Part shown: positions 1-64,000 of the stretch, piece after piece | Layout of the letters: each line of letters begins with the position of its first letter | How positions within the stretch are numbered: the first letter of the stretch is position 1 | IMG/VR virus record: IMGVR_UViG_3300025864_000001 | Location: 14,469-78,468 of that record | Length of the DNA stretch: 64,000 nt | From: a virus | Strand: one strand, 5' to 3' | The notes under the pieces: model-generated | The model's input: the letters and a program-made list of their open reading frames with translations, nothing else | The model's database searches: none | Told to the model about the DNA's origin: nothing | Position numbers and translations under genes: made by a program

Positions 1-275
1 ATTCATCGTAAATGCAGGAATAGAAGCAAACCGATTACCTGATGAATTGGTCTGATTTAATAAGTCTTTTTTTAGATTTTTATAATCTGCCTTATAAAGC
101 GGGATACCTTCATGCTCCTGTTCCCATTTTAAAAGCAATTCGTAATATACGAGTGTTCTTGTTTTTTCTCCTCCGGTATCTGAAAATACTGCATAGTCAC
201 ATCTCTCTACCTCACCAAGAGAACTCATGTAATATAATGCTGAACTTTGCACACCAACTCCCAAACTAATTATTT

Positions 276-632
276 TCATTTTGCCTCCTTTGCCTTATCT
301 GCACGTCTCTGATAGTCTAAATTATTAACGCATATCAACTGTCCCTCTACCTCAACAAACTTCACCAATCCCTCTCTTTCAAATTTAGCAAATTTTAGCA
401 TGGTGATGCGTTTGTCTTTTCTGGATGATAGTTTCCATGCAGGATACTCTATTGCACGAGTGAGATTTATTCTCTGCTTGTGGTAGGTGATCACAATGTA
501 GTCTTTCGCAACATCGGTAGCCATAGTGCGTAATGGTAGTGTTTTTGGTGGCTTTGCTGTGGGTTTCGTCCATATCCAGAGTTTAATCCACTTTAAGAAA
601 TTTTTTATTGCCTGTATTATCTGCTTTTTCAT
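276..632 (-). CDS. hypothetical protein
   Basis: 118-aa ORF in the minus-strand gene run; no recognisable motif. Confidence 0.65.
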   Translation of the reverse strand: MKKQIIQAIKNFLKWIKLWIWTKPTAKPPKTLPLRTMATDVAKDYIVITYHKQRINLTRAIEYPAWKLSSRKDKRITMLKFAKFEREGLVKFVEVEGQLICVNNLDYQRRADKAKEAK

Positions 633-642
633 TGTGTCAAAA

Positions 643-1068
643 TTAAGAAATTTTCTTTAATACCTCAAAATCTATAATATCCATAATGCCTTTATTCTCA
701 GGATGTGGATCATGTACTAATCCATTTTTCCAAACTACATAATGATTTATTATATCAACTCCACATGGACTTGACTCATTTCTACCTATAAATCTAGGAC
801 TCTTACCAAGTGCCAACACATAACCATTAGTATCAGGAGAAGATAACATCCCTTCAGTAATACACCTAACTGGATATTGAATGTTTTCCCATCCCATTTC
901 TGCCAGTTTGTTATCCATTTTAAGACAATATTCGCTCCATGATTCTCTAATAATGGGTATCGGCAAGTCTTCAATATCACACTCAATTACCGAAGCAATA
1001 GCAGCCCTCCAACAATCACCGTTTTGTTTCCCCGGTATATGAAAATATTTTTGATAAACTTTTTTCAT
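643..1068 (-). CDS. putative papain-like (Cys-His-Asp) peptidase-fold protein
   Basis: Q..NGDCWRAAIAS ... HYVVW ... HDPHP pattern resembles small phage C39-like proteins. Confidence 0.5.
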   Translation of the reverse strand: MKKVYQKYFHIPGKQNGDCWRAAIASVIECDIEDLPIPIIRESWSEYCLKMDNKLAEMGWENIQYPVRCITEGMLSSPDTNGYVLALGKSPRFIGRNESSPCGVDIINHYVVWKNGLVHDPHPENKGIMDIIDFEVLKKIS

Positions 1069-1069
1069 G

Positions 1070-1185
1070 CTATAAATGGATTAGAGAGGAGATGCCAAAC
1101 CCTCCTAAGTACTCGACAAAGGAGGGCATGCTATGAAAAAAGAAAAGCAGAATTGTGCAATCGGCATTTGCACCCGCCAAAGATA
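1070..1185 (-). ncRNA. structured leader / candidate antisense RNA
   Basis: TATCTTTG box at 1178-1185, hairpins GTGCAA/TTGCAC and CCCTCCT/AGGAGGG, and an anti-start-codon tract CTTTTTTCATAGC. Confidence 0.4.
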
Positions 1186-1212
1186 GTCTATTTTTATTTT
1201 CTGCTTTCATTT

Positions 1213-1461
1213 TTAATATTTTGGTGTATATCCGGTAATTGATAATTCAATGGTTCTGAGTTGAGGCAGGCTACATTTTAAAAACAATATACTATCGGGA
1301 GTGTTAATTGCAAATTCCCCAACATTTCTTTCATTTGTTACAATAAGAGATATTTCATCCCCATCGGCTTCCATTATTTTTTTAGCAAAAGGAATAACGG
1401 GTTCATCTGTTTCAATAAATCCATATTCCAATAATTCTTTTGATGTAATTGATTTGTCCAT
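1213..1461 (-). CDS. hypothetical protein
   Basis: 82-aa ORF, co-oriented, A-rich upstream region. Confidence 0.65.
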   Translation of the reverse strand: MDKSITSKELLEYGFIETDEPVIPFAKKIMEADGDEISLIVTNERNVGEFAINTPDSILFLKCSLPQLRTIELSITGYTPKY

Positions 1462-1484
1462 TGTTTTTTAAGTTAGGTTGGTTA

Positions 1485-1781
1485 TTATTCTTTGCTTTCA
1501 AATTCGCCGGCTAACATCCGTTTATTCCAATCATCTTGGCTTACCTGAACTTCCTTTTCTTTTTTTTCTCTTATCCTTTTTTCTTCGGCAAGAATTTTTG
1601 GGTCAATAGGCTTTTCGGGTGGCACTATTCGTTCTAATTCAGATATGAAGGTGCGATAACAACCTCGCTTAATTGTCAACCGGGATATTTTAGAAACATC
1701 ATGTGCCTCGTCAATGGTAATTTTCAATTCTTCATTAACTGTTTTAAGTCTTCTTTTGTAATCTTCTAATAATTGTCTCAT
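1485..1781 (-). CDS. hypothetical protein
   Basis: 98-aa ORF, co-oriented. Confidence 0.65.
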   Translation of the reverse strand: MRQLLEDYKRRLKTVNEELKITIDEAHDVSKISRLTIKRGCYRTFISELERIVPPEKPIDPKILAEEKRIREKKEKEVQVSQDDWNKRMLAGEFESKE

Positions 1782-1837
1782 GGTTTTTGTTTTTACCTAT
1801 TTTCTTAATTTAAAAAATAAAAAATCATCTTCTTTTG

Positions 1838-1897
1838 CTACTTTACTTTTCTCTACTCTCCTATACTCTACTTTACTATACTCTACTCTACTCTACT
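1838..1897 (-). repeat. degenerate (AGTAG)x12 pentamer tract
   Basis: AGTAG AGTAG AGTAG AGTAT AGTAA AGTAG AGTAT AGGAG AGTAG AGAAA AGTAA AGTAG on the minus strand. Confidence 0.9.
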
Positions 1898-2359
1898 ATG
1901 TGTATTTTCTCCGTCAGAAATGCCATTTATTCCGTCAGAAATGCCATTTATTCCGTATTTCTTCCGGCAATTGACGGAAAGTAGTTGACATATTTGATTA
2001 AAATTCATACATTTTCTATCTCGACGACGGTAAACGTCCGTCAATCCTTTAACAAAATTTAATGACCAAATGATTCTATTTTCCCATAATTCGGGATGAA
2101 TTGCATCAAGGGTTGCGCATGTATTATATATGGCAATTAATTCCTCATCCGTTACCTTCATTAAGGCCGTGAGATATTCCATGTCTTCCGGTTTTCTACA
2201 ATCGAAATAATGATTATCTGTTCGTCCTAATAGTTCAAGGGTTTTAAACCAGACTGTATATCCTTTATGACCATATTTGCTTTCCAAAATGAACATGGTT
2301 TTACCAGATTCACATTGGTGTGAAAAAAAATTCACTACGTTTTTGTCTTTTCGTCCCAT
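1883..2359 (-). CDS. DUF4373/Lin1244-like phage replication initiator (N-terminal wHTH type), C-terminus short or frameshifted
   Basis: MGRKDKNVVNFFSHQC..GKTMFILESKYGHKGYTVWFKTLELLG motif; internal direct repeats; SRVE-type tail; probable start is ATG 2359 rather than 2455. Confidence 0.7.
   Translation of the reverse strand: MGRKDKNVVNFFSHQCESGKTMFILESKYGHKGYTVWFKTLELLGRTDNHYFDCRKPEDMEYLTALMKVTDEELIAIYNTCATLDAIHPELWENRIIWSLNFVKGLTDVYRRRDRKCMNFNQICQLLSVNCRKKYGINGISDGINGISDGENTHSRVE
1910..1956. repeat. 21-bp tandem direct repeat, iteron-like (candidate origin)
   Basis: TCCGTCAGAAATGCCATTTAT x2 plus TCCGT inside the initiator gene, near an AT-rich tract. Confidence 0.6.
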
Positions 2360-2517
2360 TATGCCACGCTTTAAGTAAAAAAAGCCCCCGGACAAAAGAA
2401 AACCATAATTAGGAAGCGTGACCGACCCATTATGGTATCTGATGCCCGGAGGCAATATTTTAATGAAATAACTTTATTGGTTTTCATACGTCACGCTTTA
2501 AATACCCTACAAATATA
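2360..2517 (-). promoter_or_regulatory. promoter plus C4/CI-like attenuator leader upstream of the initiator
   Basis: TATATTTG box 2510-2517; non-nested complementary segments A/A', B/B'; GC stem followed by U7. Confidence 0.55.
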
Positions 2518-2565
2518 TGTTAATTTTTAATATAAAAATAAAAGAAGCAGTCTTTTGGTTAATAA

Positions 2566-2907
2566 TTAACAAATGATTTTATCAATCGTCTGCCCGTCTT
2601 GCATGATGTAAATCATAGCGTGTTGGGCAAACAAAAATCGACCTTCGTTTTCTTCATCAATAAAATTAATGCGAACGAATTGTGTTTTGTCACCGGCAAG
2701 ACAGTCACCTACTGGTTCGCCACTTTTAAAAGACTCATCGTCTGGCGGAAACATCATAAGCAATTCTATTTCCCTTCCCGGTGCTTTGTATTCCTTAACA
2801 AAATCCTGCGTACAGGTATAACCACGCCATTCATACTGCAACCATTTCGCAGCGTAAATGCTGGTTTTCTCGTTTCGATCTCCTTGAATAATTTTAATTG
2901 TCATCAT
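2566..2907 (-). CDS. hypothetical protein
   Basis: 113-aa ORF. Confidence 0.65.
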   Translation of the reverse strand: MMTIKIIQGDRNEKTSIYAAKWLQYEWRGYTCTQDFVKEYKAPGREIELLMMFPPDDESFKSGEPVGDCLAGDKTQFVRINFIDEENEGRFLFAQHAMIYIMQDGQTIDKIIC

Positions 2908-2964
2908 AATTTTTACCTCCTATTTCTAATTTTTACTTCTAATTCTGACTGCTTCTATTATTTC

Positions 2965-3237
2965 TTAAAGCTTACTTGACCAAAGAACCCATCCATATAA
3001 CCATAGCATCTCGGCCAATACACAAACCCACATTAATATATTTTTGTGTCTGCGAAGCATAGGCAATATAATCGAACTTGGTTTATGGTTACTCATTATA
3101 AAGATTATATCCATAGAATCAATGCCTCCTGTTTTGGATGATATCCATTCTTTATGTTGCTCCAAATCAATCATTGTTAATTGTAATCTATTCCGATTTG
3201 GATCATCATCTGGGATAAAGGGAATATTTGTTTCCAT
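2965..3237 (-). CDS. hypothetical membrane protein
   Basis: C-terminal hydrophobic helix; likely start METNIP at 3237. Confidence 0.55.
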   Translation of the reverse strand: METNIPFIPDDDPNRNRLQLTMIDLEQHKEWISSKTGGIDSMDIIFIMSNHKPSSIILPMLRRHKNILMWVCVLAEMLWLYGWVLWSSKL

Positions 3238-3238
3238 A

Positions 3239-4105
3239 TCAGAGGTTATTTTTCTTACAAAAATCATTTATCCGGTAGAACATCTCGGGGGCATCATCAA
3301 GAAGGCGCATCCTCACACGTGCCATATTACCCCTGTCTGTCTTAGTTGTACCCCAATAATGGGTATATTTATGACGGGCATCTTGTCCGGCTTTTACAGC
3401 ATCCTTATTGATGACCTTCACCTCTGGTCTTAACCCGTGTGCTTTTATCAGCGATGCAGCAAAATACTGCTCATGGAATAGATTCTGGTGTATTACGATA
3501 TCGCCATACTTCTTGAAAAACAAGTTTTGGTTCTCCGGTGCAAAGATATACTCCGCACTACATTTTATCCACTCTTTAAAGAACTCCATGTCGTGGCCAC
3601 CACATATGCCACAGTTATAGGCGAAGTCTGTAACTTTATTATCTTTAATTATCTGAGGCTTAACAGGTGCTTTGTCAAAACACGGTCTTAACAAATCATA
3701 GTAATGGTATCCCTTTAAGTGCATTGGCTCATGCGACTGAAAACACAAACGTGCATTTAATATCCGTGGTGGTAATGGGTCAAAGAGAAACACATCATTA
3801 TCGAGATGTACAAACGGCACGGTCTGTTCGTTGTACGCGAGTAACTTACCGTATGCCCAGAAGTATTTGGACACGGATTTCATCTCATTGAGCTTATCGG
3901 AATAGCTTGTTATTGGCAATCCGAGAGGTTTTATAACATCGAGACCCCATTGAGATGAAATAAACTGCACCTCCTTAAAATGACGGGAGGCGCAGAGTAC
4001 TGAGAGTGCTGTAGTGAATAGAAAATCACTATACTTCACGAATCCACATCTATTGCCGAAGGATTCATCTGGATTGAAGTATGAGAATACTGCTTTTTTT
4101 ATCAT
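3239..4105 (-). CDS. DUF6734-like putative GT-A glycosyltransferase
   Basis: FWAYGKLLAY..Q..PFVHLDNDVFL (DxD), YNCGICGG and EQY motifs. Confidence 0.65.
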   Translation of the reverse strand: MIKKAVFSYFNPDESFGNRCGFVKYSDFLFTTALSVLCASRHFKEVQFISSQWGLDVIKPLGLPITSYSDKLNEMKSVSKYFWAYGKLLAYNEQTVPFVHLDNDVFLFDPLPPRILNARLCFQSHEPMHLKGYHYYDLLRPCFDKAPVKPQIIKDNKVTDFAYNCGICGGHDMEFFKEWIKCSAEYIFAPENQNLFFKKYGDIVIHQNLFHEQYFAASLIKAHGLRPEVKVINKDAVKAGQDARHKYTHYWGTTKTDRGNMARVRMRLLDDAPEMFYRINDFCKKNNL

Positions 4106-4126
4106 AGTCTTTGCCGGATTAGATTA

Positions 4127-4369
4127 TTACACCCATCCGTGTCCAATCGCATCACCATAACTGGTGTACGTGGTGGTACCTCCACACAGAACAGCGATAG
4201 CCTCAGCATAACGCCAGTCCCATTCACTCTTACTTACAGCGATGACGCAGTGGTGCATCTGGTGCCACTGAGCTCCTTCTTTCGGTCCATGTGTCGTATG
4301 CGCTGTAACAGTGTTTAAGACACAGACACGGGCTTTCAGGAAAATCCTTGCTTTGACATTGTAAGCCAT
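4127..4369 (-). CDS. small protein ending in a YGDAIG motif, possible virion accessory
   Basis: 80 aa; N-terminus resembles that of the upstream FN3 protein; C-terminus SYGDAIGHGWV. Confidence 0.6.
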   Translation of the reverse strand: MAYNVKARIFLKARVCVLNTVTAHTTHGPKEGAQWHQMHHCVIAVSKSEWDWRYAEAIAVLCGGTTTYTSYGDAIGHGWV

Positions 4370-4411
4370 GATTGCAAATTTTAAGTTAAAAAACTATGAT
4401 TAAGAAAAAAA

Positions 4412-4936
4412 TTACACTGCTAATGTGGTAAATGATTTGACAATACCATACTGGGTCATGTTCGCGCTGGTTACAGTCTTTACCCTGTAATAATACTTGG
4501 TGTTTGCTGTTAATCCTGCAAGCACTGCTGTCACGGGAGATAAAGTTGCAGATGTTAGTGCACTTTCACCGGCGGTGGCACTTGTTCCAAGTTCTTTTGT
4601 GGTGCCATACTCAAAGGTCACAACGGTTGATACGCTATGGGTGTTTGCAGATCCTTTCAGCGTTGCTCCAGTTGCAGTTATTGAACCCGCTTCATTGGTA
4701 ACAGCTACCGCAGGCACATCAAGATCCAGTTCATAGCCATCAGCCAGCACCAATGCTGCATTGGAAAGGCGTGTTTGCAGTTCATCCCAAGGCAACTCTA
4801 TCTCCGGCATGTCGGCAATGATCTTGCCCTGTGTGCCTTGTCTGCCAGGACGGCTACCTGATTTCGTTCTTTCCCCAACTTCTATGGTGAGAACATTTAT
4901 TCTGAGTTTTACTCTAACATCTCTTACGATACTCAT
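4412..4936 (-). CDS. fibronectin type III domain protein, probable virion decoration
   Basis: ITATGATLKG..FEYGTT..LAGLTANTKYYYRV..YG..KSFTT FN3 pattern. Confidence 0.75.
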   Translation of the reverse strand: MSIVRDVRVKLRINVLTIEVGERTKSGSRPGRQGTQGKIIADMPEIELPWDELQTRLSNAALVLADGYELDLDVPAVAVTNEAGSITATGATLKGSANTHSVSTVVTFEYGTTKELGTSATAGESALTSATLSPVTAVLAGLTANTKYYYRVKTVTSANMTQYGIVKSFTTLAV

Positions 4937-4973
4937 TTTACTTACGTATTAAATTAGACATGAATTACAGAGA

Positions 4974-4981
4974 CAAAGTTA
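4974..4981 (-). promoter_or_regulatory. Bacteroidota -7 promoter box
   Basis: TAACTTTG (TAnnTTTG) upstream of the FN3 cassette. Confidence 0.55.
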
Positions 4982-4992
4982 TACAAAATATT

Positions 4993-5625
4993 TTAATCAG
5001 CATCAAAAAGAGTTTTTTGCGTAATGACTTCTTTATTCATTGCACAATTCAAAATGTGTAACCCTAACTCCGGGTTTACACAATTTCTTAAAACCTTATC
5101 CCGCCTGGATGTAAATTTATAACCGGTAATATCAAAACCATGTAATGCCTGCCAGTCAGATATCTTGCCCCTATTAACACAGGCTTCTTTAACGTTGATT
5201 TGTTTGATATGGAAATTTGACCAAAATAAATGCCTTCCGATTTTTATTGAAGGATTTACTAACGGCTCATAAAATGGATTGACATTTTCAACAAGCCAAT
5301 TACCTTTGAAATAATGTTTTAAAAATAGAATCTCTTCATAAAGTTTCATGTCTGGGAAAATAGGCTTATATCGCTTACCACTTACAGAAGCCCAAAACCT
5401 GGCGCGTGAATGAGACGGGCAATTAATTGAGCTCCAAATAAAATCAAACTCCTGATAGTGGTTTAAAAGATATTCGTGCGCATCAGTAATAATTACAATA
5501 TCATTAGGAAAGTGATCTGAATAGAATTTCGCTATACTTGGATTTAATTCAATAGCAGTAACCTCGACATCCTTCCAGAGTTTACGATTACCACCAAGCC
5601 CCGCATAAAGATTTAACGCCTTCAT
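4993..5625 (-). CDS. DNA cytosine-C5 methyltransferase (short phage type)
   Basis: LNLYAGLGG (motif I), SINCPSHS (motif IV variant), VENV (motif VI), LRNCV. Confidence 0.8.
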   Translation of the reverse strand: MKALNLYAGLGGNRKLWKDVEVTAIELNPSIAKFYSDHFPNDIVIITDAHEYLLNHYQEFDFIWSSINCPSHSRARFWASVSGKRYKPIFPDMKLYEEILFLKHYFKGNWLVENVNPFYEPLVNPSIKIGRHLFWSNFHIKQINVKEACVNRGKISDWQALHGFDITGYKFTSRRDKVLRNCVNPELGLHILNCAMNKEVITQKTLFDAD

Positions 5626-6044
5626 TCTTTCTTCCTTAACAGTGCGTACACATCTTTATTTTTACCATCATCAAGAGGCAGTCTGGCAATCCTGAATATA
5701 ACCGAATAGGGTTTCTCCGCATTCACCGGATGAGAGACACATCTCTCCCATGTGGCATCAATTATAAACCGTGCCAGACCGACATTATTAAAAATAGCCC
5801 CGCCTTCAGGTGCTCGTCTCAGTGGCCATCCCTCAATATCTTTGAAGATACCAAAGTCAGATTTAGATTTGGTGTCACGGCAGATGTTCACCGTGGCATA
5901 GACATCTTTCTTCTTGTCGTATAATCCCAGGTGTTTAACCGCTGCCTTGTTAAAGAACACCACGCCTTTGACTGTGAACCGTACCGTAGGTTCTCCACGC
6001 ATGGCATCCATAAAATCCTCTTTGCATAGCTTTTCTATTTCCAT
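5622..6044 (-). CDS. hypothetical protein
   Basis: 140-aa ORF with ATGA overlap to the next gene. Confidence 0.7.
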   Translation of the reverse strand: MEIEKLCKEDFMDAMRGEPTVRFTVKGVVFFNKAAVKHLGLYDKKKDVYATVNICRDTKSKSDFGIFKDIEGWPLRRAPEGGAIFNNVGLARFIIDATWERCVSHPVNAEKPYSVIFRIARLPLDDGKNKDVYALLRKKE

Positions 6045-6049
6045 AGCGA

Positions 6050-6526
6050 TTAGGAAATATAGTGTTTCAGCAGAACATCAATGGCCTCGATCTGGATGCT
6101 TAACCTCTGTTTCTCCTCGAGAAGAAGATCAACCATCTGTCCATTGCTTAGCCGTGGATGTGGTTTTTTTTCTTCAATAGGCATCTCTTTTCTGGGATAA
6201 GTAGCAAGATCATGCAGATTCATACCAGTTTTTAGCGGTTCTGGTATAGTTTCTTGTGTTTTTGGAACAATTTTCTCTGGTTTTTTCTTAACTAACACCC
6301 CATTCTTTTCAGCGTACTTTGTAATTGACAGTCCCGAGTTCACCCATTTCTGAAGCACCTCCCATGCCGCATCAGGACATTTGTTTAGTTTCTCAGGGAC
6401 TACCACACAACTCAGATAAGAAGGATGTATCCCTATCATTGGCCCTGCCATATTTTTAGACAGTAGTTCTTTACCAAGGGCTTCAATAACCCTTTCGCTG
6501 ATTCTTTGTTTTGCAATCTCGTTCAT
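6050..6526 (-). CDS. hypothetical protein, possible HTH
   Basis: LSKNMAGPMIGIHPSYLS resembles a helix-turn-helix. Confidence 0.55.
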   Translation of the reverse strand: MNEIAKQRISERVIEALGKELLSKNMAGPMIGIHPSYLSCVVVPEKLNKCPDAAWEVLQKWVNSGLSITKYAEKNGVLVKKKPEKIVPKTQETIPEPLKTGMNLHDLATYPRKEMPIEEKKPHPRLSNGQMVDLLLEEKQRLSIQIEAIDVLLKHYIS

Positions 6527-6537
6527 AGCCGTAATTA

Positions 6538-6768
6538 TTATTTTAGTAACTCCATTAGTTTTTCTTCAAGCCACTTCACGTAATCTGTGTCAGGTTTATT
6601 AAATATGATTGTACCCCGATTCCCTGCCAGATCAAATTTCTCTGCATCCGACATATCGAGTATCCACTGTCCTTTTGACCGCCACACCTCAAACTCAACT
6701 TCTTCTTCGTCAAAAGCAATATTACTCGTTTCTGCCTTGTATTTCATCTGCAGCTCGAGTCTGTTCAT
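6538..6768 (-). CDS. hypothetical protein
   Basis: 76-aa ORF coupled to the upstream gene. Confidence 0.6.
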   Translation of the reverse strand: MNRLELQMKYKAETSNIAFDEEEVEFEVWRSKGQWILDMSDAEKFDLAGNRGTIIFNKPDTDYVKWLEEKLMELLK

Positions 6769-7019
6769 TTGCCGTCCTCCATATCAGGTAGCAGAACATC
6801 ATCATCTGCGGGTTTCTCTTTTGCACCGAACTCACACCGTTGTCGGCAGAACTCTGAATTGTAATCCGGGCAATCACGATACTTAATCGGTTCCTCACTC
6901 TCACACAACTTTTCATTCGGTGCCACGTTTTCAGAGGACACGTTCTCCACAGTAGGCTGCATTACCGTCAGTTTTGCGCCATAACGTCCTTCCTCTTCTG
7001 CTTTATAACTCTTCTTCAT
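6765..7019 (-). CDS. hypothetical protein
   Basis: 84-aa ORF with a Cys cluster. Confidence 0.55.
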   Translation of the reverse strand: MKKSYKAEEEGRYGAKLTVMQPTVENVSSENVAPNEKLCESEEPIKYRDCPDYNSEFCRQRCEFGAKEKPADDDVLLPDMEDGK

Positions 7020-7037
7020 AGTATTTCAGGTATAAAA

Positions 7038-7367
7038 TTAATATTCAGTACTCTTCTTTATTGTATATCGCTCAATGAACTTCTCCATACCTCCCTTGCC
7101 CTTTCTTACTATGCTCTGCCTTCCTTTCTCTATCGAAGCAGTACTAACCTTCATTATTACCACATCTTCATCATCATAATAGCTAAACCTCTTTCTCGTG
7201 AAGATATCCACTAATACCCCTTCAGAAAGACCCGTACGCTTACTCAGTATCCTCTTATTTGTACAACCACCACACTTAATACTCTTGTCCCCTATCCCTA
7301 ATTTTTTATAATAGTAAACAAACAGTTCTTTCCCCGTTAATCGTATGTCTATCCCCCTTACTCCCAT
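7038..7367 (-). CDS. hypothetical protein
   Basis: 109-aa ORF, first gene of the leftward run. Confidence 0.6.
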   Translation of the reverse strand: MGVRGIDIRLTGKELFVYYYKKLGIGDKSIKCGGCTNKRILSKRTGLSEGVLVDIFTRKRFSYYDDEDVVIMKVSTASIEKGRQSIVRKGKGGMEKFIERYTIKKSTEY

Positions 7368-7743
7368 GTCTTTTTTCTTCTAAAAACTATTCTATGTGAT
7401 ACCAGTAGTTATTTCAAATTACTAATCGGTGTTCTATGTGGTGTAAATTAACAACCTTATTTTGAATCTACCAAATAAAATACCACAATTCTGCACTTTA
7501 CCCTAAGTGTGCGTGTCCTTGCAGTCTATATACATGTTTTCGGTTGGTCGCGTATTTCCAAAATCGAAAACGCGAACCCACCAGCCCCCTTCTGGGACTC
7601 CGGCAACTTTACCGGACCATATAAAGCGCGTTATTGTCTCCTGATCAGCAAATAAAGCGGTTTGTAATACTATTCAATAGGGTAGGGGAGGGCATTACAT
7701 TAGCACAATGCCGATGCCTGTCTGATCAATGCAAATACATTCT

Positions 7744-7771
7744 ATTTGACATAATAATTATTATAGGCTTT
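7744..7771 (-). other. dif-like XerC/D recombination site
   Basis: AAAGCCTATAA-TAATTA-TTATGTCAAAT: 11-6-11 layout, XerD arm 10/11 identical to TTATGTTAAAT, intergenic. Confidence 0.5.
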
Positions 7772-7953
7772 ATATGATAGGGGTCTGCATGCGTGCGTTT
7801 AGCTGTGTGCTGTGCGTTCTGATTGCCTCATTAATTGTGCCTTTGCGTGTGCTTTTATCTGTTTGCATGTTAATTATATGCTTTAATATTATGTAAAATA
7901 GCACAGTAAACGGGCTAAAAGTGTGTAATATTGTGGTTTTAAGTGGCTGACGA

Positions 7954-8571
7954 TTGAATACTCACACAAATAACGGACCAATGGCAGGACAAACGCGACC
8001 AAATGAGGCAAACGACCTGAATAACGGTCATTCTCTTTCTTCTCTTCCTTCCTTACCTGTAAGTCTGAATGGTTTATATCAGGTGTTAAATGATGATATG
8101 AAGAGGCTATTTATTAAGATGTACAATTATTTATGGGGTGTTGTTAATGGTTATTCGGTGCGGTCCTGTGGCGTTGTGTCATATTATTGGCTATTGTCCC
8201 GTGTTGCTGCCTCTTCTTCTCTTGCTCCTTCTTCTCTGGTCCTGCTGTCATATCTTTATATGATGACAAGTAAAGGAACTAAGTTAATACATTCTAATAT
8301 TGTACATAATAGTGGGGTGTTGCCTGGTGCGCTGCCGATTACTGTCCAGCGTGTAACATGGGACCTTAAACATGCCGGATACATTACCAGACATACAAAA
8401 GATCCCGGCCAACCTTACAGCCAAAGGGCACAACATAACAAACAGCCGGTTTATATTCGCCTTACTCCTTTGGGCTTGCGTGTCATTGAAGATATGACAA
8501 AGGACATTAACAAACTATTGCTTAATACTTCGCTTAATGATCTTACAGGGGTGAACATAAAAAAACCCTGA
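7954..8571 (+). CDS. winged-helix (MarR-like) DNA-binding protein
   Basis: LVLLSYLY..TVQRVTWDLKHAGYITR..YIRLTPLG wHTH pattern; start may be ATG 7981. Confidence 0.55.
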   Translation: MNTHTNNGPMAGQTRPNEANDLNNGHSLSSLPSLPVSLNGLYQVLNDDMKRLFIKMYNYLWGVVNGYSVRSCGVVSYYWLLSRVAASSSLAPSSLVLLSYLYMMTSKGTKLIHSNIVHNSGVLPGALPITVQRVTWDLKHAGYITRHTKDPGQPYSQRAQHNKQPVYIRLTPLGLRVIEDMTKDINKLLLNTSLNDLTGVNIKKP

Positions 8572-8594
8572 TAGTATTGATTTATCAGGGTGTT
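8560..8594. terminator. intrinsic terminator between convergent genes
   Basis: CCCTGATA/TATCAGGG stem with a flanking A-run. Confidence 0.65.
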
Positions 8595-8612
8595 AACTCG
8601 TTTAGGCTGCGT

Positions 8613-9119
8613 TTATTCGCTTGTTAACGTGCCATCATCAGTAAAATAATACTCATTCGCTTCAATGGTATCAATTATTGCCTCCTCGCTGGTCCTGTAC
8701 TCGTACTCCTTTGTTAATATTATCCTGTAATCCTCACAAAGAGACTTTAAAAATTCATCTTCTAACTCTTCTATCTCTTCCTCTACTGATTGTTCTATCC
8801 TTCCATTTTCTCCGGTCAATGCTTCAAGGTCATTTAAAAACTCTTTTGCTGTGTCAAATGTATCACATTCATTGCCGTGACTTACTTTTATTAGTTCGGC
8901 TGTGTCTGCTGCTGATACGATAAAATTACCTTTTACATAACTTGCTCTATCAATGTCAAAGCCTGTTATCTTAAAGTTGATATTTTCTGCATCCTCATAT
9001 GTTGATTCAAACCAGTTAGAAAATTCCACATTAATAGCTGATAGTTTATTTATTGCGTTCTTTTTTGCCTCTTCTGATAGTTCGCTGAACTGATACAGGT
9101 TAATAGTTTTTGTTTTCAT
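8613..9119 (-). CDS. acidic early phage protein
   Basis: LYQFSELSEEAK...YEYRTSEEAI...ANEYYFTDDG family pattern; strongly acidic. Confidence 0.7.
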   Translation of the reverse strand: MKTKTINLYQFSELSEEAKKNAINKLSAINVEFSNWFESTYEDAENINFKITGFDIDRASYVKGNFIVSAADTAELIKVSHGNECDTFDTAKEFLNDLEALTGENGRIEQSVEEEIEELEDEFLKSLCEDYRIILTKEYEYRTSEEAIIDTIEANEYYFTDDGTLTSE

Positions 9120-9143
9120 CTTATTTTGTGTTTTTGGTGCCGG

Positions 9144-9416
9144 TTAATATTGTTCTGTAACATCATATACAAGCTGTTCCCATCTATCTAAACCGTTCGG
9201 GCGTCCTCCTTCTTTTAATTTGGGGCACAGTTTAATAAACTTAATAGCATATTGTAAGGCCTTTAATAGGTCCGGGGCTGCTGCAAGTAGTCGCGCGTTG
9301 GCTTCCTGTTCTTCGTTATCCTTATCAAAATAAGGAATAAGGGCAAGCGTTTTCCCTGTCTCTTGTGGGTAAATTTGTCCGTCCTTAGTTATCCATGTTC
9401 CTTCTGTGTGTTTCAT
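9144..9416 (-). CDS. early protein, MKHT.G.W / ANARLIAAAPDLL family
   Basis: MKHTEGTW...EANARLLAAAPDLL. Confidence 0.75.
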   Translation of the reverse strand: MKHTEGTWITKDGQIYPQETGKTLALIPYFDKDNEEQEANARLLAAAPDLLKALQYAIKFIKLCPKLKEGGRPNGLDRWEQLVYDVTEQY

Positions 9417-9458
9417 CGTCTTGTGTGTTTAATGGTTAATACTCTGGTTTACTGTTTA

Positions 9459-9641
9459 TTATAGTCCGCAATCTGCATCAGACTGCATTTCATACTCTAA
9501 TTCGTAGAGTTCACTGGCTCTGTCTGCGCAATCCTCGCAGATATTGACATCAAGAGGGCTAATTTCCCCGTTCTCTATCATATCAACCTCTGTTTTAGAT
9601 AGTTGAAATTTCTCTTTACATATAATACAGGTGCGTTTCAT
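9459..9641 (-). CDS. small zinc-ribbon protein
   Basis: CIIC...CEDC. Confidence 0.65.
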   Translation of the reverse strand: MKRTCIICKEKFQLSKTEVDMIENGEISPLDVNICEDCADRASELYELEYEMQSDADCGL

Positions 9642-9652
9642 AGTGTTGTGTT

Positions 9653-9745
9653 TTAAAGGTTTTCAACTATTGTTTCTATTTCTTCATCCGTAGACCCTTG
9701 GGCCCTGAGGTCCTTTACAAATTCAATTAATTCACTGGTTTTCAT
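9653..9745 (-). CDS. 30-aa early peptide (not in the ORF track)
   Basis: MKTSELIEFVKDLRAQGSTDEEIETIVENL, preceded by the AAAAACACAAAC motif seen before neighbouring genes. Confidence 0.55.
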   Translation of the reverse strand: MKTSELIEFVKDLRAQGSTDEEIETIVENL

Positions 9746-9778
9746 TGGTTTGTGTTTTTAATTAATACTAATCAGATG

Positions 9779-9893
9779 TAAATGTAATACATATATATCA
9801 TATAAACAAATCTTTTTACATATTTATTTTGCATTATTATATTATTATTATTGCTTTTTACTTGTTTATATGATATTTATAGTTTTACTTTGT
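9779..9893. promoter_or_regulatory. divergent early promoters sharing a 15-bp inverted repeat
   Basis: ATATCATATAAACAA (9795-9809) and TTGTTTATATGATAT (9862-9876), each followed by a near-consensus -7 box. Confidence 0.65.
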
Positions 9894-9919
9894 ACTGTTA
9901 ACCAATAAAAACACACACA

Positions 9920-10300
9920 ATGAAAATTAAAAGCAGTAACGCAAGTAGTTTTTTAAATCATCTCAAAACATTGGCCTATCTTGGTAATGTTGATGAGTGG
10001 AAAGCAGAGAACCTTTACAAGAAATTAAAAAGGATCGAATCAAGAATGAACCGTTTAATGTGCGATGAGTGCAACGGGACCAGACCAGGCACCGAAGAAG
10101 AGAACGAAAAGAAAGACGAAAAAGTAATTGATCGAGTTAAAAAGCTCCTTCCGGTTGCTACTGGCGTATTCCTTAACGGGGACCCTCGCGGCTATACTCT
10201 TAAAATCAAGAGCGAAGATGTTAAAACTTTGAACGAGGCCGGCAAAATCAATATTTATCAGGATTGGGGCGGCTATGGTATTTTGGCCCCTGAATTTTAA
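9920..10300 (+). CDS. early hypothetical protein (NGDPRGY family)
   Basis: 126 aa with LNGDPRGYTLKI; first gene after the rightward promoter. Confidence 0.75.
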   Translation: MKIKSSNASSFLNHLKTLAYLGNVDEWKAENLYKKLKRIESRMNRLMCDECNGTRPGTEEENEKKDEKVIDRVKKLLPVATGVFLNGDPRGYTLKIKSEDVKTLNEAGKINIYQDWGGYGILAPEF

Positions 10301-10301
10301 A

Positions 10302-10356
10302 GGTTTGCTGATGATTGTTAAATACATGAAAGCGGGCTAATTACCCGCTACAAACC
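10302..10356 (+). ncRNA. hammerhead ribozyme (type I)
   Basis: stem I GGTTTG/CAAACC, CTGATGA core, short stem II, GAAA, stem III GCGGG/CCCGC, CUA cleavage triplet. Confidence 0.85.
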
Positions 10357-10373
10357 AATAAAAACACAAAGAA

Positions 10374-10637
10374 ATGACAAACACACTAATTAACACAGAT
10401 TACCGGACCTATTTAGTAAGGTTCAAATTTCAATCAACATACTGCCGTTTTATCGTGCAGGGTTCCGGGCTTATGGACTGCTTAAAACAGTATGATCAGA
10501 ACGGGGTGGAATCCATTAAAGAATTTGACCCGCTCAAAAGTACATTTAAACGCATTTCCCGGGCTGATCTCCTGAAGGCGTTCAAATGGGAAACAGAAAC
10601 GTATGAGTATTTAAAAAATCATTACTTTTTCAAATAG
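10374..10637 (+). CDS. early hypothetical protein
   Basis: 87 aa; upstream 16-mer identical to that before gene 9920. Confidence 0.75.
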   Translation: MTNTLINTDYRTYLVRFKFQSTYCRFIVQGSGLMDCLKQYDQNGVESIKEFDPLKSTFKRISRADLLKAFKWETETYEYLKNHYFFK

Positions 10638-10708
10638 TTTTTATTGGTTGCTTGGTTAATACTTTGCGCCTGGGGTGTGTTCCTGGGCGCAATTAACCAC
10701 GCTTAACC
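10637..10708 (+). ncRNA. long hairpin with segments antisense to early-gene start regions
   Basis: GTTTTTATTGGTT, TGGTTAATACT and GTGTGTT complementary to early start regions; long imperfect stem. Confidence 0.55.
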
Positions 10709-10723
10709 GTAAATATTAATATT

Positions 10724-10924
10724 ATGGCACGAAAAAAATGTACTTTGGAATCTATCGCGCTGACTACTTTAAAGCCTGGTGCGTTCCTTTACTCTCATAA
10801 GGCCGATAAAGATTTAACGGCTATATCTCATTATTATCGGGTGCGGATAGCTACTGAGCGTTTAATATTGATCAATCCGCAGACCTGTAAAGCTCAAAAA
10901 ATTACAAAAGTTACTTTACTCTAA
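10724..10924 (+). CDS. early hypothetical protein
   Basis: 66-aa ORF. Confidence 0.6.
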   Translation: MARKKCTLESIALTTLKPGAFLYSHKADKDLTAISHYYRVRIATERLILINPQTCKAQKITKVTLL

Positions 10925-11384
10925 TACCTTATATTATGGAATATCTTTATTTATTAATTCCTGGTGTTCTGATCCTGATGATCTTCTTACCCTCTATTAA
11001 ACCCTTTAATACTGTGAAAAAATGACAATAGAACGCACCGCAACCAATTTAATGACCGGACAAATAAGAACGGTTATTTTTACACGTGTTGAGGATCATA
11101 ATTTTAATATTGCCAATCTCTGGCGGTCCTCTGATGGTGGTTATTATACCTTTGGGATCCTCGGATGGTTTAACGTTGATAAATACCTGAAACATGATTA
11201 AGCGCGTTTTAAGGCATCAATTTGCCCCGTTCCTACTTATCCCCCTGTCTTGTATCTATTGGGGTGTGTTCTGGGCCCTGGGGGTCCTGCTGGGCTTAAT
11301 GTAGCCGGGAGAATGCAGGGCCAAAGGTTTTAATATTACAATCAAATAGTATCACAATTTTTTAATTTATAAAAACACAGAAAA

Positions 11385-11597
11385 ATGAAAGAAATTAAAT
11401 TTAACAGAAATACGTCATTTTTAGGGCGTAACGGCATGTTTAAACAATCCGGTATCCGAATAAATGAGATTACTGGCGCAATAGCTTTGTACCCGATCAC
11501 CAGTAAAGGACAAATCGGACGAGCATGTTTAACTATTCCAAAAGATAAGTTACAGGAATTTATGAATGCACTATTATTAACCCCTCTCACAGATTAA
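11385..11597 (+). CDS. early hypothetical protein
   Basis: 70 aa; AAAAACACAG upstream motif. Confidence 0.65.
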   Translation: MKEIKFNRNTSFLGRNGMFKQSGIRINEITGAIALYPITSKGQIGRACLTIPKDKLQEFMNALLLTPLTD

Positions 11598-11668
11598 GTT
11601 TTTGCCCGTTACAAGTCGGGAATAATACAGAGTACAGGGGCGCAAGCCTCTGAAATGTAACCAAAAAC
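11598..11668 (+). ncRNA. twister ribozyme (type P3)
   Basis: P3 GTTTTTG/CAAAAAC, P4 CCCG/CGGG with loop TTACAAGT, P2 TACA/TGTA, GAGTA, P1 CAGGGGC-GCAA-GCCTCTG; both pseudoknots (UAC/GUA, GU/AC) pair. Confidence 0.88.
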
Positions 11669-11677
11669 ATAGAAATT

Positions 11678-12028
11678 ATGAAAGATCAAAAACACACAGC
11701 AGGAAATTGGACACGTGGAACTCGTACCAATACAAAAGAATGGATGCAAATAGTTAGTGATGGTATTATACCAATTGCAGAAGTAAAACCATTACATAAA
11801 ACCGGATACAGAGAAAAGGATGACTTTCAAACAGAAGAAGCAAACGCAAAATTAATTTGCGCAGCCCCAGACTTACTAAAAGTTTGCATTGACTTACTTA
11901 ACGCATTTGTCCACAAAGAGAATGACAAGAAAGGCAACCAGACAAGAACGGACATTTTTAAATACTGTCCTGAATTTGGGGAAATAGCAGTAGCAGCAAG
12001 ACACGCAATCGAAAAAGCAACGGAATAA
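11678..12028 (+). CDS. early protein, ANAKLIAAAPDLL family
   Basis: KHTAGNW...EANAKLICAAPDLL...KATE. Confidence 0.75.
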   Translation: MKDQKHTAGNWTRGTRTNTKEWMQIVSDGIIPIAEVKPLHKTGYREKDDFQTEEANAKLICAAPDLLKVCIDLLNAFVHKENDKKGNQTRTDIFKYCPEFGEIAVAARHAIEKATE

Positions 12029-12149
12029 TGAAAACAATTTGTACACATTGCGGGAAAAAACAAACCGCAAAAGAAAAAGAGTATTCTTTAAATAGCGCAA
12101 AATGTAAGTTTTGTAAAAAAGAAGGTACGTTAATAGAAATAACAAAGCA

Positions 12150-12392
12150 ATGAATAAACCAACCTACACACCGGAACAGATGAACGGCAAATATATTGCC
12201 TGTTCTGTATTACTCGATCCTCCCGGCTTGGGTGCAGTCGAATATGCCACAGGACCACGCGAGGGATTGCCCGTACTCTACAATTCCATAGCATCAGCAG
12301 AAGATGATTTGTTTTGGGATGACTTATGGGATCACATTATACCCGCAAGTGAATATTTTGAGCGGGTGGCAACAAATAATTTTAAGTTTTAA
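12150..12392 (+). CDS. hypothetical protein
   Basis: 80-aa ORF. Confidence 0.6.
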   Translation: MNKPTYTPEQMNGKYIACSVLLDPPGLGAVEYATGPREGLPVLYNSIASAEDDLFWDDLWDHIIPASEYFERVATNNFKF

Positions 12393-12413
12393 AATATATA
12401 AAAAAGCATAATT

Positions 12414-12692
12414 ATGAAACACACACAAGGAGAATGGATTATGCACAATAACGTGTTTAATTCTGTTGTAATCACAAAAATAGACAGTGGTTATAAAGTT
12501 ATCGGATCATTCACAAATGATAATAAATTGATCCCAGAAAACGAAATGAGGGCAAATGCAAAACTCTGCGCAGCAGCCCCTGACTTACTGGAGTCCTGTA
12601 TCAAATTATTTGAAATTGTTGATACAAGATCCCAATCCGATGAAGATATTTGCTTCATGGCATATAAAACCATTAAAAAAGCCACCGAATAA
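12414..12692 (+). CDS. early protein, ANAKLIAAAPDLL family
   Basis: MKHTQGEW...ANAKLCAAAPDLL...KKATE. Confidence 0.75.
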   Translation: MKHTQGEWIMHNNVFNSVVITKIDSGYKVIGSFTNDNKLIPENEMRANAKLCAAAPDLLESCIKLFEIVDTRSQSDEDICFMAYKTIKKATE

Positions 12693-12982
12693 TGCCACAA
12701 TTTAACCTCTTTGGAGAGATAGACGTACAGACCATGCCGGAGCCGGAAATGGTTTCCGAAATGCCTGAGCCTGAGATGCCGCACCCTCGCAAGTCAAAGA
12801 AGAGAAAGTCTTTTGATATTGGCATTTGTCGTGCGTGTGGTCAGTTACTACTCGATGATCCTGATAACACCAGGATTAAGATTGATGATGAGTTATGTGA
12901 GGATTGCGATGCTACATTAAGGGCAAAATACAGTCAGTATAAAAATTTTGCTCTTATACGAGCATTGAGAATGCGTAAATAA
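12692..12982 (+). CDS. zinc-ribbon protein with an MPEPEM repeat
   Basis: CRAC..CEDC; duplicated MPEPEM. Confidence 0.6.
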   Translation: MPQFNLFGEIDVQTMPEPEMVSEMPEPEMPHPRKSKKRKSFDIGICRACGQLLLDDPDNTRIKIDDELCEDCDATLRAKYSQYKNFALIRALRMRK

Positions 12983-12997
12983 CTTAAAAATAATAAC

Positions 12998-13236
12998 ATG
13001 AAAACTATTGAAGTTTCAGCCAAATCAATGACTGAATTTATTAAAAGCACAAAACTTCATTTTGATAATATTGATAAAATTATGAAGTTGCCGGAATCTA
13101 ATGAAAGAGGCAGGATGATAGCCAAAGAAATGAAATGAATCGGATTAATTTCGATTATGATGCTTTTCTTCATTTTGCGCTTAATATCCCAATGGACAAA
13201 CTCCAATCGGTGAGAAATAAAAGTTTCAAATTATAA
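12998..13236 (+). pseudogene. 77-aa gene interrupted by a 5-bp duplication
   Basis: GAAAT GAAAT at 13127-13136; removing one copy gives one open frame from ATG 12998 to TAA 13236. Confidence 0.55.
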
Positions 13237-13246
13237 AAACAATATT

Positions 13247-13477
13247 ATGAAAACAAATCCAAATAATCCAATTAATGCAATAGTAGGAGACAGTACAAAA
13301 TTTGCCGGACTTACCAAGCGTGAATACTTTGCAGCAATGGCAATGCAGGGACTTCTTGCAGGACATTACGAATACTTTACAGGTAATGCAGATGTTTCTG
13401 TACCAATGGAAATTGCTAAATATGCAGTTTATAATGCAGATGCTTTAATTGAAGAACTTAATAAATCAGAATTATGA
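13247..13477 (+). CDS. conserved phage protein (GLTKREYFAAMAMQG family)
   Basis: GLTKREYFAAMAMQGLL...AV..ADALIEELN. Confidence 0.8.
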   Translation: MKTNPNNPINAIVGDSTKFAGLTKREYFAAMAMQGLLAGHYEYFTGNADVSVPMEIAKYAVYNADALIEELNKSEL

Positions 13478-13974
13478 AAAAACTATTTTTTTTACTTTTG
13501 ATCAGCGTGTCATTCTCAGCAATGGCACAGCGTTATCCCTTTGCCCTCTATGTATCACACCAGCCGGTTGACTTTGGTATTGGTGTGCGTGGTGACTATT
13601 ATATACATGGCTTAGGCTTGTATAGCTCTGTGTCTTATGGCAATTGGGGACTTTACAGACAGTATGATATAAAACACCATGTAAAGCTATCAACGGGTGT
13701 GTTATTGCCTCTGCCAGATTATAATGGTGCTTCATTTGATGTTACTGCCGGCATTAATTATCATCTTTTAGGATCTGTTATGCTCGATAACTCCCCTCTT
13801 GACCCTAAAATCTTTAACCCTTGGAGTTTTGAGTTAGGGATTACAGCTAAATTAAAGCGTTTTTCATTAGGTTTGCGCACTGACATTTTGCGTTGGGAAC
13901 CATGCGTGGACGTAGGTTTTAAACTATTTAAAGGACAATATTATGACAAAGCAAAAAGTAAATCCTGTAAGTAA
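13474..13974 (+). CDS. secreted, probable outer-membrane beta-barrel protein
   Basis: Sec signal MKKLFFLLLISVSFSAMA; alternating aromatic/Gly beta-strands. Confidence 0.55.
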   Translation: MKKLFFLLLISVSFSAMAQRYPFALYVSHQPVDFGIGVRGDYYIHGLGLYSSVSYGNWGLYRQYDIKHHVKLSTGVLLPLPDYNGASFDVTAGINYHLLGSVMLDNSPLDPKIFNPWSFELGITAKLKRFSLGLRTDILRWEPCVDVGFKLFKGQYYDKAKSKSCK

Positions 13975-14167
13975 TCGTAAAATGTGGTGCTATTATGCGC
14001 CCGATGGGTGGCCACAAGTAAGAACATTAGCTGAGTCTCGAGTTGAATGTAGGCTGATGCTTAATAAATATGACTATCCTGCTACATGGCAGAAAGCTGA
14101 AAGTCAAGGTGCTTTTATACACAAAGTTGTTGTAACAATAATTGAACCTTTAAAATTAAGCCAATGA
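13943..14167 (+). CDS. hypothetical protein
   Basis: 74-aa ORF. Confidence 0.55.
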   Translation: MTKQKVNPVSNRKMWCYYAPDGWPQVRTLAESRVECRLMLNKYDYPATWQKAESQGAFIHKVVVTIIEPLKLSQ

Positions 14168-14517
14168 GAAAAAAGCAAATTTTCGTTCAAACGCAGGGTG
14201 TAGATAAGAACAGGGTCTCCCCCTTTAAGCCTATGGGCTTTGTTGCGCTTAATTTTGACAATATCAAAATGACTATTGATGCGTATGATTATTCAGGTGT
14301 GCTTGCTGAACCACGTGAGGACTCTCTTGTTGAGATCATGGACGAAAAAGAAGTATTTCAATTCACCCCTGCACAATTACTGCAAGCAATAAGATTTTTT
14401 CAACGCTATGCCGAAATGGGGAAGGATGTGGTGCGCTTTAAGAACATCTTCCATGTCATTATGCCAGACAGGTATAAGAATGCCTTACAAGTCACGAAAC
14501 GAGGTCTTAAATTTTGA
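14164..14517 (+). CDS. hypothetical protein
   Basis: 117-aa ORF with ATGA coupling. Confidence 0.65.
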   Translation: MRKKQIFVQTQGVDKNRVSPFKPMGFVALNFDNIKMTIDAYDYSGVLAEPREDSLVEIMDEKEVFQFTPAQLLQAIRFFQRYAEMGKDVVRFKNIFHVIMPDRYKNALQVTKRGLKF

Positions 14518-14545
14518 GTTTTAAAAATAGTTTATCTTTGTACCG

Positions 14546-14971
14546 ATGCAGACACAAGACACCATATCAAAAAAGAAGTTGGACCGGATAAAAATAATTT
14601 ATAACGGGGACGTGGAGATAATAGATTTCCTTTCCGATCTGAAAAGCAGGGATGTGATAGCCGGACTACAAGACCTCATCCATGATAATAAAGGACTGCC
14701 CTGTGCCCTCCTCTTTAATTGTGGATGTGATGATATTGTGGTAATGATACTCTATAAATCACCTTTTGCGTTCAATGATCCGGGTAATACTCTCATGCTT
14801 TATGCCGGAAATGAACTACATGAACTGATGGTGTACTTTAGACATCTTTTGGATAACACTTCAAAAGAGAAAAGCGTTATTAACCAAGCATTAACTGATA
14901 TTGTGCAACTACTGTACCAGGAATGGAACAGATTGCAAGACGATAATGTTCAGTCTGATTTTTTAGGCTGA
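14546..14971 (+). CDS. hypothetical protein, probably near-leaderless mRNA
   Basis: 141 aa; TATCTTTG box at 14533-14540 lies 5 nt before the ATG. Confidence 0.65.
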   Translation: MQTQDTISKKKLDRIKIIYNGDVEIIDFLSDLKSRDVIAGLQDLIHDNKGLPCALLFNCGCDDIVVMILYKSPFAFNDPGNTLMLYAGNELHELMVYFRHLLDNTSKEKSVINQALTDIVQLLYQEWNRLQDDNVQSDFLG

Positions 14972-14979
14972 CATAGAAC

Positions 14980-15018
14980 GGGTGCCGGTTTGTGTGTTCC
15001 GGTGCCCTTTCTTTTTTT
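14980..15018 (+). terminator. intrinsic terminator with a loop antisense to early start motifs
   Basis: GGGTGCCGG-TTTGTGTGTT-CCGGTGCCC followed by a T-tract. Confidence 0.7.
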
Positions 15019-15045
15019 CTAAACACTATAATCAAATTAATTGTA

Positions 15046-15609
15046 ATGAAGATGATCACAGGAACTTTAATAACATGGTTTTGTTTTCTCACTTGCTCGG
15101 CACCTCCTCCTTCGGTGGCGCAGCAAAAAGAAAACATTGAATGGGTTAAAATAGAGATTAATCGCATAGACTGTGAAGAGCAGCTTGCACTCTTTATTGA
15201 ACACTTGGGTATCCGTGAATCGGGTAATCGGTGGCAGATAATCAATGCAATCGGATGTATGGGTAAATTTCAATTTGCTCACAATACTCTTGAGTGTCTT
15301 GGTTACGGCTACATCACACCTCAGCAGTTCGCTCATAACCCTGAAATCTTCCCCGAAGCACTACAACGTCAGGTGTTGCTTGCCCTCTTTAAATCAAATG
15401 AAATAGCACTTAGAGACTATTTCTATTATTGCGGGCAGGAAATAGCAGGTGTGACAATAACCAGATCGGGAATGCTTGCTGCGGCTCATCTTGGAGGTGC
15501 CTATTCCGTAAAACTCTTTCTGCTTAGCATGGGGCATGTCAATAGACAAGACCTGAACCAGACATCAATAAAACACTACCTGAGCGAATTTGCCGGGTAT
15601 AATATTTAA
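15046..15609 (+). CDS. lysozyme-like / lytic transglycosylase with a signal-like N-terminus
   Basis: GIRESGN..IN.IGCMGKFQF and LAAAHLGG motifs. Confidence 0.7.
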   Translation: MKMITGTLITWFCFLTCSAPPPSVAQQKENIEWVKIEINRIDCEEQLALFIEHLGIRESGNRWQIINAIGCMGKFQFAHNTLECLGYGYITPQQFAHNPEIFPEALQRQVLLALFKSNEIALRDYFYYCGQEIAGVTITRSGMLAAAHLGGAYSVKLFLLSMGHVNRQDLNQTSIKHYLSEFAGYNI

Positions 15610-15619
15610 AAACACGACT

Positions 15620-15937
15620 ATGACAAAAGACAAGATTATTGAAAAACAGAAAGAACTGATTATCGTATTAACAACGGCCTTGGATTTCTTGGCAGATAAC
15701 AATCTGATTAAAGAAAAAAAAAATAATAACGATATTGATAATGAGCCTTTAATTGATTGCGTGAACAAGGCAGCCAAATTAAGAACTGAGGTTAAAGAAC
15801 TTGAATCAGAACTTTTTAAAGAAAAAACTCAATGCCCTTATAAAGGTGAAGAAGGTAATACATATGATCTATGTCCTTCATGGATCGCTTTTACAAATGG
15901 GTGTGCTGATTGTGTTAAATATCATAAAAATCAATAG
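15620..15937 (+). CDS. hypothetical protein
   Basis: start MTKDKII; Cys-rich C-terminus. Confidence 0.6.
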   Translation: MTKDKIIEKQKELIIVLTTALDFLADNNLIKEKKNNNDIDNEPLIDCVNKAAKLRTEVKELESELFKEKTQCPYKGEEGNTYDLCPSWIAFTNGCADCVKYHKNQ

Positions 15938-16246
15938 CTATGAAAAAAGACAAAACACCTATTGAATTTGAAGATCCTGATCCCTTTGACGGGATGAAAG
16001 CTCTTGGATGTCTGCTTATCGGCTCGGTACTGATCGCAGTAGCACTATTTCTGTTTGGAGTACTCATTAAAGTAATACAATGACTATGAAACTATTCTTA
16101 GCTATTTTAATGGGTGTCATCGCCATTATGTTCCTGTTCTTTGCCGGATTCGCAGAGGTGGTGGCAGTTGCCTTTGTTTACGTACTGCTCGCAATGTTGA
16201 GCATGCTCTTATCATTCTATTTTTACTTTGGTAATATCGAGTTTAA

Positions 16247-16510
16247 ATGAGCAGACATTACGAGCCACGCCAAAAGAAAGTCATCCCTCCTGTAAGGCGT
16301 ATGAAGATTATACGGATTGATGCCAGAACGGAAATTGAGGTACTTGCAAGCATCCCTGATGATGTGGCCAGAGAACGGTTCATCGCAAAACGAAATATGG
16401 GGCCACGTGCTCCGTTTGCCTCTCTATATCCTGCTGATGAAAAGCCGGAAGTGCCACAAGAAGAACTTGCATCAGTTGTAGATGATGAGGATTTACCTGA
16501 AACAGAATAA
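16247..16510 (+). CDS. hypothetical protein
   Basis: 87-aa ORF. Confidence 0.6.
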   Translation: MSRHYEPRQKKVIPPVRRMKIIRIDARTEIEVLASIPDDVARERFIAKRNMGPRAPFASLYPADEKPEVPQEELASVVDDEDLPETE

Positions 16511-16736
16511 CTATGGACAAAAGACTATTTGCATTTTTAAAAGATCGCAAGATATTCACAGGTGGTCATAAAACTTTGCGTGAATACATGGACAATAAAG
16601 AGCAAAACACTGAATGGAATGATCGTGCCCGGAAAGGGCACAAGAAAGCCAAGATGAAATAAATTTGGTTATTAAATCTACACTTCGTACTTTTGAAGTG
16701 TTATAACGGCAATATTGCCACAAAACAACAAAAACA

Positions 16737-17180
16737 ATGCGCATGAAAAAAATGCTTATCCTCGCACTGATCGCACTCTTTTACATAGTGTCCAGTGCGT
16801 TGACACCGCCTCAAACGGTGCCCGTTGACCAAGATGTTGGCTATTCGTTAATTGCGAATCAGAACACATCAGTAATAACAATTCTTCCAGTTCAAAGCCC
16901 GGTTATTGCCGGTGAAGTAAGTTACACAATTACCAGGGGGTCCAGTGTGATTGACAAGGGTCTGATTAATTCAGATGCCATAGTGTATAATCATCAGGAA
17001 AGTTTCACATGTAATACTTACTACACAATTGACAGGCTTGATTCAAAACTGCCGATATTAGCAGGATTTGAAAATCAAATAAAGAACCCTCCGGGTAGAA
17101 ACAGTATGAGCACAGACTTGGGAGGACTGCTAATTGAATATGATGTTCCCCGGGACGGGGCAAAGTCCAGACATATCTAA
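16737..17180 (+). CDS. secreted hypothetical protein
   Basis: signal peptide MKKMLILALIALFYIVSSA; own TACTTTTG box at 16688-16695. Confidence 0.6.
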   Translation: MRMKKMLILALIALFYIVSSALTPPQTVPVDQDVGYSLIANQNTSVITILPVQSPVIAGEVSYTITRGSSVIDKGLINSDAIVYNHQESFTCNTYYTIDRLDSKLPILAGFENQIKNPPGRNSMSTDLGGLLIEYDVPRDGAKSRHI

Positions 17181-17205
17181 GAAAAGCCAATTGGCATAAA
17201 TAATA

Positions 17206-17236
17206 AAGCACCTCGTAAATGGGGTGCTTCTTTTTT
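17206..17236. terminator. intrinsic terminator between convergent units
   Basis: AAGCACCTC/GGGGTGCTT stem plus T-tract. Confidence 0.7.
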
Positions 17237-17253
17237 ATGATGATTAGTATTAA

Positions 17254-18453
17254 TTACCTTATTTCTTCTATATTTCCGACTTGAGCCGTGAATGTTCCTG
17301 AGCTACAAATCACTGTTAGATTTATATACCAAATTCCTGATATAGTAATTGCAGGAGTAGTGGGTGCTGCCACATAAGTTGGTAATTGAACTGCTCCGGC
17401 ATAGCCAACTCCCTCTGCTTTAATTGTGGTTGCTGACCGGATAGTTATTAATACATCAAATCCCGCCCTCGCATTTGCCGCCTGTGCTGCTGACGTTACC
17501 GCCGTCCAATCAATTGTATCAGAGATTGTCCCTAAATTCCCGCATCTTACTTTAAATATCAATGTACCTGTTGACGATGAATTACCAATGATCCATGCTC
17601 GGAAAGTTGATCCTACACTTGCACGTGCTGCTGGTATTTGTAATTGAAGTAATACCTTTTCAGTTGTGCCGGAAGTAACCACCGGAGCCAATAAATTTGC
17701 AAATAGCCTTACAGGGGCGTCAGTCCCATTTTGTCCGGGAACTCCTTGATCCCCTTTATCTCCTTTTAATCCATCAAAATAGTCAATATTTTTAACAGGG
17801 GTATTACCGGGAATACCTTGTATGCCCTGATCTCCTTTAAGTCCTTGCGAACCATCATTGCCGGGCAAACCTTGATCTCCCTTGTCTCCTTTTGAACCCG
17901 GAGTCCCAGGAGCACCGTCTTCTCCATTGAAATAATCAACATTAAGCACAGGAGTACGCCCATCTTCTCCGTCCGCGCCTGCCTGCCCTGTTGCACCATC
18001 ATTACCAGGGATGCCCTGCATGCCTCGTGAACCCGACTGTCCTGCCTCCCCATTTGTACCATTTTCACCTTTAAGGGATAATAACCATTCCGATTCTATC
18101 CCCGTAAAACCATTCTCAACTGCTACCTGATATGCTGACTTACCATCAGTAGACGGAATTTGATCTGCAATAGTGGCAATCTGTTCCGGGGTCAACTCAA
18201 CTGCAGGCGGTGGTATTTGCGCAGCAATCTCCATTATCACAGCAGGCACCACGGATAATGCTATTTCTGCTATATGCCCAAGTAGATTAATAACACCCCA
18301 GCTACCACGAGGAATCTGAGCCGATGCTGTGCCAATAACAACATCTCCGAGATTAGCAAAATCAAATGAGTCTTTCTTTGTGGCATGTAGCTTAACCGGA
18401 TCACCAATTTTGATCGCACGTCCAGAAGCGTTTAGAAGTCTTTTCTGTGCCAC
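17254..18453 (-). CDS. collagen-like fibre protein
   Basis: G-X-Y repeats, DGKSAYQVAVENGF.G.E.EWL.SLKG and TPV..DYF motifs; own promoter box 18473-18480; GTG start. Confidence 0.8.
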   Translation of the reverse strand: MAQKRLLNASGRAIKIGDPVKLHATKKDSFDFANLGDVVIGTASAQIPRGSWGVINLLGHIAEIALSVVPAVIMEIAAQIPPPAVELTPEQIATIADQIPSTDGKSAYQVAVENGFTGIESEWLLSLKGENGTNGEAGQSGSRGMQGIPGNDGATGQAGADGEDGRTPVLNVDYFNGEDGAPGTPGSKGDKGDQGLPGNDGSQGLKGDQGIQGIPGNTPVKNIDYFDGLKGDKGDQGVPGQNGTDAPVRLFANLLAPVVTSGTTEKVLLQLQIPAARASVGSTFRAWIIGNSSSTGTLIFKVRCGNLGTISDTIDWTAVTSAAQAANARAGFDVLITIRSATTIKAEGVGYAGAVQLPTYVAAPTTPAITISGIWYINLTVICSSGTFTAQVGNIEEIR

Positions 18454-18485
18454 GGGAAATAGATTTATCTCCCAAAGGTATGCTT

Positions 18486-18968
18486 TTATTTTAAACTCTC
18501 AATAAATTTCTTATTGAAATGTCCAATAACCGCTTGTTGCTCGTTTAACGTAAACTTATAACCCACGATGCCCCTAACAGTGTATGGGAAGTATTTGCGG
18601 TACTCCACGAGTAGTTCTGCCTCTAAACGGCTTAAAACAGTCCAATCAGCGGTATTCTTTCCCCGTGACTTCTCCTCAAAGTCCAGAGAGTATTGTATTC
18701 GCTCTTCTGCTGTGGCTTGCATCCATAATCCTGCCTCTCCAGGTGTAACCAATGCAATAGCTTTCATATAGTATTTAAAATACGGATATCCCTTTACCGG
18801 AAGCACGTGTAGAAAACAATTAGCCCATAGCGGGGTATTGACGTATTCTCTAAGCCATAGTCCTGACACAACGGATTTATTGGAGAACTGTTGCCAGATA
18901 GTCTTGCGTATTAACGTCATAGCCACTTCCGATGCCCTGGGTGGCTCTATTTGATGGATGTTCGTCAT
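18486..18968 (-). CDS. putative degenerate HNH-like protein, paralog of 20851-21360
   Basis: NCFLHVLPVKGYPYFK shared with the paralog. Confidence 0.5.
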   Translation of the reverse strand: MTNIHQIEPPRASEVAMTLIRKTIWQQFSNKSVVSGLWLREYVNTPLWANCFLHVLPVKGYPYFKYYMKAIALVTPGEAGLWMQATAEERIQYSLDFEEKSRGKNTADWTVLSRLEAELLVEYRKYFPYTVRGIVGYKFTLNEQQAVIGHFNKKFIESLK

Positions 18969-18969
18969 A

Positions 18970-19263
18970 TTACTTACCTTTCACTTCTCTAAGCCAGTAC
19001 TTACGGATTTCATTAAGTGTCATCCAAATAGCAGGTTGATTCATATCCATTACCATATATTTTGCTTTATTTCTTGTAACGCGGTCAGTCATTGTATTGA
19101 GTGGTAGCCACTCGACAAATTCCTTCTCGACATACTCACTCTCTATTAGAGCGGTAATCTTCTGTTCTACAATCTTATAATGCGTTTCAGATAGAAATTT
19201 CTTACCATTAACCTTTGTTGCGGGGTCTGAATAACCTTTTAAAATCTTTATAATTTCTTCCAT
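18970..19263 (-). CDS. hypothetical protein
   Basis: 97-aa ORF. Confidence 0.6.
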   Translation of the reverse strand: MEEIIKILKGYSDPATKVNGKKFLSETHYKIVEQKITALIESEYVEKEFVEWLPLNTMTDRVTRNKAKYMVMDMNQPAIWMTLNEIRKYWLREVKGK

Positions 19264-19288
19264 ATTCTTGTTATTTATGTTCCATTAG

Positions 19289-19813
19289 TTATTTTGTGTA
19301 ATACATATCACTCTCCGCTTTCAGGTCTTCAGTTGTGATAGTGTCCTTTGTCCGGTCATGTTCAACTACCCCATTTCTATCAGGTTTGCCCCATTTACGT
19401 TTTTTGTTTTTCTCCATTTTCTCTTTTGCATCAAAAAATAGAGTGTTAAATTCAATCCCGTATTTTGAAGTTGCATTAAGAACAAGAATAAAACAGTCTG
19501 CAAGTTCTTCTCTGATCGGAAACAAACTACCGTCCTGCATTGCCTTAATAGCTTCGTTAACTTCTTTCTTTAAATGATAAAGCGGTGCAATTGCCGTTCT
19601 TTCTTTGCCAAAGGTGTTATCAGCCCATTCATGTACATCATTCATAAACTCTTGTATGGTCAGTTCCTCTCTTATCTTTTCCTGATGATAGGCTTCCAAA
19701 ACTTCATTAATTTGTTCTATTGTAAATACATATAAATCTGCTTCTATTCCTGTAAGAATTTTAACATTACCTTTGTCCATTTTAAAGGAATTGAAATCTT
19801 CTTTTGTTTTCAT
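19289..19813 (-). CDS. DUF550 / MazG-like dATP/dGTP pyrophosphohydrolase
   Basis: EWADNTFG..PLYHLKKEVNE..EELADC..KMEKNKKRKW..EH; likely start 19813. Confidence 0.8.
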   Translation of the reverse strand: MKTKEDFNSFKMDKGNVKILTGIEADLYVFTIEQINEVLEAYHQEKIREELTIQEFMNDVHEWADNTFGKERTAIAPLYHLKKEVNEAIKAMQDGSLFPIREELADCFILVLNATSKYGIEFNTLFFDAKEKMEKNKKRKWGKPDRNGVVEHDRTKDTITTEDLKAESDMYYTK

Positions 19814-19832
19814 TGTTACTGTTTTACGTTGG

Positions 19833-20033
19833 TTATTTAAGCATCCCCTGCTCTTCCATGTATCTATTAACATCCTGCATTCCAAGCAATACGGATAATG
19901 CAGCATCAGCCATCCTTCCTGCGAAATCATCAGGCCAGGTTATATCAAATTCATTCAATAACTCTTCATCATCCATTGCCTTTTCAATTGCATCAGATAA
20001 TTTTGCTTTGATTTTTGCTTCAATTGTTTTCAT
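19833..20033 (-). CDS. hypothetical protein
   Basis: 66-aa ORF. Confidence 0.6.
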   Translation of the reverse strand: MKTIEAKIKAKLSDAIEKAMDDEELLNEFDITWPDDFAGRMADAALSVLLGMQDVNRYMEEQGMLK

Positions 20034-20062
20034 ATCTCATTTATTAAATTAACTAACTAATT

Positions 20063-20257
20063 TCATGGCTTTTCGACTGGTTTAAATGCGAACTCTTTCT
20101 TATTGACAATATATTCCTGAAAATCATCTTCGAATAAAACAACCTTTTTTTCAACTGCTTTTATCTGACCGTAAGCCATAAGCGCACCTTTAAAACCCTT
20201 TTTTATATATTTAAAAGATGCGGTACCCCAATCACCAACTGAATAATTCTCTTCCAT
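20063..20257 (-). CDS. hypothetical protein
   Basis: 64-aa ORF. Confidence 0.6.
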   Translation of the reverse strand: MEENYSVGDWGTASFKYIKKGFKGALMAYGQIKAVEKKVVLFEDDFQEYIVNKKEFAFKPVEKP

Positions 20258-20667
20258 TACAATACCTTTTGAATTAACCGCCAGTAACTTTCACTTGCCT
20301 TTTTTGTCCCTGCTTCGCCAGAACACCACGCCCGTACAATCTTCTCATAACTCCGGCCATTTGTGTAGTACATAAACACTTCTTTTGCTCTCTCATAGTG
20401 GTACATGTCAGCCATAACGTAATGATTTCCGGTCCGCTGGTTATATTCCCGAAGCCGAACAGGCCGGATCTGAAAATAACTAACTGCAATTTCTTTTTTA
20501 TTGTAAGCTGTCTGCTCGCCTCTGCTTTCCACTGTCACTACAGCGTTAATCAGGGGCGTATAGTAATTTATCACTTCCGGTGCAAGGATTACTATGCTCG
20601 AACAGTCGGGTGCCTTTAAAGTGGCTGAAAAGAGGCTTAGTATTAAAATTAAGTTCATACGTTTCAT
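20257..20667 (-). CDS. lysozyme-like / SLT transglycosylase with a signal peptide
   Basis: AVVTVESRG..AYN..AVSYFQI motif; hydrophobic N-terminus. Confidence 0.7.
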   Translation of the reverse strand: MKRMNLILILSLFSATLKAPDCSSIVILAPEVINYYTPLINAVVTVESRGEQTAYNKKEIAVSYFQIRPVRLREYNQRTGNHYVMADMYHYERAKEVFMYYTNGRSYEKIVRAWCSGEAGTKKASESYWRLIQKVL

Positions 20668-20850
20668 TGCGATTGTTTAAATTCATACTTCAAATTATCT
20701 ATTACAAAAAATTCCGCATGGTTCTTCATATTCTTAAGATCACATATTTCGCAATCATCACATCCCGCTCCAAGCCAATATTTAAAACAAAATGACCCGC
20801 ATGGACCTTGCTTCTTGTTTTTTGATAGTGTTTTCATATCGCTTATTTGG

Positions 20851-21360
20851 TTACGCGAGTAAATTTAACTTTTTAAATGCGATGTATTCTGCTTTCATCG
20901 CTATTACAAGGGCATCCCACTCCGTAAACTTCCAATTTGGATGATTAGTCTTTTCAAGTGTGGTGCCTTGGTCAACTATCCTGTGAAACTCCGGCAATAC
21001 CACTCTGATATTCTCTGGGTTTAGTTTGAAGTAGAGATAATTCTTTTTATTCAGCACGTGCGCAAAACAGTTTACGAACATATCCGTATTATAGAAGCGG
21101 TTTAAGCGTTCTCCGGTGTACGGACACGTCACAATACCCTTTACGTCTTTTGCTTCATCCCAGAGCCAGTTAAATAGGTCTATTTGCGATTCAAAAGGGA
21201 AGTCATAGTCTCTTACACGTGTTTTTTGTGCAAATGCAGGAGTTTTCTTAGGCTTTTTGTCGGTGCGAAGATACTGATGCCGTTTACAGTAGCCATATCC
21301 GGTCTTCTTGTCAGTCCCCCAAACAGACTGAGTGCAATTATCAAATTCGCAGTATCTCAT
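20851..21360 (-). CDS. putative HNH-like nuclease with a zinc motif
   Basis: C..DNC..YCKRH; NCFAHVLNKKNY.YFK..PENI..EFH..VD. Confidence 0.55.
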   Translation of the reverse strand: MRYCEFDNCTQSVWGTDKKTGYGYCKRHQYLRTDKKPKKTPAFAQKTRVRDYDFPFESQIDLFNWLWDEAKDVKGIVTCPYTGERLNRFYNTDMFVNCFAHVLNKKNYLYFKLNPENIRVVLPEFHRIVDQGTTLEKTNHPNWKFTEWDALVIAMKAEYIAFKKLNLLA

Positions 21361-21719
21361 TCTGTGGCTTTTTTAATTTCATAAGCAAGGTGAAAAGGAC
21401 AATTAGTCCCATGATTTTCTTCGCCCCAATCATCTTTGTTGCAGAAAGGACATCCTTTATTTTCGTCTCTTTCAAGAAGTTTTTCTACTAATAGCCTCAT
21501 ATCCGGTGCAGCGGCAATTAGTTTCATGTTCGCCTCTATTTCCGCTTTCTGTTTAATATACTCTTTATCAGAATCAGGTAACATTGAATTGCAGATAAAT
21601 TCAGTATAAGTTCCACCTATTGGCAATTTAGTGTTCACCCCAACACCGAGGCATATTTTTTTAGGTTTCCTCTCGTAATATTTAAAAATAAGTTCCCATT
21701 TTCCTGCTGTGTGTTTCAT
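21357..21719 (-). CDS. ANMKLIAAAPD family protein
   Basis: MKHTAGKW...EANMKLIAAAPDM...KKATE. Confidence 0.75.
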   Translation of the reverse strand: MKHTAGKWELIFKYYERKPKKICLGVGVNTKLPIGGTYTEFICNSMLPDSDKEYIKQKAEIEANMKLIAAAPDMRLLVEKLLERDENKGCPFCNKDDWGEENHGTNCPFHLAYEIKKATE

Positions 21720-22060
21720 AATTCCTCCTGTCTAAATGCGTTTACAACTTCACAGACAAAGTTACCAGCACCAAGTCCTCCGATGACACCTATTACAGCG
21801 AATAGCCACCAAGGGGTAAATACTATTATGTAAAATAGACTCAGCAGAAACACAACCCATGGACTGACACAGAAGCAGCACCGGATAAATTTCACCAGCA
21901 TTGAATCGGATACATGGTCAATCAGATGACGGTTATTCACAACCTCAAGGTACTTGCCAAATTTGCGGAAGACCATATTTTTACGAATTATACGAGTCCA
22001 GAAGCAGGAGAATAACCCTGCAAGGATTCCGAGATACATCATGTTTACTATGTGATTCAT
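21716..22060 (-). CDS. DUF1360-like membrane protein
   Basis: TM helices with C-C-F-C-x-S-P-W; likely start 22060. Confidence 0.55.
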   Translation of the reverse strand: MNHIVNMMYLGILAGLFSCFWTRIIRKNMVFRKFGKYLEVVNNRHLIDHVSDSMLVKFIRCCFCVSPWVVFLLSLFYIIVFTPWWLFAVIGVIGGLGAGNFVCEVVNAFRQEEL

Positions 22061-22084
22061 CGTTTTTAAATTTAAGTTGTTAAT

Positions 22085-22167
22085 AAAAAAAGGAGGCACG
22101 TTATCATCTCGATATTGTAGCCTCCCTGTTTCTTTTGCAGTAATCAAAAGAAGTAGCTACAAATATA
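22085..22167 (-). promoter_or_regulatory. promoter followed by a hairpin and terminator (short RNA or attenuator)
   Basis: TATATTTG 22160-22167; TTCTTTTG/CAAAAGAA hairpin; GGAGGC/GCCTCC plus T7. Confidence 0.5.
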
Positions 22168-22338
22168 CTGCTAATTTCCTTTTACCAGATACTTTTCGAT
22201 TTCTTTTGCTAATTTCAATATTGGCTTTTTTGAGGTCGCTGATAATTGAATAGCCCTGTCAAGTGCAGTTGTCCTTCTTTGAAGTTTAATCTGTTTCTTT
22301 TCTTGTTTTGTCATAATGATAATTTTTAAAGGTTAATA

Positions 22339-23808
22339 TTAATTTGAGTTCAAAAGTTTATTGATTTCATCCACAGATGCCTGTTTAATGAAGGTTTCCT
22401 TATCGGCATATAACTTATCAATGCCTAACTTTGCGCTGAGTTCCATATATCTTGGAGTGGTAATCTGAGGTGTCACGCCCATCATCTTATTGAAAATTCC
22501 TTTGACTTCCGAAAAGTCCCTTGGTGTAGTTTCAGAGATTATCATGCCGTATTTATTGCCCGCAGGCTCTCCTTCCACTGCTTTTGCCTCTTCTTTTTTC
22601 ACAGGAGCATGAAGAAAATCATCAATCTTCTTATCCTCTTTTTCTTTATCAAACTCTTTGTTTGGCGCAATCTCACTTGCCTGAGTATTCACTGCTGATG
22701 CCTTCTCTTGCTTTTCTCTTTCCTCATTTGCCTTCAGATATGGTGCAACATGAGCATCTAATTTGCCTTCTTGGTGTGCAAATATCAGTTCACGTAATTT
22801 CTTGTTTGTGTTCTTTCCTCCAATCGTCTCGCATCCTTCCATCATGTCCATATCTTCCATGACCGCTTTCAGAAGTATTGGGGTGTCCATGCCTTCCATC
22901 TCTTTTAAAGTCCACTGCCCTACAATAACCTCTTCTTTTACATCTGGCATGACCTCTTTATTCTCATCGGAGGAATAAGAGCCTTTCTGCGGAATAAATG
23001 GGGAATCTTCCTCTTTATTTGCCGTGACGCTTTTTGTATTCTCAGGTGTCTTTTCTTCCACAACCTCTGCATCCTGAATATTGTCCTTCTTCACCTCACC
23101 AAACTTATTGTCAGGGATCTTATTCGCTACTCGCGAAGTGGTTTTTTTGGAATGTTCTTTATCCTGATCAGTAAAAGTAATCTCTTTCCCATCCTCAGTC
23201 TTCAGAGTGATCTTTTCAGGTGAACCAGGGATTAACCCGTCATAATCATTCAACTCCTCGACTGTTTTCATCCCTTTGAGAATGTCCTGATAGTAGTCAG
23301 AGGCATGGAATCCGATATCCCTCCATGCAATCATACGTTTGCCGTATTTCTTATAGATGTCCTTCTGCATCAGTCCTGCAGTATTTGCATCGAATACTGA
23401 AAACTCAGTCCTGAACTCATTTGGAAGGTCTTTTCTCTTGCTAACAGTGATATGCTTATATCCTGGCTGTGGGTATTCCCCTTCGGTATATTCAGACCAT
23501 GACTCGAGTATCCCACTTGCAAAGATCACTGCTTTCGCTGCCGTTCCCATAATGCCAATACGCCCCTTTACAGGATAGATGTCACTTAATGACTGCATCC
23601 ATGACAGTCCGAGTTTGCGCCCGGCTTCGATGCACATTATTGCGCCCACAGCATCCCTTGATGCTTTGAAGTGCTCCGGGCAAAACCCTGAGTTGATAAT
23701 CACCATCCCGACCTCTTTTACTTTTTCAAGGTCTTCGGCATGCTCAATAAGCCTTTCGATGAATGATTGCGGATTTTCTTGTCTTACTAATGATTTTTCT
23801 GTTTCCAT
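22339..23808 (-). CDS. RecT-like single-strand annealing protein with a long acidic C-terminal extension
   Basis: SGFCPEHF..IEAGRKLGLSWMQSLSDIYPVKGR..Y.KY.KRMI.WR pattern. Confidence 0.65.
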   Translation of the reverse strand: METEKSLVRQENPQSFIERLIEHAEDLEKVKEVGMVIINSGFCPEHFKASRDAVGAIMCIEAGRKLGLSWMQSLSDIYPVKGRIGIMGTAAKAVIFASGILESWSEYTEGEYPQPGYKHITVSKRKDLPNEFRTEFSVFDANTAGLMQKDIYKKYGKRMIAWRDIGFHASDYYQDILKGMKTVEELNDYDGLIPGSPEKITLKTEDGKEITFTDQDKEHSKKTTSRVANKIPDNKFGEVKKDNIQDAEVVEEKTPENTKSVTANKEEDSPFIPQKGSYSSDENKEVMPDVKEEVIVGQWTLKEMEGMDTPILLKAVMEDMDMMEGCETIGGKNTNKKLRELIFAHQEGKLDAHVAPYLKANEEREKQEKASAVNTQASEIAPNKEFDKEKEDKKIDDFLHAPVKKEEAKAVEGEPAGNKYGMIISETTPRDFSEVKGIFNKMMGVTPQITTPRYMELSAKLGIDKLYADKETFIKQASVDEINKLLNSN

Positions 23809-23820
23809 GTCGTTTTTAAT

Positions 23821-24405
23821 TTATAGTTTGTAATTATATTCTCCTTTTGTGTCAACCCATGATCTTTCTTGTGGCCGAATCCATTTTGCACCAATGAACT
23901 CGAAGAACTTTTCTTCGGTGTCGAATGCTGGTGGTAGTGTAGGGTTTGCTTTGTACTCCGGTTTGATTTTCCATGTGCTTTTCCGATCACACTCAGATTT
24001 TCTCCTTAAGCCATCAGAAGTCCCGGCCCAGCCAACCCGATTCCATTGCATAGCGAGTGCGGTGTGCGAATAAAAACTCGATCCGGTCCGAATGGCAAGT
24101 ATTCTGCCATAATCTCGTTCCGTGGTCACGTATAACTCTATCTGTATGCCCGATTCAGGATATTTGAAACGTTTTAAGCGACTGCCATTGACGACCATAC
24201 CCTTGAAGCCTTCCGGGAAAATTGCGCCTAATACGAACTCGTCACGTGGCACACAAACAACTTCGATATCTCCTACATACTCCACTTCTCTACGCACTGA
24301 TCCGGCAATAGAAATATAAAGGCATACCGTATCAATGTAAGCCATGAATCGTTTCGCCACGTTCTGTGCTACTGCTAATGGTATCTTATTCTCTGTGGTG
24401 CTCAT
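23821..24405 (-). CDS. minimal family X DNA polymerase-like nucleotidyltransferase
   Basis: IAGSVRRE..VGDIEVV, IRTGS, TEEKFFEFIG..WI.P..R. Confidence 0.8.
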   Translation of the reverse strand: MSTTENKIPLAVAQNVAKRFMAYIDTVCLYISIAGSVRREVEYVGDIEVVCVPRDEFVLGAIFPEGFKGMVVNGSRLKRFKYPESGIQIELYVTTERDYGRILAIRTGSSFYSHTALAMQWNRVGWAGTSDGLRRKSECDRKSTWKIKPEYKANPTLPPAFDTEEKFFEFIGAKWIRPQERSWVDTKGEYNYKL

Positions 24406-24406
24406 T

Positions 24407-24649
24407 TTACCAGTTTGTAAATACTTTTTCAAAAGAATAATGGAAGAATACCATCATATAAAACACCTTCCATCCTATCCAACAAAGTATTTGATAGAAG
24501 AATAATCCAAGGACAGTAAAAATAGGCTTCCATCCGAAACACCACCAATCAATCTCTGGGAACTGAGGTATAATTCTTTTTATTACCCACCATATCCCAA
24601 TAATAGGGATGCACATCTTAATGATTTCAATTTTAACTGATTTTTCCAT
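24407..24649 (-). CDS. membrane protein
   Basis: two Trp-rich hydrophobic segments. Confidence 0.55.
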   Translation of the reverse strand: MEKSVKIEIIKMCIPIIGIWWVIKRIIPQFPEIDWWCFGWKPIFTVLGLFFYQILCWIGWKVFYMMVFFHYSFEKVFTNW

Positions 24650-25041
24650 TATTTCTGTGAATTAATTGGTTTGATGTAGCAGGAATTATACTGCCATGTG
24701 CGGTTATCCTTGCCAAAATTACCCATCTCTCTTAAATCCCATGGACATTTGATCAAGCGTCCTGCCTTTGTAAGATTGGTGATGCTCCGTCTTACAGAAT
24801 TAAGCAGTATCTTCTCCCCTTCGGACGTAAGTATCTCATGTACCTTTGGTGGTGTGAACCGATATGCAAATCTCTTTTGGAAGAAATTCAAAACAATACC
24901 ATTCTGCTTTGCTGCGTTCTCCCGCGCCTGGGGAAGTTGTTCTTCTGGCAATGGCACGGTGTCGTGGAATACAAGTTCCTGTTCTTTTGCAGGCGGTAAT
25001 ACCTCTGCTTTTCTTGGTGTGCGCTGATCAAATAGTCCCAT
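24649..25041 (-). CDS. wHTH-like phage protein
   Basis: SVRRSITNLTKAG.L.K..G.FGK....W. Confidence 0.6.
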   Translation of the reverse strand: MGLFDQRTPRKAEVLPPAKEQELVFHDTVPLPEEQLPQARENAAKQNGIVLNFFQKRFAYRFTPPKVHEILTSEGEKILLNSVRRSITNLTKAGRLIKCPWDLREMGNFGKDNRTWQYNSCYIKPINSQK

Positions 25042-25065
25042 GTCTTTATGATTTTTAGGTGAATA

Positions 25066-25377
25066 TTAACCTCGCAAAACTGTTAAGCCCTCCAATCGTG
25101 GCCACCATTTAGCCTTGCCATCCTTAATAGTCTTGTTACCTTTCAGACAGAAATTTACGGTCAACCAATCACCGTCTTTCGACTGAAGTAACTGATTCAT
25201 ATTATTTTCTGCAAATTCAAACACCACTTCATTTGAGTAGGTGCCTGAGAATACCTCCAGAACCAATATCCTGGATGCCTTGGTCTGTCCATTACGATTT
25301 GTGTATTGCTCCGGCTGCCCTACATGTAAGGCTTTGCCGCTTATTTCAAAGTTATTAACCTGCGAATTGTTTCCCAT
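25066..25377 (-). CDS. DUF3127 OB-fold ssDNA-binding protein
   Basis: ISGK..LVLE..Y...V.FEF..V.F.LKG..WW..LEG. Confidence 0.75.
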   Translation of the reverse strand: MGNNSQVNNFEISGKALHVGQPEQYTNRNGQTKASRILVLEVFSGTYSNEVVFEFAENNMNQLLQSKDGDWLTVNFCLKGNKTIKDGKAKWWPRLEGLTVLRG

Positions 25378-25381
25378 GATT

Positions 25382-25666
25382 TTAGTGTCTATATAGTTTT
25401 AAAACTTCATCCGTGCAGGGTACACATCTTCTGATATGTTCCTTATTAGTTACCTTATCTCCATGTTGCCTTATCCAGTCCTCGTCATGTTCATCCCAAT
25501 GGCAGTAGATAGCCCAATCATCAATGTCACCCTTTTTAGCGACCCATCTTAATGTTCCTCCGCCACGAGTCATAAATAGTCCTTTTGGTGAATTTGGTAA
25601 TACCCCTGTGGCAAATATCTCACCTCTTGGTAATGCCTTAAATTGTTCTTCTGTTAGTTGTTTCAT
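25382..25666 (-). CDS. hypothetical protein
   Basis: 94-aa ORF. Confidence 0.65.
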   Translation of the reverse strand: MKQLTEEQFKALPRGEIFATGVLPNSPKGLFMTRGGGTLRWVAKKGDIDDWAIYCHWDEHDEDWIRQHGDKVTNKEHIRRCVPCTDEVLKLYRH

Positions 25667-25669
25667 TGA

Positions 25670-26587
25670 TTAATCTTTTAGATTATTAACAAAATCTTTT
25701 AACTCAGTTATATATTTGATTCGCTCGTTACCTTCCTGCTCAATAAGTTCTTTATGCAAGGTTTCATTAAAAATATCTTTTATGGCATCCTCACATAGTT
25801 TCATAAGTTGTTCGGGTTTTACAGCATCGAGTTCTACTTGGCCTAATCCGCTCCATTCCTTATCTCTTGAATCTCCAATATACCCGGTAGTCCCATTTTT
25901 TCTCTTTCCTATTTTATATTCTTTTGTTGGTGCAGGCGGTAAGTTCCATTCGACTACCTGCTCTTCCATTAATGCAATTCTCCTTACTTCAACATCTACC
26001 CCAAACCTTAAAAGATTAGCCTGAATACTTCGGGGGATGTCCTCACCAGAGGGATCGTAATCGCCAAAATAAAGGATTATAGGATTTTTATCTTGATAAA
26101 CAGCATTATCAAATCTCTTATAAGTATCATGTAAGAAAGTCAGAGAAGGATATCCCTTACAAGCTCCGAGGGCTATTGACCATTTACTGCACATCTTTTG
26201 AAAAACTCCTTGTAATGCTTTCTTTTCAATAAATATCTCAGGGTAATAAGGCTGATTCTCCCATCTGTTTTTATGGTAACTTGTCATCCATGCCTCAACC
26301 TGGTCGCATGCGTTCTCGATCTCTGATTCAACCACCGTTTCCCTATATTCAGTATCTCCAACCATTTCACGGTCAAGGTCAGAGAATTGATCGAACGTAA
26401 TCTTATCATCCCACCTGGCATCAATCATTGCACCCACAACCCTTTTATAATGTTGTATGTCATTTGTCATGCCTCTGCCTACGAGTTGATAATGCAATCC
26501 GCGAAGTGTTAAAATTCCCTTTTCATACTGATTGCAAATCTCAATAGAGTTTGTAATGATCCAATCTTTTGTAAAAATATCTTTCAT
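25670..26587 (-). CDS. Topo VI-A/Spo11-like wHTH-Toprim protein
   Basis: LTLRGLHYQLV, IEKKAL, KGYPS, YFGDYDPSGEDI, VELDA. Confidence 0.75.
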   Translation of the reverse strand: MKDIFTKDWIITNSIEICNQYEKGILTLRGLHYQLVGRGMTNDIQHYKRVVGAMIDARWDDKITFDQFSDLDREMVGDTEYRETVVESEIENACDQVEAWMTSYHKNRWENQPYYPEIFIEKKALQGVFQKMCSKWSIALGACKGYPSLTFLHDTYKRFDNAVYQDKNPIILYFGDYDPSGEDIPRSIQANLLRFGVDVEVRRIALMEEQVVEWNLPPAPTKEYKIGKRKNGTTGYIGDSRDKEWSGLGQVELDAVKPEQLMKLCEDAIKDIFNETLHKELIEQEGNERIKYITELKDFVNNLKD

Positions 26588-27000
26588 AGTGTCTGAATTA
26601 ATATGTATGTCCGTGGTGACTCTGAATAAAGTTTCTCTGAGAATAGTCTGCATATCTGAGAATCATCTTTGTAGAATATGTGATTCATAGAATCTGTTGC
26701 AAATTTTACACAGTTATCCAAGTCTTTCTTACAGGTATGGAACTCCGGTGCGGAATCCTTTAGCATGGAACTCTTTGCACCCGTGCCGTAATGACTATGA
26801 GGTCTGCCGAAATAGAATATGATGGTTATTCCTATAGGTCCCGTCAGTGGCTCCTTTGGTGCCTTCTCTTGAATCACTGAAAGAAAGTCATTCTTCTTAT
26901 CCATTGAGGGATCGTAATTGCCACGAAAGTTACCCTTATTCACTGTGCGGTGTCTCATCTGAGCATTTGGCTCTCCAAGCATTGTCAGTTCTATTTCCAT
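26584..27000 (-). CDS. rusA: RusA family Holliday junction resolvase
   Basis: KKDLDNCVK...DSMN..YKDDSQI. Confidence 0.85.
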   Translation of the reverse strand: MEIELTMLGEPNAQMRHRTVNKGNFRGNYDPSMDKKNDFLSVIQEKAPKEPLTGPIGITIIFYFGRPHSHYGTGAKSSMLKDSAPEFHTCKKDLDNCVKFATDSMNHIFYKDDSQICRLFSEKLYSESPRTYILIQTL

Positions 27001-27239
27001 TATTTTTTTATTTCAGTTCCTAAAATTCTGATTTGTGATGGATCGAACATTTCCAATTGTCCGGTCTTGTAGTGCTGGCAGATAGCTACACTATAATTCG
27101 CTACTGCTACCGTCCCATCGCCTCTGTCAATTATCTCATGTCGTAATCCGAAGTGAAGTAAAAAGTATTTCTCTTTTACCATAATAGGATCTTCTTCGGT
27201 GTCCTCTTTTTGCCAACTTACTTCACAGAGTTCTCTCAT
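27000..27239 (-). CDS. hypothetical protein
   Basis: 79-aa ORF. Confidence 0.6.
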   Translation of the reverse strand: MRELCEVSWQKEDTEEDPIMVKEKYFLLHFGLRHEIIDRGDGTVAVANYSVAICQHYKTGQLEMFDPSQIRILGTEIKK

Positions 27240-27490
27240 TTGATTATAATTTCATAGGTGAGTGACGTGTCCTCCGCAAGTTTCTTCAACTGCTGATACA
27301 AGGCATTACTGATAACCTTATCTTTTAACATCGTATGAAGAAACTCAGTACCAGGGAGTGGCTTAGTTGCTGATGTGTCCTTGATCTCATTCAGCGTCCT
27401 TGCACGCTTAATAAACAAGTCAATGAGTATCTTCCACTCATGCTTCATACTTGCCATTAACTTATTCTTACTGATGTTTATCGTCTCCAT
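27236..27490 (-). CDS. hypothetical protein
   Basis: 84-aa ORF. Confidence 0.6.
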   Translation of the reverse strand: METINISKNKLMASMKHEWKILIDLFIKRARTLNEIKDTSATKPLPGTEFLHTMLKDKVISNALYQQLKKLAEDTSLTYEIIIK

Positions 27491-27631
27491 TTTCTGCGTA
27501 TTTCCCGCATCTTTTTATCAATTTCCTCTGCCAGTATTGGATTAATTGCATTAAATTCCAACATCCTGGCATGCTCTTGTCTTAAATCAGGATTCATTTT
27601 CATCATATAATCCCAATCGTCTGAAGTAAAC

Positions 27632-27982
27632 TCAATCCTTTCCATTGTCTGCGTATTTCCAAATATGTCCTTCTTTTGTGTGCTTGTACCTTCCTGATAA
27701 AACATTCAGGATAGTAAGCTCTCCTCCTCTGTACTTATGTTCATAGCCAACCGCTTTCCCCGCCTCTCTGATACTGTCATACTCACCTAACTTCTTCCCC
27801 TGTAATGAATATTGAACTATCTTTGTTTTATGGTGTGCCTGTGCCTCCTTAATGGTCTGTTCCCTGCATGCTGCCCATAATTGATTCATAAACTGTTTTG
27901 TCTGCTCGGCATCAACCGGATCAATAATCTCAAAGAGTTTCATATCCCTGACAATCCTGTTTATGATCAAGTCTTTCTCCAT
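27632..27982 (-). CDS. NUMOD1-type DNA-binding domain protein
   Basis: IVQYSLQGKKLGEYDSIREAGK...GHIWKY. Confidence 0.7.
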   Translation of the reverse strand: MEKDLIINRIVRDMKLFEIIDPVDAEQTKQFMNQLWAACREQTIKEAQAHHKTKIVQYSLQGKKLGEYDSIREAGKAVGYEHKYRGGELTILNVLSGRYKHTKEGHIWKYADNGKD

Positions 27983-28303
27983 CCTATCCTTAATCAAATA
28001 AGATATTAGCACAAACCCATCCCATTAAGAATGAAAACAACCACCAGTATCCAATAAATTCTGGACAATATAAAGATACAAGAACTGCTCCCCCTATGAG
28101 CAATATTAAAAATACGAGTATCACGCTTGTCACAAAAAGTATTTTTTTGATTATACTTAAAACTCTTGTTTTTAATGGAATTTTTTCAATTCTATCCATT
28201 GAATAGCATGGCTCTATCAAAAAAGAGGATTGCGGATGGCTTACCCCGATTCTCTCGTAACGCAACTTATGTTCTTTGTACGTATCTTCCATTTTTCTTT
28301 GAT

Positions 28304-28531
28304 TTAGTTTATCTGTTTCGCAAACCAATATCTTACTTTAATCCAGAATAATCTTAATGCTGTAATAATCCAATATTTTGATACAGGGAAAAGATAAACA
28401 GTAATTTCGGCATATAGTACTCTATCTTTTCGATCAACAACAAAGACTCTTTCTCCATTGGGGAATAAAACAATATCATTCTTCTCGATACTGTCGTCGG
28501 TTTTCTTTATTTCAAAACTTATTTTTCCCAT
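28304..28531 (-). CDS. hypothetical protein
   Basis: 75 aa; KNDIVLFPNG resembles KNDVLLIPNG in 34294-34632. Confidence 0.55.
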   Translation of the reverse strand: MGKISFEIKKTDDSIEKNDIVLFPNGERVFVVDRKDRVLYAEITVYLFPVSKYWIITALRLFWIKVRYWFAKQIN

Positions 28532-28532
28532 G

Positions 28533-29636
28533 TTAGTAACATTCTAAGTTCAGTTTCTTAAACTCTGCCAGTAGTTGATCATCGCTTGGTTTCTCTTTGA
28601 TGCGGTTATTAAATGTACGTGACTTTGCACCTTTGCGCTCTGACCATGTTGCACTTCCTAATCTTCCAAAATCAATCATTTCTGCTCCGGCAACGGTAAG
28701 TTCTTTTATCAAGGTGTTTTTCAATCCGCTTCTTTTTTCTTCTATCAATCCTGATATGCCATTGAGAACTTTATCCTGCTTACAGATGTCATAAAGACGC
28801 ATATTACCCTCAATGGTGTCTCTTTCTTTAAGAAACTTTTCGCTCTGAAACTCTCGATATGCTTCCGTGGTGTCTGGCTCAGGTTCATGCTTTTGTATTT
28901 CAGCATCCCACTTCTCTACTTCAGAAATATTTCCTACCTTTTCTGCTTCGAGTTTTTTTATCTGTGCCTGTTTTCCGGGAATGACAAGTTTTTCCCAAAA
29001 TGACTGAGTTATGTTTAAGATTTTTTCACATAGACCTTCATCACGGGTATATTTTTCAACAATAAATTCTGACCCGTCCTTTAGAATAGCTATTTCAGCA
29101 TAATCACATTCGAGAATAATCATGTAAACATGTATCTGGATCAGATATGACAGGGGAATACCTCCCTCCCACATTTGCGAACTCCAATAGCTTAATGTCT
29201 TAATTTCAAGTACCGCCTCCGTCTTTAGAGGTTCCCCTGTGAGTAGGTTTATACCGCCCTTAATGTTCTGCACCCTGTCGAAAGAACCAAATAACCACGG
29301 ATATTTTGGATTGACCACAAAACCATTTACGGCACGACAATCCCTGATGATCTTTTTATTCTTGTAGTTCTCAATCCACCCATCAGTAGTCCCATCATAA
29401 TACTTCCAGAGTTCAGCAATATTGTCCTCCATGTATCTTCCGAAGAACATCTTCGCATTATCAAAATGCCGTGGTTCAGTTGCGCCTATTTTTTCATAAT
29501 AAGTTCGAGTTACGGTATCATAACGATTCAGCCCCAATACGGTTGCTGTCTCGCTTCCCCCAATACCTGATTCACGGTACTTAAACCATTCGGGGCTATG
29601 AGGAGGGATTCGTGTTATTTGTAAATCTGATCTCAT
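28533..29636 (-). CDS. YqaJ-like viral recombinase / lambda-exonuclease family
   Basis: EWFKYRESGIGGSE, GSFDR, LEIKT, YLIQIHVYM. Confidence 0.9.
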   Translation of the reverse strand: MRSDLQITRIPPHSPEWFKYRESGIGGSETATVLGLNRYDTVTRTYYEKIGATEPRHFDNAKMFFGRYMEDNIAELWKYYDGTTDGWIENYKNKKIIRDCRAVNGFVVNPKYPWLFGSFDRVQNIKGGINLLTGEPLKTEAVLEIKTLSYWSSQMWEGGIPLSYLIQIHVYMIILECDYAEIAILKDGSEFIVEKYTRDEGLCEKILNITQSFWEKLVIPGKQAQIKKLEAEKVGNISEVEKWDAEIQKHEPEPDTTEAYREFQSEKFLKERDTIEGNMRLYDICKQDKVLNGISGLIEEKRSGLKNTLIKELTVAGAEMIDFGRLGSATWSERKGAKSRTFNNRIKEKPSDDQLLAEFKKLNLECY

Positions 29637-29637
29637 A

Positions 29638-30069
29638 TTATTTCATATTAAGTGCTGCCGGCGGTTTCATCCCTTCCAACCCAAGCGGTTTCAATTCATT
29701 GAATATTTCTAAAAATATCTCATTAAGCCAATCTGCCTGACATGACATCAACTCCACTTCTTGCCTGCCTTCATTACTGATGTCTTTGTACCATTTGTCG
29801 TACACCTTTGACATCTTATCAACAAGTTGCTCATGCTGTGTGCATAGCTTCAGTCCCTCATCGTAGAAAGTCTGGTAGTACACCTGCCATGCCTTGTAAG
29901 AGTCGTACCGTGCCTGTCCAGACTTCTTCTTGTCCTCACTATCCCATGCGTAGTTTGGGTCGTGCATTATCACTCTTGCCTCCTCTGTCTTGGCAATATG
30001 GGTGTCGAGAATCTTTTCTTTGAAGCCTTGTAGCTTGTTGGCAAAGGCATAATTATTGGCGTTGCTCAT
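29638..30069 (-). CDS. hypothetical protein
   Basis: helical ORF, likely start MSNANN. Confidence 0.65.
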   Translation of the reverse strand: MSNANNYAFANKLQGFKEKILDTHIAKTEEARVIMHDPNYAWDSEDKKKSGQARYDSYKAWQVYYQTFYDEGLKLCTQHEQLVDKMSKVYDKWYKDISNEGRQEVELMSCQADWLNEIFLEIFNELKPLGLEGMKPPAALNMK

Positions 30070-30071
30070 AA

Positions 30072-30302
30072 TTAAAATCCCCATCTTTTAAGGTTACGAT
30101 CTTTTTCATCCTGTGTTAATTCTCTTCCGAAAAGCAATGCGAGATTTATTTCCTCCTGCATTGCATATTCCTGTCTTGCCAATTTAAAAAATTCAAGCGT
30201 CATCTCTTTGGCCTTTTCACGGATACGTGTGTTATAACTTGCTTCAGGAAAATGTTCATCAAGCAAATCGTCGATAAGCGGTTTCTGTTTTTCGTTGCTC
30301 AT
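30072..30302 (-). CDS. hypothetical protein
   Basis: 76-aa ORF. Confidence 0.6.
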   Translation of the reverse strand: MSNEKQKPLIDDLLDEHFPEASYNTRIREKAKEMTLEFFKLARQEYAMQEEINLALLFGRELTQDEKDRNLKRWGF

Positions 30303-30313
30303 ATACTCCTTCT

Positions 30314-30673
30314 TTAAAATGTTATGTCAATTATGGCAGGACTGACCCATTGCTTAAATAGTTCTTCTTGTTTTTCCGCTTCCCCTACTTCTAAAGGACA
30401 AGCATCTGAACTTCTTTGCCAAAATTCATAAAGAAGCTTACGGGGGTCTGAATCAAACGCTGATAGTCCTTCTGTCGTTACCTTGTGATGCTCAAGTTTG
30501 GAATAATTATCAACAAATCTTTGGAGCAAATCAAACCACGTTTGCGCTATATTGCCGTTGTCGTTTTCCAGAAGATAATTTAAGGCATCAATAACGGTTT
30601 CCTGTTCAGCCAATGATAATGGCATTACCTTCATCCTTCGATCACTTGCATCATTAAATTTAATTTTATTCAT
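30314..30673 (-). CDS. hypothetical protein
   Basis: 119-aa ORF. Confidence 0.6.
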   Translation of the reverse strand: MNKIKFNDASDRRMKVMPLSLAEQETVIDALNYLLENDNGNIAQTWFDLLQRFVDNYSKLEHHKVTTEGLSAFDSDPRKLLYEFWQRSSDACPLEVGEAEKQEELFKQWVSPAIIDITF

Positions 30674-30936
30674 ATCTTTTCTTTTATGTAAAACAATCGG
30701 TGTTCATTGGTGATGAAAAAATCCTCGCCATCTATCGTGATGACATTGGCACTCCTGCGAGGGAAGTGTATTCTCTCCCCTACCTTCACGGTGTCACACT
30801 CACTGCCACAATCCTGCACTACACCCCATTCCGGTAACATCTCTACGGAGTTCTCTGGTATGATGAGCGTTCCTGTTTTTGTCCTCTCAGGTAGTTTGTC
30901 TGGCTTTATTAATACTGCGCTTCCGAGTACAATCAT
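30670..30936 (-). CDS. groES: GroES/Cpn10 co-chaperonin
   Basis: VLIKP...ERTKTGTLIIP...GVV..CG...VKVGE.I.F...IDGE.F. Confidence 0.85.
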   Translation of the reverse strand: MIVLGSAVLIKPDKLPERTKTGTLIIPENSVEMLPEWGVVQDCGSECDTVKVGERIHFPRRSANVITIDGEDFFITNEHRLFYIKEKI

Positions 30937-31329
30937 GGTTTAGAATTTATATAAAGTAAATAAAATATGCGACCCAAAAGAGCACTGACTATAATTGCAC
31001 CCAATACATAAGAATAAACTGATGCTATCATATTAGAAATAGGCGGATTATAATTACTTTGAACAACACAGAATATCATAGGTGATATTAGTGTTAAGCA
31101 CAAAACAATATACATGAAAATCTTCATTACTTCTTATTTATCAAATAATTATATGCCTTAATAATATGGTCAGGAATTTCTTTTTTTAAATCCATTGCTT
31201 CCTGAATAGTAAGAATAAGACAATCAAGATTAATAATAATATCTTCACCCTTTGGCAAATATTTTGATTTTTCTACATCAGAAAGTTTCTGCCATTCTTC
31301 AAATGACATTGGCTGAACAACGCTGTTTT

Positions 31330-31914
31330 TCATTTTTTGCCTCCTTTCTTTTCTTCTTTTGGTGCAAAGGTTTTATCAATGAACTCTTCATTAGCACCCA
31401 TTTGACTCCAAATTTCCGTTTTTTCGGAATCAACGATCTCCCTGATAAGGCAAAGCCTCAATGAACCATCAATGTAGGTGTAGAAATAGAATCTGCCCTG
31501 ATATGGAATCCTATACGTGTACTTCTCATCCAGAATCATGTCTTTTAAGCCTCTTTTAGCCTCAGCTGCGAGATTCTTGGCACGGTTAATAGTGAAGTCG
31601 TATGCCTCCTGTGAGTTCTTTAAAGTGGCCTTTGCGTTCGCCAGAGCAAGTTCTGCTGCTGATAGTTCCTTCTCATACACCGGCACAAGGTTTTCAAGGA
31701 CATCCTGGTAGTCATCCCTGCATGTTTTCTTTTCAAAGGCATCCATATGGCGTGACACCGTCACTCCACGATTCAATGCTGTGAGATTTGAGCCAATAAA
31801 TTTACCGGCTTCTTCAGGTGTTGCAAATTCACCAAGGCTTTCTGGGATGTTTGTTCCGTCTTTACTGACGTTAAATTCGATGTTGTCTGGTCTGTAATCT
31901 TCGTTGTTTGTCAT
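31330..31914 (-). CDS. conserved Bacteroidota phage protein with a coiled coil
   Basis: 194 aa; central coiled coil; YRIPYQGRFYFYTY. Confidence 0.65.
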   Translation of the reverse strand: MTNNEDYRPDNIEFNVSKDGTNIPESLGEFATPEEAGKFIGSNLTALNRGVTVSRHMDAFEKKTCRDDYQDVLENLVPVYEKELSAAELALANAKATLKNSQEAYDFTINRAKNLAAEAKRGLKDMILDEKYTYRIPYQGRFYFYTYIDGSLRLCLIREIVDSEKTEIWSQMGANEEFIDKTFAPKEEKKGGKK

Positions 31915-31937
31915 GTCAAATAGTTTTATAGTTTATA

Positions 31938-32273
31938 TTAAAATGAGGTTACGCAAAATAAATCATAATGAGGAAGCATCTCTGTTTCTATGTCATACCG
32001 ATCAGTCTTATTATTGTACCGGATAACCTTTCCGTTCTTAACCTTAAAAAGATGATGTACGTTTTTTGTTTTAAGTTTCAAACTACGTCCTTTGTTTAAA
32101 TCATCCTGCGTTGCGTCAATATATCCTTTACGCCTGCCCCAAGGTAACTGTTTCTCGATACTCCGCTTATAATGATAAGCACATAGTCCGTCTTTATATT
32201 CAGGCTTCTGGCATTGCTCTGTTCCTACAACTCCCCAATTAGCCATTGATATTTTATTCTGTTTTGTACACAT
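31938..32273 (-). CDS. hypothetical protein
   Basis: C..C...GLCAYH motif. Confidence 0.55.
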   Translation of the reverse strand: MCTKQNKISMANWGVVGTEQCQKPEYKDGLCAYHYKRSIEKQLPWGRRKGYIDATQDDLNKGRSLKLKTKNVHHLFKVKNGKVIRYNNKTDRYDIETEMLPHYDLFCVTSF

Positions 32274-32284
32274 ATTATTATATT

Positions 32285-34297
32285 TTAGAAAGGCAGGTCG
32301 CTTAGTTCATCCTTGCCGTTATCGAATACTTCGTCTTTATCCTGTTTGGGATTGAGTTTTCCGTCAATGGGTTTTACTTCGGTTTTCTTCTTCTCGTCCT
32401 CCACGACAAAGAATCTTCCTCCCTTTGCAAAGTCCATGCGCATCTTAACCTTCCCCATCCTACCAATCTCCTCAAATCTTATCTTTTCAATATTCACAAT
32501 AGTCGGTGCGTCTTTGTCAATGATTATCTTATCATCATCAGTAGCATCATCGGGTATCTCATCTGCCGGACGTTTTCTATTAATATAGCGGTGAAGTATT
32601 ATTCCAATATCCGGTTTTTCCTTCCATGCTGAACTCCCTTTTATGTCATATAAGCAGGGCATCCGATAATTTATCCCTACCTTCTCAATCTTTGTCGGAT
32701 GTGCTACAAGGATACAATGAACATCATAAACATCGCAGAAATTTATAAGAAAATCCAATTGTTTGCTTATGAACGTGGTCTCAGTCTGGTTCTTTGGTTG
32801 CTCATGCTCGATCTTATTCCACGCATCAATGACAAACCCAAAGATATTCTCAGTCTTTTTTAGATAGATAAGATACTGTAATAGTGACTCCATGCTATTC
32901 ACATGATCTGAATCTACCTTTCCCATCCATGTCTCAAAACTAAGTTTATTTGGTGAGATGAAGAAGAAATGCTTCTGAATATAACGCATGGTCTTATTCC
33001 TCAATTCCTCTGACATTGAGTTTCGATAACCTCTCTTGAATGACTGACCTGTTATTACCTCTGCTATCTTTGCCTGTTCTCTTGATACTGGACGATTCTC
33101 AGGAGTGAATAGTGCCCATTTGATAGTCTCCTCGGTGTTATGCCGTACAAACTCAGACAGATACCACCGTACCCATACCGATTTCCCTGCGCTCGGTAGT
33201 CCCGTAACTACTGTAAACTGCTTTCTTTTGAGTGTAAACAACTCATCTATTGAGGGTACCCCTATTCCAAGACCTGGAGTGAACCCATCGGCTGCGATCA
33301 ACTCCAATTCTTCCCTGACATCCTGCGGTCTTACTATACCCTTTACCGGGAATGATGATAGATTCTGATAACACTCATCAACACCTGCTTTACCAAGTGC
33401 CGGAAGTAATACCTCAGTCTTATTATTGCCCTTAAATACGTCATTGATGTCCTTATAGCCTCCCGGATATTGGATGTACTTACACCTCTCTTTCCCAAAG
33501 ATAAGGGCTAATTGGTTGCGTAATACATGTCCGGGCTTATCATTATCGGTGCTGAAGATGATGCTGTCAATGCCTATGTAACCCTTTTGTGGATCAGATG
33601 GAGCAAAGAAACTCTGCACGTATTTATCATTGGCATAATCAAACTCATGTTCAAACTCCTTTGCATTGGGATTCGGTGCTCCCATAGGCACGCTCACCAC
33701 ATTCTTATAACCACATTGTTTCCATGTCAGCCAGTCCCATTCACCTTCTGTTATAATGACCTCTTTCTTTTCATCCACATCAAAGGATAAGTTCTGCATA
33801 CCAAGGAATATTGCCTTTGTGCCAAGGTCTCTTTTCATCTGCCACCACTTTGGACCATCCTGACCTGCCTTCCATCTCATATCAAAGTATTTTACATTGA
33901 CAAGCGTCATGTTGATATAAAATGGAAATCCCATTATTGGTTTTGAACCATTAGGGATTCGCATAGCGAACTCGTAAATCTTCTCTTTGAGTGCGGTCTT
34001 CTGATCTATGCCTCGCTTCTCCAAGTACTCCCTGACCTCTTTTGAATATGTCTCAGCGATTTGTTTTGGCATACGAGACTTTTCTGCAACCTTATCATAC
34101 TTATCCATCAAATCAAGATTGCCTGAGTATCCACAAGTCGGATGGTTACAATGGAACCACCTGTTATCCGGTTCATTATTAACAGTAAGACATGGGACGT
34201 TCTTATGCTTCTGACGGGTGTCATTACACTTCGGGCACGTGGTGCTATAACGCACCTTGCCACTCTTTACCTCAATATTTAGTTCCTCAAAGGTCAT
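32285..34297 (-). CDS. T7 gp4/Twinkle-like DNA primase-helicase
   Basis: CPKC..CNHPTC zinc finger, Toprim ITEGEWD and DND, Walker A GLPSAGKS, VAHPTK, DIKGS. Confidence 0.92.
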   Translation of the reverse strand: MTFEELNIEVKSGKVRYSTTCPKCNDTRQKHKNVPCLTVNNEPDNRWFHCNHPTCGYSGNLDLMDKYDKVAEKSRMPKQIAETYSKEVREYLEKRGIDQKTALKEKIYEFAMRIPNGSKPIMGFPFYINMTLVNVKYFDMRWKAGQDGPKWWQMKRDLGTKAIFLGMQNLSFDVDEKKEVIITEGEWDWLTWKQCGYKNVVSVPMGAPNPNAKEFEHEFDYANDKYVQSFFAPSDPQKGYIGIDSIIFSTDNDKPGHVLRNQLALIFGKERCKYIQYPGGYKDINDVFKGNNKTEVLLPALGKAGVDECYQNLSSFPVKGIVRPQDVREELELIAADGFTPGLGIGVPSIDELFTLKRKQFTVVTGLPSAGKSVWVRWYLSEFVRHNTEETIKWALFTPENRPVSREQAKIAEVITGQSFKRGYRNSMSEELRNKTMRYIQKHFFFISPNKLSFETWMGKVDSDHVNSMESLLQYLIYLKKTENIFGFVIDAWNKIEHEQPKNQTETTFISKQLDFLINFCDVYDVHCILVAHPTKIEKVGINYRMPCLYDIKGSSAWKEKPDIGIILHRYINRKRPADEIPDDATDDDKIIIDKDAPTIVNIEKIRFEEIGRMGKVKMRMDFAKGGRFFVVEDEKKKTEVKPIDGKLNPKQDKDEVFDNGKDELSDLPF

Positions 34298-34632
34298 ACA
34301 GATTCTCTTTCAGCAAATGCACTTGCTATAACACAAGTATCTCCTGCGTATTTTGGGTCTTCCGCAAGAGCATCTAAACTTGAGATTACAAAAAAAGGAT
34401 AATATTCATTTGAAATTACCATCCAGCATCCATTCCCATTAGGAATAAGGAGTACGTCATTTTTTCTAACTTTTTCAGGATTACTAAAACTAACAACTGC
34501 CTCAAAAAAACATTTCTCTACTGGCAGGGGAATACTGAATGTTTTGCAGATGAATTTTTGGAATCGGCTTATTCCTTTATATTTGGTGGTATTAGTTGTT
34601 GCCCAGCTTCTTATCTGAATAGTATCGTTCAT
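34294..34632 (-). CDS. hypothetical protein
   Basis: 112-aa ORF. Confidence 0.6.
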   Translation of the reverse strand: MNDTIQIRSWATTNTTKYKGISRFQKFICKTFSIPLPVEKCFFEAVVSFSNPEKVRKNDVLLIPNGNGCWMVISNEYYPFFVISSLDALAEDPKYAGDTCVIASAFAERESV

Positions 34633-34955
34633 GCCTTCAGGTATTTTTCTGCTTTCTCATTTCTTACAATGAATTTGGGGCTATCCCCATTTATGTTTTG
34701 ATAAGGATAGCAGTAATCCAACTCCGTGCCGTACTTACCATCTATCATCAATGGACGAGTCTTGTTTGTGATAGTGGATATCGCTAATTGTGATAAATCA
34801 GCAAATTGGCTTACCGTAAACATGTTGTATCTTAACATGTGCTTCATGTGATCAATAGGAATACCTAACCTCTTAGACATTCCCTCAATGATAGTTGGGT
34901 CAGTTTTCGCAAACTTACATTCAACATCTTTTAATAATCCGTATTTCTCTTCCAT
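34629..34955 (-). CDS. putative HTH regulator
   Basis: FTVSQFADLSQLAISTITNK; first gene after the TAATTTTG box at 34978-34985. Confidence 0.55.
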   Translation of the reverse strand: MEEKYGLLKDVECKFAKTDPTIIEGMSKRLGIPIDHMKHMLRYNMFTVSQFADLSQLAISTITNKTRPLMIDGKYGTELDYCYPYQNINGDSPKFIVRNEKAEKYLKA

Positions 34956-35042
34956 GGGGATAAATAAATTTATTTGTCAAAATTAATAAACATTTTCGTT
35001 TAAACAAATAAAATAAACAAATAGTTTTAAACAATGCCCAAA

Positions 35043-35070
35043 ATAAAAGAGTCCCGTTGCTGAGACTCCC
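35043..35070 (-). terminator. terminator ending the virion gene operon
   Basis: GAGTCTC/GGGACTC stem plus T-tract after the 2619-aa gene. Confidence 0.6.
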
Positions 35071-35095
35071 ATTATACGCATAGATGATACGGTTT

Positions 35096-38000
35096 TTATT
35101 TTTTAGACCTGATTGATTCATTTGCTATGTCACGAGCTGAACTTGCAGCATCGGCAGCCATCTCCTGTAATGTTGTGGTCTTTTCTGGCACTGGACGTGT
35201 CGTGGATTCGATGATGTTGGTTATGCTCTTTTTCGCCTCATCCATCTCCTCCTGTATGGTTAGTCCCATGGAATTAAGATTCCTTAGATACTCTGACCAA
35301 TAGACATTTGAGTAGGTTTTTCTATCTTCTTCACTCAGTTGTACACCCTGCCAGTATGAGGGTATTACAGGCTTATTTAACAGGTCATTCTTTTTGAGGA
35401 TAGAATACTCGGCTGGGTACTTCTTCTGCAGGTCAACGTCATTGAGAACATTAAATCTCTGGTTTTTTCCCGACTCGAGATGTTGAAAGTTTGTGCCAAT
35501 AGATTCATCTTTCGGGTACCAACCTGCATATACCTTAGTGAGCCTTTCGAGTTCCTGCATTACCGGCACCTGCTCATCCATGGACTTCTGTAACTGTCCT
35601 GATCGCTTCTTATCTGCCACGGTGTATGCACGTGCCAGTGCCTCTGCGGATAACCCTTTTTCTTCAGCATTTTTTATTGTTTTGAGAAAATCGGAATTTG
35701 CATCTCCCATTCTCTGAGCAAGTGCGGTGTATCTGTTTGTCAGATAATCAATATTTCGTTCCACATATACCTTTAATTCGGGTTTATCGAACTCTTGAAT
35801 CTTTATAACATTATTAAGTATAGTCTGTTTCCAATCTCTTTTCCTTCCATAATAGTCCAGATTGCCACGGATGCCATCATACATGTCCTGTGCGCCTTTA
35901 AAGAATGGCACCTGACTTCTGGCAATGTATGTCATAACATTTAATATCCTTTCATCTGTGGTGATATTGGCATTATGATAGGCAGATGCGTTGGGGTTCT
36001 GAATCGAGATGCCACGATAATCCCTGTCAAACGCTACCGATCCTATCCATCCCCATGTAGCATCAGCAAAAGCCGGAAGGTTAGAAGTCTCCCCTAATAT
36101 TGGTCTGTTGACTTTTGATAATTGAATTGGAAGGAACTTACTTACCTCTGATAACTGCGTGCCTGCATCTGCATAGTTGTAGTTATATAATGGAGACAAA
36201 TATCTTGCAACATTCACCTCTGATTTACCTACTTTAAAACTCAATGGGATATTGACAAGCGGTATCTTAGCCACTCCTTTCCTGCCCTCTCTGACCTTTC
36301 TTTCTTCTTCTGTCTCACCGGATAAGGTACTTGCAAGTATCCCTCCCATTTTGATAAGCATAAGAGTGCCTATCAATGTTAGGGGTGTTGTGGTAATGTT
36401 ATTCACAAGTATCCTTTGCAAGTCTGCCTGGAACTTTGCAAATGTCGGACCAATCAATGGTATTTTTGATGTAAAGTCCCATGTCTTGCCTACCGTAGAG
36501 TAGTTCTGAAACGCATCATAAGCCCTTCTGACAGACGCATCATGGCTCATGCCCTGCTCTCTGAAAACCAAGTATGCGGAAATCTTAGCGATATTATCTG
36601 CACCTACATACGCTTTTGTAGCGAGTTCATCGGCTTTGCTTAACTTGCCTCCCTCTTTGCTTTTAATGATTGCAAGTGGCTTCATTTCTCCGGTGAAAGC
36701 TACATCGCCTATCAGTCCGGTTTTTAATAATGCCTTATATACTTCGGGACTCTTGTGATATAATTTTATTGCTTCAGGAAACTTACCTAAGAATGATACT
36801 GGATTAATGCCATTAGCCGATGCAAAGAATATATTTCCTGTGACGTTCCCAAGTTGTACCATGGGATTATAGACAGTCCTTAGTTTCTTGTAAAACTGAT
36901 TTACATTCGATCTGTCAACCTTCTTAAAAGCATTGTAAAGGTCATTAGCAACTGCATTGGAGTAATAAAACCCTGTGAAGTCCTCAACGACATGGTTTAT
37001 CACTGCCTTGTTTCGGAACGGGCCCCAACTGTATGAACTTCCAAGCTTGGTGTATCCCTTTGGCACTGCTTCACCCTTCTTAAGCGATAACACGAAGTCG
37101 GGATGTTCCTGTATCACTAAGTCCATATAACCCTTTATAGCCACATTCTGTATCGTCTGCATGACTCTTTTTGCAGTAAGATAAGTCGGGTCACGTATGG
37201 CATGTTCCTTTTTCCATTCCGTACTTTCCTCACGTGCCTTAAACATATCGGTCATCATCTTTGTAGTGATGGCACTATTTCCCCTGTTAATAAACTCCTG
37301 TATGGCAGGGTCAAGTAATGTCTCCCCTTCATATTTATCGTACATGCGGGCAATGTATTTTGAGTCACCCGTCACATCTTTGTTTTTCAGATATGTCTCG
37401 GTGTCAAGGAACCCATTGGCATAGTTTGTCTCATGTACCCATGTATTCCAGTCCCTCATCTTAAAATATAGATTCTTTTCAGCAAGTGACAAGTCACCAT
37501 AACTCAGTTTCTCTATTGCAAACTCAGGATCAGGGTCAAGCACATCAAGCACCCTGCGTAATGATTCGGGATCTGAATGAACTATATCCAACCATTTCCC
37601 TCTTAGTTCTTTCGCTTCATAAGGTGCAAATGACTTAACTGTACCTGTGAATGCAAGTTTCCCTGGTTTCCCTCCTTTGCCATGTATGTCAGCCTGTGTA
37701 CGTCCCAATCCACCCCAGAAGTTAGTAATGGCTTTGCTTGGCCATCTCAATAAGTCCATTTGACTTTTCATGCCTGCCTGTAATACATTGGCAATACGAT
37801 TATTTAAAGCATCTCTGACCTTTACCAACTGTTTGTAGAGTACGGTGTTCATCAGTGGAATAGGATCGGGTGGCAGAAACCTTATTGCTACTTTACCATT
37901 ACCTCCTTTTTTCTTACCGAATGTCTTTAGCATCTCGTCCTCGGCATCCTTGGTGTGGTTGCCCATCTTCTTATCCATGTTGGTGGAGTTATTGGTAGCC

Positions 38001-41000
38001 TGTTTGCGCAAATCATCCTCAAACTTGCCTACATCTTCACGTAACTGTTTGGATTCCTCAAAAGTGATATCCCCCTTATCAAGAGCATCTAATACCTGAT
38101 CTACTTCGGTGTATGTCTTGTCTTTGAACTTAATTCCTTGTGTTGGCGATGTTTCTATCTTAGGTGCTTTTAATCCTGCACTTTCGAGAACTGCATCTGC
38201 ATCCGCTTGTGTTATTCTACCTTCTTCTACGAATTTCTTTAGATAGCCTCTGTCAAGTTCTCTCTGGTACTGAACCCTTAAATTTTCCTTGGTTGCTTCC
38301 GTAACTTGCTTCTCCCCAAATCTCTCTTTCAACCTTTCGTTAAAAGTAAGCATAGACTCTTCTTTGGGATTGCCTAATAAATCTTTTGATATATCTTGTA
38401 CTATTTCCGGTTTTGTGTTAAAATAACTATTACCGAGTTCTTCATATCCAAGTTCCTTCTCAATCTGAAGTATTTTATCTTTCGTTTTCTGATTCGGACT
38501 CTTTTCGTATGATTCAAGTAGTCTTTGGTAATGATCAACCTTTGCGCCTCTGGATTGTAGTTCTGCAATTTTCCCCCCAACTCCTGCAATCAGTTTACCT
38601 TGCGTTGTATTTTTGAGTTCTTCAATATTCGGCTTCACCTCTTTCGCATAATACATGTCCTTCAGAAGTTTCTCCGCACTCTTTTCAAGTTGTCCTCTGC
38701 CATCCATCAGTTTTGTCCCTGACATGTCAAGGAACTTATATGTGCCTTTTTTGGTGTTCATAACTACTTTCACCACGGGTTTACCGTCTTTGTTCTGCAA
38801 CCAAAAACCTTCTGGATTCTTTACTGCACTCCATCCGTATTTTGATACTGCATCATTGAGAGTGGTGCTTACTTTTTCTCCGGTGGCTGTGATAGGTTTT
38901 ATTTGTGCTTCAATTCTTGATATTGCTTCTTTTAGGTCAGCGATATTTTGTTTCCGCAACTGATTCTCCCCTATGCCACCCTTTTCCCAATCTGCTCCCT
39001 TTTCTTCAATACTGAGATTTGTTTTTAATTTATCTAATAGATCAGTTGGGTTTTCTCCCTGTTTCACCTTATCATTAAAACTATTTAGAGTGTTTACAAC
39101 TATCTTTTCTATTGGGGTAATGGGTAATTCAGAACCTTTTTTATCAATAACAGACTTGGTGTATTGCGTCCATTCTTCGGGAGTGTATTCTGATTTATTT
39201 TTTAATATCCCATCTGTGCGTCTTGCAAATTTTATTTCTTCGGGTTTTGTGATAGGTTTTGCTTCACCTTCTGTAACAACTGGTTCCTTACCTGCCTCTG
39301 TGCCTCCTGAAACGATATTTTCTTCTCCTTTGCTAATTGGAGGATTTGCTGTGTCAATTGGTTTTTCATCTATGATGGGTTTTACTTCTTCTGGCTTTCC
39401 AGTTTCTTTTGGTCCATTTTCTCCCGCAGGAGTCTCAATTCTTCCAGATACGATGTCCCCTTTGCCTTTGCCTTCAATAACAGGAGGCTGTGCAACCCTT
39501 TCGCTAAATTCGATTTTTTCTCCATTGTTTGATAGTATTTCGTTTAACTTTTTAATCTGTTCCGGTTTTAAATCAAATAACCAGTTATTGACAAAAAATT
39601 CAGGATCGGTTTTTATCTTATCCTTTATATAATCCCAATCGAACTCGCCACTGCCTAACTCAGTCTGGAAGGCTTTTATGGCATCCTCTACGTCCTTGTC
39701 TCCCTCTGCTGCCTTTACGAGATCAGTAAATTCTCCGGTGCTTTTGACTATTTCCAGGTCATCATCCATGTCTCTCTTTGCTCTTTCTTCGGGACTGAGA
39801 ACTTCTTTATCCTGCCAGTCAATCTCTTTATGACGTTCCTTGAACTTCTGAATTATAGTCCCTTTATTTAGTTTGCCGTCAACTTTAAGTGCGTCAATAG
39901 CCTTGAGAATGTCATCTGGTGTTATCTCTCCACCATTTTTTCTACCATATTCTTCTGCTAATCTCTCATGCAACACATCAAATGCCACACCCTTCTCTTT
40001 ATTAAGGTAGAAACTCAACCCTCCACCTACAATATCCTTATTACCATAGTTTGAATGCCTGAGAAAATCAGCCCTACTTAAAGTGCCTCCACTTAAAAGA
40101 AACTGAGCCATAGAATCCGTAAAATCACTCGGGGTTGCATTGACTATCTTTCCCGACTCACTATTTGGGGATATTTTAACAGTTCTTTTCGGCTTACTTG
40201 ACTTCTCAAGTGCTGCCTGAGCTCTGTCTACTTCTGCCTGTTGTTTTTTAGTGAGTTTTTTAGGCTCAACAATAGGTTCTTCTGTCTTGGCTTTTGGCTT
40301 ATCCGGTGCGGGTTCTATTGGCTTCTCTGGCTTATTGAACGACCACGTTTTATCAGGTAACTGTACTGCCTCCCCTGCCTCAACAAGTTTCTCCCATGCC
40401 TTTTGCATATCGGATGAGTTCTTACCTTCAACATCAGACATCAATACCTTTCCTTCTTTTAATGCCTCTTTATTCAAGAGTATCATTGCATCCCTTCCTG
40501 CTCCACGAGTATCTTTATCCGGTCTGGCTGCCTCAATCCATTTGATTCTCCATCCATCGGGGGTGTCCTCAATAGTGGCTTTTCCTACTTGTTCTTTGCC
40601 CTTTAAAATAGGTATATTGAATGAACTCTCGGATTTGATCTTTAAGATGTTTTTTTCTGACTGAGTTACAATATCCCGTTCTCCGATTGATACTTTATCC
40701 GTACCCTTTTCTTTTGCTTTCTCTTTCGGTATCATTGAATAGTAGTCACCAACCATCTTACTTTCTTCGGGTGTGCGTTCCTTAACTGGCTTATCAACGG
40801 CCATTAACAACTTATCAACATCAGTTCCCTTAGATTTTAAGTCAGAGATAATCTTAACCCTGTCAACATCCGGTTCTGCGGAACGTCTTTGCATCTTATT
40901 GTCTTCCAACTGCAAACCCATTTCAAGAGATGCCTGATCTGCCTCTTGCTTTGATGCGTACTTCCTCTTATCAACTAATACGCCCTCTTTGTTATAGATA

Positions 41001-42955
41001 TCCACAAACTCCTCATTTGGGACGACTTTTTCAGCATTGATATTGACATCCTGTATCGCAACTCCTCTTGCTCCCCAGAGTAGTTTCTGCTTTAGTAATG
41101 CAGGCACTTTATCTGAATTTAAAATATCAGCAAGTACTTTATCATCTTTCGATGCGATATCCATTACTGATTTATAGTCTTTTCCTCCCATGGCATCAAC
41201 CTCCCATGGTTCAATATCGACTTCAAATTGTCCCTGTCCGGGTTTCTTTGGGTCGTATTGCAATGACCGATATAGATTAGTCAGGGTTTCTTTAGGTTTT
41301 GTAACTGCCTCTGGAATATTCCCTGCTACATTTGATACTTTCAATAGTCCGAGTAATGCCACTGTTTCGAGAAACTCTTTGCCTGTGACTTCATTTGGCG
41401 CACGTCCGTCCAATAATGCGCCTCCATAGGTGAATAATGCACTCTCGGCAGTTAATCCTCCGGTTGCAACACCAACCTTAGTTCCTATTCTTGCTGCCGC
41501 ATTTGGTATTGCAGATGCCTTAGATGCTATCGCTGCACTTCCAAGTCCTAATCCTCCGACACCAACTCCAAGAGCAAAGTTTTTTACCCCTTTTTTAAGT
41601 GACTGCCCCCATTTAATATCATCAAAGTTTGCATCCGGTACTGCCCATTGATTTAATGCGTCTGATACTGAGGTATATGAACCAAGTGCTACACCTGATG
41701 ATGTCATTCCTGCAATGCTCTGAGATACCTTTGTAGCTGCATTTAGAGTGAGCTTTTTTGCAAGGGTTTCCTCTATGCCTGCTTTCATAAGTTTCTCAAC
41801 ACCTTTAGCCATTACCCTATCCACAATAGGCTTTGCTGCAACCTTGCCTATCTCTGCACCTACCTTGCCCATGCCACCAAAGAAAGGCATATCAATCATA
41901 AACCCAAGTGCGGTGGCTGTGGCATCGGTAAGCGTCCCTGCATCATATTTAGCCAACCATTCGGGAGATGTAAGTTCGCTTCCCGTCATAATCTTATTCG
42001 CTAATCCTATAAGGGACTGACTGTATGCTTTCCCAAAGAGATACTGTGCTTTTGTAGGAGTCGTTATCGCCTCAGTCAGTTTTGTTCTTTCTTGCTGTAA
42101 TTTCAGTTTCTCATCTTCTTCGGGGGTTGATGCAAATTTAAAATCTGTACCTGCACCGACATCCCCTGTCTGCATCTGTGCCTTCGGAAGTTCCTTTAAC
42201 TTAGTATCAATCTCGCTTATTCTTTTTTCGGCTTCCGCCTTGTATTCCCTATCAGTTATTCTCTTTCCAGATACATAAGCAGCAACGGTCCCGCTTAATG
42301 TTTCAAGTTCGGGTCCTTTAAACTCTGGTGATTTTAATGATAAATTAGGGGTGTCAAATTGATGCGTTTTTGGACGAGTTCTTAATGTACTTTCTTCATC
42401 AACATATAACTCATTGCCCATTTGTTCTTCGCCTTGCAATGTTTTTTCAAAAGTGGGATGATCAGGAGATTTTAATACTTTCCCATTTAAACCTATTGAA
42501 CCAAAATGAAAATCAGGGTCTGATTTTAAATAATCCCCCATTGAAGGTTTTAATGTTCCGCTTTGCTTTTCAGCCTCGTAAAATCCACGAAAATCATATA
42601 AATCATTCTCTGGTTCTCCTGCTGTCCATTTTTCAAAATTAACTTCATCTGATGGGCTTAATGTTGTTTTATTTAGTTTTGGACGTTGACTTACCTCTTT
42701 TGAAATATTGCCAAACATCTCTGAAAAAACTTCTTTGCTTGGCAGTCCATAGTCTGCCGGAGATTCTTTTTTTTTTACATAACCCTCATAGGTCTTGTAA
42801 TCACCAAGGTCTAATTCGCTACCTGCCTGATCGAAAATAGCTTTACGAAACTTCTCATCAGTACCTATCTGCTTTTCAAAATCAGCCTGTGTTCCTAATT
42901 CAAGTTTAGAACTAAGTTGGTCATATAATGCCTTGGTGTATTTAGGATCTTCCAT
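35096..42955 (-). CDS. large polyvalent internal virion / ejection protein with a GNAT-like domain
   Basis: 2619 aa after two ejection-like genes; Gly/Ala-rich hydrophobic segments; RGAGRDAM..SD..S.DMQKAWEKL GNAT-like block. Confidence 0.7.
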   Translation of the reverse strand: MEDPKYTKALYDQLSSKLELGTQADFEKQIGTDEKFRKAIFDQAGSELDLGDYKTYEGYVKKKESPADYGLPSKEVFSEMFGNISKEVSQRPKLNKTTLSPSDEVNFEKWTAGEPENDLYDFRGFYEAEKQSGTLKPSMGDYLKSDPDFHFGSIGLNGKVLKSPDHPTFEKTLQGEEQMGNELYVDEESTLRTRPKTHQFDTPNLSLKSPEFKGPELETLSGTVAAYVSGKRITDREYKAEAEKRISEIDTKLKELPKAQMQTGDVGAGTDFKFASTPEEDEKLKLQQERTKLTEAITTPTKAQYLFGKAYSQSLIGLANKIMTGSELTSPEWLAKYDAGTLTDATATALGFMIDMPFFGGMGKVGAEIGKVAAKPIVDRVMAKGVEKLMKAGIEETLAKKLTLNAATKVSQSIAGMTSSGVALGSYTSVSDALNQWAVPDANFDDIKWGQSLKKGVKNFALGVGVGGLGLGSAAIASKASAIPNAAARIGTKVGVATGGLTAESALFTYGGALLDGRAPNEVTGKEFLETVALLGLLKVSNVAGNIPEAVTKPKETLTNLYRSLQYDPKKPGQGQFEVDIEPWEVDAMGGKDYKSVMDIASKDDKVLADILNSDKVPALLKQKLLWGARGVAIQDVNINAEKVVPNEEFVDIYNKEGVLVDKRKYASKQEADQASLEMGLQLEDNKMQRRSAEPDVDRVKIISDLKSKGTDVDKLLMAVDKPVKERTPEESKMVGDYYSMIPKEKAKEKGTDKVSIGERDIVTQSEKNILKIKSESSFNIPILKGKEQVGKATIEDTPDGWRIKWIEAARPDKDTRGAGRDAMILLNKEALKEGKVLMSDVEGKNSSDMQKAWEKLVEAGEAVQLPDKTWSFNKPEKPIEPAPDKPKAKTEEPIVEPKKLTKKQQAEVDRAQAALEKSSKPKRTVKISPNSESGKIVNATPSDFTDSMAQFLLSGGTLSRADFLRHSNYGNKDIVGGGLSFYLNKEKGVAFDVLHERLAEEYGRKNGGEITPDDILKAIDALKVDGKLNKGTIIQKFKERHKEIDWQDKEVLSPEERAKRDMDDDLEIVKSTGEFTDLVKAAEGDKDVEDAIKAFQTELGSGEFDWDYIKDKIKTDPEFFVNNWLFDLKPEQIKKLNEILSNNGEKIEFSERVAQPPVIEGKGKGDIVSGRIETPAGENGPKETGKPEEVKPIIDEKPIDTANPPISKGEENIVSGGTEAGKEPVVTEGEAKPITKPEEIKFARRTDGILKNKSEYTPEEWTQYTKSVIDKKGSELPITPIEKIVVNTLNSFNDKVKQGENPTDLLDKLKTNLSIEEKGADWEKGGIGENQLRKQNIADLKEAISRIEAQIKPITATGEKVSTTLNDAVSKYGWSAVKNPEGFWLQNKDGKPVVKVVMNTKKGTYKFLDMSGTKLMDGRGQLEKSAEKLLKDMYYAKEVKPNIEELKNTTQGKLIAGVGGKIAELQSRGAKVDHYQRLLESYEKSPNQKTKDKILQIEKELGYEELGNSYFNTKPEIVQDISKDLLGNPKEESMLTFNERLKERFGEKQVTEATKENLRVQYQRELDRGYLKKFVEEGRITQADADAVLESAGLKAPKIETSPTQGIKFKDKTYTEVDQVLDALDKGDITFEESKQLREDVGKFEDDLRKQATNNSTNMDKKMGNHTKDAEDEMLKTFGKKKGGNGKVAIRFLPPDPIPLMNTVLYKQLVKVRDALNNRIANVLQAGMKSQMDLLRWPSKAITNFWGGLGRTQADIHGKGGKPGKLAFTGTVKSFAPYEAKELRGKWLDIVHSDPESLRRVLDVLDPDPEFAIEKLSYGDLSLAEKNLYFKMRDWNTWVHETNYANGFLDTETYLKNKDVTGDSKYIARMYDKYEGETLLDPAIQEFINRGNSAITTKMMTDMFKAREESTEWKKEHAIRDPTYLTAKRVMQTIQNVAIKGYMDLVIQEHPDFVLSLKKGEAVPKGYTKLGSSYSWGPFRNKAVINHVVEDFTGFYYSNAVANDLYNAFKKVDRSNVNQFYKKLRTVYNPMVQLGNVTGNIFFASANGINPVSFLGKFPEAIKLYHKSPEVYKALLKTGLIGDVAFTGEMKPLAIIKSKEGGKLSKADELATKAYVGADNIAKISAYLVFREQGMSHDASVRRAYDAFQNYSTVGKTWDFTSKIPLIGPTFAKFQADLQRILVNNITTTPLTLIGTLMLIKMGGILASTLSGETEEERKVREGRKGVAKIPLVNIPLSFKVGKSEVNVARYLSPLYNYNYADAGTQLSEVSKFLPIQLSKVNRPILGETSNLPAFADATWGWIGSVAFDRDYRGISIQNPNASAYHNANITTDERILNVMTYIARSQVPFFKGAQDMYDGIRGNLDYYGRKRDWKQTILNNVIKIQEFDKPELKVYVERNIDYLTNRYTALAQRMGDANSDFLKTIKNAEEKGLSAEALARAYTVADKKRSGQLQKSMDEQVPVMQELERLTKVYAGWYPKDESIGTNFQHLESGKNQRFNVLNDVDLQKKYPAEYSILKKNDLLNKPVIPSYWQGVQLSEEDRKTYSNVYWSEYLRNLNSMGLTIQEEMDEAKKSITNIIESTTRPVPEKTTTLQEMAADAASSARDIANESIRSKK

Positions 42956-42957
42956 GA

Positions 42958-44289
42958 TTATTCAAATTTACCTGTTTTGGGATTATATGCCTTTTTCTTT
43001 GCGGTGGCTGCCTCTGCCGGAAGAATATCCTTTAATGTCTTTTTCTTTCCGTCAACCATTACCGGAAGGTCGTCTGCCTTGGCAAGGTTTTTACGAGGTA
43101 TTGAAATGGTGGTGTTGTTTTTTATCCACGGATAACGTGCGTCCTGAGACACCTTAAACACAACTGAATCAGTATTCGGATCGTAGAAAAGCACATTACC
43201 CTCTACTGGACCTCCTGCCTCTGGAATAGGTTTCCACTCTGTTTCCGTTGAATATTTTCCTCCTGCAGGCGGTATGAAAAATGGCTTATTGGAAGAAATA
43301 TCATATCTGTCATTAAAGTTTATGCCTCCATACACAAGATCATTTGTCTGGTGTTCTCCCGGAGTTATTTTTGCTTGCGCACCAAGGAAAGTAAAAGGAA
43401 CTCCTCCACTACCACTGGACGTTGCTGCCTTCTGACTGAATTTCTCTTTATATGCGGGTCTGGCTATTGCGAGAAAACGATCTTCATCAGTAAACCCTAC
43501 TGGCTCATTGCCCTTGTTTAACTCGCCTTGCTGTTTGATATAGTTCTTAACCTCGGTAGGTGCGTACTTATATTGAGCACGTAAATCTTTGTATATTTGC
43601 TCTTCTGTTTTAGAATCGGACACCTCAGATGTATATGTCTGAAGTACCCCATCAGCATCAGGACTTTGCCATGTCTTAACCGGAAGTTTTGTGATACGGT
43701 CTTTAATGGAACTGATGAATTTCTGCACGTCCCCAATCTGTGGATTCAACACCAATGCGTTATTCAGGATCTCATCCCTCTCCTCAATAGTCTTACCCTT
43801 CAGTGCCAATGATAAGTTCGCTTGGGTCTTTTCCCTGTTTACCGTCTGATCTTCTGGATTCTTTACTTCATCCGCTTTTAATAAGGCATAGATGGCATCT
43901 GTTTTGACTTTCTGATTATTACGGATATCGGCCAACTCTTTGGTCTTTGCAATATAGTCCGATGCTGCCTTATAAGCGGTGACATCTTCTTTTGTTGTAG
44001 GGCTGAATATATTTACCCCCTTACCTGAGAGTTCTGTGACAAAATTCTTAGACTGCTGCAGACGTTCATTGATCTGGTCAAATCCTCCTTTGTCATTCCA
44101 TCCATCCAACTTAACTTTTAACTGATCCAATCCAATAGCAACATTTCTTTTGATTTCTTCCTGACGCTGCATTCCCCTCTGATATTTAATCATGGTCTGA
44201 CGTCTCGTAAACTCAATAGGATCATGGGATGAATCGCCAAGATAAGGTGCTGCTTGCATTGCGGGGTCTATATTGCCTTTATTTGCCAT
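42958..44289 (-). CDS. putative ejection/cargo protein
   Basis: 443 aa, helical, between the pilot-like gene and the giant protein. Confidence 0.6.
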   Translation of the reverse strand: MANKGNIDPAMQAAPYLGDSSHDPIEFTRRQTMIKYQRGMQRQEEIKRNVAIGLDQLKVKLDGWNDKGGFDQINERLQQSKNFVTELSGKGVNIFSPTTKEDVTAYKAASDYIAKTKELADIRNNQKVKTDAIYALLKADEVKNPEDQTVNREKTQANLSLALKGKTIEERDEILNNALVLNPQIGDVQKFISSIKDRITKLPVKTWQSPDADGVLQTYTSEVSDSKTEEQIYKDLRAQYKYAPTEVKNYIKQQGELNKGNEPVGFTDEDRFLAIARPAYKEKFSQKAATSSGSGGVPFTFLGAQAKITPGEHQTNDLVYGGINFNDRYDISSNKPFFIPPAGGKYSTETEWKPIPEAGGPVEGNVLFYDPNTDSVVFKVSQDARYPWIKNNTTISIPRKNLAKADDLPVMVDGKKKTLKDILPAEAATAKKKAYNPKTGKFE

Positions 44290-44294
44290 GGTGT

Positions 44295-45107
44295 TTAATT
44301 TTTACTACCACTATTAAGATACTTGCTGACTGCATTGGTAATATCATCCATACTGACATTTCCCGCAACTCCGCTATTTTTGCCCTTTCCCCATGCGAGT
44401 GAAGAATGAAAGTCATTGTTTTGATTCAGGGAACTGACATATTCTGCACCCGATCCAAGCACGTTCTTAACCCCTGAGTTAATATTCTTCAGTCCTGAGT
44501 CTCTTAACATCGCTGCTATCTGTGCTGCCTGCATATATGGTTGTGCTTTATTCCAATCCCATACACGGTTTTCTTCTCCGGCTTTTACTTCCAATGAGCG
44601 ACCATAGACATCCTTCTTTCCTGCGACATCCTGTGCTGTCATTTTTGCAAGGTCTCCAAATGAGTTTTGTTCCCTGCCAACCATTTCACCAAGCATACCA
44701 TAAGCCTCTGAACCACTACCAAGTTCCGATGCAGTTTTCATGCCTGCTGCGGTTGCTCCTTTTATCTCATTGCGGTACATCTCACCACCGGGGATATCCT
44801 GATTAAGAGTCTGTCCATACGAGTAATTGACAAGTTTTTCAATACTCGGTGCTATCGTTGCCTCCGGACGTGGACTCTGATCTTCAATCTTCTGTGCCTT
44901 CTTTAATTGTGAAGCACCTGTGATACCTTGAAATATCGAAGGAATAAGATTAAGCACCTGAGCGATGATCTCACTTGTGCCTCCTGATGCTGCACCCATT
45001 CCTATACGTGCTGCTGTACCTACTGCTGAAGACATGGCATTTCCTCCACCTCCTCCCCATTGAGATACAGGCTTAAATAAATTGGCTTTTGGTAAAGTAT
45101 AGTCCAT
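44295..45107 (-). CDS. putative DNA pilot/ejection protein
   Basis: Gly/Ala-rich N-terminus, Gln/Ala helical body. Confidence 0.6.
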   Translation of the reverse strand: MDYTLPKANLFKPVSQWGGGGGNAMSSAVGTAARIGMGAASGGTSEIIAQVLNLIPSIFQGITGASQLKKAQKIEDQSPRPEATIAPSIEKLVNYSYGQTLNQDIPGGEMYRNEIKGATAAGMKTASELGSGSEAYGMLGEMVGREQNSFGDLAKMTAQDVAGKKDVYGRSLEVKAGEENRVWDWNKAQPYMQAAQIAAMLRDSGLKNINSGVKNVLGSGAEYVSSLNQNNDFHSSLAWGKGKNSGVAGNVSMDDITNAVSKYLNSGSKN

Positions 45108-45152
45108 GACTTTAAATATTAATCAATTTTGGGGTAATTAGGTTTTTAGTTT

Positions 45153-45449
45153 TCATACCCATTCTATTTTATTGTTTGTAATATAGTAATGTGCATGATA
45201 GGGGTTTTGTCCTTTCCAATTTCCTATTGAGGGGCGCAATGTAACAGTGCCATTTATGTTTTCAGTTAAATCCCAGCCGTCCTTCCATTCGGGTTTAAGA
45301 TCACAAACAGTTAATCCTCCGCAGCCACAGGCACATAAATGAGTGGCGAAGCCTCTTATTTTTGTAATGTATAACTTACCCTCTTCAAAATCCTTAAAAG
45401 CGGGGGTTTGTTCAACAAATACGGGTATTATTTCAGCTAATTTACTCAT
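45153..45449 (-). CDS. DUF6527-like zinc-binding protein
   Basis: HLCACGCG..W..VTLRPSIGN...HYYIT...IEW. Confidence 0.75.
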   Translation of the reverse strand: MSKLAEIIPVFVEQTPAFKDFEEGKLYITKIRGFATHLCACGCGGLTVCDLKPEWKDGWDLTENINGTVTLRPSIGNWKGQNPYHAHYYITNNKIEWV

Positions 45450-45452
45450 TTT

Positions 45453-48263
45453 TTAAATATTTCGTTCGCTTGGTGTTGAAAATATTACTATCGAATCAAT
45501 TCTTACTTTCTCATCGTGTTCCTCGGTGTTCAACTTCACAAAACAGTATCTTCCTCTCATTGCCCTTCCATTCATCTTTCTGTCATTAAGACTTATAAAA
45601 CTACCCTTTGAGTTTTCATCTTTAAGTACCTCTCCAAAGAACACCCCTTCTCTCCTGTCCCAAATCGGAACATTGCTTTCCATGATGTCATTGCCTCCCG
45701 ATGCTTCTGTGGGTATGTAAACATATTTGGGTAATGAGTTCATCTCGTGATCTGCAAACAGCGCAATCGCATTATAAACCTTATTCCTGACAGGTTCTAT
45801 GTTCGACACAACCTCTATCTCTGCATAAGTAGGCACTCCGACCCATGAAAGATAATCCTGTCCCTCATCAACATTCATTATCCAAACCCTTTGATGATAC
45901 AAATGTGCGAAGAAATTTCCTAAGTGGACGTATGATTCGGTTATTTGATTGATTCGCGATATGTACCGACCCTGCTTCTCACTGAAAATAACACCCCGTA
46001 CCTCGTCTCCCATCCTGAACGTCAACCATATCTCATCATGCTCATTATTAGCACCTGTGCGTGTCTCTAAGGTCTTACCGCCACCGTTTGCCTGTATCCA
46101 CTTAATAAGGTCTTTGAACCACCGCTTCATCTTAATATCCAAGACTATCTGACCATTGGGTGCTGACCGAATAAATTTACCCTGTGAGTGATCCCAATAA
46201 TAAAGATTCCTGCCATTGACCATGATACTATCGGGGTGCTGACATCCATAATCCGATTCCATAGGTCGTTGTTCTGCAAGGAACTTATCTGTAAGGGTGA
46301 ACTGCTCCGTGCCATCAGGATTAAAAGTCTGTATGCGGTTGATGTAGATGCTCGTCTCTTTATACATCTGAATGACTTTCAGCGTGTATCCTACCTCCCT
46401 GAGTCCTGTAATATCACCGTTCCTCTTTGGTAAGTCCATAAAGTCATCAAAAGTAAAATGAGCGATGTTGTTTGTCCGCGTGCCGGTTATCAGGAATCCA
46501 CCGTGGCGTATTCTCTCATCCAACACCCTCTGTCTCTGACTGAGATCGTCAAGGAACGGAAATCCTATGGATGTTAGTCTATTTGTAACAATCTGGTCTC
46601 TCCACCAATCGCTCGGGAACATGCTCTCGGCCCAGAATGGTTGTATCTCGGTTGACTCAAACTTATAGTTTAGTCTATAATATTTCCAACTATCATTTGC
46701 AGTATTATTAACCTCGGCAGCAACAATACATACTCCATTTGCATCGAAGGACTGATCAACGTCTCCTTTATGATACCTATTGCCAAATACATCAGTTGCA
46801 ATATCAAATACCATCCCCGTGCCATAAGCAACCGTCTGAGACAGTCCTTTACGTGGTCGATAAACCTCTACAAGAATATTAGTTTCGTTGACAAATAGAT
46901 TAGGGCGGTGTGTAGCTTGAAAAATCAACCAATCACCACCAATAGGTTCTTCATCGTACTGAGTTCCTGTTGCTTCAATCTCATAATCATAAACGAACCC
47001 GCCACCAATGGCCTCTCCATAATATGTTGTCTGATTAATAATTCCCATAAGCCTTAACCGATCTCCTGCGAGCCAATCATAAGGGGGCACTCTCCACCTA
47101 TTATTTTGAGTCTGCGTCCATACAATAGTATCTGCAATATTTAATGAGAATCGGTTCACTGCGCCTGCAAGTGCGGTAATATTATTTGCCCTCATCTGCA
47201 AAAAATAATCCATAGAGACGTTACCAAAATAAACTATCTCATAAGACTCTGCCCATGAAGGAGGTTTATGATTAATCTTAAAGACCAGTTTTGCTATTGT
47301 CTCAAAAAGATTATTAGAATCTTCCGAATAGAAAGGTATATAAACTGTAAATATTGGTGTTTTAATTACGGAACAACACCTCCCTGCCCGATCTTTATAT
47401 ACTATTCCAAAAGCATGAGTAGCACCACATTTAAGAATCGGAAAAGTTACTGTATTGCCATAAGAGAGAATGTATGCGGCAAAATAAAAATCTTTAAATA
47501 CTGTGGTTACGTCTCCCGCTTCAAGTGTCGGTGTTTGCTTAAATAGTCTGTATCTTGTGTATATCCATATAGAATGCCCATCTGCGGAAACACCTACATA
47601 TTCAAATCCTCTTGCATTAAGATCGACAATAAGTCCTCCTACAACTGTTGTATAAATATCTCCGGGTGCTGCTGTATATGATGCGGTCATATTGGCAATA
47701 CCCTCCGAGTCATTCTCTACAGTGATATTATAAGATGATCCTTCTACAATTATATCAGGAATTGTCACTACGGCAACACCTACTATCTTACGAAAGGTCA
47801 TCTCCCCTACCCTACCTAACTGATACCAATAAAGATTAGCAGGGTCACCAACACCACTTGATTCAGGTATCTGCCCTATTGGAGAAGTTGCTATACAGGC
47901 ATAGTAATACGCATTATAAGTAACTACATCGCCTTTATAATACTGAGTAAAATCATTCCATACGGGTGCTACTGAATTTGCTATTGTTGTGCCAATTTGA
48001 TGAAACGTCAATGCAAGATCAGTTCTCGGAGACCGTAACGACACATTCTCATAAGAGAGTTCAACCTCTATATTCGCCTCAACAACATCATAACCCTCGG
48101 TGATCTTACCAAACACCACGGCATTGCCTCCTACAAGTTCCATGTGACCTGCTACAATAGGCACATAGGTAAATGGCTCTGCGATACTGCTTGCAGGAAT
48201 GATCTCCTTTACCCTGTCATTGTAAAAGGCTACGTCAATATCCGTGTTGTGAGAACCAATCAT
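45453..48263 (-). CDS. tail muzzle/stabilisation protein, C-terminal part (CBM5/12-like insert)
   Basis: FYND, FGIVYKDRAGR, KPPSWAESY, GDITGL, DYGCQHPDS, RREG.F, GRAMRGRY motifs of crAss-type stabilisation proteins. Confidence 0.8.
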   Translation of the reverse strand: MIGSHNTDIDVAFYNDRVKEIIPASSIAEPFTYVPIVAGHMELVGGNAVVFGKITEGYDVVEANIEVELSYENVSLRSPRTDLALTFHQIGTTIANSVAPVWNDFTQYYKGDVVTYNAYYYACIATSPIGQIPESSGVGDPANLYWYQLGRVGEMTFRKIVGVAVVTIPDIIVEGSSYNITVENDSEGIANMTASYTAAPGDIYTTVVGGLIVDLNARGFEYVGVSADGHSIWIYTRYRLFKQTPTLEAGDVTTVFKDFYFAAYILSYGNTVTFPILKCGATHAFGIVYKDRAGRCCSVIKTPIFTVYIPFYSEDSNNLFETIAKLVFKINHKPPSWAESYEIVYFGNVSMDYFLQMRANNITALAGAVNRFSLNIADTIVWTQTQNNRWRVPPYDWLAGDRLRLMGIINQTTYYGEAIGGGFVYDYEIEATGTQYDEEPIGGDWLIFQATHRPNLFVNETNILVEVYRPRKGLSQTVAYGTGMVFDIATDVFGNRYHKGDVDQSFDANGVCIVAAEVNNTANDSWKYYRLNYKFESTEIQPFWAESMFPSDWWRDQIVTNRLTSIGFPFLDDLSQRQRVLDERIRHGGFLITGTRTNNIAHFTFDDFMDLPKRNGDITGLREVGYTLKVIQMYKETSIYINRIQTFNPDGTEQFTLTDKFLAEQRPMESDYGCQHPDSIMVNGRNLYYWDHSQGKFIRSAPNGQIVLDIKMKRWFKDLIKWIQANGGGKTLETRTGANNEHDEIWLTFRMGDEVRGVIFSEKQGRYISRINQITESYVHLGNFFAHLYHQRVWIMNVDEGQDYLSWVGVPTYAEIEVVSNIEPVRNKVYNAIALFADHEMNSLPKYVYIPTEASGGNDIMESNVPIWDRREGVFFGEVLKDENSKGSFISLNDRKMNGRAMRGRYCFVKLNTEEHDEKVRIDSIVIFSTPSERNI

Positions 48264-48264
48264 T

Positions 48265-48717
48265 TTAACTTATATAAATTAGGCCAAGGGTGTTCCACTT
48301 TATTGTGCTTGTGCCATTATTGACTACTTCGTTACCGGTTATGTCTCCCGTGAACTCTATCTGGGCCCTTATTTTTGATGTTGCCTGAACACCTGTGTTC
48401 TCAAACAAAATACCAAATTTATAATTCAGCGTGGCTCCGGGACCAATAACCTTATCATCTAAGTCGAGATAATAGTTATACACTCCTGCACTCGGACTAT
48501 GCTCTACCGATATCTTGCCTGAGACAGCCACTCCACCTGTGGTGTATTTACCACCGACATCAGTAATCTCTTTTGCCACAACATCAGATACAAATTGCTG
48601 TGTGCTGGCATTGGGAACATGTGTGCTATTGAGAAGCATGAGATACAATGTCTCCGCGACAAACTTATCAGCGACTTCTTTTTTTACAAACTTTGGAATA
48701 CAACTTAAATTTGCCAT
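48265..48717 (-). CDS. small virion (minor tail-type) protein inserted in the split muzzle locus
   Basis: LMLL...VSDVVAKEI..GKYTTGG..LDLDD..GT.TIKWN..G pattern. Confidence 0.65.
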   Translation of the reverse strand: MANLSCIPKFVKKEVADKFVAETLYLMLLNSTHVPNASTQQFVSDVVAKEITDVGGKYTTGGVAVSGKISVEHSPSAGVYNYYLDLDDKVIGPGATLNYKFGILFENTGVQATSKIRAQIEFTGDITGNEVVNNGTSTIKWNTLGLIYIS

Positions 48718-48729
48718 ATCATTATATTT

Positions 48730-50373
48730 TTATGTCCATCTACCATAAAAAGTTTCATATACACGACCCTCCCCGACCCTGTCAGCATAGAAGGTAACAT
48801 AATCTCCACTGGTGTAATCTCCTGTATAATAGAGTTCAATTTCAGTAGCAGAAAGTATATTATAAACATGTATCCAGTCATTTTCAGATGGCCATAATAT
48901 ACCCCATGAGTCACCAGTTGTGGTTACTGTAATTGTTTTTCTATGACCTTCTCCTGCACCTTCGAAGTTCCATGAAGCAGGACTAATTGAAATTGACAAA
49001 GCAGTACTATAAGTGGTTGTAAGCGTTGCGGTAGTGGAATTTGCACCCGTGCCACCGGTACTATAAGCCCTTACACGATAATAGTAGAATGTATGCTCAG
49101 TTAATCCAATAACATCAGCATTTAGAACAGTGCCAAGAATCTTGCTATCATATCCTGCTACAAACGTGGCAAAATTATCAGTAGACACGTCAAGATAATA
49201 TCCTACTGCCCCTGATACTGCCTGCCATTTAGCCCTGAAACTTGTTGACAAGACATTATCTGCACCCATATTTATTGGCACACCAAAACTCACGTTCTCC
49301 ACGGTTGGAATCATCACCGCCATAGTTAAGGTTATATATCCCGGTTCAGATGTTACTGATACCTCTCCACCACGTTCCTGTTCTTCAAACTTATTGATAG
49401 TCTCAATCAGGAACCACTTGGATGGGTCTTGGCTACTCCTGCCTATGATCTCTATGGCACGTACTTCTTCTCCACCTGAGTTAACCTTTATGTTTAATTG
49501 ATTATTCAGTGAGATCATCTCATTAGCGAGTCCGGTGGCTGTTTCTTCTTCTGCCTGTGGCACGGGAACGATACTTGCAGGAGAAAAGGTACTCTTTCTC
49601 CAATCCATGTACACATAGCGATATGCCACCTGAAATAATGTCTGCCTGAGATTATTTATCTTACGTTTATCATCCGATTCATAACTCACTACTGGCGGGT
49701 GTACGGGTGGCACGGGTTCAAAGTAAAAGTTCTTAACATCCATCGAGTAATACGCATCCTCAATAAGACAAAGCCTTGTCCAATACGTGCCAACATCAAG
49801 TACAAAACTGTCTGTCCTTGGCTCATGTCCGAGATTATTATGAATACGACTCTTGTAGAAGTTATTGCCATTACTGACAATCTGATCAATGCCATAGGTG
49901 TCTATTGCACTCCACTCCACTGTCACCGGATACTGACCATAGCCAATCTTATAATAGAAGGATTTTTTGGCACGTGCGATATCCATCTGATAGATAGGAT
50001 TCAGGTTATCCGTCCACACGAGTCTGCCATGCACCACACGGGCATTGTAAATCTTATGATCTCTGTCAAAGCCAATATCATTGTACTTATCGTAGTACAC
50101 CACTACCTGTTCCCTGGTGTCAATGTTTATCTCTATTATCCATGCTCCTCCAAGTAACGTATCAATATAAAATACATATAGGCATCTCATCTCTGGGTCA
50201 ATGCAATTACCACACAGGAGAATATTTGTGATGTACGAGGGGATATTAGTAGGACTAAGGGTATTGGTGTCCTTAATAAGCCTCACCGACCTGAAATAAG
50301 TCTTTAATGCAGATGTCTTTGTGGCTGCTGCGCTTGTACTTGAAAGGGATAATATCTTTGCGTAATCACTCAT
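48730..50373 (-). CDS. tail muzzle protein, middle part, with a FISUMP C-terminal strand, CBM-like, FN3 and BACON-like domains
   Basis: LVWTDNLNP, FQVAYRYVY.D..S.FSP.S muzzle motifs; FN3 SFRAKWQAVSGA.GY.LDVS..YYYRVRAY; likely start ATG 50373. Confidence 0.75.
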   Translation of the reverse strand: MSDYAKILSLSSTSAAATKTSALKTYFRSVRLIKDTNTLSPTNIPSYITNILLCGNCIDPEMRCLYVFYIDTLLGGAWIIEINIDTREQVVVYYDKYNDIGFDRDHKIYNARVVHGRLVWTDNLNPIYQMDIARAKKSFYYKIGYGQYPVTVEWSAIDTYGIDQIVSNGNNFYKSRIHNNLGHEPRTDSFVLDVGTYWTRLCLIEDAYYSMDVKNFYFEPVPPVHPPVVSYESDDKRKINNLRQTLFQVAYRYVYMDWRKSTFSPASIVPVPQAEEETATGLANEMISLNNQLNIKVNSGGEEVRAIEIIGRSSQDPSKWFLIETINKFEEQERGGEVSVTSEPGYITLTMAVMIPTVENVSFGVPINMGADNVLSTSFRAKWQAVSGAVGYYLDVSTDNFATFVAGYDSKILGTVLNADVIGLTEHTFYYYRVRAYSTGGTGANSTTATLTTTYSTALSISISPASWNFEGAGEGHRKTITVTTTGDSWGILWPSENDWIHVYNILSATEIELYYTGDYTSGDYVTFYADRVGEGRVYETFYGRWT

Positions 50374-50375
50374 AA

Positions 50376-52175
50376 TTAAATATCTCTCATACACCTCACT
50401 GAAAATCCATTATGCTTATTATTATTGTTTTCAATGCAACTAATTAATGTTGACTGTATATCTCTGGTATATGCAGTCGTTCCTGCACTTTGAGGAGTGG
50501 TCCAGTAAGACGATAGTGTATTTATACCACTGAAAGTTCCCACGGTATTCCTCATGCCTCCCCCTACTGCCTTGAAACCAATTTCATCTGAAGCACCTGT
50601 GTTTGGCGTATTCCAATGGATTAATCCCATTTCCTTTAATTTTCCCCCTGCGACACCTGTTCCGCCTAATGCTGCTATTAAAGTATTATAGTCGGTTCTC
50701 GTACCAACTCTCCATCCATTAGATGCTATTCCTAATTGTTGGAATTGCCCATCTGCGGCTAACCCATGAGCATTATTTATTCCATACCAATCATAGAGAG
50801 CACCGTAATCCTTGTTTATTATGTCGTTATTATACCAACAATATGCTCCTATCACATCTGCGGCCCAATCGCCATTAACGTTTAGGTTTGGGACTACCGA
50901 ACCATCAGCATACTTTGTAGTCTTTAGGTTTTCCACGAGCCATTCCTGATTACCAATAATTACAGTATGGTATTCGTTGCCGTCAATATCAATAATTCCA
51001 TCCGGTGCTTCATCTGCCAGCCATAATAATCCTGTACTACCCAATAGATCATAGACAAGATCACTTCCAATAGCTGCACCGTAATAGAGAGAATTATCTA
51101 TAATTAAATCATTACAAAGTTTAGCCGCGCTGGCTGTATGTCCTACCTGATTAATTATTGCTGTGGTATTTGCTTGTCCTGTGCCTATTAAAGTGCCGGT
51201 TCCTGCAAATCCAGAAATAACATTACTCCAGTCAGAAGGAATTAAGTCGTTTAATGCAGCTTCTAAATAATCATTTCCTGATTTCCAAAAGATCAATCCT
51301 CCAGCAGGGCCTATATCTCTTAAATTATAAACAGTAGTTGAAGTAAAGGCACGACAAGGACGGAATCTGTTACTTTCGTTTTTAAATATATTTCCATATT
51401 GAACTCCATCCCCAAAAGATTGAACCCATATTATAGATTCAGATGGGTGTGTTGTTTCTGATGATGTGAGATATAATGTATTTGAATAATCACCCATTAT
51501 ATCATAAAATCCACCAATTCCATGCAAATGGAGTTCAGTATACATTGCATTTAACTCATCCTTTGAAGGAAGGAACCAATCACTATATGAAAAATAAGGT
51601 GAAATAATATCCATCCCAAAGCCTCCTCCTGGCATTGCTTTGAAGCCACTGCTGTCCGTTGCTACTGTGTGCGGATCATCCCACCAACCAATATCTTTTA
51701 GTTTGTCTCCTGCTACTGCCGCACCAAGTAGGTTTAAAATCAGCGTAGTAACTTCTGCTTCTGTCGGTACATGCCATCCCTCTGGACAAAAATCTGATGC
51801 TAAAATCTGATCATGCGTGTATAGTCCTCCAAAGACATCCCTGTTGTTCTCATCATCATTATAGACTTTGCTTCCGGGATAATTGGCATCCCAATTCTTT
51901 TTCATCCAGACTTGATTGCCAATTTTACATTCTAAAAATCCTGAATAGACGAATTGTCCACCAATGGCAGACCCGTAATAAGTTATTGCTGAATCAGGAT
52001 TTATAAGTATTTCGATTTCCGACTGGAGTGTTTCTGCAGGACCTTCGCCATGTTGCTGATCACTGCCACCCGTACGCACGTTTAACGCATCAGGATAATC
52101 CGAAGGCGGAAGATTTGCAGGATTGTCATCTGTGTTCAATCCTCCACGAAAGTCATGTAAGTCTTTCAGTTGCAT
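50376..52175 (-). CDS. muzzle N-terminus fused to FISUMP / permuted DUF1566 / FISUMP domains
   Basis: F.GGLNTDD..L...DY.DALNVR start; IGNQVWM..N, CPEGWHVP, GFSVRCMRD; DWFLPSKDEL, GPAGG. Confidence 0.8.
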   Translation of the reverse strand: MQLKDLHDFRGGLNTDDNPANLPPSDYPDALNVRTGGSDQQHGEGPAETLQSEIEILINPDSAITYYGSAIGGQFVYSGFLECKIGNQVWMKKNWDANYPGSKVYNDDENNRDVFGGLYTHDQILASDFCPEGWHVPTEAEVTTLILNLLGAAVAGDKLKDIGWWDDPHTVATDSSGFKAMPGGGFGMDIISPYFSYSDWFLPSKDELNAMYTELHLHGIGGFYDIMGDYSNTLYLTSSETTHPSESIIWVQSFGDGVQYGNIFKNESNRFRPCRAFTSTTVYNLRDIGPAGGLIFWKSGNDYLEAALNDLIPSDWSNVISGFAGTGTLIGTGQANTTAIINQVGHTASAAKLCNDLIIDNSLYYGAAIGSDLVYDLLGSTGLLWLADEAPDGIIDIDGNEYHTVIIGNQEWLVENLKTTKYADGSVVPNLNVNGDWAADVIGAYCWYNNDIINKDYGALYDWYGINNAHGLAADGQFQQLGIASNGWRVGTRTDYNTLIAALGGTGVAGGKLKEMGLIHWNTPNTGASDEIGFKAVGGGMRNTVGTFSGINTLSSYWTTPQSAGTTAYTRDIQSTLISCIENNNNKHNGFSVRCMRDI

Positions 52176-52954
52176 TAGCGTTTGGGTGCCTGATAATAAG
52201 ATCCATAAACATATTGTAAATATTCTGAAGCAGTAAACTCCTGTTGAAAGTCACGGAGTGCAGCTATTTCCTTATCGTGCTGTTCTTCCAATCTGAATTT
52301 TGCATTAAAAGCCACCCTTGGGTCATTCTCGTCTTTTTTCCACAAGACATAAGTCCTGAGTGCTGCAACACATTCACGTGGGATAAGCGAACCTCCTCCT
52401 ATGCGAAGTCCTGATGAGATGTATTCAAGTACAATTTCTGAACGTGGTGTCTCTCCTGAGAATACCAACTGGTGATTTTCTCTGTCAACTCTGAATCCGG
52501 CAACGTCAATGCCTCCGGGAAGTCCATACAGTCCACCAATAAAAGAGCCGTTACGCCAGTGATCTTGGAAATAGATTGCTCCTGCGACTGCGGTTATATC
52601 ATTGATTGTTGTATTGCCTATTGCCGTGCCATCATCATCGAAAACCCTTGGCAGTAAGATATTGTCATTGCGTGTTATCACTTTGAGACTGCCATTAATC
52701 GGATATCCTATTTTGAGATAATCCACATAATCGGCAGGTAACGCACATGTTTTTCCAAGTGACATGTGAAGATATACGACTTCGGAACCCGCATCGAGAT
52801 GAAAGAGTGATAACTCCTCTGAGAAGCCTTCAATGGCTATCTGTGTAAATCGCATATACTGCTTCATTGTATAGTCCTGCAACCTGTTTAATACAGACAT
52901 CACGACATATCTTATCGTCACAAGCCCTGCTGATTTTGGTATCGCTGTACTCAT
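52175..52954 (-). CDS. tail ring/tubular protein (P22 gp4-like)
   Basis: LPADYVDYLKIG, IVLEYISSG; directly upstream of the muzzle locus. Confidence 0.7.
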   Translation of the reverse strand: MSTAIPKSAGLVTIRYVVMSVLNRLQDYTMKQYMRFTQIAIEGFSEELSLFHLDAGSEVVYLHMSLGKTCALPADYVDYLKIGYPINGSLKVITRNDNILLPRVFDDDGTAIGNTTINDITAVAGAIYFQDHWRNGSFIGGLYGLPGGIDVAGFRVDRENHQLVFSGETPRSEIVLEYISSGLRIGGGSLIPRECVAALRTYVLWKKDENDPRVAFNAKFRLEEQHDKEIAALRDFQQEFTASEYLQYVYGSYYQAPKR

Positions 52955-52956
52955 GG

Positions 52957-53652
52957 CTATTGGTTTTGAGGTTTAATTACCATATCATTTGCGGTGTCGG
53001 GCAATGGTTTTTTACTCATCAGGTCAACTACTTGACGTATGATATTATCTTCCATGCCACTCGGAATTGCCACATCATCATAATCGTCCACAACATCAAA
53101 TGGAGTTATTAACAGGATGTCAACACTCGTTATAAGTGTATCTGGTGCGACGGGTAGTTTTTCAAGCCATAACATATGACTTGGTTCGCCTGCACCGATA
53201 TTGACATTACTCTGCTCAAGTCTAAACGTAGGATAATCATCCATAGTGCTTACTTCCAACTCATCAAAGATAGCATTTGCCGTGGCTTCAATAGGTGCAA
53301 ATAGCCACTGATCTCCAATGGCGCCACCATAATACACAGAACACTCATAATGACTCTTTATCTGACGTATGCTCATCATGTCGGGTAACTGAACCGGTGC
53401 AAATGGCAGCAAGCAATAAGCTCTTGCGCCACACTGATTAACAACTGCGCATACATAAGTCTTGCTCCACGCATCGAGCTGACTGAAGTCACTGAATTTC
53501 TTCCCATTTAGCCACGTGTTGTATATTGCCTGATTGAATACATTGTTAAGATGTTGTTTCACAATCTCAGGATGGTAGATGCCTTTTGAATCCCCGGCAT
53601 TATCCGAACTCATGAAGTCCAATATGGTGTCGACCAAATTTATCTTTTTCAT
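52957..53652 (-). CDS. tail ring protein
   Basis: 231 aa in the ring-gene run; contains YYGGAIG. Confidence 0.6.
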   Translation of the reverse strand: MKKINLVDTILDFMSSDNAGDSKGIYHPEIVKQHLNNVFNQAIYNTWLNGKKFSDFSQLDAWSKTYVCAVVNQCGARAYCLLPFAPVQLPDMMSIRQIKSHYECSVYYGGAIGDQWLFAPIEATANAIFDELEVSTMDDYPTFRLEQSNVNIGAGEPSHMLWLEKLPVAPDTLITSVDILLITPFDVVDDYDDVAIPSGMEDNIIRQVVDLMSKKPLPDTANDMVIKPQNQ

Positions 53653-54350
53653 TGTCCTGTTTGTATTTGCTGATTAGCAATCTGCACCAATTCACCTTCA
53701 CGCAAGTTCACCCCGATATATTTCAAAACCATCATGGTTAATGTAATCCATTCGTCCTGAGTCCATTCAAATGGAATCGAGTTTACTGCATCATACGTCA
53801 CAAATCCATCTCCAAGGGTATATATAAACTCTGGCTCAATTGGAAATCTGTAATAGAAAAAATCCACGGCAGTAATTGTCAGTGGCAGGATGTATATCCC
53901 TGTCCTTCTTACTACCCCGATTGGATTCTGTTCTGTTGGCCTCTTGGTGTAATTTCCATTTCTTGCAGAGAACTCAGCCTCTCGAAGTATCTCTACTGGT
54001 TTTGGAAATATCTCTGCAGCACCTTTTATCGTCTTGGTGTAGCTATAAGATATTGTGTCCCTGTGCGCATAGTCGGTAGGAAATGGCAAAACCCCTGCCG
54101 TAACAGGGGTGTTTATAAGTGCCATCTTAAACGCTTTCAGATCATCGGTGTTTTTTAAAGTAATGTCCGCATATTCATTGGGAACGGGTCGCCCTGGTTG
54201 GTATTCCTCAGGCAGTCCATATTTATTTCGGAAGAGATCAATCGACACGACCTTGATAAGTTCATTAAACCTCTCGGGTGTGATTATATTCCCCGAAAAG
54301 TCTTTATTCGTGATGAACTTTATGAGAGAAAACATATTATCTAAAGTCAT
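53649..54350 (-). CDS. tail ring/adaptor protein
   Basis: NK..SG.ITPERFN...L..Y.GVNLRE..L.Q.A pattern. Confidence 0.65.
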   Translation of the reverse strand: MTLDNMFSLIKFITNKDFSGNIITPERFNELIKVVSIDLFRNKYGLPEEYQPGRPVPNEYADITLKNTDDLKAFKMALINTPVTAGVLPFPTDYAHRDTISYSYTKTIKGAAEIFPKPVEILREAEFSARNGNYTKRPTEQNPIGVVRRTGIYILPLTITAVDFFYYRFPIEPEFIYTLGDGFVTYDAVNSIPFEWTQDEWITLTMMVLKYIGVNLREGELVQIANQQIQTGQ

Positions 54351-54369
54351 TGTCTTTCCTCCTGATTTT

Positions 54370-54858
54370 TTAAAATGTTATTCCGCCACCAAAGAAGAAT
54401 CCGAGTTTAGCAATATCTGTTGGAGGATTGAAGGTATATGTACCGCCAAACTTAAAGTATTCCCAAACATTTATAGCCAAAACAACTTTCGCCTCTGCTA
54501 ATTGTGGATTATAAATAGTCTTACCAAGAGCAAGTCCAAGACTCGCACCGTAATTTTCTACAGGAGTAGGATCAATAACTGATTTTGGAACGTAACTATG
54601 AAATCCTATGGCTGGGCCGATAGCACTAAATGGTGTCGGACTCCATGCTTTAGTGATTTTGTTTTGATTTACTTCCGCAAAAACAATAGTTGCATCAAGA
54701 CGGACAAGTATCTTATGAGTTATCGGTTCTTCACCTAATAACACTTTATAAGCATTTTCCTTCTGAGTAGGAAACAGAGGAACCGTCTTGAATAGTCCTT
54801 GTGAGAATCCTGCAAGTGTAAAACATGCGATAAAAAGAATAACAATTAATTTTTTCAT
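54370..54858 (-). CDS. probable outer-membrane beta-barrel protein
   Basis: Sec signal MKKLIVILFIACFTLAGFS; ends FFFGGGITF (terminal Phe). Confidence 0.55.
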   Translation of the reverse strand: MKKLIVILFIACFTLAGFSQGLFKTVPLFPTQKENAYKVLLGEEPITHKILVRLDATIVFAEVNQNKITKAWSPTPFSAIGPAIGFHSYVPKSVIDPTPVENYGASLGLALGKTIYNPQLAEAKVVLAINVWEYFKFGGTYTFNPPTDIAKLGFFFGGGITF

Positions 54859-54878
54859 AACTTTTTTATATTTAATGT

Positions 54879-55661
54879 TTAGAAACCAAAAATCTTTGAT
54901 AGACAACCTTTCTTCTCAGGTTCAGGTGTTGGAGGTATTGGAGGAACTGGTACTGGTGGGTCGAAAGATTTTTGATCTATCGTAGTCCACAGCTCATATT
55001 GCATACCAAAATCATCATAAGACATGATACAATGACCTGCCTTCCCCCAATCGCTTCCCCATGAGTTCCTGATAATGAATCCTTCTTTATTATAACCACA
55101 TACACAGAGTGCATGACCTCCCAATAGATATTCTCCCGGATTTTTGAACCACATTCTCTCTGTATAATTATAAACAGGGACAGCAATGATACAAGGTCCA
55201 TTACTAAAAAGAGATATTTTCAGATCGTCAATGGTATCAATCGAACCATAATTGCTGATCTTATAAAGAGATGCGTTCATCAGAACTTCAATAGCCGGTA
55301 ATCCTTTTGTTCCATATGGGAACATAGGTTCAATACAATCGCCTTTCTCTTTTAATACCTCCATTAAGTCTCTCATAAACATCCCTTCTTCTGCAGGATC
55401 ATTCCTATTGTTGTAGATGAACTGAGGACTCATGTAATCATTCATATTGACATCAATACGTTCCTGCCACTCTTTCATTGCCGATCCTGCCATAGCTGCA
55501 CAGGAACCTTGATTACCTTGATCACGAATAGGAAACATCATTGACCGGTAATCAACAATCTCCGGTAATGCTACTTTAGGATAAATAGCAGATACCTTCC
55601 AGTCCCTTTTATCTCCGGGACTTGGAAGGACATTCAATTTGTATTGTGAAAAATCTTTCAT
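54879..55661 (-). CDS. papain-family (C1) cysteine peptidase
   Basis: RDQGNQGSCAA, GGHAL, IRNSWG. Confidence 0.9.
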   Translation of the reverse strand: MKDFSQYKLNVLPSPGDKRDWKVSAIYPKVALPEIVDYRSMMFPIRDQGNQGSCAAMAGSAMKEWQERIDVNMNDYMSPQFIYNNRNDPAEEGMFMRDLMEVLKEKGDCIEPMFPYGTKGLPAIEVLMNASLYKISNYGSIDTIDDLKISLFSNGPCIIAVPVYNYTERMWFKNPGEYLLGGHALCVCGYNKEGFIIRNSWGSDWGKAGHCIMSYDDFGMQYELWTTIDQKSFDPPVPVPPIPPTPEPEKKGCLSKIFGF

Positions 55662-55686
55662 ACTGGAAGGTATTTGCCTGGTTAAT

Positions 55687-56055
55687 TTAAAGAGATAATT
55701 TTGTAATTTGTTTCGATTGAACAGCAGGTGCAGAAAGGAATGTTGTTACAATATAAGTAAGAAATATACCTCCCACGACCTTTAAAAGAACCAACCATAC
55801 TATTTTCCCTTCAATAGCAATTAGTCCAATAGAATCAACTATTCCAGCACCAAGAGCAACAAGTAATCCTGATACGATTTTTGTTATTGTAGTTGTAGCA
55901 GTAACAAAAAGAATATTCTTTCCTACATACCCTATTAATACGGATACTGCAGCAAGAAAGAAATAAGCATAATCAGGATTTGCCTGACCTAAGATTGTTA
56001 GGATTGACGAAACGAGTAGCATCACTAATCCTTTCCAAAACTGTTGACGTGACAT
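55687..56055 (-). CDS. holin-like multi-pass membrane protein
   Basis: four hydrophobic helices, adjacent to the endolysin. Confidence 0.55.
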   Translation of the reverse strand: MSRQQFWKGLVMLLVSSILTILGQANPDYAYFFLAAVSVLIGYVGKNILFVTATTTITKIVSGLLVALGAGIVDSIGLIAIEGKIVWLVLLKVVGGIFLTYIVTTFLSAPAVQSKQITKLSL

Positions 56056-56103
56056 AATTTTACGTTTTAGTTAATAATTACAAAGATACTAAATATCATA
56101 ATA

Positions 56104-56619
56104 TTAAAATTTAGTGTTTTCAATTCTATCTAACCATCCGACAAGAAAAATCTGCATGTGAGGTTTCGTTTTCGCAAGAGCACAGTAATATTTTTTACGT
56201 TCTCGTTTGTAAAGATCAACAAGTTCTTCAGGTTCAGGATAATTATTAATTAATTTTCTGGTGATAGGTCCTATAATTCCATCAGCTTCAGCTTTTACAA
56301 GTCTCTGAATCATCCTTAATGCGGTACGAAACTCCCATTTAATATGACGGGTGTTTACTCCCATATCAAATATCTGAAGTACTAAGGTTTCATCATGAAT
56401 ACCAAGTAGGTTCATTTTATTCCAGTAGTCTTCATGATAAATCTCAATTGCCTGATTACGTGTTAAGTTCTTAATATCAAGATCCGGATAAAACAATCGG
56501 GCTATTCCCATGTTGGTTTCACCACCCGGATCATCTTTATTCCAAACATATCCGCCTTCATTTTTCAGAATGACTTCGATACATTTCATGAATATCTGTA
56601 TGGTACTGAATTTACTCAT
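56104..56619 (-). CDS. GH108 endolysin (lysozyme)
   Basis: EGGYV..KDDPGGETNMGI, FDMGVN, DGIIGP.T, GWLDR. Confidence 0.92.
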   Translation of the reverse strand: MSKFSTIQIFMKCIEVILKNEGGYVWNKDDPGGETNMGIARLFYPDLDIKNLTRNQAIEIYHEDYWNKMNLLGIHDETLVLQIFDMGVNTRHIKWEFRTALRMIQRLVKAEADGIIGPITRKLINNYPEPEELVDLYKRERKKYYCALAKTKPHMQIFLVGWLDRIENTKF

Positions 56620-57251
56620 TTAGTCTTTTTTATAGTATACCTCAGACTGTCATTAGTAGAAAAATATCTTATTATAGTTGAGTCTGGAAGTGCGATAAAT
56701 TCACCACGACTATTCATAACAAATGGAATACCTTGATTGTCTACTTTAGTTTCAATGTTAACTTGCTTCTCATTGATTTTTGTAAATCCAAAATATAACC
56801 CTCCCCATAATGATACTACTGCAATCACAGCCATTACAATCCATATTACACGTTGCCAATTATCACTTTTTTTCCTTGCTTTCAGATTATATAAAACCAA
56901 TTCTCTATCTTCGCCTTCCCTTTTTATCCTTGCTTTAAGATCATCAGCTATCAGTTGCTTTTGCACAGCTTCCTCATGACCCGCTTCTTCTGCTTTAAAT
57001 ATTTCAATCGCATGTGTTGCGGTACCGGCGGATTCAATAGCTTTTTTAATATCTGTTTTTATATCTGAAATGTCACTAACAACACTTTTATGGTCCTTCA
57101 TAAATTCATTGAATCGAAAGGCAAGCCCATCTTCCGGGTGACCATTACCAATAAGTATTAAAGTCATTCGATCAATAGCTTTTTTCTGTGAACACTTATG
57201 AATATATACAGGCTTCCGACCCGGTTTCTTTGCTATTACCATATCATCCAA
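56616..57251 (-). CDS. membrane-anchored coiled-coil protein (holin/antiholin candidate)
   Basis: single TM helix, coupled to the endolysin start. Confidence 0.5.
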   Translation of the reverse strand: MDDMVIAKKPGRKPVYIHKCSQKKAIDRMTLILIGNGHPEDGLAFRFNEFMKDHKSVVSDISDIKTDIKKAIESAGTATHAIEIFKAEEAGHEEAVQKQLIADDLKARIKREGEDRELVLYNLKARKKSDNWQRVIWIVMAVIAVVSLWGGLYFGFTKINEKQVNIETKVDNQGIPFVMNSRGEFIALPDSTIIRYFSTNDSLRYTIKKTK

Positions 57252-57288
57252 ATTTTATTACTATCCATATTTTGTTGGAGTAGGTCAT

Positions 57289-59151
57289 TTATACTGCATC
57301 AGGTACTATTGCTGTTATCACTGCTCCAAGTGCCGTTTTTGCTGTAAGTATCCAATGAGTAGCATCAACTTGTATTACTTCAAAACTACAACCTGCCGGA
57401 AGAGCAGCCTCCACGTTATCCGTAGTTACTCCATTGATAAATACTGAAGCATGTTGTGCTGCCTGTACTCTTAACTCACAAATCTTAGCACCAACTAAAA
57501 GACCTGTTATCTTTGTTCCGATTGTAGTTGCATTAGCGGCAGGAAGTGAAATAATATAAATATCATTTGTGTTTGACGTGACTGTAAGATTCTGACTACC
57601 TGATGCAATAATACCAGTTGTCAAGCCGTCTGCTGTTGCGGTATTTGCATTGCTCTGTAACCCGGTTTCCGGTAACCATTTTGTATCCGCTATACCATAA
57701 TTACTTCCAAATATATTGCCAGTACCAGCATTGGAAATATCTTTTGTTGCCAAATTGCCCTCACAAGTATTATTTAAAAATCTATTATAATTAGAATTAG
57801 CGTCAATAAGTATTCCGTAATTACTATGGCTAATGTTCGTAATAAAGGTATTATAAGTAGCCGAAGATGTTAAGTAAATCCCTATCCCTCCTGTTATGGT
57901 AATATCATTATTTGTAAATGTACTCTTAAAAGATGCAGAGGCGGTAATTCCGTTATTACTACCAGTGGGCATGTTATACAATTTATTATTAGCAACATAA
58001 GAACCTGTGTCAGCAACCATTTCTATTCCCCGACTGGCTGTTCCTAATATGTTAAATATAAAATTCCCCTTTACAACAATATTTTTACCGTTAGTAACTG
58101 ATATTGCCTTAGCAGAGGCCACAGACGTACCATAAATATTATTACCTTCAATAAGACAATTCCATGCTTTAAGATACACAAATATACCTTTCTTAAAACT
58201 ACCATAAATGATATTCTTTCTAACGATACTGTTACTTGTTAATGTATGTCCAAGTCCCTCAATCCCTATTCCACACTGAGAGTTAGTTGCTCCATAAGTG
58301 CCATTAATATCATAAACAATGTTTGATTCTGCGATATTATTAAGTCCGTATAGTGATACTCCGACATCACTACTTCCCGTTATGATATTGCTTATAATCT
58401 CACAAAAACTAGCCCTGTCAGAAGTTGTAACTCCGTTCCAATAATTATTTACGATGTGACAATTTTCGACCAATCCATTAAATACCGTACTAAACCAAAC
58501 ACCATGTTTTGTAAAATCATGTATATAGCAATTATTTACGGTGATTCTATCAGATGTATTTAATGCACTATACGAACTAACTAATATTCCTGCTAACACA
58601 GCCGTTGTTGTTGCTCCATTATCAATTTTTGACTGATTTACACCATTGCCATCAATCTCTAAATCCTCAAATGTAATATCATCTAAATCAGTAACATCAC
58701 CAGCACCAGGAATAGAACAGTTAAATAATCCCCTACCCCACGTCACACCGACATCAGCATTTGCTTTAAATTTTAAATGTGTTAAATAGTTTCCAGCTCC
58801 TTTAAATTTAATTTTACTATAAGGAACTGCAATTGTATCCAAATTATCATATAGACCTGCTTTAATAAAAATAACTCCTCCTGTTGTAAGTTGTCCTGCT
58901 GCTCCCCGAAATACAACTGTAGCATCTGCATTTGAATAAGCAGTATAACCCGTTCCTATTCCTGGACGTGCATAGTAAGTAGAACCTACTTTGTCAATGA
59001 CATAATCAGCAGTAGATACAACATTTGATGTTGCTCCAAGTGCTGCCTTTATTCCACCATCGGCATTTAGAACATACTTAAAAGTATTACTCTGAGCCGA
59101 TAAAGACCCGACTATTAAAAGTCCTATTAAAAAATTAATTATTCTTTTCAT
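57289..59151 (-). CDS. right-handed beta-helix (pectate-lyase-like) fibre/depolymerase
   Basis: GGVIFIKAG.Y, FEDLEIDGN, Asn/Ile ladders; signal-like N-terminus. Confidence 0.8.
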   Translation of the reverse strand: MKRIINFLIGLLIVGSLSAQSNTFKYVLNADGGIKAALGATSNVVSTADYVIDKVGSTYYARPGIGTGYTAYSNADATVVFRGAAGQLTTGGVIFIKAGLYDNLDTIAVPYSKIKFKGAGNYLTHLKFKANADVGVTWGRGLFNCSIPGAGDVTDLDDITFEDLEIDGNGVNQSKIDNGATTTAVLAGILVSSYSALNTSDRITVNNCYIHDFTKHGVWFSTVFNGLVENCHIVNNYWNGVTTSDRASFCEIISNIITGSSDVGVSLYGLNNIAESNIVYDINGTYGATNSQCGIGIEGLGHTLTSNSIVRKNIIYGSFKKGIFVYLKAWNCLIEGNNIYGTSVASAKAISVTNGKNIVVKGNFIFNILGTASRGIEMVADTGSYVANNKLYNMPTGSNNGITASASFKSTFTNNDITITGGIGIYLTSSATYNTFITNISHSNYGILIDANSNYNRFLNNTCEGNLATKDISNAGTGNIFGSNYGIADTKWLPETGLQSNANTATADGLTTGIIASGSQNLTVTSNTNDIYIISLPAANATTIGTKITGLLVGAKICELRVQAAQHASVFINGVTTDNVEAALPAGCSFEVIQVDATHWILTAKTALGAVITAIVPDAV

Positions 59152-59170
59152 CTTATTGTTTATTTGTGTT

Positions 59171-61651
59171 TTAATGTATATAAGCTCCGCAATCTTTACT
59201 TGCTCCTTGTGTCTTCGTTACTACAACTGGTAATTGTGAATCACTACCCCAATTTGTTAAAGCATCTAAGCCATCTTGATAACCTTCTCCCAAATCAGCC
59301 CACCCACCGATAGCTACACTTCCAGTTTTCAGTGTGAAATCTTCATTATCATAATCTGTAAATAATGCCCTTACTTCTGCCATTGTTGTAAGCATAATAG
59401 AATGAGCATCATGGCCAAGAGCTTTCCAATCTACCCATGAATATTCAGTATTATTGTATTTGAATGGTTTTGCCATTGGACTATAATAAATATTATAATC
59501 AAAAGTGATTACAGTTATTGCATTTTCAATAAGTACAAGATGTGATGCCGCTGAATTATTTTCTGAGATAAATATGCAATTCTTTATAACATTATTTTCG
59601 ACCGTGCCTGTAACATTTATTAATATATCAATACAAGGATGATCCTGCCCTGCATGATTAACAGCTGTATTGTTTGATACATTCAGATTTTCAACTCCCT
59701 TTACTACTATCTTCCCATTAACCGCAATATTATTGTTAATAGAACTATTTGAACAATCATGCGAGTCACCTTTGAAAATATAAGGTAATGGAACTCCCTT
59801 CGCTCTGTTTTGAGATATTATAAAACCATCATGTCCATAATTCTGAATACCATGCCCATTCACAGGATTGGCTTTTTTCTGAATCATGTAATTGTTCTTG
59901 TAATATCCAGTTATTGTATTAATATTTGCACCAACACCAATGGTTAATCCAGTCGCATCCCCTGTTGCAATCAATTTATTTCCTTCAATTTCAACAACCA
60001 CAGCACCAGAAGAATCATGTAACAAAAAGGCTCCTGTAGATGAAATATTGATTATATTCTTTTTAATATATGAGTTTTTATTCCCAAGAGTAAAAAACGC
60101 ATTAGCATCACTACCAGAAACAATATTATTATCAATATTATAATTACCCGTTCCCGTCCCTCCACCACTTATATATCCCATTATCCCCACGTTACGCTTA
60201 AAGTTAAATGTGGTAATATCTACATTGTTTAACAATGTCTGCGGAATCGCAATTATATTATCAATAATATCAACCAAAGCATGATTGTTAATTGTATTTA
60301 AAAAATTTGTTCCGGTTGATATTATCTTACAATGCTTAACAACTAACTCTATGCCACCTGTTGCATAATTATCATAAAATGTTGAAAGACTTGCATCTTT
60401 TATAAGACATGTATCTACTGTTAAGTATTTTTTAGCACATGCAAATGTATTTGCCGTTGTTGCTCTTGATAATATAACGCAATTTGTAAAATTTCCACCA
60501 GTTGCACCAGTTACTAAATTGGATGCATATTGATAATTCAGTATTGCAACTTTATCAAATGTAGGTGTATATGTACCATGAACATACAAAGGGTAAGTAC
60601 CTAAAACATTATCAATTATCCATCCCTTAATCGTTATATTCCCCGAAACAAGTGCCATGTATGATACACGGAGATTTGAAAATTTAACAAATCCAAGTCC
60701 TGTAATATTTTTTGCAATAGAATAGTTTGTATTATTAGCATCATGAGTCCCACTTTCCTGATAAATCAAAGCAGGTGCATGAGTAAGACCATGAGTTAAT
60801 GTAAGCAATGGAGCGGCCTTTGTTCCTGCTGCAATATCAACACCATTTACAGGATCAACCCATGTAGCAACAGCATCTTCGGCAGTCGCACCAAAATAAG
60901 TCTGAGCAGTAGTTATGTCTGCACCTGCTTTTACAGTAGAATAAACAGCCCATTCAATTACTCTTGGTTCGTATATCTCAACTGAATTAGCATCCAAAAT
61001 TTGTGCTGCATGTTTAAAGAAAAACTTATGTTCATAATCAATATCCTGAAATAGCGAAACAACAGGTATTTGATTTGGAGTTCCGTCTCCTGCATACCAG
61101 AAATTATTCAAGTCAGCAGCAATAAAATCAGCATCCCCAGTTGGAGCGGAAATAGTTGCAGCAGACTTATAGGGAAATCCCTTTGTCCATGTAGTCGGGA
61201 AATCATAACCAGTGATTAAAAGATTTTTCCCATTTTTTAAGTCTTTCAGGAAATAATCTGAACCTATAAGTAATATAGTCCCGTCACCACCTGCTAAAAT
61301 ATCTGATCGGAATGGATAATTACCAATCCATCCATTAAACACTCCTAAATTCTCCCAGTCAGTACCCTCAGTTCCTGCATAACCTGTCGGGGTCAATTTC
61401 TGATCAACATGAAGGGCATAGTCAACAATCCTGTATCGGTAAGTGGAGTTTCGTAAAATAGTATCTTCTGAAGGATCAAGTGAATCAAGATTAGTCCATG
61501 TCAATCCGCCATCTTCTGTGTAGTTAAGTACCCATTGACCTGTATTATCGTAATGTCGCCAATAACCAACAAGACCGGAGAAGATCCTGAAGGGTGAACT
61601 ACCGCCCGATGAACCAACGGCTAAACCACCTATGCGAATTGCGAGACTCAT
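59171..61651 (-). CDS. beta-helix head spike/fibre protein
   Basis: MSLAIRIGGLAVGSSGG N-terminus; WVDP.NG.D..AGTKAAP; DYNIYY; DFTL..GS.AI; DCGAY. Confidence 0.7.
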   Translation of the reverse strand: MSLAIRIGGLAVGSSGGSSPFRIFSGLVGYWRHYDNTGQWVLNYTEDGGLTWTNLDSLDPSEDTILRNSTYRYRIVDYALHVDQKLTPTGYAGTEGTDWENLGVFNGWIGNYPFRSDILAGGDGTILLIGSDYFLKDLKNGKNLLITGYDFPTTWTKGFPYKSAATISAPTGDADFIAADLNNFWYAGDGTPNQIPVVSLFQDIDYEHKFFFKHAAQILDANSVEIYEPRVIEWAVYSTVKAGADITTAQTYFGATAEDAVATWVDPVNGVDIAAGTKAAPLLTLTHGLTHAPALIYQESGTHDANNTNYSIAKNITGLGFVKFSNLRVSYMALVSGNITIKGWIIDNVLGTYPLYVHGTYTPTFDKVAILNYQYASNLVTGATGGNFTNCVILSRATTANTFACAKKYLTVDTCLIKDASLSTFYDNYATGGIELVVKHCKIISTGTNFLNTINNHALVDIIDNIIAIPQTLLNNVDITTFNFKRNVGIMGYISGGGTGTGNYNIDNNIVSGSDANAFFTLGNKNSYIKKNIINISSTGAFLLHDSSGAVVVEIEGNKLIATGDATGLTIGVGANINTITGYYKNNYMIQKKANPVNGHGIQNYGHDGFIISQNRAKGVPLPYIFKGDSHDCSNSSINNNIAVNGKIVVKGVENLNVSNNTAVNHAGQDHPCIDILINVTGTVENNVIKNCIFISENNSAASHLVLIENAITVITFDYNIYYSPMAKPFKYNNTEYSWVDWKALGHDAHSIMLTTMAEVRALFTDYDNEDFTLKTGSVAIGGWADLGEGYQDGLDALTNWGSDSQLPVVVTKTQGASKDCGAYIH

Positions 61652-61663
61652 GGTAGTTAGTTT

Positions 61664-61924
61664 TTAGACTCCAAATCCTGCACAGATGGATGTTGCTGTC
61701 GTCCCTACTTTGAATATTTTTCGGCAATATTCAGGGTCATTGAAGATGGCAGAGGGATCAAGTGTTTTTATGATAAAATGATCATCGTCATTCGAGCAGG
61801 GACAGTACTTTATAGCACCTCCTGCACCTGACCTTATAAAAAAACATCCTTGTGGTTCATAATCGGTGGTTGTTAGGTCAACTTCTATGACCCGAACAAT
61901 GTTCTCTTTTGCATTGACACCCAT
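61664..61924 (-). CDS. head spike base protein (RcGTA Rcc01079-like)
   Basis: 86 aa ending PEYCRKIFKVGTTATSICA, directly upstream of a spike gene; promoter box 61979-61986. Confidence 0.6.
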   Translation of the reverse strand: MGVNAKENIVRVIEVDLTTTDYEPQGCFFIRSGAGGAIKYCPCSNDDDHFIIKTLDPSAIFNDPEYCRKIFKVGTTATSICAGFGV

Positions 61925-61998
61925 GATTTCCTTACTTTACGTGTGAAACATTAATAATACATAACATAATTGCAATGTCAAAGTTAAACTATTTTGAT

Positions 61999-62033
61999 AA
62001 AAGAAACGCCACACTCGATTAAAATGTGGCGTC
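61999..62033 (-). terminator. intrinsic terminator after the capsid operon
   Basis: ACGCCACA/TGTGGCGT stem plus T-rich tail. Confidence 0.7.
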
Positions 62034-62064
62034 TGACATGAAAGTAGCAGAAAAATGGAAAATC

Positions 62065-62994
62065 TTATTCTTCTTTCTCCTCGAGAACTTCTTCTTTTTT
62101 ACCTTTCTTCCCTGCATTGGGATTCTTTGTTATCAACACGGCCTGCAGATCATCCCTGAACTCCTGGTTGCCAAGGTAATAATCATACAATGCCTCACTT
62201 GCGCTTTTTGTAGGTGGCACTTTACATATCTGGGTGGTGCCTTTCTCTCCTGCGGCCTGCCAGAACCATATATTTTTAAGGGCATCATGCCTTAATACAC
62301 CCATATCCATTGCCTTTGTGATAGATACACGTGTCTTTATCTCTTCTTCGGAATTGACCATTCTAAAGAACTCATCAGGACCTTCTTTCGTCTCATGTAT
62401 TCTATTGCCAAGTACAATCCTGATCTGGGATGGAGTCAAATCATCAACTCCGGGTTCCTGATAGGCTTTTAACACTGCCTTTAACTTGTCATCGGAGAGT
62501 CCAAAATCCTCACCATATAACAACCCATCAATCTTGGCTTCAATTTTTTTCTTTTCAACTTTCTTTTCAGCCTCGGTAACAAGATCCTCAAACATGAACT
62601 TCACCATTGGTCCTTGGTTCTTTCCATCCTTGCAGTACTCGGATTTATTGAGAAGAAAGAATATCAGCTCGATGTCATTTCGGGTTAAGAATTTGGCACC
62701 GCTGAACAGGAATTTCTTTGGAGTGTATTTCTTATACCCTTTCTCATCAACAATGACATTCTCCGCATATCTCCATACCTCGGTGCCATTTGGTGTCTTA
62801 ACCGTGGCTTTTAAATCAAAAGATATTGAGTTGGGTTTGTCAGGTAATAGGTTGTGCTTTAGTTTGCTTTTCACAATCCTCTCTGCTGGGTACACTACTT
62901 TGACCGGGAATTTGCCGTGGAAATACTTTTCAATTTTTTTAATCTCTTCCGGGTGCATTTCCAATTTAAACAGTTCTTCATTCTTGTATAACAT
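62065..62994 (-). CDS. conserved protein downstream of the MCP (crAss-type head module)
   Basis: 309 aa; position after the MCP; FMFED..EAEK, P.EF. Confidence 0.6.
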   Translation of the reverse strand: MLYKNEELFKLEMHPEEIKKIEKYFHGKFPVKVVYPAERIVKSKLKHNLLPDKPNSISFDLKATVKTPNGTEVWRYAENVIVDEKGYKKYTPKKFLFSGAKFLTRNDIELIFFLLNKSEYCKDGKNQGPMVKFMFEDLVTEAEKKVEKKKIEAKIDGLLYGEDFGLSDDKLKAVLKAYQEPGVDDLTPSQIRIVLGNRIHETKEGPDEFFRMVNSEEEIKTRVSITKAMDMGVLRHDALKNIWFWQAAGEKGTTQICKVPPTKSASEALYDYYLGNQEFRDDLQAVLITKNPNAGKKGKKEEVLEEKEE

Positions 62995-63059
62995 AGCATA
63001 TTTAGTTTTAAAGGAAATGAGAGGCAGAATTTCTCCACCTCTCTATCCTGTGATTACAT

Positions 63060-64000
63060 TTAGACTGCTTCCATGATGACCATCTGGTTGCCCCCTCTGA
63101 AGTGAGCTCCAATGTTGCATCTCTGGTAAGTGTTCCTTGCATCAATATCGGTGACTTTCAAGCCTTCACCAGCACCACCTACCTGCCAAACTTCCATTCT
63201 CCGGGAATATTTGCCAAGGGCTTTATAACGGGTGCCGAATGAATCAACCATATTACTGGTGACTGGATCTTTTTTCTTGTTGATTGGAAGGAATACTCCC
63301 ATCTTACGTGCTCCGTAACCGTCTGCTCCTGCGAGTTTCTTGTTGTTGAACGAACCCATTCTCTTGAACAGGAATGTCCTTTCCGATTTCGTCAGGTAAG
63401 TGAAGTTTACAGATGCGCTAAGGGCCTCATTACTGTTGAACAAAGCATCATTAGTATCCTGTTTCGCAAACGAGATGTTAGTGTTTTTGAAATAGGCCAC
63501 CAATGCGTTTTCAATGTCCTGATGAAGCGAAATTCCTAACAGTCCAAGGATGCGATTACCTGCAAACTCCCTATCAAGGGTATTGTCCATTTCATCAAAT
63601 TCATCTACTGCGAAAGCACCATCAACACTTGTCTGTTCGTTCCCTACTCGTCTGACATAAGGAATAAGGCCTTCGGTTGTATAGATTGGCCGTCCGGTAA
63701 TAGGGTCAGTGATGACGTTTGTGGATTGCTTGCCCCAAAGGAGAGCGCCGTCAATTTTAAGTGCCATACGATAATCAATGTCAATCTGACCTTTGAAATA
63801 GTATGCAGGTATTGACTGCCCTGCACTGGTTATTGTTACCCATGACTGATTGGTCATCTCTGATCCGGTAACACCCATAGATTCCTTTATGATCTGTGTG
63901 TGATTGGAATATTCCCATGTTCCTGATACTGCACCTGTTGGCTGTCCTGATCCTTCAGAGAAGGCACTGGATATAATCACAATTTCTTCTCCTGCGGTGA
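63060..64000 (-). CDS. major capsid protein, crAss-related HK97 fold (5' end outside the window)
   Basis: EGS.QP, N.TQIIKES..VTGSE, ALLWGK, TTEGLIP; frame stays open to the window edge. Confidence 0.85.
   Translation of the reverse strand, partial: TAGEEIVIISSAFSEGSGQPTGAVSGTWEYSNHTQIIKESMGVTGSEMTNQSWVTITSAGQSIPAYYFKGQIDIDYRMALKIDGALLWGKQSTNVITDPITGRPIYTTEGLIPYVRRVGNEQTSVDGAFAVDEFDEMDNTLDREFAGNRILGLLGISLHQDIENALVAYFKNTNISFAKQDTNDALFNSNEALSASVNFTYLTKSERTFLFKRMGSFNNKKLAGADGYGARKMGVFLPINKKKDPVTSNMVDSFGTRYKALGKYSRRMEVWQVGGAGEGLKVTDIDARNTYQRCNIGAHFRGGNQMVIMEAV

Follow-up and report, generated by a model that had tools for sequence, protein, structure and literature searches.

The gene for the crAss-type muzzle, the nozzle at the tail tip, is split in a phage from peat, and the split is real and old: a fixed fission. 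We regard such an old fission, with pieces that assemble in trans, as the best explanation of the data and hold it with considerable confidence. The window analyzed is a 64,000-nt stretch (positions 14,469 to 78,468 of IMG/VR record IMGVR_UViG_3300025864_000001) of the source genome, which at 78 kb is 100% complete with terminal repeats. Re-checking the open reading frames reproduced the coordinates given in a first-pass annotation of the sequence and placed all of them on the minus strand, as are the features described below. P1 (50376–52175, 599 aa) starts with the ~55-residue ring-joining segment, the N-terminal part of the muzzle, and continues with lectin-type modules. P2 (48730–50373, 547 aa from the ATG at 50373) comprises propeller blades 1 and 2 and IG1, followed by an FN3 domain and a beta-rich tail. 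P4 (45453–48263, 936 aa) extends from the IG1/blade-3 transition to the C-terminus and contains the IG2/distal domain, blades 3–7, and the C-terminal domain. The whole 150-aa gene that had been noticed in the second break is indeed present: P3 (48265–48717) encodes a small tail-associated protein.

Every part of a single-chain muzzle is present exactly once in P1, P2, and P4 taken together. The annotation had proposed that the three frames tile one muzzle protein and had named failure to align collinearly as the outcome that would speak against it; BLASTP, hhalign, PHROG 14478, and fold comparison all show the tiling in order. In BLASTP comparisons with P0228, a metagenomic single-chain muzzle of 1196 aa, P1 residues 1–54 map to 1–54 (44% identity, E 1.5e-9), P2 residues 54–331 to 70–338, and P4 residues 5–935 to 346–1195. 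A second single-chain protein, P0096, is also matched collinearly. Aligned by hhalign with the single-chain family, the P1 family pairs 1–58 with 1–58 (probability 88%, E 3e-6), the P2 family pairs 55–332 with 70–286 (E 2e-25), and the P4 family covers 288–1157 (E 4e-94). In PHROG 14478, a profile of 1474 positions, positions 171–282 match P2 and 857–1166 match P4. A whole-genome search with P0228 found no second muzzle copy, only the P1, P2, and P4 pieces, in order.

The closest known structure is gp44 of the Bacteroides phage crAss001, in which a ring-joining segment, blades 1 and 2, IG1, an IG2-based distal domain, the remaining blades, and a C-terminal domain follow one another (Bayfield et al., 2023, PMC10172136; PDB 7QOK/7QOL). 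The gp44 structure (7qok_A/7qol_P) is the best fold match of the P2 and P4 monomer models, both of moderate confidence (mean pLDDT 63), and these share its fold and domain order over consecutive ranges: residues 8–330 of the P2 model align to gp44 residues 54–269 (Z 10.2), and residues 56–931 of the P4 model to 316–1371 (Z 8.2, VIA), with 374–383 of 876 residues aligned. Foldseek likewise returns 7qol_P as the best match of the P4 model (E 1e-10). Fold comparison alone links the pieces to gp44, as HMM searches of the PDB by sequence and profile did not reach it. A tblastn search of 50,697 phage records with P2 and P4 returned no match at 1e-5. Whereas gp44 is one chain of ~1370 aa, the present muzzle comprises three chains with an intercalated gene and has gained C-terminal adhesin tails.

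The ring-joining segment (P1 aa 1–58; 52002–52175), homologous to the N-terminal ~55 residues in single-chain muzzles, is the sole copy in the genome. Among eight relatives, the first ~200 aa of P1 are conserved and the tails are variable. The FISUMP module that had been reported to end this upstream piece is confirmed, with Fib_succ_major (PF09603) scoring 148.4 bits on P1 in two stretches against a gathering score of 33.9. A DUF1566/Lcl_C-like module (aa 191–363; 51087–51605) is nested within the first FISUMP domain; Lcl_C matches aa 194–275 at 29 bits, under the Pfam cutoff. This module is missing from P1 of the relative L001, and contigs of three runs lack 51086–51609, the region that encodes it. 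Residues 364–599 (50379–51086) hold the remainder of the first FISUMP domain and a complete second one at the new C-terminus, where the profile matches aa 405–597 across positions 1–187 of 187.

The P2 core occurs in 120 clusters with protein lengths of 369–949 aa. The variable tail that follows it (aa 366–547; 48733–49278) consists of an FN3 domain (27.7 bits in Pfam, with FN3 fold matches at aa 374–447) and a beta-rich end of 90 aa, for which we found no Pfam match even at E 10 and whose pLDDT is under 50. Of the FN3 plus BACON-like end suggested earlier for P2, the FN3 part stands and the BACON-like part is not confirmed; BACON (PF13004) is present in the tail of a relative, P0170.

CBM5/12-like inserts had been proposed near 49775–49917 and 47815–47963, and fold comparison supports both: across the P2 and P4 inserts, matches reach Z 7.2–8.0 with rmsd 1.1–1.7 Å over 47–49 residues, and the Pfam scores for CBM5/12 (PF02839), 13.5–16.2 bits, lie below the cutoff of 26.2. 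The P2 insert (aa 151–205; 49759–49923), located inside the propeller blades, resembles the chitin-binding domain of chitinase C (Z 8.0, rmsd 1.1 Å, 47 residues) and is putative by fold. Pfam gives no match at this insert, and the homologous stretch of L001 matches CBM_5_12 with E 0.0034. In P4, the insert lies in the distal domain (aa 97–153; 47805–47975) and resembles the chitin-binding domain of ChiB (29% identity, Z 7.2, rmsd 1.7 Å), with fold matches overall at Z 7.2–8.0 and rmsd 1.4–1.7 Å and a CBM_5_12 E value of 0.011, under the cutoff. More broadly, P4 aa 97–270 match CBM5/12 and GbpA/CbpD-type modules and not the "crass fold" distal domain that is inserted in IG2 of gp44; this region may be replaced at least in part.

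The C-terminal beta-sandwich of P4 (aa 790–936; 45456–45896) is of a type that the C-terminal domain of the crAss muzzle shares with the nozzles of podophages, and it resembles the nozzle C-termini of VP1, Pa223, SU10, and A4 (Z 5.4–6.3). The crAss_MUZ_C profile (PF25729) scores 15.1 bits on P4 against a cutoff of 27, and 13 of 26 members of the P4 family match it at E ≤ 0.01; the single-chain P0096 passes the cutoff with 29.5 bits. About 90 P4 clusters have 100% length coverage. Residues 1–59 are highly conserved yet have a pLDDT of ~27 in the monomer model, as expected of an interface; a part of the propeller, aa 550–685, is also poorly modeled.

P3 matches phrog_644, has no Pfam match even at E 10, and has homologs that are located between minor tail genes in Gordonia phages. 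An Atlas lead to the GP4 fiber protein gp80 (score 0.88) is without HMM support. P3 accompanies all split loci and is not near the muzzle in the six single-chain loci that we read, all from a distant single-chain group. Probably it was added as a tail accessory and docks close to the break, and it may be a new subunit linked to the split.

The muzzle genes are packed stop to start, each with its own conserved ATG. P1 (stop codon 50376–50378) and P2 are separated by TAA, 2 nt, and ATG; P2 (stop codon 48730–48732) and P3 by TAA, 12 nt, and ATG; and P3 and P4 by TAA, 1 nt, and ATG. In contrast to the single gene and single polypeptide of the gp44 family, three open reading frames with a separate gene between P2 and P4 are found here, and relatives keep the arrangement: the four-gene order is maintained in 15 viral loci, and each piece is represented by ~90–120 protein clusters with identity down to 47%. 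The same junctions occur unchanged in contigs from two peat samples. Together, the two-sample contigs, the 15 loci, and the clusters argue that the stops are not assembly errors, the other outcome that had been named as fatal to the idea of a split. A population variant at P1/P2 has one additional spacer base and retains the stop. A weak 40-nt direct repeat (73% identity) underlies a recurring YYGxAIGG peptide.

Could the pieces nevertheless end up in one chain? Introns and inteins that interrupt MCP and TerL abound in some crAss-like genomes (PMC7886860), but no Rfam family, and hence no intron RNA, was matched in 45000–52600 even at E 1, the Pfam scans detected no intein family, and the interrupting sequence encodes FISUMP and FN3, both conserved folded domains, and includes the conserved 150-aa gene. 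Identical junctions in contigs of two samples and in diverged relatives speak equally against assembly or pseudogene artifacts, and we give self-splicing and artifact together next to no credence. Programmed frameshifting or stop read-through, which would rejoin the pieces in at least part of the product, is also very unlikely, if slightly less so. The tiny spacers would suit recoding, P1 and P2 share a reading frame, TAA plus one codon apart, in L005 and in one peat variant, and one fused P1–P2 record (P0216) is known. However, the P1/P2 junctions of eight genomes have gaps of –8 to +3 nt and frame offsets of 0, 1, or 2, with no conserved combination of frame relation and slippery or leaky site; P2 and P4 have conserved start codons (ATG) and N-terminal peptides; an entire gene occupies the second break; and P0216 alone spans the first junction among the scored candidates from a search of 5.8 billion clusters.

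A different possibility is that P4 alone forms the muzzle, with P1 and P2 being independent tail fibers or adhesins that use ancestral muzzle segments as docking handles and do not complete the propeller. Both proteins have long adhesin-type tails, the P2 core stands by itself in L007–L009 beside a separate beta-helix gene, and many P4 domains appear to fold unaided in the monomer model. Yet conservation of the P2 core is strong, with ~70 columns invariant across 32 sequences, and the core corresponds exactly to blades 1 and 2 plus IG1, which P4 lacks and of which the genome has no other copy. There is also a precedent for a second chain that supplies missing blades: in the split nozzle of the Pseudomonas podophage A1002, cryo-EM shows that gp39 (nozzle-rope) and gp42 (nozzle-base) complete one propeller (PLoS Biol 2026, PMC13730344). 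A muzzle made of P4 alone seems improbable to us, although it is the least improbable of these alternatives.

The A1002 nozzle resembles the fission proposed here in that an essential propeller is built from two polypeptides and the extra chain also bears the structure that holds the receptor-binding fibers. It differs in being a two-piece nozzle of the T7/P22 type, whereas the present muzzle, known here from genes and monomer models, is of the crAss type and has three pieces; gp39 contributes the complementing blades with its C-terminus; and the fibers are separate proteins on the "rope," whereas here the adhesin domains are fused to a fragment. We infer from the way the blades are divided (2 + 5) that P2 may complete the propeller in the manner of A1002.

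In the assembly that we propose, the pieces would be translated separately, probably via coupled termination and reinitiation, and would associate noncovalently to form the usual hexameric muzzle, with a seven-bladed propeller closed by two chains, two blades from one and five from the other. Between the tail ring and the propeller, the short N-terminal segment would hold P1 in place, and twelve arms would project from the new C-termini, six of the FISUMP/Lcl_C type and six of the FN3/Ig-like type. Because the first two pieces end in swappable domains of a sugar-binding type, the tail tip probably also carries host-recognition modules. Arms and CBM5/12-like loop inserts are predicted to bind host surface glycans, in which case the muzzle would have a second function as the carrier of exchangeable host-recognition modules.

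If this is true, a conserved and essential tail machine tolerates cuts at domain borders, and phages exploit these cuts by converting an internal structural protein into a support on which host-binding modules can be exchanged. The system would offer a natural test case of split beta-propeller assembly, provide an annotation rule for "missing" or "truncated" muzzle genes of environmental crAss-like genomes, and indicate the site of host-range determinants in an uncultured clade.

Single-chain relatives place the split in an evolutionary context. The split forms constitute one clade (SH-aLRT 100 in the P4 tree and 99 in the P2-core tree) that nests among single-chain forms in both trees, with an identical set of eight single-chain forms as its sister. 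The P0228 group (1133–1404 aa), sister to the split clade, and the P0096 group (~1180 aa) have one open reading frame each and align collinearly with the three pieces along the entire length, with identities of 33–44% and 24–42%, respectively. Most single-chain homologs are without FISUMP, FN3, or similar tails, whereas P0236 has an internal Lcl_C graft; a CBM5/12-like motif, read by eye and unscored, is present at the matching site in P0228 and P0236. In the sister forms, the equivalent of the P2 core begins at residue 72–259.

The fused record P0216 is basal, being sister to the 31 other P2 cores (support 97 for the 31), and suggests that the graft came first and that the gene was split in two later steps, a two-step history that depends on this one record with one member on one contig. 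Scans of viral contigs with P0228 and P0216 found nothing, and a metagenome scan gave a further split locus, L023, and not the P0216 contig. As P0216 and P0236 indicate, grafting apparently preceded cutting at the first break. Modules would have been inserted at the site between the ring-joining segment and blade 1; next, the gene would have been cut behind IG1, P3 occupying the gap, and finally behind the graft. The series from single chain through single chain with graft and two pieces to three pieces makes this path testable. Taken as a whole, we favor, with somewhat less assurance than the fission itself, a two-chain propeller (2 + 5) with a ring-joining arm from a third chain, stable across a large soil and peat clade, in which stepwise cuts fell at a pre-existing insertion hotspot, graft first, and serve as ports for the exchange of adhesin modules, P3 perhaps being a new subunit tied to the split. 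The annotation's idea that fission creates C-termini for display fits these data: relatives share conserved cores and vary in their C-terminal tails, which are absent or consist of FN3 arrays, Lcl_C, BACON, FISUMP, LRR, or a BNR-like module.

The muzzle split is real and old. Four minus-strand genes occupy the locus in the layout described by the first-pass annotation: P1 (50376-52175, 599 aa), P2 (48730-50373, 547 aa counted from the ATG), P3 (48265-48717, 150 aa), and P4 (45453-48263, 936 aa). The stops between them are not assembly errors: the junctions are unchanged in contigs of two peat runs, a minor population variant with one extra spacer base keeps the stop, and the order P1-P2-P3-P4 is kept in fifteen viral loci (P4 identity 44-71%). 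P4-type proteins covering 100% of P4 form about 90 clusters, with identity down to 47%, and P2-type cores form 120 clusters of 369-949 aa.

Five independent lines of evidence agree that P1, P2, and P4 are collinear with one muzzle protein, as had been proposed from the sequence. In PHROG 14478, a virion-protein profile of 1474 positions, P2 matches 171-282 and P4 matches 857-1166. In BLASTP comparisons with P0228, a single-chain metagenome homologue of 1196 aa, P1 1-54 aligns with 1-54 (44% identity), P2 54-331 with 70-338 (37%), and P4 5-935 with 346-1195 (34%, E 1.6e-153); the single-chain homologues P0096 and P0231 give the same ordered tiling. Profile-profile comparison of the piece families with 13 single-chain proteins places them at 1-58 (E 3e-6), 70-286 (E 2e-25), and 288-1157 (E 4e-94). 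P2 and P4 were modelled with AlphaFold (mean pLDDT 63), and for both the top Foldseek match is the muzzle protein of phage crAss001, gp44 (E 8e-4 and 1e-10, respectively). The P2 model (8-330) superimposes on gp44 54-269 (Z 10.2, rmsd 5.4 Å over 185 residues) and the P4 model (56-931) on gp44 316-1371 (Z 8.2), so that the aligned ranges are consecutive. A search of the whole genome with P0228 returned only the muzzle pieces, in order, and the N-terminal 60 aa of P1 are present in a single copy.

The gp44 chain consists of a ring-joining domain followed by a seven-bladed propeller, with IG1 (163-292) between blades 2 and 3 and IG2 (318-1021) inside blade 3 (PMC10172136). Mapped onto these published domains, the first break falls at the transition from the ring-joining domain to blade 1 and the second at the transition from IG1 to blade 3.

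The junctions read TAA-tt-ATG (P1/P2), TAA-12 nt-ATG (P2/P3), and TAA-a-ATG (P3/P4), and the gene upstream of P1 overlaps it in TAATG. A conserved frameshift could in principle join the pieces into one chain; it is excluded because the P1/P2 gap varies among relatives (-8, -4, -1, -1, 1, 2, 2, or 3 nt) and all three frame relations occur. The P3/P4 gap in relatives is 1-9 nt. Rfam found no intron RNA across 45000-52600. The muzzle pieces stand as separate reading frames; each part of the muzzle is present once, the cores are conserved, and the tails vary. We infer that P1, P2, and P4 are translated separately, in coupled fashion, and would assemble non-covalently as a hexamer, with one propeller closed jointly by P2 and P4 and with P1 held fast by its N-terminal segment. 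Two observations support assembly in trans. Residues 1-59 of P4 are almost invariant among relatives, yet disordered in the monomer model, and in cryo-EM of phage A1002 a single nozzle propeller is completed by two chains (PMC13730344). That work set the principle for another nozzle type and two chains, not for a crAss-type muzzle in three pieces; full-text searches of the literature turned up no account of a crAss-type muzzle that is split.

The remaining gene, P3, is a member of phrog_644, a family of small proteins that is widespread in phages; relatives at 29% identity sit between genes for minor tail proteins in Gordonia siphophages. A P3 HMM has matches in split loci; searched out to 10 kb from the muzzle gene, six single-chain loci gave none. 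These results mark P3 as a tail-associated gene in its own right and not a piece of the muzzle. A tie between P3 and the split is suggestive only, as the six single-chain loci compared all belong to the more distant group.

The history of the split was traced in a tree of P4 equivalents (26 split and 27 single-chain rows picked from larger hit lists; IQ-TREE quick search, LG+G4, SH-aLRT as the sole support measure). Split forms make up one clade (SH-aLRT 100) nested inside the single-chain forms, with eight single-chain proteins, the P0228 group, as sister; the P2-core tree agrees. In one record, P0216 (861 aa), P1 and P2 form an unbroken chain comprising the ring-joining segment, FISUMP, Lcl_C, and the P2 core. 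It alone spans the P1/P2 junction among 135 word-sharing candidates scored (473-1507 aa), and on the P2-core tree it is sister to a group of the 31 other P2 cores (support 97). P0088, a P4-type record, branches from the polytomy at the base of the split clade; the contigs listed for P0088 and P0216 are both 17,516 bp. The P2-core equivalent begins at residue 72-259 in the single-chain sister group versus about 45-60, and the single-chain P0236 carries an internal Lcl_C module 36% identical to that of P1. Because of the basal, fused P0216, the shifted core start, and the P0236 graft, the most economical history has three steps: modules would have been inserted at the ring-joining/blade-1 site, the gene then split behind IG1, with P3 occupying the gap, and later cut after the graft, this last step being read from the single record P0216.

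The adhesin tails would point outward and act as putative binders of host glycans. P1 relatives share their first ~200 aa, a ring-joining segment plus a FISUMP domain, beyond which follow FN3, Lcl_C, LRR, a second FISUMP, or a BNR-like region. In P1 itself, an Lcl_C-like module is nested within the first FISUMP domain. In three metagenome runs, variant contigs lack precisely this module (51086-51609); strains or relatives with and without it seem to coexist, the contig joins being at 88% likeness and possibly stemming from relatives. Some P2 proteins have no tail (369-398 aa), and others end in FN3 arrays, Lcl_C, BACON, or FISUMP, among other modules; the BACON-like label earlier given to the P2 studied here was not confirmed. 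In three related loci the P2 core (394 aa) lacks a tail, and a separate gene for a 929-aa Pel9A-like beta-helix lies between P2 and P3 (6762-9551 of L007, L008, and L009). Fold comparison bore out the two CBM5/12-like inserts noted previously, and P0228 has, by eye, a similar motif at the matching site. P4 aa 130-270 (47454-47874) is similar to a domain found in phage "structural proteins" of 450 aa (9mt4_Q, 9c39_H; E 5e-4 when the family profile is used) and also, at Z 6-6.7, to modules of the GbpA/CbpD type and to a baseplate protein of Bas63. A YYGxAIGG-F/L-VY peptide occurs twice in P1 (51945-51984 and aa 363-375) and once in P4 (46989-47028), where the P4 family consensus differs; the underlying DNA is a weak 40-nt direct repeat (73% identity). 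A recombination joint and a linker common to both proteins are possible readings.

The IMG/VR virus record is 78,468 bp long, has direct terminal repeats, and is rated 100% complete; the window spans its bases 14469-78468. Peat metagenomes are the source of the contigs that contain the stretch. Most genes of the window lie on the minus strand, and gene order around the muzzle is crAss-like. It starts with a capsid gene (weak SU10_MCP match, phrog_13704), followed by beta-helix fibre genes, an endolysin, and a peptidase. Upstream of P1 are three consecutive minus-strand structural genes (52175-54350, 231-259 aa), two of the three with virion structural PHROG matches; the ring-protein genes of crAss001 occupy the equivalent position. 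Directly downstream of P4 is a DUF6527 gene (45153-45449, minus strand, 98 aa, 65.7 bits), then two unknown genes and a giant minus-strand ORF (35096-42955, 2619 aa) for which Pfam and PHROG searches gave no informative match. At this position crAss-like phages have virion RNA polymerase or cargo genes. A primase/helicase gene comes last. Elsewhere in the window, a type-P3 twister ribozyme (RF03154) matches the plus strand at 11598-11668 over the full model (59.6 bits against a gathering threshold of 39.9, E 1.6e-10).

Follow-up and report, generated by a model that had tools for sequence, protein, structure and literature searches.

Why do several unrelated tail proteins of one phage, together with one small protein, share a peptide of about 12 residues with the core Y-G-x-A-I-G-x-x-F/W? 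The phage is an uncultured crAss-related phage with a complete genome of 78,468 bp (78.5-kb), and the window, which is the whole stretch of DNA analysed, covers 64,000 nucleotides of it. A sequence-only reading had listed five such peptides, and all five are present where it placed them, on the minus strand and in real genes; its coordinates span the 7-residue core only. It had not recognized the motif as a described one, and our literature search likewise found no published account.

The pattern [YS]YG.AIG matched five times, against 0.003 matches expected from composition, and in 3000 residue shuffles there was never more than one match each. The pattern was set post hoc, and the margin over chance is very large. 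These counts rule out a chance origin. The motif is neither unconserved nor at chance frequency, the outcome that the sequence-only reading had named as refuting it. A six-frame search of the whole genome found no match beyond the five, and no copy out of frame or on the opposite strand. With a position weight matrix made from homologues, the four tail copies scored 28-43 bits, whereas the best scores on 20 shuffles were 6-17 bits; the matrix found no hidden extra copies in this genome apart from a degenerate one in the protein p936. Synonymous codons differ among the copies (GGG/GGT/GGA, GCC/GCT/GCG, TAC/TAT), as had been noticed, and the pairwise DNA identity is about 63-72%, which rules out a DNA-level repeat or a mobile element. 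The earlier proposal that selection acts on the peptide is borne out.

Two of the carriers are pieces of the muzzle, the homologue of crAss001 gp44 (PDB 7QOK/7QOL; Bayfield et al. 2023, PMC10172136), which here is split over at least three genes encoding p599, p554 and p936. The N-terminal piece, p599 (599 aa; 50376..52175, minus strand), combines a ring-joining domain with lectin domains. Its order is the ring-joining residues 1-62, a first motif copy (copy a), a short FISUMP domain that contains a nested Lcl_C/DUF1566 domain and a second motif copy (copy b), and finally another FISUMP domain, this one complete. Pfam reports PF09603 (FISUMP/Fib_succ_major) at 3.6e-43, with 148 bits against a cut-off of 33.9 over two stretches of p599, and PF07603; the TIGR02145 score is 155 bits (cut-off 41.65). 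Modeling of p599 with AlphaFold2 gave an unusable structure (pLDDT 39), and a PDB sequence search with p599 returned nothing useful. We built an HMM from the N-terminal ends of 76 one-piece muzzle homologues; at Z=1e6 it matches residues 1-62 in every listed member of the p599 family, with E-values of 1e-5 to 1e-11. The middle piece, p554 (48730..50394, minus strand), has the first propeller strand at its start (LLCGNCID...LYVFY) and an FN3 domain; it also matches phrog_14478 and fn3. Positions 51-136 of the same HMM match p554 residues 35-130 (E 3e-12), and positions 1-62 fall on p599, so that copy a lies between the two stretches. The HMM matches complement each other and the ORFs overlap, which shows that the muzzle is cut at the propeller into the products of neighboring genes; p599 has the ring-joining domain and p554 the first part of the propeller, and the two are not on one polypeptide.

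The C-terminal piece, p936 (936 aa; 45453..48263, minus strand), contains an IG2 domain, a crass-domain region and propeller blades. It has 1452 homologues, most of which are in one piece and 1100-1400 aa long. The p936 family profile (43 sequences) matches the muzzle gp44 chain 7qok_A with an E-value of 6.6e-26, through N- and C-terminal stretches. The AlphaFold2 model of p936 (pLDDT 85.4) has 7qok_A as its top Foldseek match (E 7.6e-21), followed by the nozzles of SU10, cyanophage A4, P22 (gp10) and T7 (gp12). A megablast of the region found nothing. The first 62 residues of p599, followed by p554 and p936, are collinear with gp44 by profile and fold and keep its domain order of ring-joining domain, propeller, Ig-like domains and large distal domain. 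Unlike gp44, however, this muzzle is spread across at least three genes, with lectin domains joined on after the ring-joining domain.

Copy a (YYGSAIGGQFVY, p599 residues 66-77; 51945..51980, core 51960-51980, minus strand) is universal in its family. The consensus Y-Y-G-x-[AS]-I-G-G-x-F-[VI]-Y is kept in 31/31 p599 homologues, and copy a also recurs across about 40 related loci, in each case where they cover the gene. It stands just after the split point, at the place of the first propeller strand in one-piece muzzle proteins, and aligns by position only with 'viGsaed' of the one-piece consensus. Because the local HMM alignment ends at p599 residue 62, its homology to the first propeller strand is a matter of position and carries no statistical support. 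Copy a is not a free tag; judged from its place in the sequence, it would correspond to the first propeller strand at the gene split.

Copy b (YYGAAIGSDLVY, p599 residues 364-375; 51051..51086, core 51066-51086, minus strand) is inserted into a loop of the first FISUMP domain. The canonical loop reads PGGKFD-LLFELLG, and in the relatives P0003, P0005 and P0013 it reads PGGGFGMDVMYYGTAIGSDxVYDLLG; P0004 carries a shorter version (PGGGFAIGSDFVYDLLG), and copy b is also present in the related loci L019 and L037. In p599 of the window, the DUF1566 domain is nested immediately ahead of copy b. The suggestion that two copies lie at domain-insertion junctions is thus roughly right: copy a precedes the first FISUMP domain by 5 residues and copy b follows the nested Lcl_C/DUF1566 insertion, but relatives without the nested domain also carry copy b.

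The copy in p936 (site 1, YYGEAIGGGFVY, residues 414-425; 46989..47024, core 47004-47024, minus strand) is lineage-specific. It stands in place of the GVVTEYTD or GVLTLFDE of orthologues, with two residues more, and appears as SYGEAIGSDYVY in the related loci L010-L012 and L062-L064. Ten residues after it comes the degenerate copy (site 2, YDEEPIGGDWLIF, residues 436-448; 46920..46958, minus strand), which as QYDEEPIGGDWLI scores 14.4 bits with the matrix, within the shuffle range; close relatives have YGEAIGVDWLLI, YGDVIGGDWLIF or YGAVIGDDWLLC there. In the p936 model, site 1 is a loop (pLDDT about 65) that runs into a strand at 425-436, and site 2 is a turn followed by a strand at 439-449, so that both copies form a turn or loop and then a strand of one long hairpin. 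Tyr and Trp/Phe beside Gly are common in glycan-binding sites, and the crass domain and the lectin domains are located at the tail tip. The loops of the crass domain are thought to contact the cell (PMC10172136). The copies may accordingly be imagined as aromatic loops on the virion surface that attach to some component of the host's exterior, with extra tail-tip copies raising avidity. We regard this as quite improbable, since the only sign of exposure is the site 1 loop.

The remaining tail copy lies in p231, a small tail protein (231 aa; 52957..53652, minus strand) with 181 homologues. The sequence-only reading had placed the tail copies in two muzzle fragments and a ring protein. The muzzle fragments stand by profile and Foldseek; p231 is probably a ring protein by language-model feature similarity, in that its nearest ESM Atlas clusters carry CrAss_Ring_2 or CrAss_Ring_3_4 (feature score 0.98). 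Neither p231 nor 69 homologues gave a Pfam match at E<=1, sequence and profile searches of the PDB gave no match for p231, and hhalign of p231 against p233 and p259 gave nothing. The motif (YYGGAIGDQWLF, residues 107-118; 53299..53334, core 53314-53334, minus strand) has as its first 10 residues a clean insertion that is missing from the L001 and L002 orthologues. It occurs in 33/120 p231 homologues as a clean insertion of 8-10 residues in which Y, G, I, G and W are invariant, and 32 of the 33 motif-bearing homologues fall on one side of a branch with an SH-aLRT of 98. No relatives of p231, or of two further proteins, p288 and p174, were found in GenBank phages.

The fifth copy ends p80, a small conserved protein (80 aa; 4127..4369, minus strand) encoded among replication and methylase genes. 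As had been stated, SYGDAIGHGWV (4130-4162) makes up the last 11 residues of the ORF. The motif is at or near the C-terminus in 36/36 p80 homologues; its Y, I and G never vary there, and its G, A and W hardly do. A gene for p80 is present in 5/5 complete relatives and always lies between those for an FN3-like protein and a DUF6734 protein. An origin of p80 as a fragment of the muzzle N-terminus was rejected, because the homology covers only about 20 residues around the motif and amounts to 6 bits.

Across the p599 family (31/31), the p231 insertion (33/33) and the p80 family (36/36), the positions Y0, G1, I4, G5 and F/W8 are invariant or nearly so, in contrast to free variation at the x positions; one set of residues is under constraint in three families that are not related. 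The claim that the peptide occurs in otherwise unrelated proteins is upheld. As judged from related loci, the motif is both conserved in orthologues and independently gained at new sites. Copy a and the p80 copy are universal, and the p231, p936 site 1 (crass-domain region) and lectin-loop copies are lineage-specific and occur in combinations that vary among relatives. These three copies are insertions or replacements. Among muzzle proteins, the motif occurs only in close relatives of the split-muzzle clade. In contrast to the muzzle pieces described here, 147 muzzle representatives outside these close relatives had 0 true matches, which rules out a general feature of muzzle proteins. All motif carriers of known place are distal tail parts. 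The invariant Tyr, Gly, Ile, Gly and Trp/Phe resemble a structural turn and strand more than a simple sequon.

Such residues are typical of turns and strands, and the copies might have no shared function at all: a stable turn-plus-strand, born in the muzzle N-terminus, could have spread by illegitimate recombination or local convergence and been kept for folding. Relatives manage without the three lineage-specific copies, and p936 site 1 and copy b resemble rewrites of older hairpins, with P0004 as an intermediate. That 9-12 identical residues should arise by convergence at five places is nevertheless very unlikely without a common constraint, and the p231 insertion has kept exactly the five residues of p599 and p80 across deep divergence. 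We consider this explanation unlikely.

We favor, tentatively and at somewhat less than even confidence, a different function for the motif, that of a non-covalent loop-plus-strand docking latch that holds the split pieces of the tail tip together. The peptide would be a clade-specific structural module of about 12 residues in which a tight, Gly-containing loop (Y-G-x-[AS]-I-G-x-x) leads into a β-strand starting with Phe or Trp; outside p936, we infer the hairpin-like shape. The universal tail copy sits at the break point of the split muzzle, and the next gene, p554, opens with its own version of the strand. The strand of the module may be added to the edge of a neighboring β-sheet (strand complementation, or β-augmentation) and would thereby tie p599 to the remaining muzzle. 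The copies in the ring-like protein, the crass-domain region and the lectin loop may be additional latches, acquired by lineages and kept by selection, and p80 may use the same latch at its C-terminus. In favor of the latch are the constraint common to the three families, the complementary HMM matches around the split, the turn-and-strand shape of both copies in the p936 model, the distal tail position of the carriers and the confinement of the motif to this clade. Against the latch, p554 retains its own first strand, and nothing is visibly missing for p599 to fill. Nor is it easy to see from the latch why one particular sequence, and not just any strand, would be needed at five places, and the latch leaves unexplained the motif in a small protein among replication and methylase genes.

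A precedent for strand exchange is the split nozzle of the Pseudomonas podophage A1002, in which gp39 (nozzle-rope) and gp42 (nozzle-base) each provide β-strands missing from the propeller blades and platform of the other, as seen by cryo-EM (PMC13730344). The muzzle described here is likewise divided between proteins, and the A1002 exchange is the mechanism that we propose for copy a, although complementation was observed directly in A1002 and is a deduction here. The reuse of one peptide in other tail proteins is also not reported for A1002. There is some likeness, too, to the conserved N-terminal adaptor of podophage fibers and tailspikes, of which T7 gp17 is an example, its N-terminus docking between adaptor and nozzle. 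In both cases a short conserved stretch links a replaceable receptor-binding protein to a constant tail hub, and in p599 a conserved N-terminal piece is joined to variable lectin modules. Podophage adaptors are N-terminal domains of one protein class, however, whereas here 12-residue modules lie in loops of ring, muzzle and lectin domains and in a small protein.

The identical pattern of constraint in unrelated folds and in a small protein outside the tail module could also mean that a single trans-acting partner recognizes the motif as a tag. The partner might be a decoration or fiber protein that docks on every copy, or a Tyr-modifying enzyme such as the DUF6734 protein, with p80 as main substrate or decoy. 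Repeated, independent gain in loops is as expected of short linear motifs (SLiMs), which as a rule are located in disordered regions and are read by a known domain. The motif resembles them in being short, with few invariant positions among free ones, and in being gained repeatedly at new places; it differs in that the invariant residues are hydrophobic or Gly and the context is β-rich folded protein. The DUF6734 protein p288 (3239..4105, minus strand; PF20508 at 2.9e-42) is the conserved neighbor of p80. It is unusually well conserved (58-87% identity in relatives) and syntenic with p80 in 6/6 relatives, in all of which DUF6734 co-occurs with the motif, and on this context p288 is a candidate reader. 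On the other hand, four bacterial DUF6734 loci have no p80-like or motif-bearing neighbor, so that a general enzyme-substrate pair of DUF6734 and p80 is unsupported, and our searches found no paper on DUF6734 and no PDB relative.

The phage itself (G000) encodes a glycan cassette, which might speak for a tag. However, its B12-radical SAM and GT2 genes are missing from four or five complete relatives that keep copy a and p80, and GT11 had only one distant match in relatives, with G000 as the positive control in the GT2 and GT11 searches. The link to the cassette is thereby ruled out for the universal copies. A role of the motif as substrate or inhibitor of the papain-like protease p260 was likewise rejected, since the protease was found only in G000. 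Because both the cassette and the protease are missing from motif-keeping relatives, neither can be the motif reader. The chemical modification that the sequence-only reading had envisaged is thus unsupported. Its other suggestion, docking of a decoration protein, is plausible as regards docking, but neither a decoration protein nor any other partner turned up, and gene content, synteny and family searches gave no candidate. We consider a recognition tag rather doubtful, though not far-fetched.

A further, and again unlikely, version would be a portable attachment module pasted into loops of virion proteins. It could act either as a self-pairing β-hairpin 'Velcro', p80 then being a loose cement protein able to bind every copy, or as a tag read by DUF6734. 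If true, it would be a previously undescribed way to wire or mark a phage tail, based on a single 12-residue element that can be used again and again.

Phage tail tips evolve by module swapping, and how new pieces are fastened to the old hub is seldom visible in sequence. In this clade a single short peptide stands where the muzzle is broken and recurs, by separate insertions, in a ring-like protein, the distal muzzle, a lectin domain and a small protein. Even as nothing more than a favored hairpin, the peptide clearly exemplifies a repeat at the peptide level that is selected across unrelated folds. Should it be a latch or a tag instead, it would amount to a compact attachment device that can be moved from protein to protein. 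Such a device could account for the grafting of adhesion domains onto the tails of crAss-related phages and could be borrowed for phage-tail engineering in laboratory strains.

The phage genome is complete (78,468 bp, with direct terminal repeats), and the window represents 64 kb of it. A sequence-only reading had claimed five copies of a YYGxAIG peptide, and all of them were found in frame in real ORFs on the minus strand. Two lie in p599 (ORF 50376-52175), namely copy a, YYGSAIGGQFVY, at residues 66-77, and copy b, YYGAAIGSDLVY, at residues 364-375. The others are YYGEAIGGGFVY at residues 414-425 of p936 (ORF 45453-48263; site 1), YYGGAIGDQWLF at residues 107-118 of p231 (ORF 52957-53652), and SYGDAIGHGWV at the C-terminal end of p80 (ORF 4127-4369). 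A six-frame search of the whole genome revealed no further match, composition predicted 0.003 matches, and none of 3000 shuffles contained more than one. A weight matrix built from homologues gave the four tail copies scores of 28-43 bits and detected only one extra, weak copy in p936 (QYDEEPIGGDWLI, 14 bits; site 2). The synonymous codon differences between copies that had been pointed out earlier were borne out by codon comparison, and DNA identity between copies was only ~63-72%. These results show that the repeat is kept at the peptide level, and exclude a DNA repeat.

We identified 1452 relatives of p936, mostly single proteins of 1100-1400 aa that match p936 over their C-terminal two thirds. 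The p936-family profile matched the crAss001 muzzle protein gp44 (7QOK; E 6.6e-26), and an AlphaFold2 model of p936 (pLDDT 85.4) had 7qok_A as its top structural match (E 7.6e-21), followed by the nozzle proteins of SU10, P22 and T7. An HMM was made from the N-terminal 140 residues of 76 one-piece homologues. Its positions 1-62 corresponded to residues 1-62 of the listed p599 family members, and its positions 51-136 to residues 35-130 of p554 (E 3e-12), so that the muzzle gene is split directly behind the ring-joining domain reported in gp44 (PMC10172136). The p599 protein consists of the ring-joining domain and lectin domains (Fib_succ_major, Lcl_C), p554 starts with the first propeller strand of the muzzle, and p936 is the remainder. 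Residues 1-34 of p554 have no counterpart in one-piece muzzle proteins. The p554 ORF as listed (48730-50394) begins with a GTG overlapping the end of p599; the ATG at codon 8 (MSDYAKIL...) is more likely the true start. In Cellulophaga phage phi18:3, gp114 (1612 aa, a virion protein verified by MS) is collinear with p554 plus p936 with significant BLAST E-values, whereas its match to p599 is weak (E 4.9), although consistent in position.

Copy a lies directly beyond the ring-joining domain. The pattern Y-Y-G-x-[AS]-I-G-G-x-F-[VI]-Y was present in 31 of 31 homologues of the p599 N-terminus and in every related locus where the p599 gene is covered. At this place one-piece muzzle proteins have the consensus 'kviGsaedkennaiiyfvy', to which LLCGNCIDPEMRCLYVFY of p554 was also aligned. 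Copy a may be the counterpart of this stretch, by position only because the local HMM alignment stops at residue 62. Copy b was inserted into a loop of the first p599 lectin domain, where the canonical PGGKFD-LLFELLG became PGGGFGMDVMYYGTAIGSDxVYDLLG (P0003, P0005, P0013, L019, L037). The homologue P0004 has at residues ~183-210 a shorter form, PGGGFAIGSDFVYDLLG, equal to the second half of copy b without YYG; this form is either an intermediate stage of a motif arising in situ or the product of a partial deletion. The p599 of the window has a nested DUF1566-type domain immediately before copy b.

In p936, the site 1 motif stands where most relatives have GVVTEYTD or GVLTLFDE, and lengthens the sequence by 2 residues. 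A second lineage (L010-L012, L062-L064), in which p231 has no insertion, also has this copy, as SYGEAIGSDYVY. The loci L062-L064 are the same tail locus repeated every 72,083 bp, three times in all, on one metagenome contig (C687J13896_1000012, 216,338 bp), which probably represents a concatemer-like assembly of a ~72-kb phage genome. At site 2, 10 residues beyond where site 1 ends, close relatives have a native hairpin resembling the motif (YGEAIGVDWLLI, YGDVIGGDWLIF), which has degenerated in p936 of the window. In the p936 model, the sole confident one, each copy is a loop or turn followed by a strand, and both belong to a single long hairpin, with lower confidence at the site 1 loop (pLDDT ~65). 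The motif might be a favoured hairpin with no shared function, which we consider rather unlikely. Collinearity places the region in the crass-domain part of the muzzle, where loops are exposed and insertions create variation (PMC10172136); that the copies are host-binding aromatic loops seems to us improbable.

The p231 protein would be a ring protein on language-model feature similarity only, and HMM, PDB and profile comparison gave no support for this assignment. Compared with its orthologues in L001 and L002, YYGGAIGDQW (10 residues) is a clean insertion. Insertions of 8-10 residues were present in 33 of 120 homologues; Y, G, I, G and W never varied in them, and the remaining positions were unconstrained. 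In a quick tree with the insertion columns left in, 32 of the 33 carriers fell on one side of a branch (SH-aLRT 98), with P0054 outside. Three Cys close to a His (NQC..AYC, HYxC; residues 73, 80, 101 and 104) have likewise been gained by the carriers, at places where homologues lacking the insertion have V, A or D; P0054 has only one of the three. These residues may form a disulfide or zinc site pinning the new loop.

Among related loci, L019 has the p231 insertion with copies a and b, L024 the p231 insertion with copy a and site 2 only, L010 copy a with both sites, and L037 copies a and b. The copies occur in independent combinations in the ~10 informative contigs, a thin sample because most related contigs are short. 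Of 150 representatives of the wider muzzle family, only the two closest contained the motif, apart from one chance-level match. Three protein families with nothing else in common have Y0, G1, I4, G5 and F/W8 fixed, with variation at the intervening positions, and this argues for a single structural or functional constraint shared by all of them.

How could one peptide serve these proteins? In the solved split nozzle of phage A1002, each piece gives strands that the other's propeller is without, which holds the nozzle together (PMC13730344). Together with this exchange, the position of the universal tail copy exactly at the muzzle split, the shared constraint and the p936 hairpin suggest, as the best though still tentative explanation, that the motif is a small loop-plus-strand latch that would fasten p599 to the muzzle and would later have been reused at other interfaces. 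Two points count against the latch: p554 retains a first strand of its own, and the latch leaves the role of p80 unexplained.

The p80 gene was present in 5 of 5 complete relatives, always between the genes for an FN3-like and a DUF6734 protein, and ...Y-T-S-Y-G-D-A-I-G-H-G-W-[VIL] was kept in 36 of 36 homologues, nearly always as the C-terminus. The order p174 (FN3-like), p80, p288 (DUF6734) (3239-4936) was the same in 6 of 6 relatives examined, among which DUF6734 identity was 58-87%, conservation far above that of the tail proteins. The DUF6734 stretch HLDNDVF recalls a DxD motif, and we found no published mention of the family. The relative G001 has two tandem p80 paralogues (L087, G001:C1:57695-58447). 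A close relative, L089 (JAENXA010000001.1, 72,687 bp), with 87% identity in p288 and 79% in p80, is an entire contig assigned to a Prolixibacteraceae MAG; this hints at a Bacteroidota host but does not prove it.

The motif in p80, adjoining so conserved a gene, and its repeated gains fit the original proposal of a docking or modification tag for a common reader. However, DUF6734 has no known function, and bacterial DUF6734 genes occur without a p80-like neighbour. A glycan cassette (GT11, FkbM methyltransferase, B12-radical SAM, GT2 and GT25-like) and a papain-family cysteine protease (54879-55661, inside the tail module) were found only in this genome among the complete relatives searched, with this genome as positive control in the GT2 and GT11 searches. 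Complete relatives that have the motif lack both, which rejects them as its reader; they look like recent accessory acquisitions. The cassette adjoins the terminase gene (L083 6508-11327, genome bases before the window). We therefore regard a tag as possible but doubtful, and prefer the latch.

No form of the motif was found in any published paper searched. The carrier families (muzzle, FISUMP) and split nozzles are already known; the novelty lies in a single short module that both marks the split point and, through separate insertions, turns up again in other tail proteins and a small conserved one.

What the first reader, a model, noticed from the sequence alone, without database searches (positions are those of the whole stretch)
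50265..51940. Nested domain insertions: one FISUMP domain divided between two genes
Seen: FISUMP copy 1 begins at KIGNQVWMKKNW and runs to GFKAMPGGG. It is interrupted by DUF1566, resumes as YDLLGSTGLLWLADEA, and is interrupted again by a complete FISUMP copy 2 that ends at the stop (SVRCMRDI*). Its missing end, SDYAKILSL..KTYFRSVRLIKD, forms the first ~36 aa of the next ORF, in a different frame. Inference: three levels of nesting (muzzle > FISUMP1 > DUF1566 and FISUMP2), with the split domain acting as a natural complementation clasp between two polypeptides.
Basis: partly seen in the sequence, partly recalled or inferred. Interest (0 to 1): 0.78.

Follow-up and report, generated by a model that had tools for sequence, protein, structure and literature searches.

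The report
Lectin domain split between two genes
In this peat or soil crass-like phage, a sugar-binding-type (FISUMP) domain on the tail tip is encoded half in one gene and half in the next, so the two proteins probably lock together by completing one fold, and the break point is where related phages swap different adhesion modules.

Summary
ORF A (50376-52175, minus strand, 599 aa) has a FISUMP domain that stops at about position 157 of a 193-position FISUMP profile. A DUF1566-type module interrupts it. A complete second FISUMP follows and ends at a TAA stop. ORF B starts 2 nt later, in the -1 frame. Its first 36 residues align to the missing profile positions 162-192. Joining the pieces adds 10-18 bits, above all 600 controls, in the window and in five relatives. 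Another protein (P0374) carries the same peptide as the end of an unbroken FISUMP domain (E 1e-9). Three homologues are unsplit. All 8 relatives with DNA in hand have the same gene boundary, with different stops, spacings and frames, so neither a sequencing error nor a conserved recoding signal explains it. A two-chain model passes (ipSAE 0.74; best control 0.00), but it is confident only for ORF B residues 24-36. Metagenome contigs share the ORF B 5' end and diverge at or within 30 nt upstream of its start codon into other ORF A ends. My reading: a trans-completed lectin-like fold clips a swappable adhesin carrier onto the tail-tip protein. This is a new variant of a known kind; the closest solved case is the split nozzle of phage A1002. 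No experiment was done. Three other unverified first-reader notes of this scan cover the same stretch of this genome.

The parts
51927..52175 (-). ORF A residues 1-83: the conserved N-terminus of the tail-tip (muzzle/nozzle-like) protein, upstream of FISUMP1.
   Evidence: Well conserved in the 83-row alignment A4 (invariant D16, N32, R34, Y66, G68, G72, F75, Y77, G79; many more nearly invariant). In the unsplit homologues it lies in one chain with the muzzle body.
51606..51926 (-). FISUMP copy 1, N-part (ORF A residues 84-190), from KIGNQVWMKKNW to PGGGFGMDI.
   Evidence: PF09603 at 64 bits, profile positions 2-133 of 187. My own FISUMP profile matches positions 34-136.
51087..51605 (-). DUF1566/Lcl_C-type module (ORF A residues 191-363), inserted inside FISUMP1. 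It begins DWFLPSKDEL and ends AAKLCNDLIIDNSL.
   Evidence: PF07603 at 29.2 bits, below the 34.9 cut-off; residues 194-275 match profile positions 39-117. The nearest relatives P0273, P0274 and P0276 lack this insert at this site. The same module sits at other loops in P0272, L001, P0196 and P0354.
51006..51086 (-). FISUMP copy 1, middle piece (ORF A residues 364-390), YYGAAIGSDLVYDLLGSTGLLWLADEA. It is the last strand before the split.
   Evidence: Homologous to a segment that is contiguous in all relatives. Once joined, it extends the profile alignment to about position 154.
50379..50984 (-). FISUMP copy 2, complete (ORF A residues 398-599). It occupies the split site of copy 1 and ends at the stop.
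   Evidence: PF09603 positions 1-187 of 187; TIGR02145 at 154.9 bits. AF2 model with pLDDT 94.7. C-type-lectin/FGE-like fold: Z 9.3 to 2y3c and 8.1 to Lcl-C 8q4e.
50371..50378 (-). Gene junction: TAA stop of ORF A (50376-50378), a 2-nt spacer, then the ATG of ORF B (50371-50373). ORF B is in the -1 frame.
   Evidence: Read directly from the sequence. All 8 relatives with DNA have the same boundary, with stop-to-start distances from a 4-nt overlap to 9 nt. Metagenome contigs diverge here, at 50373/50374 and 50381; one variant diverges at 50403.
50266..50373 (-). ORF B residues 1-36, MSDYAKILSL..KTYFRSVRLIKDT: the missing C-terminal 3-4 strands of FISUMP copy 1.
   Evidence: Aligns to profile positions 163-192. 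Adds 14.6 bits when joined, above all 600 controls. Matches the contiguous C-end of P0374's FISUMP domain at 26.9 bits, E 1e-9. Complex model ipSAE 0.74 against a best control of 0.00.
48730..50265 (-). Remainder of ORF B: muzzle-like body, one fn3 domain and a variable C-terminal part.
   Evidence: phrog_14478, E 3.3e-12; fn3 PF00041 at residues 373-456 of the 554-aa GTG-start form. Residues 61-360 are conserved, with mean majority-residue fraction 0.69.

Best explanation
ORF A and ORF B are two separate, closely spaced genes (probably translationally coupled) that together encode the proximal part of a crass-like tail-tip (muzzle/nozzle-type) protein. A lectin-like FISUMP domain that loops out of this protein is cut at a beta-hairpin turn. 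ORF A holds about the first 157 of 193 profile positions. ORF B's first 36 residues hold the last three or four strands, including the terminal strand that pairs with the domain's first strand.

After translation, the ORF B peptide completes the FISUMP1 fold in trans. This clips ORF A, and whatever adhesion modules ORF A carries at its free C-terminus, onto the muzzle.

The break lies at the site where this clade inserts and exchanges cassettes: FISUMP2, a DUF1566-type module, fn3, LRR-type and others. On one side is the conserved FISUMP1 N-part. On the other is the conserved 5' end of ORF B. The two act as recombination arms. In the window the cassette is a full FISUMP2, and an extra DUF1566-type module sits in an earlier loop of FISUMP1.

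Shown here: the homology of the pieces, the conservation of the split, the existence of unsplit forms, and the divergence of co-occurring strains at the junction. Inferred: physical complementation, translational coupling, and the roles in adhesion and host range.
For: 1. Homology of the pieces.
- Joined constructs reach profile position 192 of 193 and gain 10-18 bits. That is above all 300 shuffled and 300 random controls in each of six phages.
- A profile of ORF B's first 70 residues hits the contiguous C-end of an unbroken FISUMP domain in P0374 (26.9 bits, E 1e-9), and hits P0364 and P0379 more weakly.

2. Conservation of the truncation and the split.
- In none of the 88 ORF A-type homologues does the first FISUMP domain reach the end of the profile. 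In 74 it stops at positions 153-167, most often 156-158; the other alignments end at 103-141 or run on to 172-185.
- 26 representatives of 50%-identity clusters of ORF B start with the peptide within their first 8 residues.
- All 8 relatives with DNA have a stop and then an ATG at this spot. The variants are TAATG overlap, ATGA overlap, TAA+2 nt, TAA+3 nt and a TAATAA double stop, in three relative frames.
- ORF B residues 1-36 are as conserved as the muzzle core (0.68 against 0.69).

3. Unsplit forms. P0196, P0354 and P0394 carry the same N-part, one insert and the same peptide in a single chain. P0196 and P0354 fall in different well-supported clades nested among split forms.

4. Structure.
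- The FISUMP2 model (pLDDT 94.7) puts the split in the turn between strands 157-165 and 170-177.
- Complex model of ORF A 60-397 with ORF B 1-45: ipSAE 0.74 (runs 0.77, 0.71, 0.74), best of 3 controls 0.00. This mark was reached by 58 of 80 solved complexes and by 2 of 110 mismatched pairs; the counts hold only roughly because my own alignments were used. Partner pLDDT is at least 61, and the runs share at least 58% of contacts.
- Contacts join ORF B 24-36 to ORF A 87-95, 115-122 and 133-137.

5. Cassette exchange.
- Among 86 split homologues, ORF A ends fall into at least six classes.
- In peat and soil metagenome contigs the ORF B 5' part is shared by several strains. Their contigs break off at 50373/50374/50381/50403 into sequences that encode other ORF A ends: the P0276-type end, the P0273-type end, two DUF1566-module ends and one cassette-less end.
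Against: - There is no experimental evidence that the two proteins bind or that FISUMP1 folds.
- The complex model is confident only for ORF B residues 24-36. It is not confident for residues 1-23 or for their expected hairpin partner, the middle piece 364-390. Halves of a split domain can also pass such a test by likeness to known folds.
Their continuity rests on predicted proteins from single contigs.
- The 'muzzle' assignment is indirect.
- Many cassettes, including FISUMP2 and the DUF1566 module, could in principle sit in a loop without a break. The split is therefore not topologically required in the window itself.
Confidence: 0.8

Rival explanations
1. FISUMP1 is a decayed remnant that no longer folds. 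ORF A would be held on the tail tip only by its N-terminal 83 residues. The ORF B N-terminal peptide would be conserved for another reason, for example as part of the muzzle body or because it overlaps a translation re-initiation region.
For: The complex model is not confident about ORF B residues 1-23 or the middle piece. ORF A residues 1-83 are well conserved and could be the real anchor. AF2 of the unsplit P0196 gave pLDDT below 50 for the whole FISUMP1 region.
Against: Both halves keep FISUMP-specific residues across all 88 ORF A-type homologues and 26 ORF B cluster representatives. The joined score gain is specific to the real peptide. The peptide is as conserved as the muzzle core. Its best-modelled contacts are the first strand and core strands of FISUMP1. 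The low AF2 confidence came with a shallow 45-row alignment.
Confidence: 0.1
2. Programmed recoding (a frameshift or stop read-through) makes one fused ORF A-ORF B polypeptide, so the domain is not really divided between two chains.
For: The genes are 2 nt apart. One extra T in the TTT run before the stop would fuse the frames. Three natural homologues are fused.
Against: Across relatives the junctions differ in frame (0, -1 and overlapping), in stop codon (TAA, TGA, a TAATAA double stop) and in spacing. No common slippery site or signal exists, and ORF B always keeps its own ATG. There is no X XXY YYZ heptamer at the window junction (my own reading of the sequence).
Confidence: 0.05
3. The split is an assembly or sequencing frameshift, or a recent inactivating mutation, in this one contig.
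For: The junction lies next to short homopolymers (TTT, AA, TT).
Against: The same gene boundary is present in 8 independent relatives at 46-74% identity, with different junction sequences. ORF A with this exact sequence is on record from 2 contigs.
Confidence: 0.02

Closest known systems
Split nozzle of Pseudomonas podophage A1002 (gp39 nozzle-rope plus gp42 nozzle-base; cryo-EM, PMC13730344)
   Same: A podovirus tail-tip protein that is one chain elsewhere is divided between two gene products. The missing beta-strands of truncated domains are supplied in trans by the partner. One half carries the receptor-binding appendages.
   Different: In A1002 the divided domains are the nozzle's own platform and beta-propeller. 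Here the division runs through an inserted lectin-like FISUMP domain, and the cut coincides with a cassette-insertion hotspot. The A1002 case is solved by cryo-EM; this one is only predicted. No sequence relationship was tested.
Muzzle protein gp44 of PhicrAss001 (PMC10172136)
   Same: A tail-tip protein built by nested domain insertions: a beta-propeller with IG1 and IG2 inserted, and the crass domain inserted into IG2 loops. Its length varies between crassviruses through insertions. The gene position is similar, and there are weak crAss_MUZ_C and phrog_14478 matches.
   Different: gp44 is a single polypeptide, and the paper describes no FISUMP or DUF1566 domain in it. Here the protein is spread over ORF A, ORF B and ORF C, with a 150-aa gene between B and C. 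The Pfam match stays below the cut-off.
Donor-strand complementation in chaperone-usher pili (established knowledge, not tested here)
   Same: An incomplete beta-sandwich-type fold in one polypeptide is completed by an N-terminal extension of the neighbouring polypeptide, which gives a very stable non-covalent joint.
   Different: Pilins lack one strand of an Ig-like fold and polymerise head to tail with chaperone help. Here three to four strands of a C-type-lectin/FGE-like fold come from the next gene's product in a presumed 1:1 heterodimer. This is an analogy only, not homology.
FISUMP / C-type-lectin-fold variable proteins of diversity-generating retroelements (TvpA 2y3c, Mtd 1yu0; PMC5758913 lists Fib_succ_major among target domains)
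   Same: The fold class matches: Z 9.3 to TvpA and 6.9 to Mtd. The role as a variable ligand-binding tip on phage or cell surfaces is also shared.
   Different: This phage genome has no reverse transcriptase. Variation here comes from exchanging whole cassettes, not from mutagenic retrohoming.

Membership tests
FISUMP / Fib_succ_major (PF09603, TIGR02145), copy 2 | A full-length match to the family profile, above the curated cut-off. | tested here: met
   PF09603 at 148.4 bits (cut-off 33.9), residues 405-597 matching profile positions 1-187 of 187. TIGR02145 at 154.9 bits (cut-off 41.65).
FISUMP / Fib_succ_major, copy 1 | A match above the cut-off for the N-terminal two-thirds of the domain. 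| tested here: met
   64 bits for residues 84-186 alone, matching profile positions 2-133 of 187.
FISUMP / Fib_succ_major, copy 1 | The whole domain lies in one polypeptide. | tested here: not met
   Profile positions from about 158 to 193 are encoded by ORF B residues 1-36, after a TAA stop and in another frame.
FISUMP / Fib_succ_major, copy 1 | The C-terminal piece is homologous to the end of a FISUMP domain. | tested here: met
   The joined score gain exceeds all 600 controls in six phages. The ORF B N-terminal profile hits the contiguous FISUMP C-end of P0374 at E 1e-9.
DUF1566 / Lcl_C (PF07603) | A match above the gathering score, in the order of the family profile. | tested here: inconclusive
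   29.2 bits against a cut-off of 34.9. Only profile positions 39-117 match (residues 194-275). The GPAGG..AAKLC part, which comes first in canonical copies (L005b residues 120-227 match profile 4-117), follows here, so the module looks circularly permuted.
Crassvirus muzzle protein (PF25729 crAss_MUZ_C; phrog_14478) | A match to the muzzle C-terminal domain above the cut-off. | tested here: inconclusive
   Window ORF C scores 15.1 bits. Three of four relatives score 18-24 bits at the same C-terminal place. All are below the 27-bit cut-off.
Crassvirus muzzle protein (PF25729 crAss_MUZ_C; phrog_14478) | Sequence or fold similarity of the body to known muzzle proteins. | tested here: inconclusive
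   phrog_14478: E 3.3e-12 for ORF B and 2.9e-31 for ORF C. The profile search of PDB sequences found no muzzle chain. Foldseek with the low-confidence P0196 model hit 7qol_P only weakly (E 1.6e-3, TM 0.13).
Split nozzle with trans-completed domains (A1002 type) | Two adjacent gene products, each holding part of one domain, with the fold completed in the complex. | tested here: inconclusive
   The sequence side is met. The physical side is only predicted: ipSAE 0.74 against a best control of 0.00, a mark reached by 58 of 80 solved complexes and 2 of 110 mismatched pairs.
DGR variable protein | A reverse transcriptase and template repeat in the same element. | tested here: not met
   No PF00078 match in the complete 78.5-kb phage record. 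The control genomes did give matches.

The most novel reading that the evidence does not exclude
The split FISUMP domain is an evolved plug-in socket. Ending ORF A at the insertion point leaves the cassette's C-terminus free, so modules of any length or topology can be appended, from none at all to about 900 residues of LRR-type repeats. They are still clipped to the tail tip by fold complementation. The conserved half-domains on either side of the cassette serve as recombination arms, which lets co-occurring strains swap host-recognition modules at one gene junction. If so, this would be a natural split-lectin docking system that could be reused to display new binders on phage.
Probability: 0.45. 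Interest if true: 0.75.

Novelty: new variant of a known kind. Interest (0 to 1): 0.62.

Why it matters
Tail-tip adhesion modules are what a phage changes to follow its hosts. Here the changeable part sits on its own polypeptide. That polypeptide appears to be attached to the tail-tip protein by completing a lectin-like fold with strands from the next gene's product. Co-occurring strains differ at exactly that junction.

If binding is confirmed, this would be the second known case of a podovirus tail-tip protein divided with trans-completed domains, after A1002. It would be the first in which the divided fold is an inserted lectin-type domain that doubles as a cassette socket. It would also provide a small (36-residue) natural complementation tag for engineering.

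It also matters for annotation. Family scans call ORF A a FISUMP protein and see nothing in the first 36 residues of ORF B, so the link between the two genes is missed.

Tried and rejected
- **Close relatives in GenBank phages:** megablast and tblastn found none.
- **The look-up of encoding contigs:** A metagenome scan with P0196 returned only another split relative, L009.
- **Alignment A2:** a first mixed alignment of ORF A-type and ORF B-type proteins was misaligned and was discarded.
- **AF2 of the unsplit P0196:** run with a 45-row alignment, it gave mean pLDDT 65 and below 50 over all of FISUMP1. It says nothing about the clasp.
- **Foldseek with the P0196 model:** gave noise, plus a weak hit to the PhicrAss001 tail entry.
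- **Foldseek of FISUMP2 against the PDB:** nothing at E <= 0.001. The fold was named from VIA-align instead.
- **Sequence searches of the PDB:** FISUMP2, ORF A residues 1-83 and the ORF B profile gave nothing relevant.
- **RNA evidence:** no RNA holder was listed among the sequencing runs, so nothing can be said about expression.
- **DGR idea:** rejected; the genome has no reverse transcriptase.
- **Sequencing error and programmed frameshift:** both considered and rejected because the junctions differ between relatives.
- **ORF A residues 1-83 against the ORF B body:** not tested.
Full report
**Context**

The window is part of a complete 78.5-kb virus record with direct terminal repeats. The genes around the finding are on the minus strand and look like a crass-like tail module. 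ORF B and ORF C (45453-48263) match phrog_14478, with E 3.3e-12 and 2.9e-31. ORF C and three of four relatives give consistent but sub-threshold hits to the crassvirus muzzle C-terminal domain PF25729. I therefore call the protein muzzle-like and mark that label as indirect. No close relative exists among GenBank phages. IMG/VR holds seven related loci and JGI metagenomes hold one. Peat metagenome runs hold the sequence itself.

**The observation**

- ORF A (50376-52175, 599 aa) has two Pfam FISUMP stretches and a sub-threshold Lcl_C/DUF1566 hit.
- FISUMP copy 2 (residues 398-599) covers the whole profile and ends one residue before the TAA stop.
- FISUMP copy 1 (from residue 84) covers only profile positions 2-133 of 187.
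- The junction reads GAT ATT TAA TT ATG AGT. ORF B starts 2 nt after the stop, in the -1 frame.
In five relatives the equivalent FDLLFDLLGDNCLLWLADE follows GFRAVPGG directly.
- The nearest relatives (P0273, P0274, P0276) read PGGGFGMDVMYYGTAIGSD.VYDLLGSTGLLWLADE with no insert. The window therefore carries a clean 173-residue insertion (residues 191-363) of a DUF1566-type module.

**Does ORF B complete the domain?**

I built a 193-position FISUMP profile from 120 homologues of copy 2.

- With the filters off, the first 35 residues of all six ORF B proteins align to profile positions 161-167 through 192. Taken alone, the scores are insignificant.
- Joining each phage's N-part to its own ORF B residues 2-36 extends the alignment from about 154 to 192 and adds 10-18 bits.
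- For the window the joined score is 90.2 bits. The 300 shuffled peptides gave 80.0 +/- 1.2 (max 86.1). The 300 random peptides gave 78.3 +/- 1.5 (max 83.3).
- The real peptide beat all 600 controls in each of the six phages.
- As an independent check, a profile of the ORF B N-terminus finds the same peptide as the contiguous C-terminal end of an unbroken FISUMP domain in an unrelated protein, P0374 (NAMMVYMSHDSAAAVIETAVKDYYFSVRLVKDE; 26.9 bits, E 1e-9). It also hits P0364 and P0379 more weakly.

**Conservation of the split**

- In none of the 88 ORF A-type homologues does the first FISUMP domain reach the end of the profile. In 74 it stops at positions 153-167, most often 156-158. The remaining alignments end earlier, at an insert, or run on to 172-185.
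- A search of 1.84 billion representatives with ORF B gave 26 cluster representatives that begin with the peptide within their first 8 residues.
- All eight relatives with DNA have a stop followed by an ATG at this spot, but the details differ: TAATG overlap, ATGA overlap with a TGA stop, TAA plus 2 or 3 nt, and a TAATAA double stop plus 6 nt. The relative frames differ too.
- This rules out a sequencing error. It also argues against any shared recoding signal.
- The short distances, from a 4-nt overlap to 9 nt, suggest translational coupling. That is an inference.
- ORF B residues 1-36 are as conserved as the muzzle core (0.68 against 0.69 majority-residue fraction).

**Unsplit homologues**

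Three predicted proteins carry everything in one chain:

- P0196 (861 aa) and P0354 (949 aa), each with a DUF1566-type module at the split site.
- P0394 (1063 aa), with an insert of about 270 residues containing repeats like SIDNGxxW. I read these as BNR-like from memory; Pfam reported no family for this insert.

In a tree of the ORF B region, P0196 and P0354 lie in different well-supported clades nested among split forms (two changes forced; midpoint root only). P0394 was found after the tree was built. Its first ten residues and much of its body match P0354 closely, so it probably belongs to the same lineage. All three inserts are of kinds whose ends can lie close together; that is my inference.

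**Structure**

- AF2 of copy 2 with 121 sequences gave pLDDT 94.7.
- The fold is of the C-type-lectin/FGE-like class: Z 9.3 to TvpA 2y3c, 8.1 to Lcl-C 8q4e, 6.9 to Mtd 1yu0, and many C-type lectins at Z 5-6. By the tool's own caution, Z values in this range indicate the fold class only.
- When copy 1 is mapped onto this model, the split falls in the turn between strands 157-165 and 170-177. ORF B then supplies the last three or four strands.
- In the two-chain prediction (ORF A 60-397 with ORF B 1-45, using my own alignments A4 and A5) the median ipSAE was 0.74 (runs 0.77, 0.71, 0.74). The best of three controls was 0.00.
- That mark was reached by 58 of 80 solved complexes and by 2 of 110 mismatched pairs. 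The counts hold only roughly because my own alignments were used. Partner pLDDT was at least 61, and the runs shared at least 58% of contacts.
- The confident contacts join ORF B 24-36 to ORF A 87-95 (the first strand), 115-122 and 133-137. This matches the lectin-fold rule that the first and last strands pair, which is established knowledge.
- ORF B residues 1-23 and the middle piece are not confidently placed.
- A pass for halves of one domain may reflect likeness to known folds. It does not show binding.
- AF2 of the unsplit P0196 was too uncertain over FISUMP1 to add anything.

**The split site as a cassette hotspot**

Among 86 split ORF A homologues (335-990 aa) the C-terminal ends fall into these classes:

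| End type | Count |
|---|---|
| FISUMP-type | 37 |
| DUF1566-module | 14 |
| LRR-type | 8 |
| Three further classes | 6, 5, 4 |
| Unclassified | 12 |

- Contigs from peat and soil metagenome runs were laid on 49900-50900. Several strain variants cover the ORF B 5' part. Only the window's own strain covers most of FISUMP2.
- The variant contigs break off at 50373, 50374, 50381 and 50403.
- The loose ends translate to other ORF A termini: FTGNVTNNV (the end of P0276), EWTYGKKSG (the FISUMP2 end of P0273), KLCNDLVV-stop and LCDDLVIVH (DUF1566-module ends).
- In one 258-nt, low-depth contig the loose end reads TGLLWLADDE, then Ile and the stop. That would be a bare split with no cassette.
- The gene junction is therefore a recombination boundary between a variable ORF A tail and a conserved ORF B head.

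**Mechanism proposed**

ORF A is a carrier for variable adhesion modules. It is fixed to the tail tip in two ways. One is the trans-completed FISUMP1 fold. The other, probably, is its conserved N-terminal 83 residues, which lie in the same chain as the muzzle body in the unsplit forms. Ending the chain at the insertion point frees the cassette's C-terminus, and the two half-domains provide homology for exchange.

**What is known**

- Nested insertions and length variation in the crassvirus muzzle are described (PMC10172136).
- A podovirus nozzle divided into two proteins that complete each other's platform and propeller domains has just been solved (A1002; PMC13730344).
- FISUMP domains are listed among DGR target domains, but this phage has no reverse transcriptase.
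- What is new here is the division of an inserted lectin-type domain at a cassette hotspot, conserved across a clade, with natural fused counterparts.

**Verdict**

It is a new variant of a known kind. Interest 0.62.

Noticed in passing
window 51087-51605 (-); P0272; L001:4595-5998; P0196; P0354: The DUF1566-type module always runs DWFLPS..R.CR.F, then GPAGG..AAKLCxDL. That order is circularly permuted relative to the Pfam Lcl_C profile. The module occurs as an insert at three different loops: FISUMP1 near profile position 136 (window), FISUMP1 near position 158 (L001, P0196, P0354) and FISUMP2 near position 42 (P0272). It behaves like a portable insertion cassette.
   Followed up: partly
L005:6196-6270 (+): In relative L005, ORF A is broken a second time by an in-frame TAA inside its fn3 domain (..YRVRAYN * VDMSENSNIITMKT). 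An ATG lies two codons after the stop and just before the last fn3 strand. This could be a second split domain or a nonsense mutation. It was seen in one locus only.
   Followed up: no
L004:4030-5994 (+), and P0282, P0288, P0294, P0314 and others: In many relatives FISUMP copy 2 is itself interrupted near profile position 43 by an insert of about 150 residues. That adds another level of nesting in those phages.
   Followed up: no
L002:4544-5380 (+), also L007 (a shorter reading frame in L003): An extra 278-aa ORF (..GIYKIQSKIKPERIYIGSS..) sits between the upstream structural gene and ORF A in these relatives but not in the window. From memory it looks like a GIY-YIG homing endonuclease; I did not scan it.
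   Followed up: no
window 45453-50373 (-): The muzzle-like protein is divided further. ORF B matches phrog_14478 at profile positions 171-282 and ORF C at positions 857-1166, and a conserved 150-aa gene (48265-48717, phrog_644) lies between them. The same order is found in all relatives.
   Followed up: partly
window ORF A residues 65-77 and 364-376; ORF C (45453-48263); ORF 52957-53652: A YYGxAIGxxxxY/F motif recurs: before FISUMP1, inside the FISUMP1 middle piece of the window's subclade, and in two other tail proteins.
   Followed up: no
window 49900-50900 in runs X1-X3, X5: Peat and soil metagenome runs hold this phage and several strain variants. The summed contig depth over the ORF B 5' end is several times the depth over FISUMP2.
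   Followed up: partly
P0394 residues 210-480: One unsplit homologue carries an insert of about 270 residues with four SxDxGxxW/F-like repeats at the FISUMP1 split site. It looks like a BNR/Asp-box propeller; that is from memory, and Pfam reported no family for it.
   Followed up: partly
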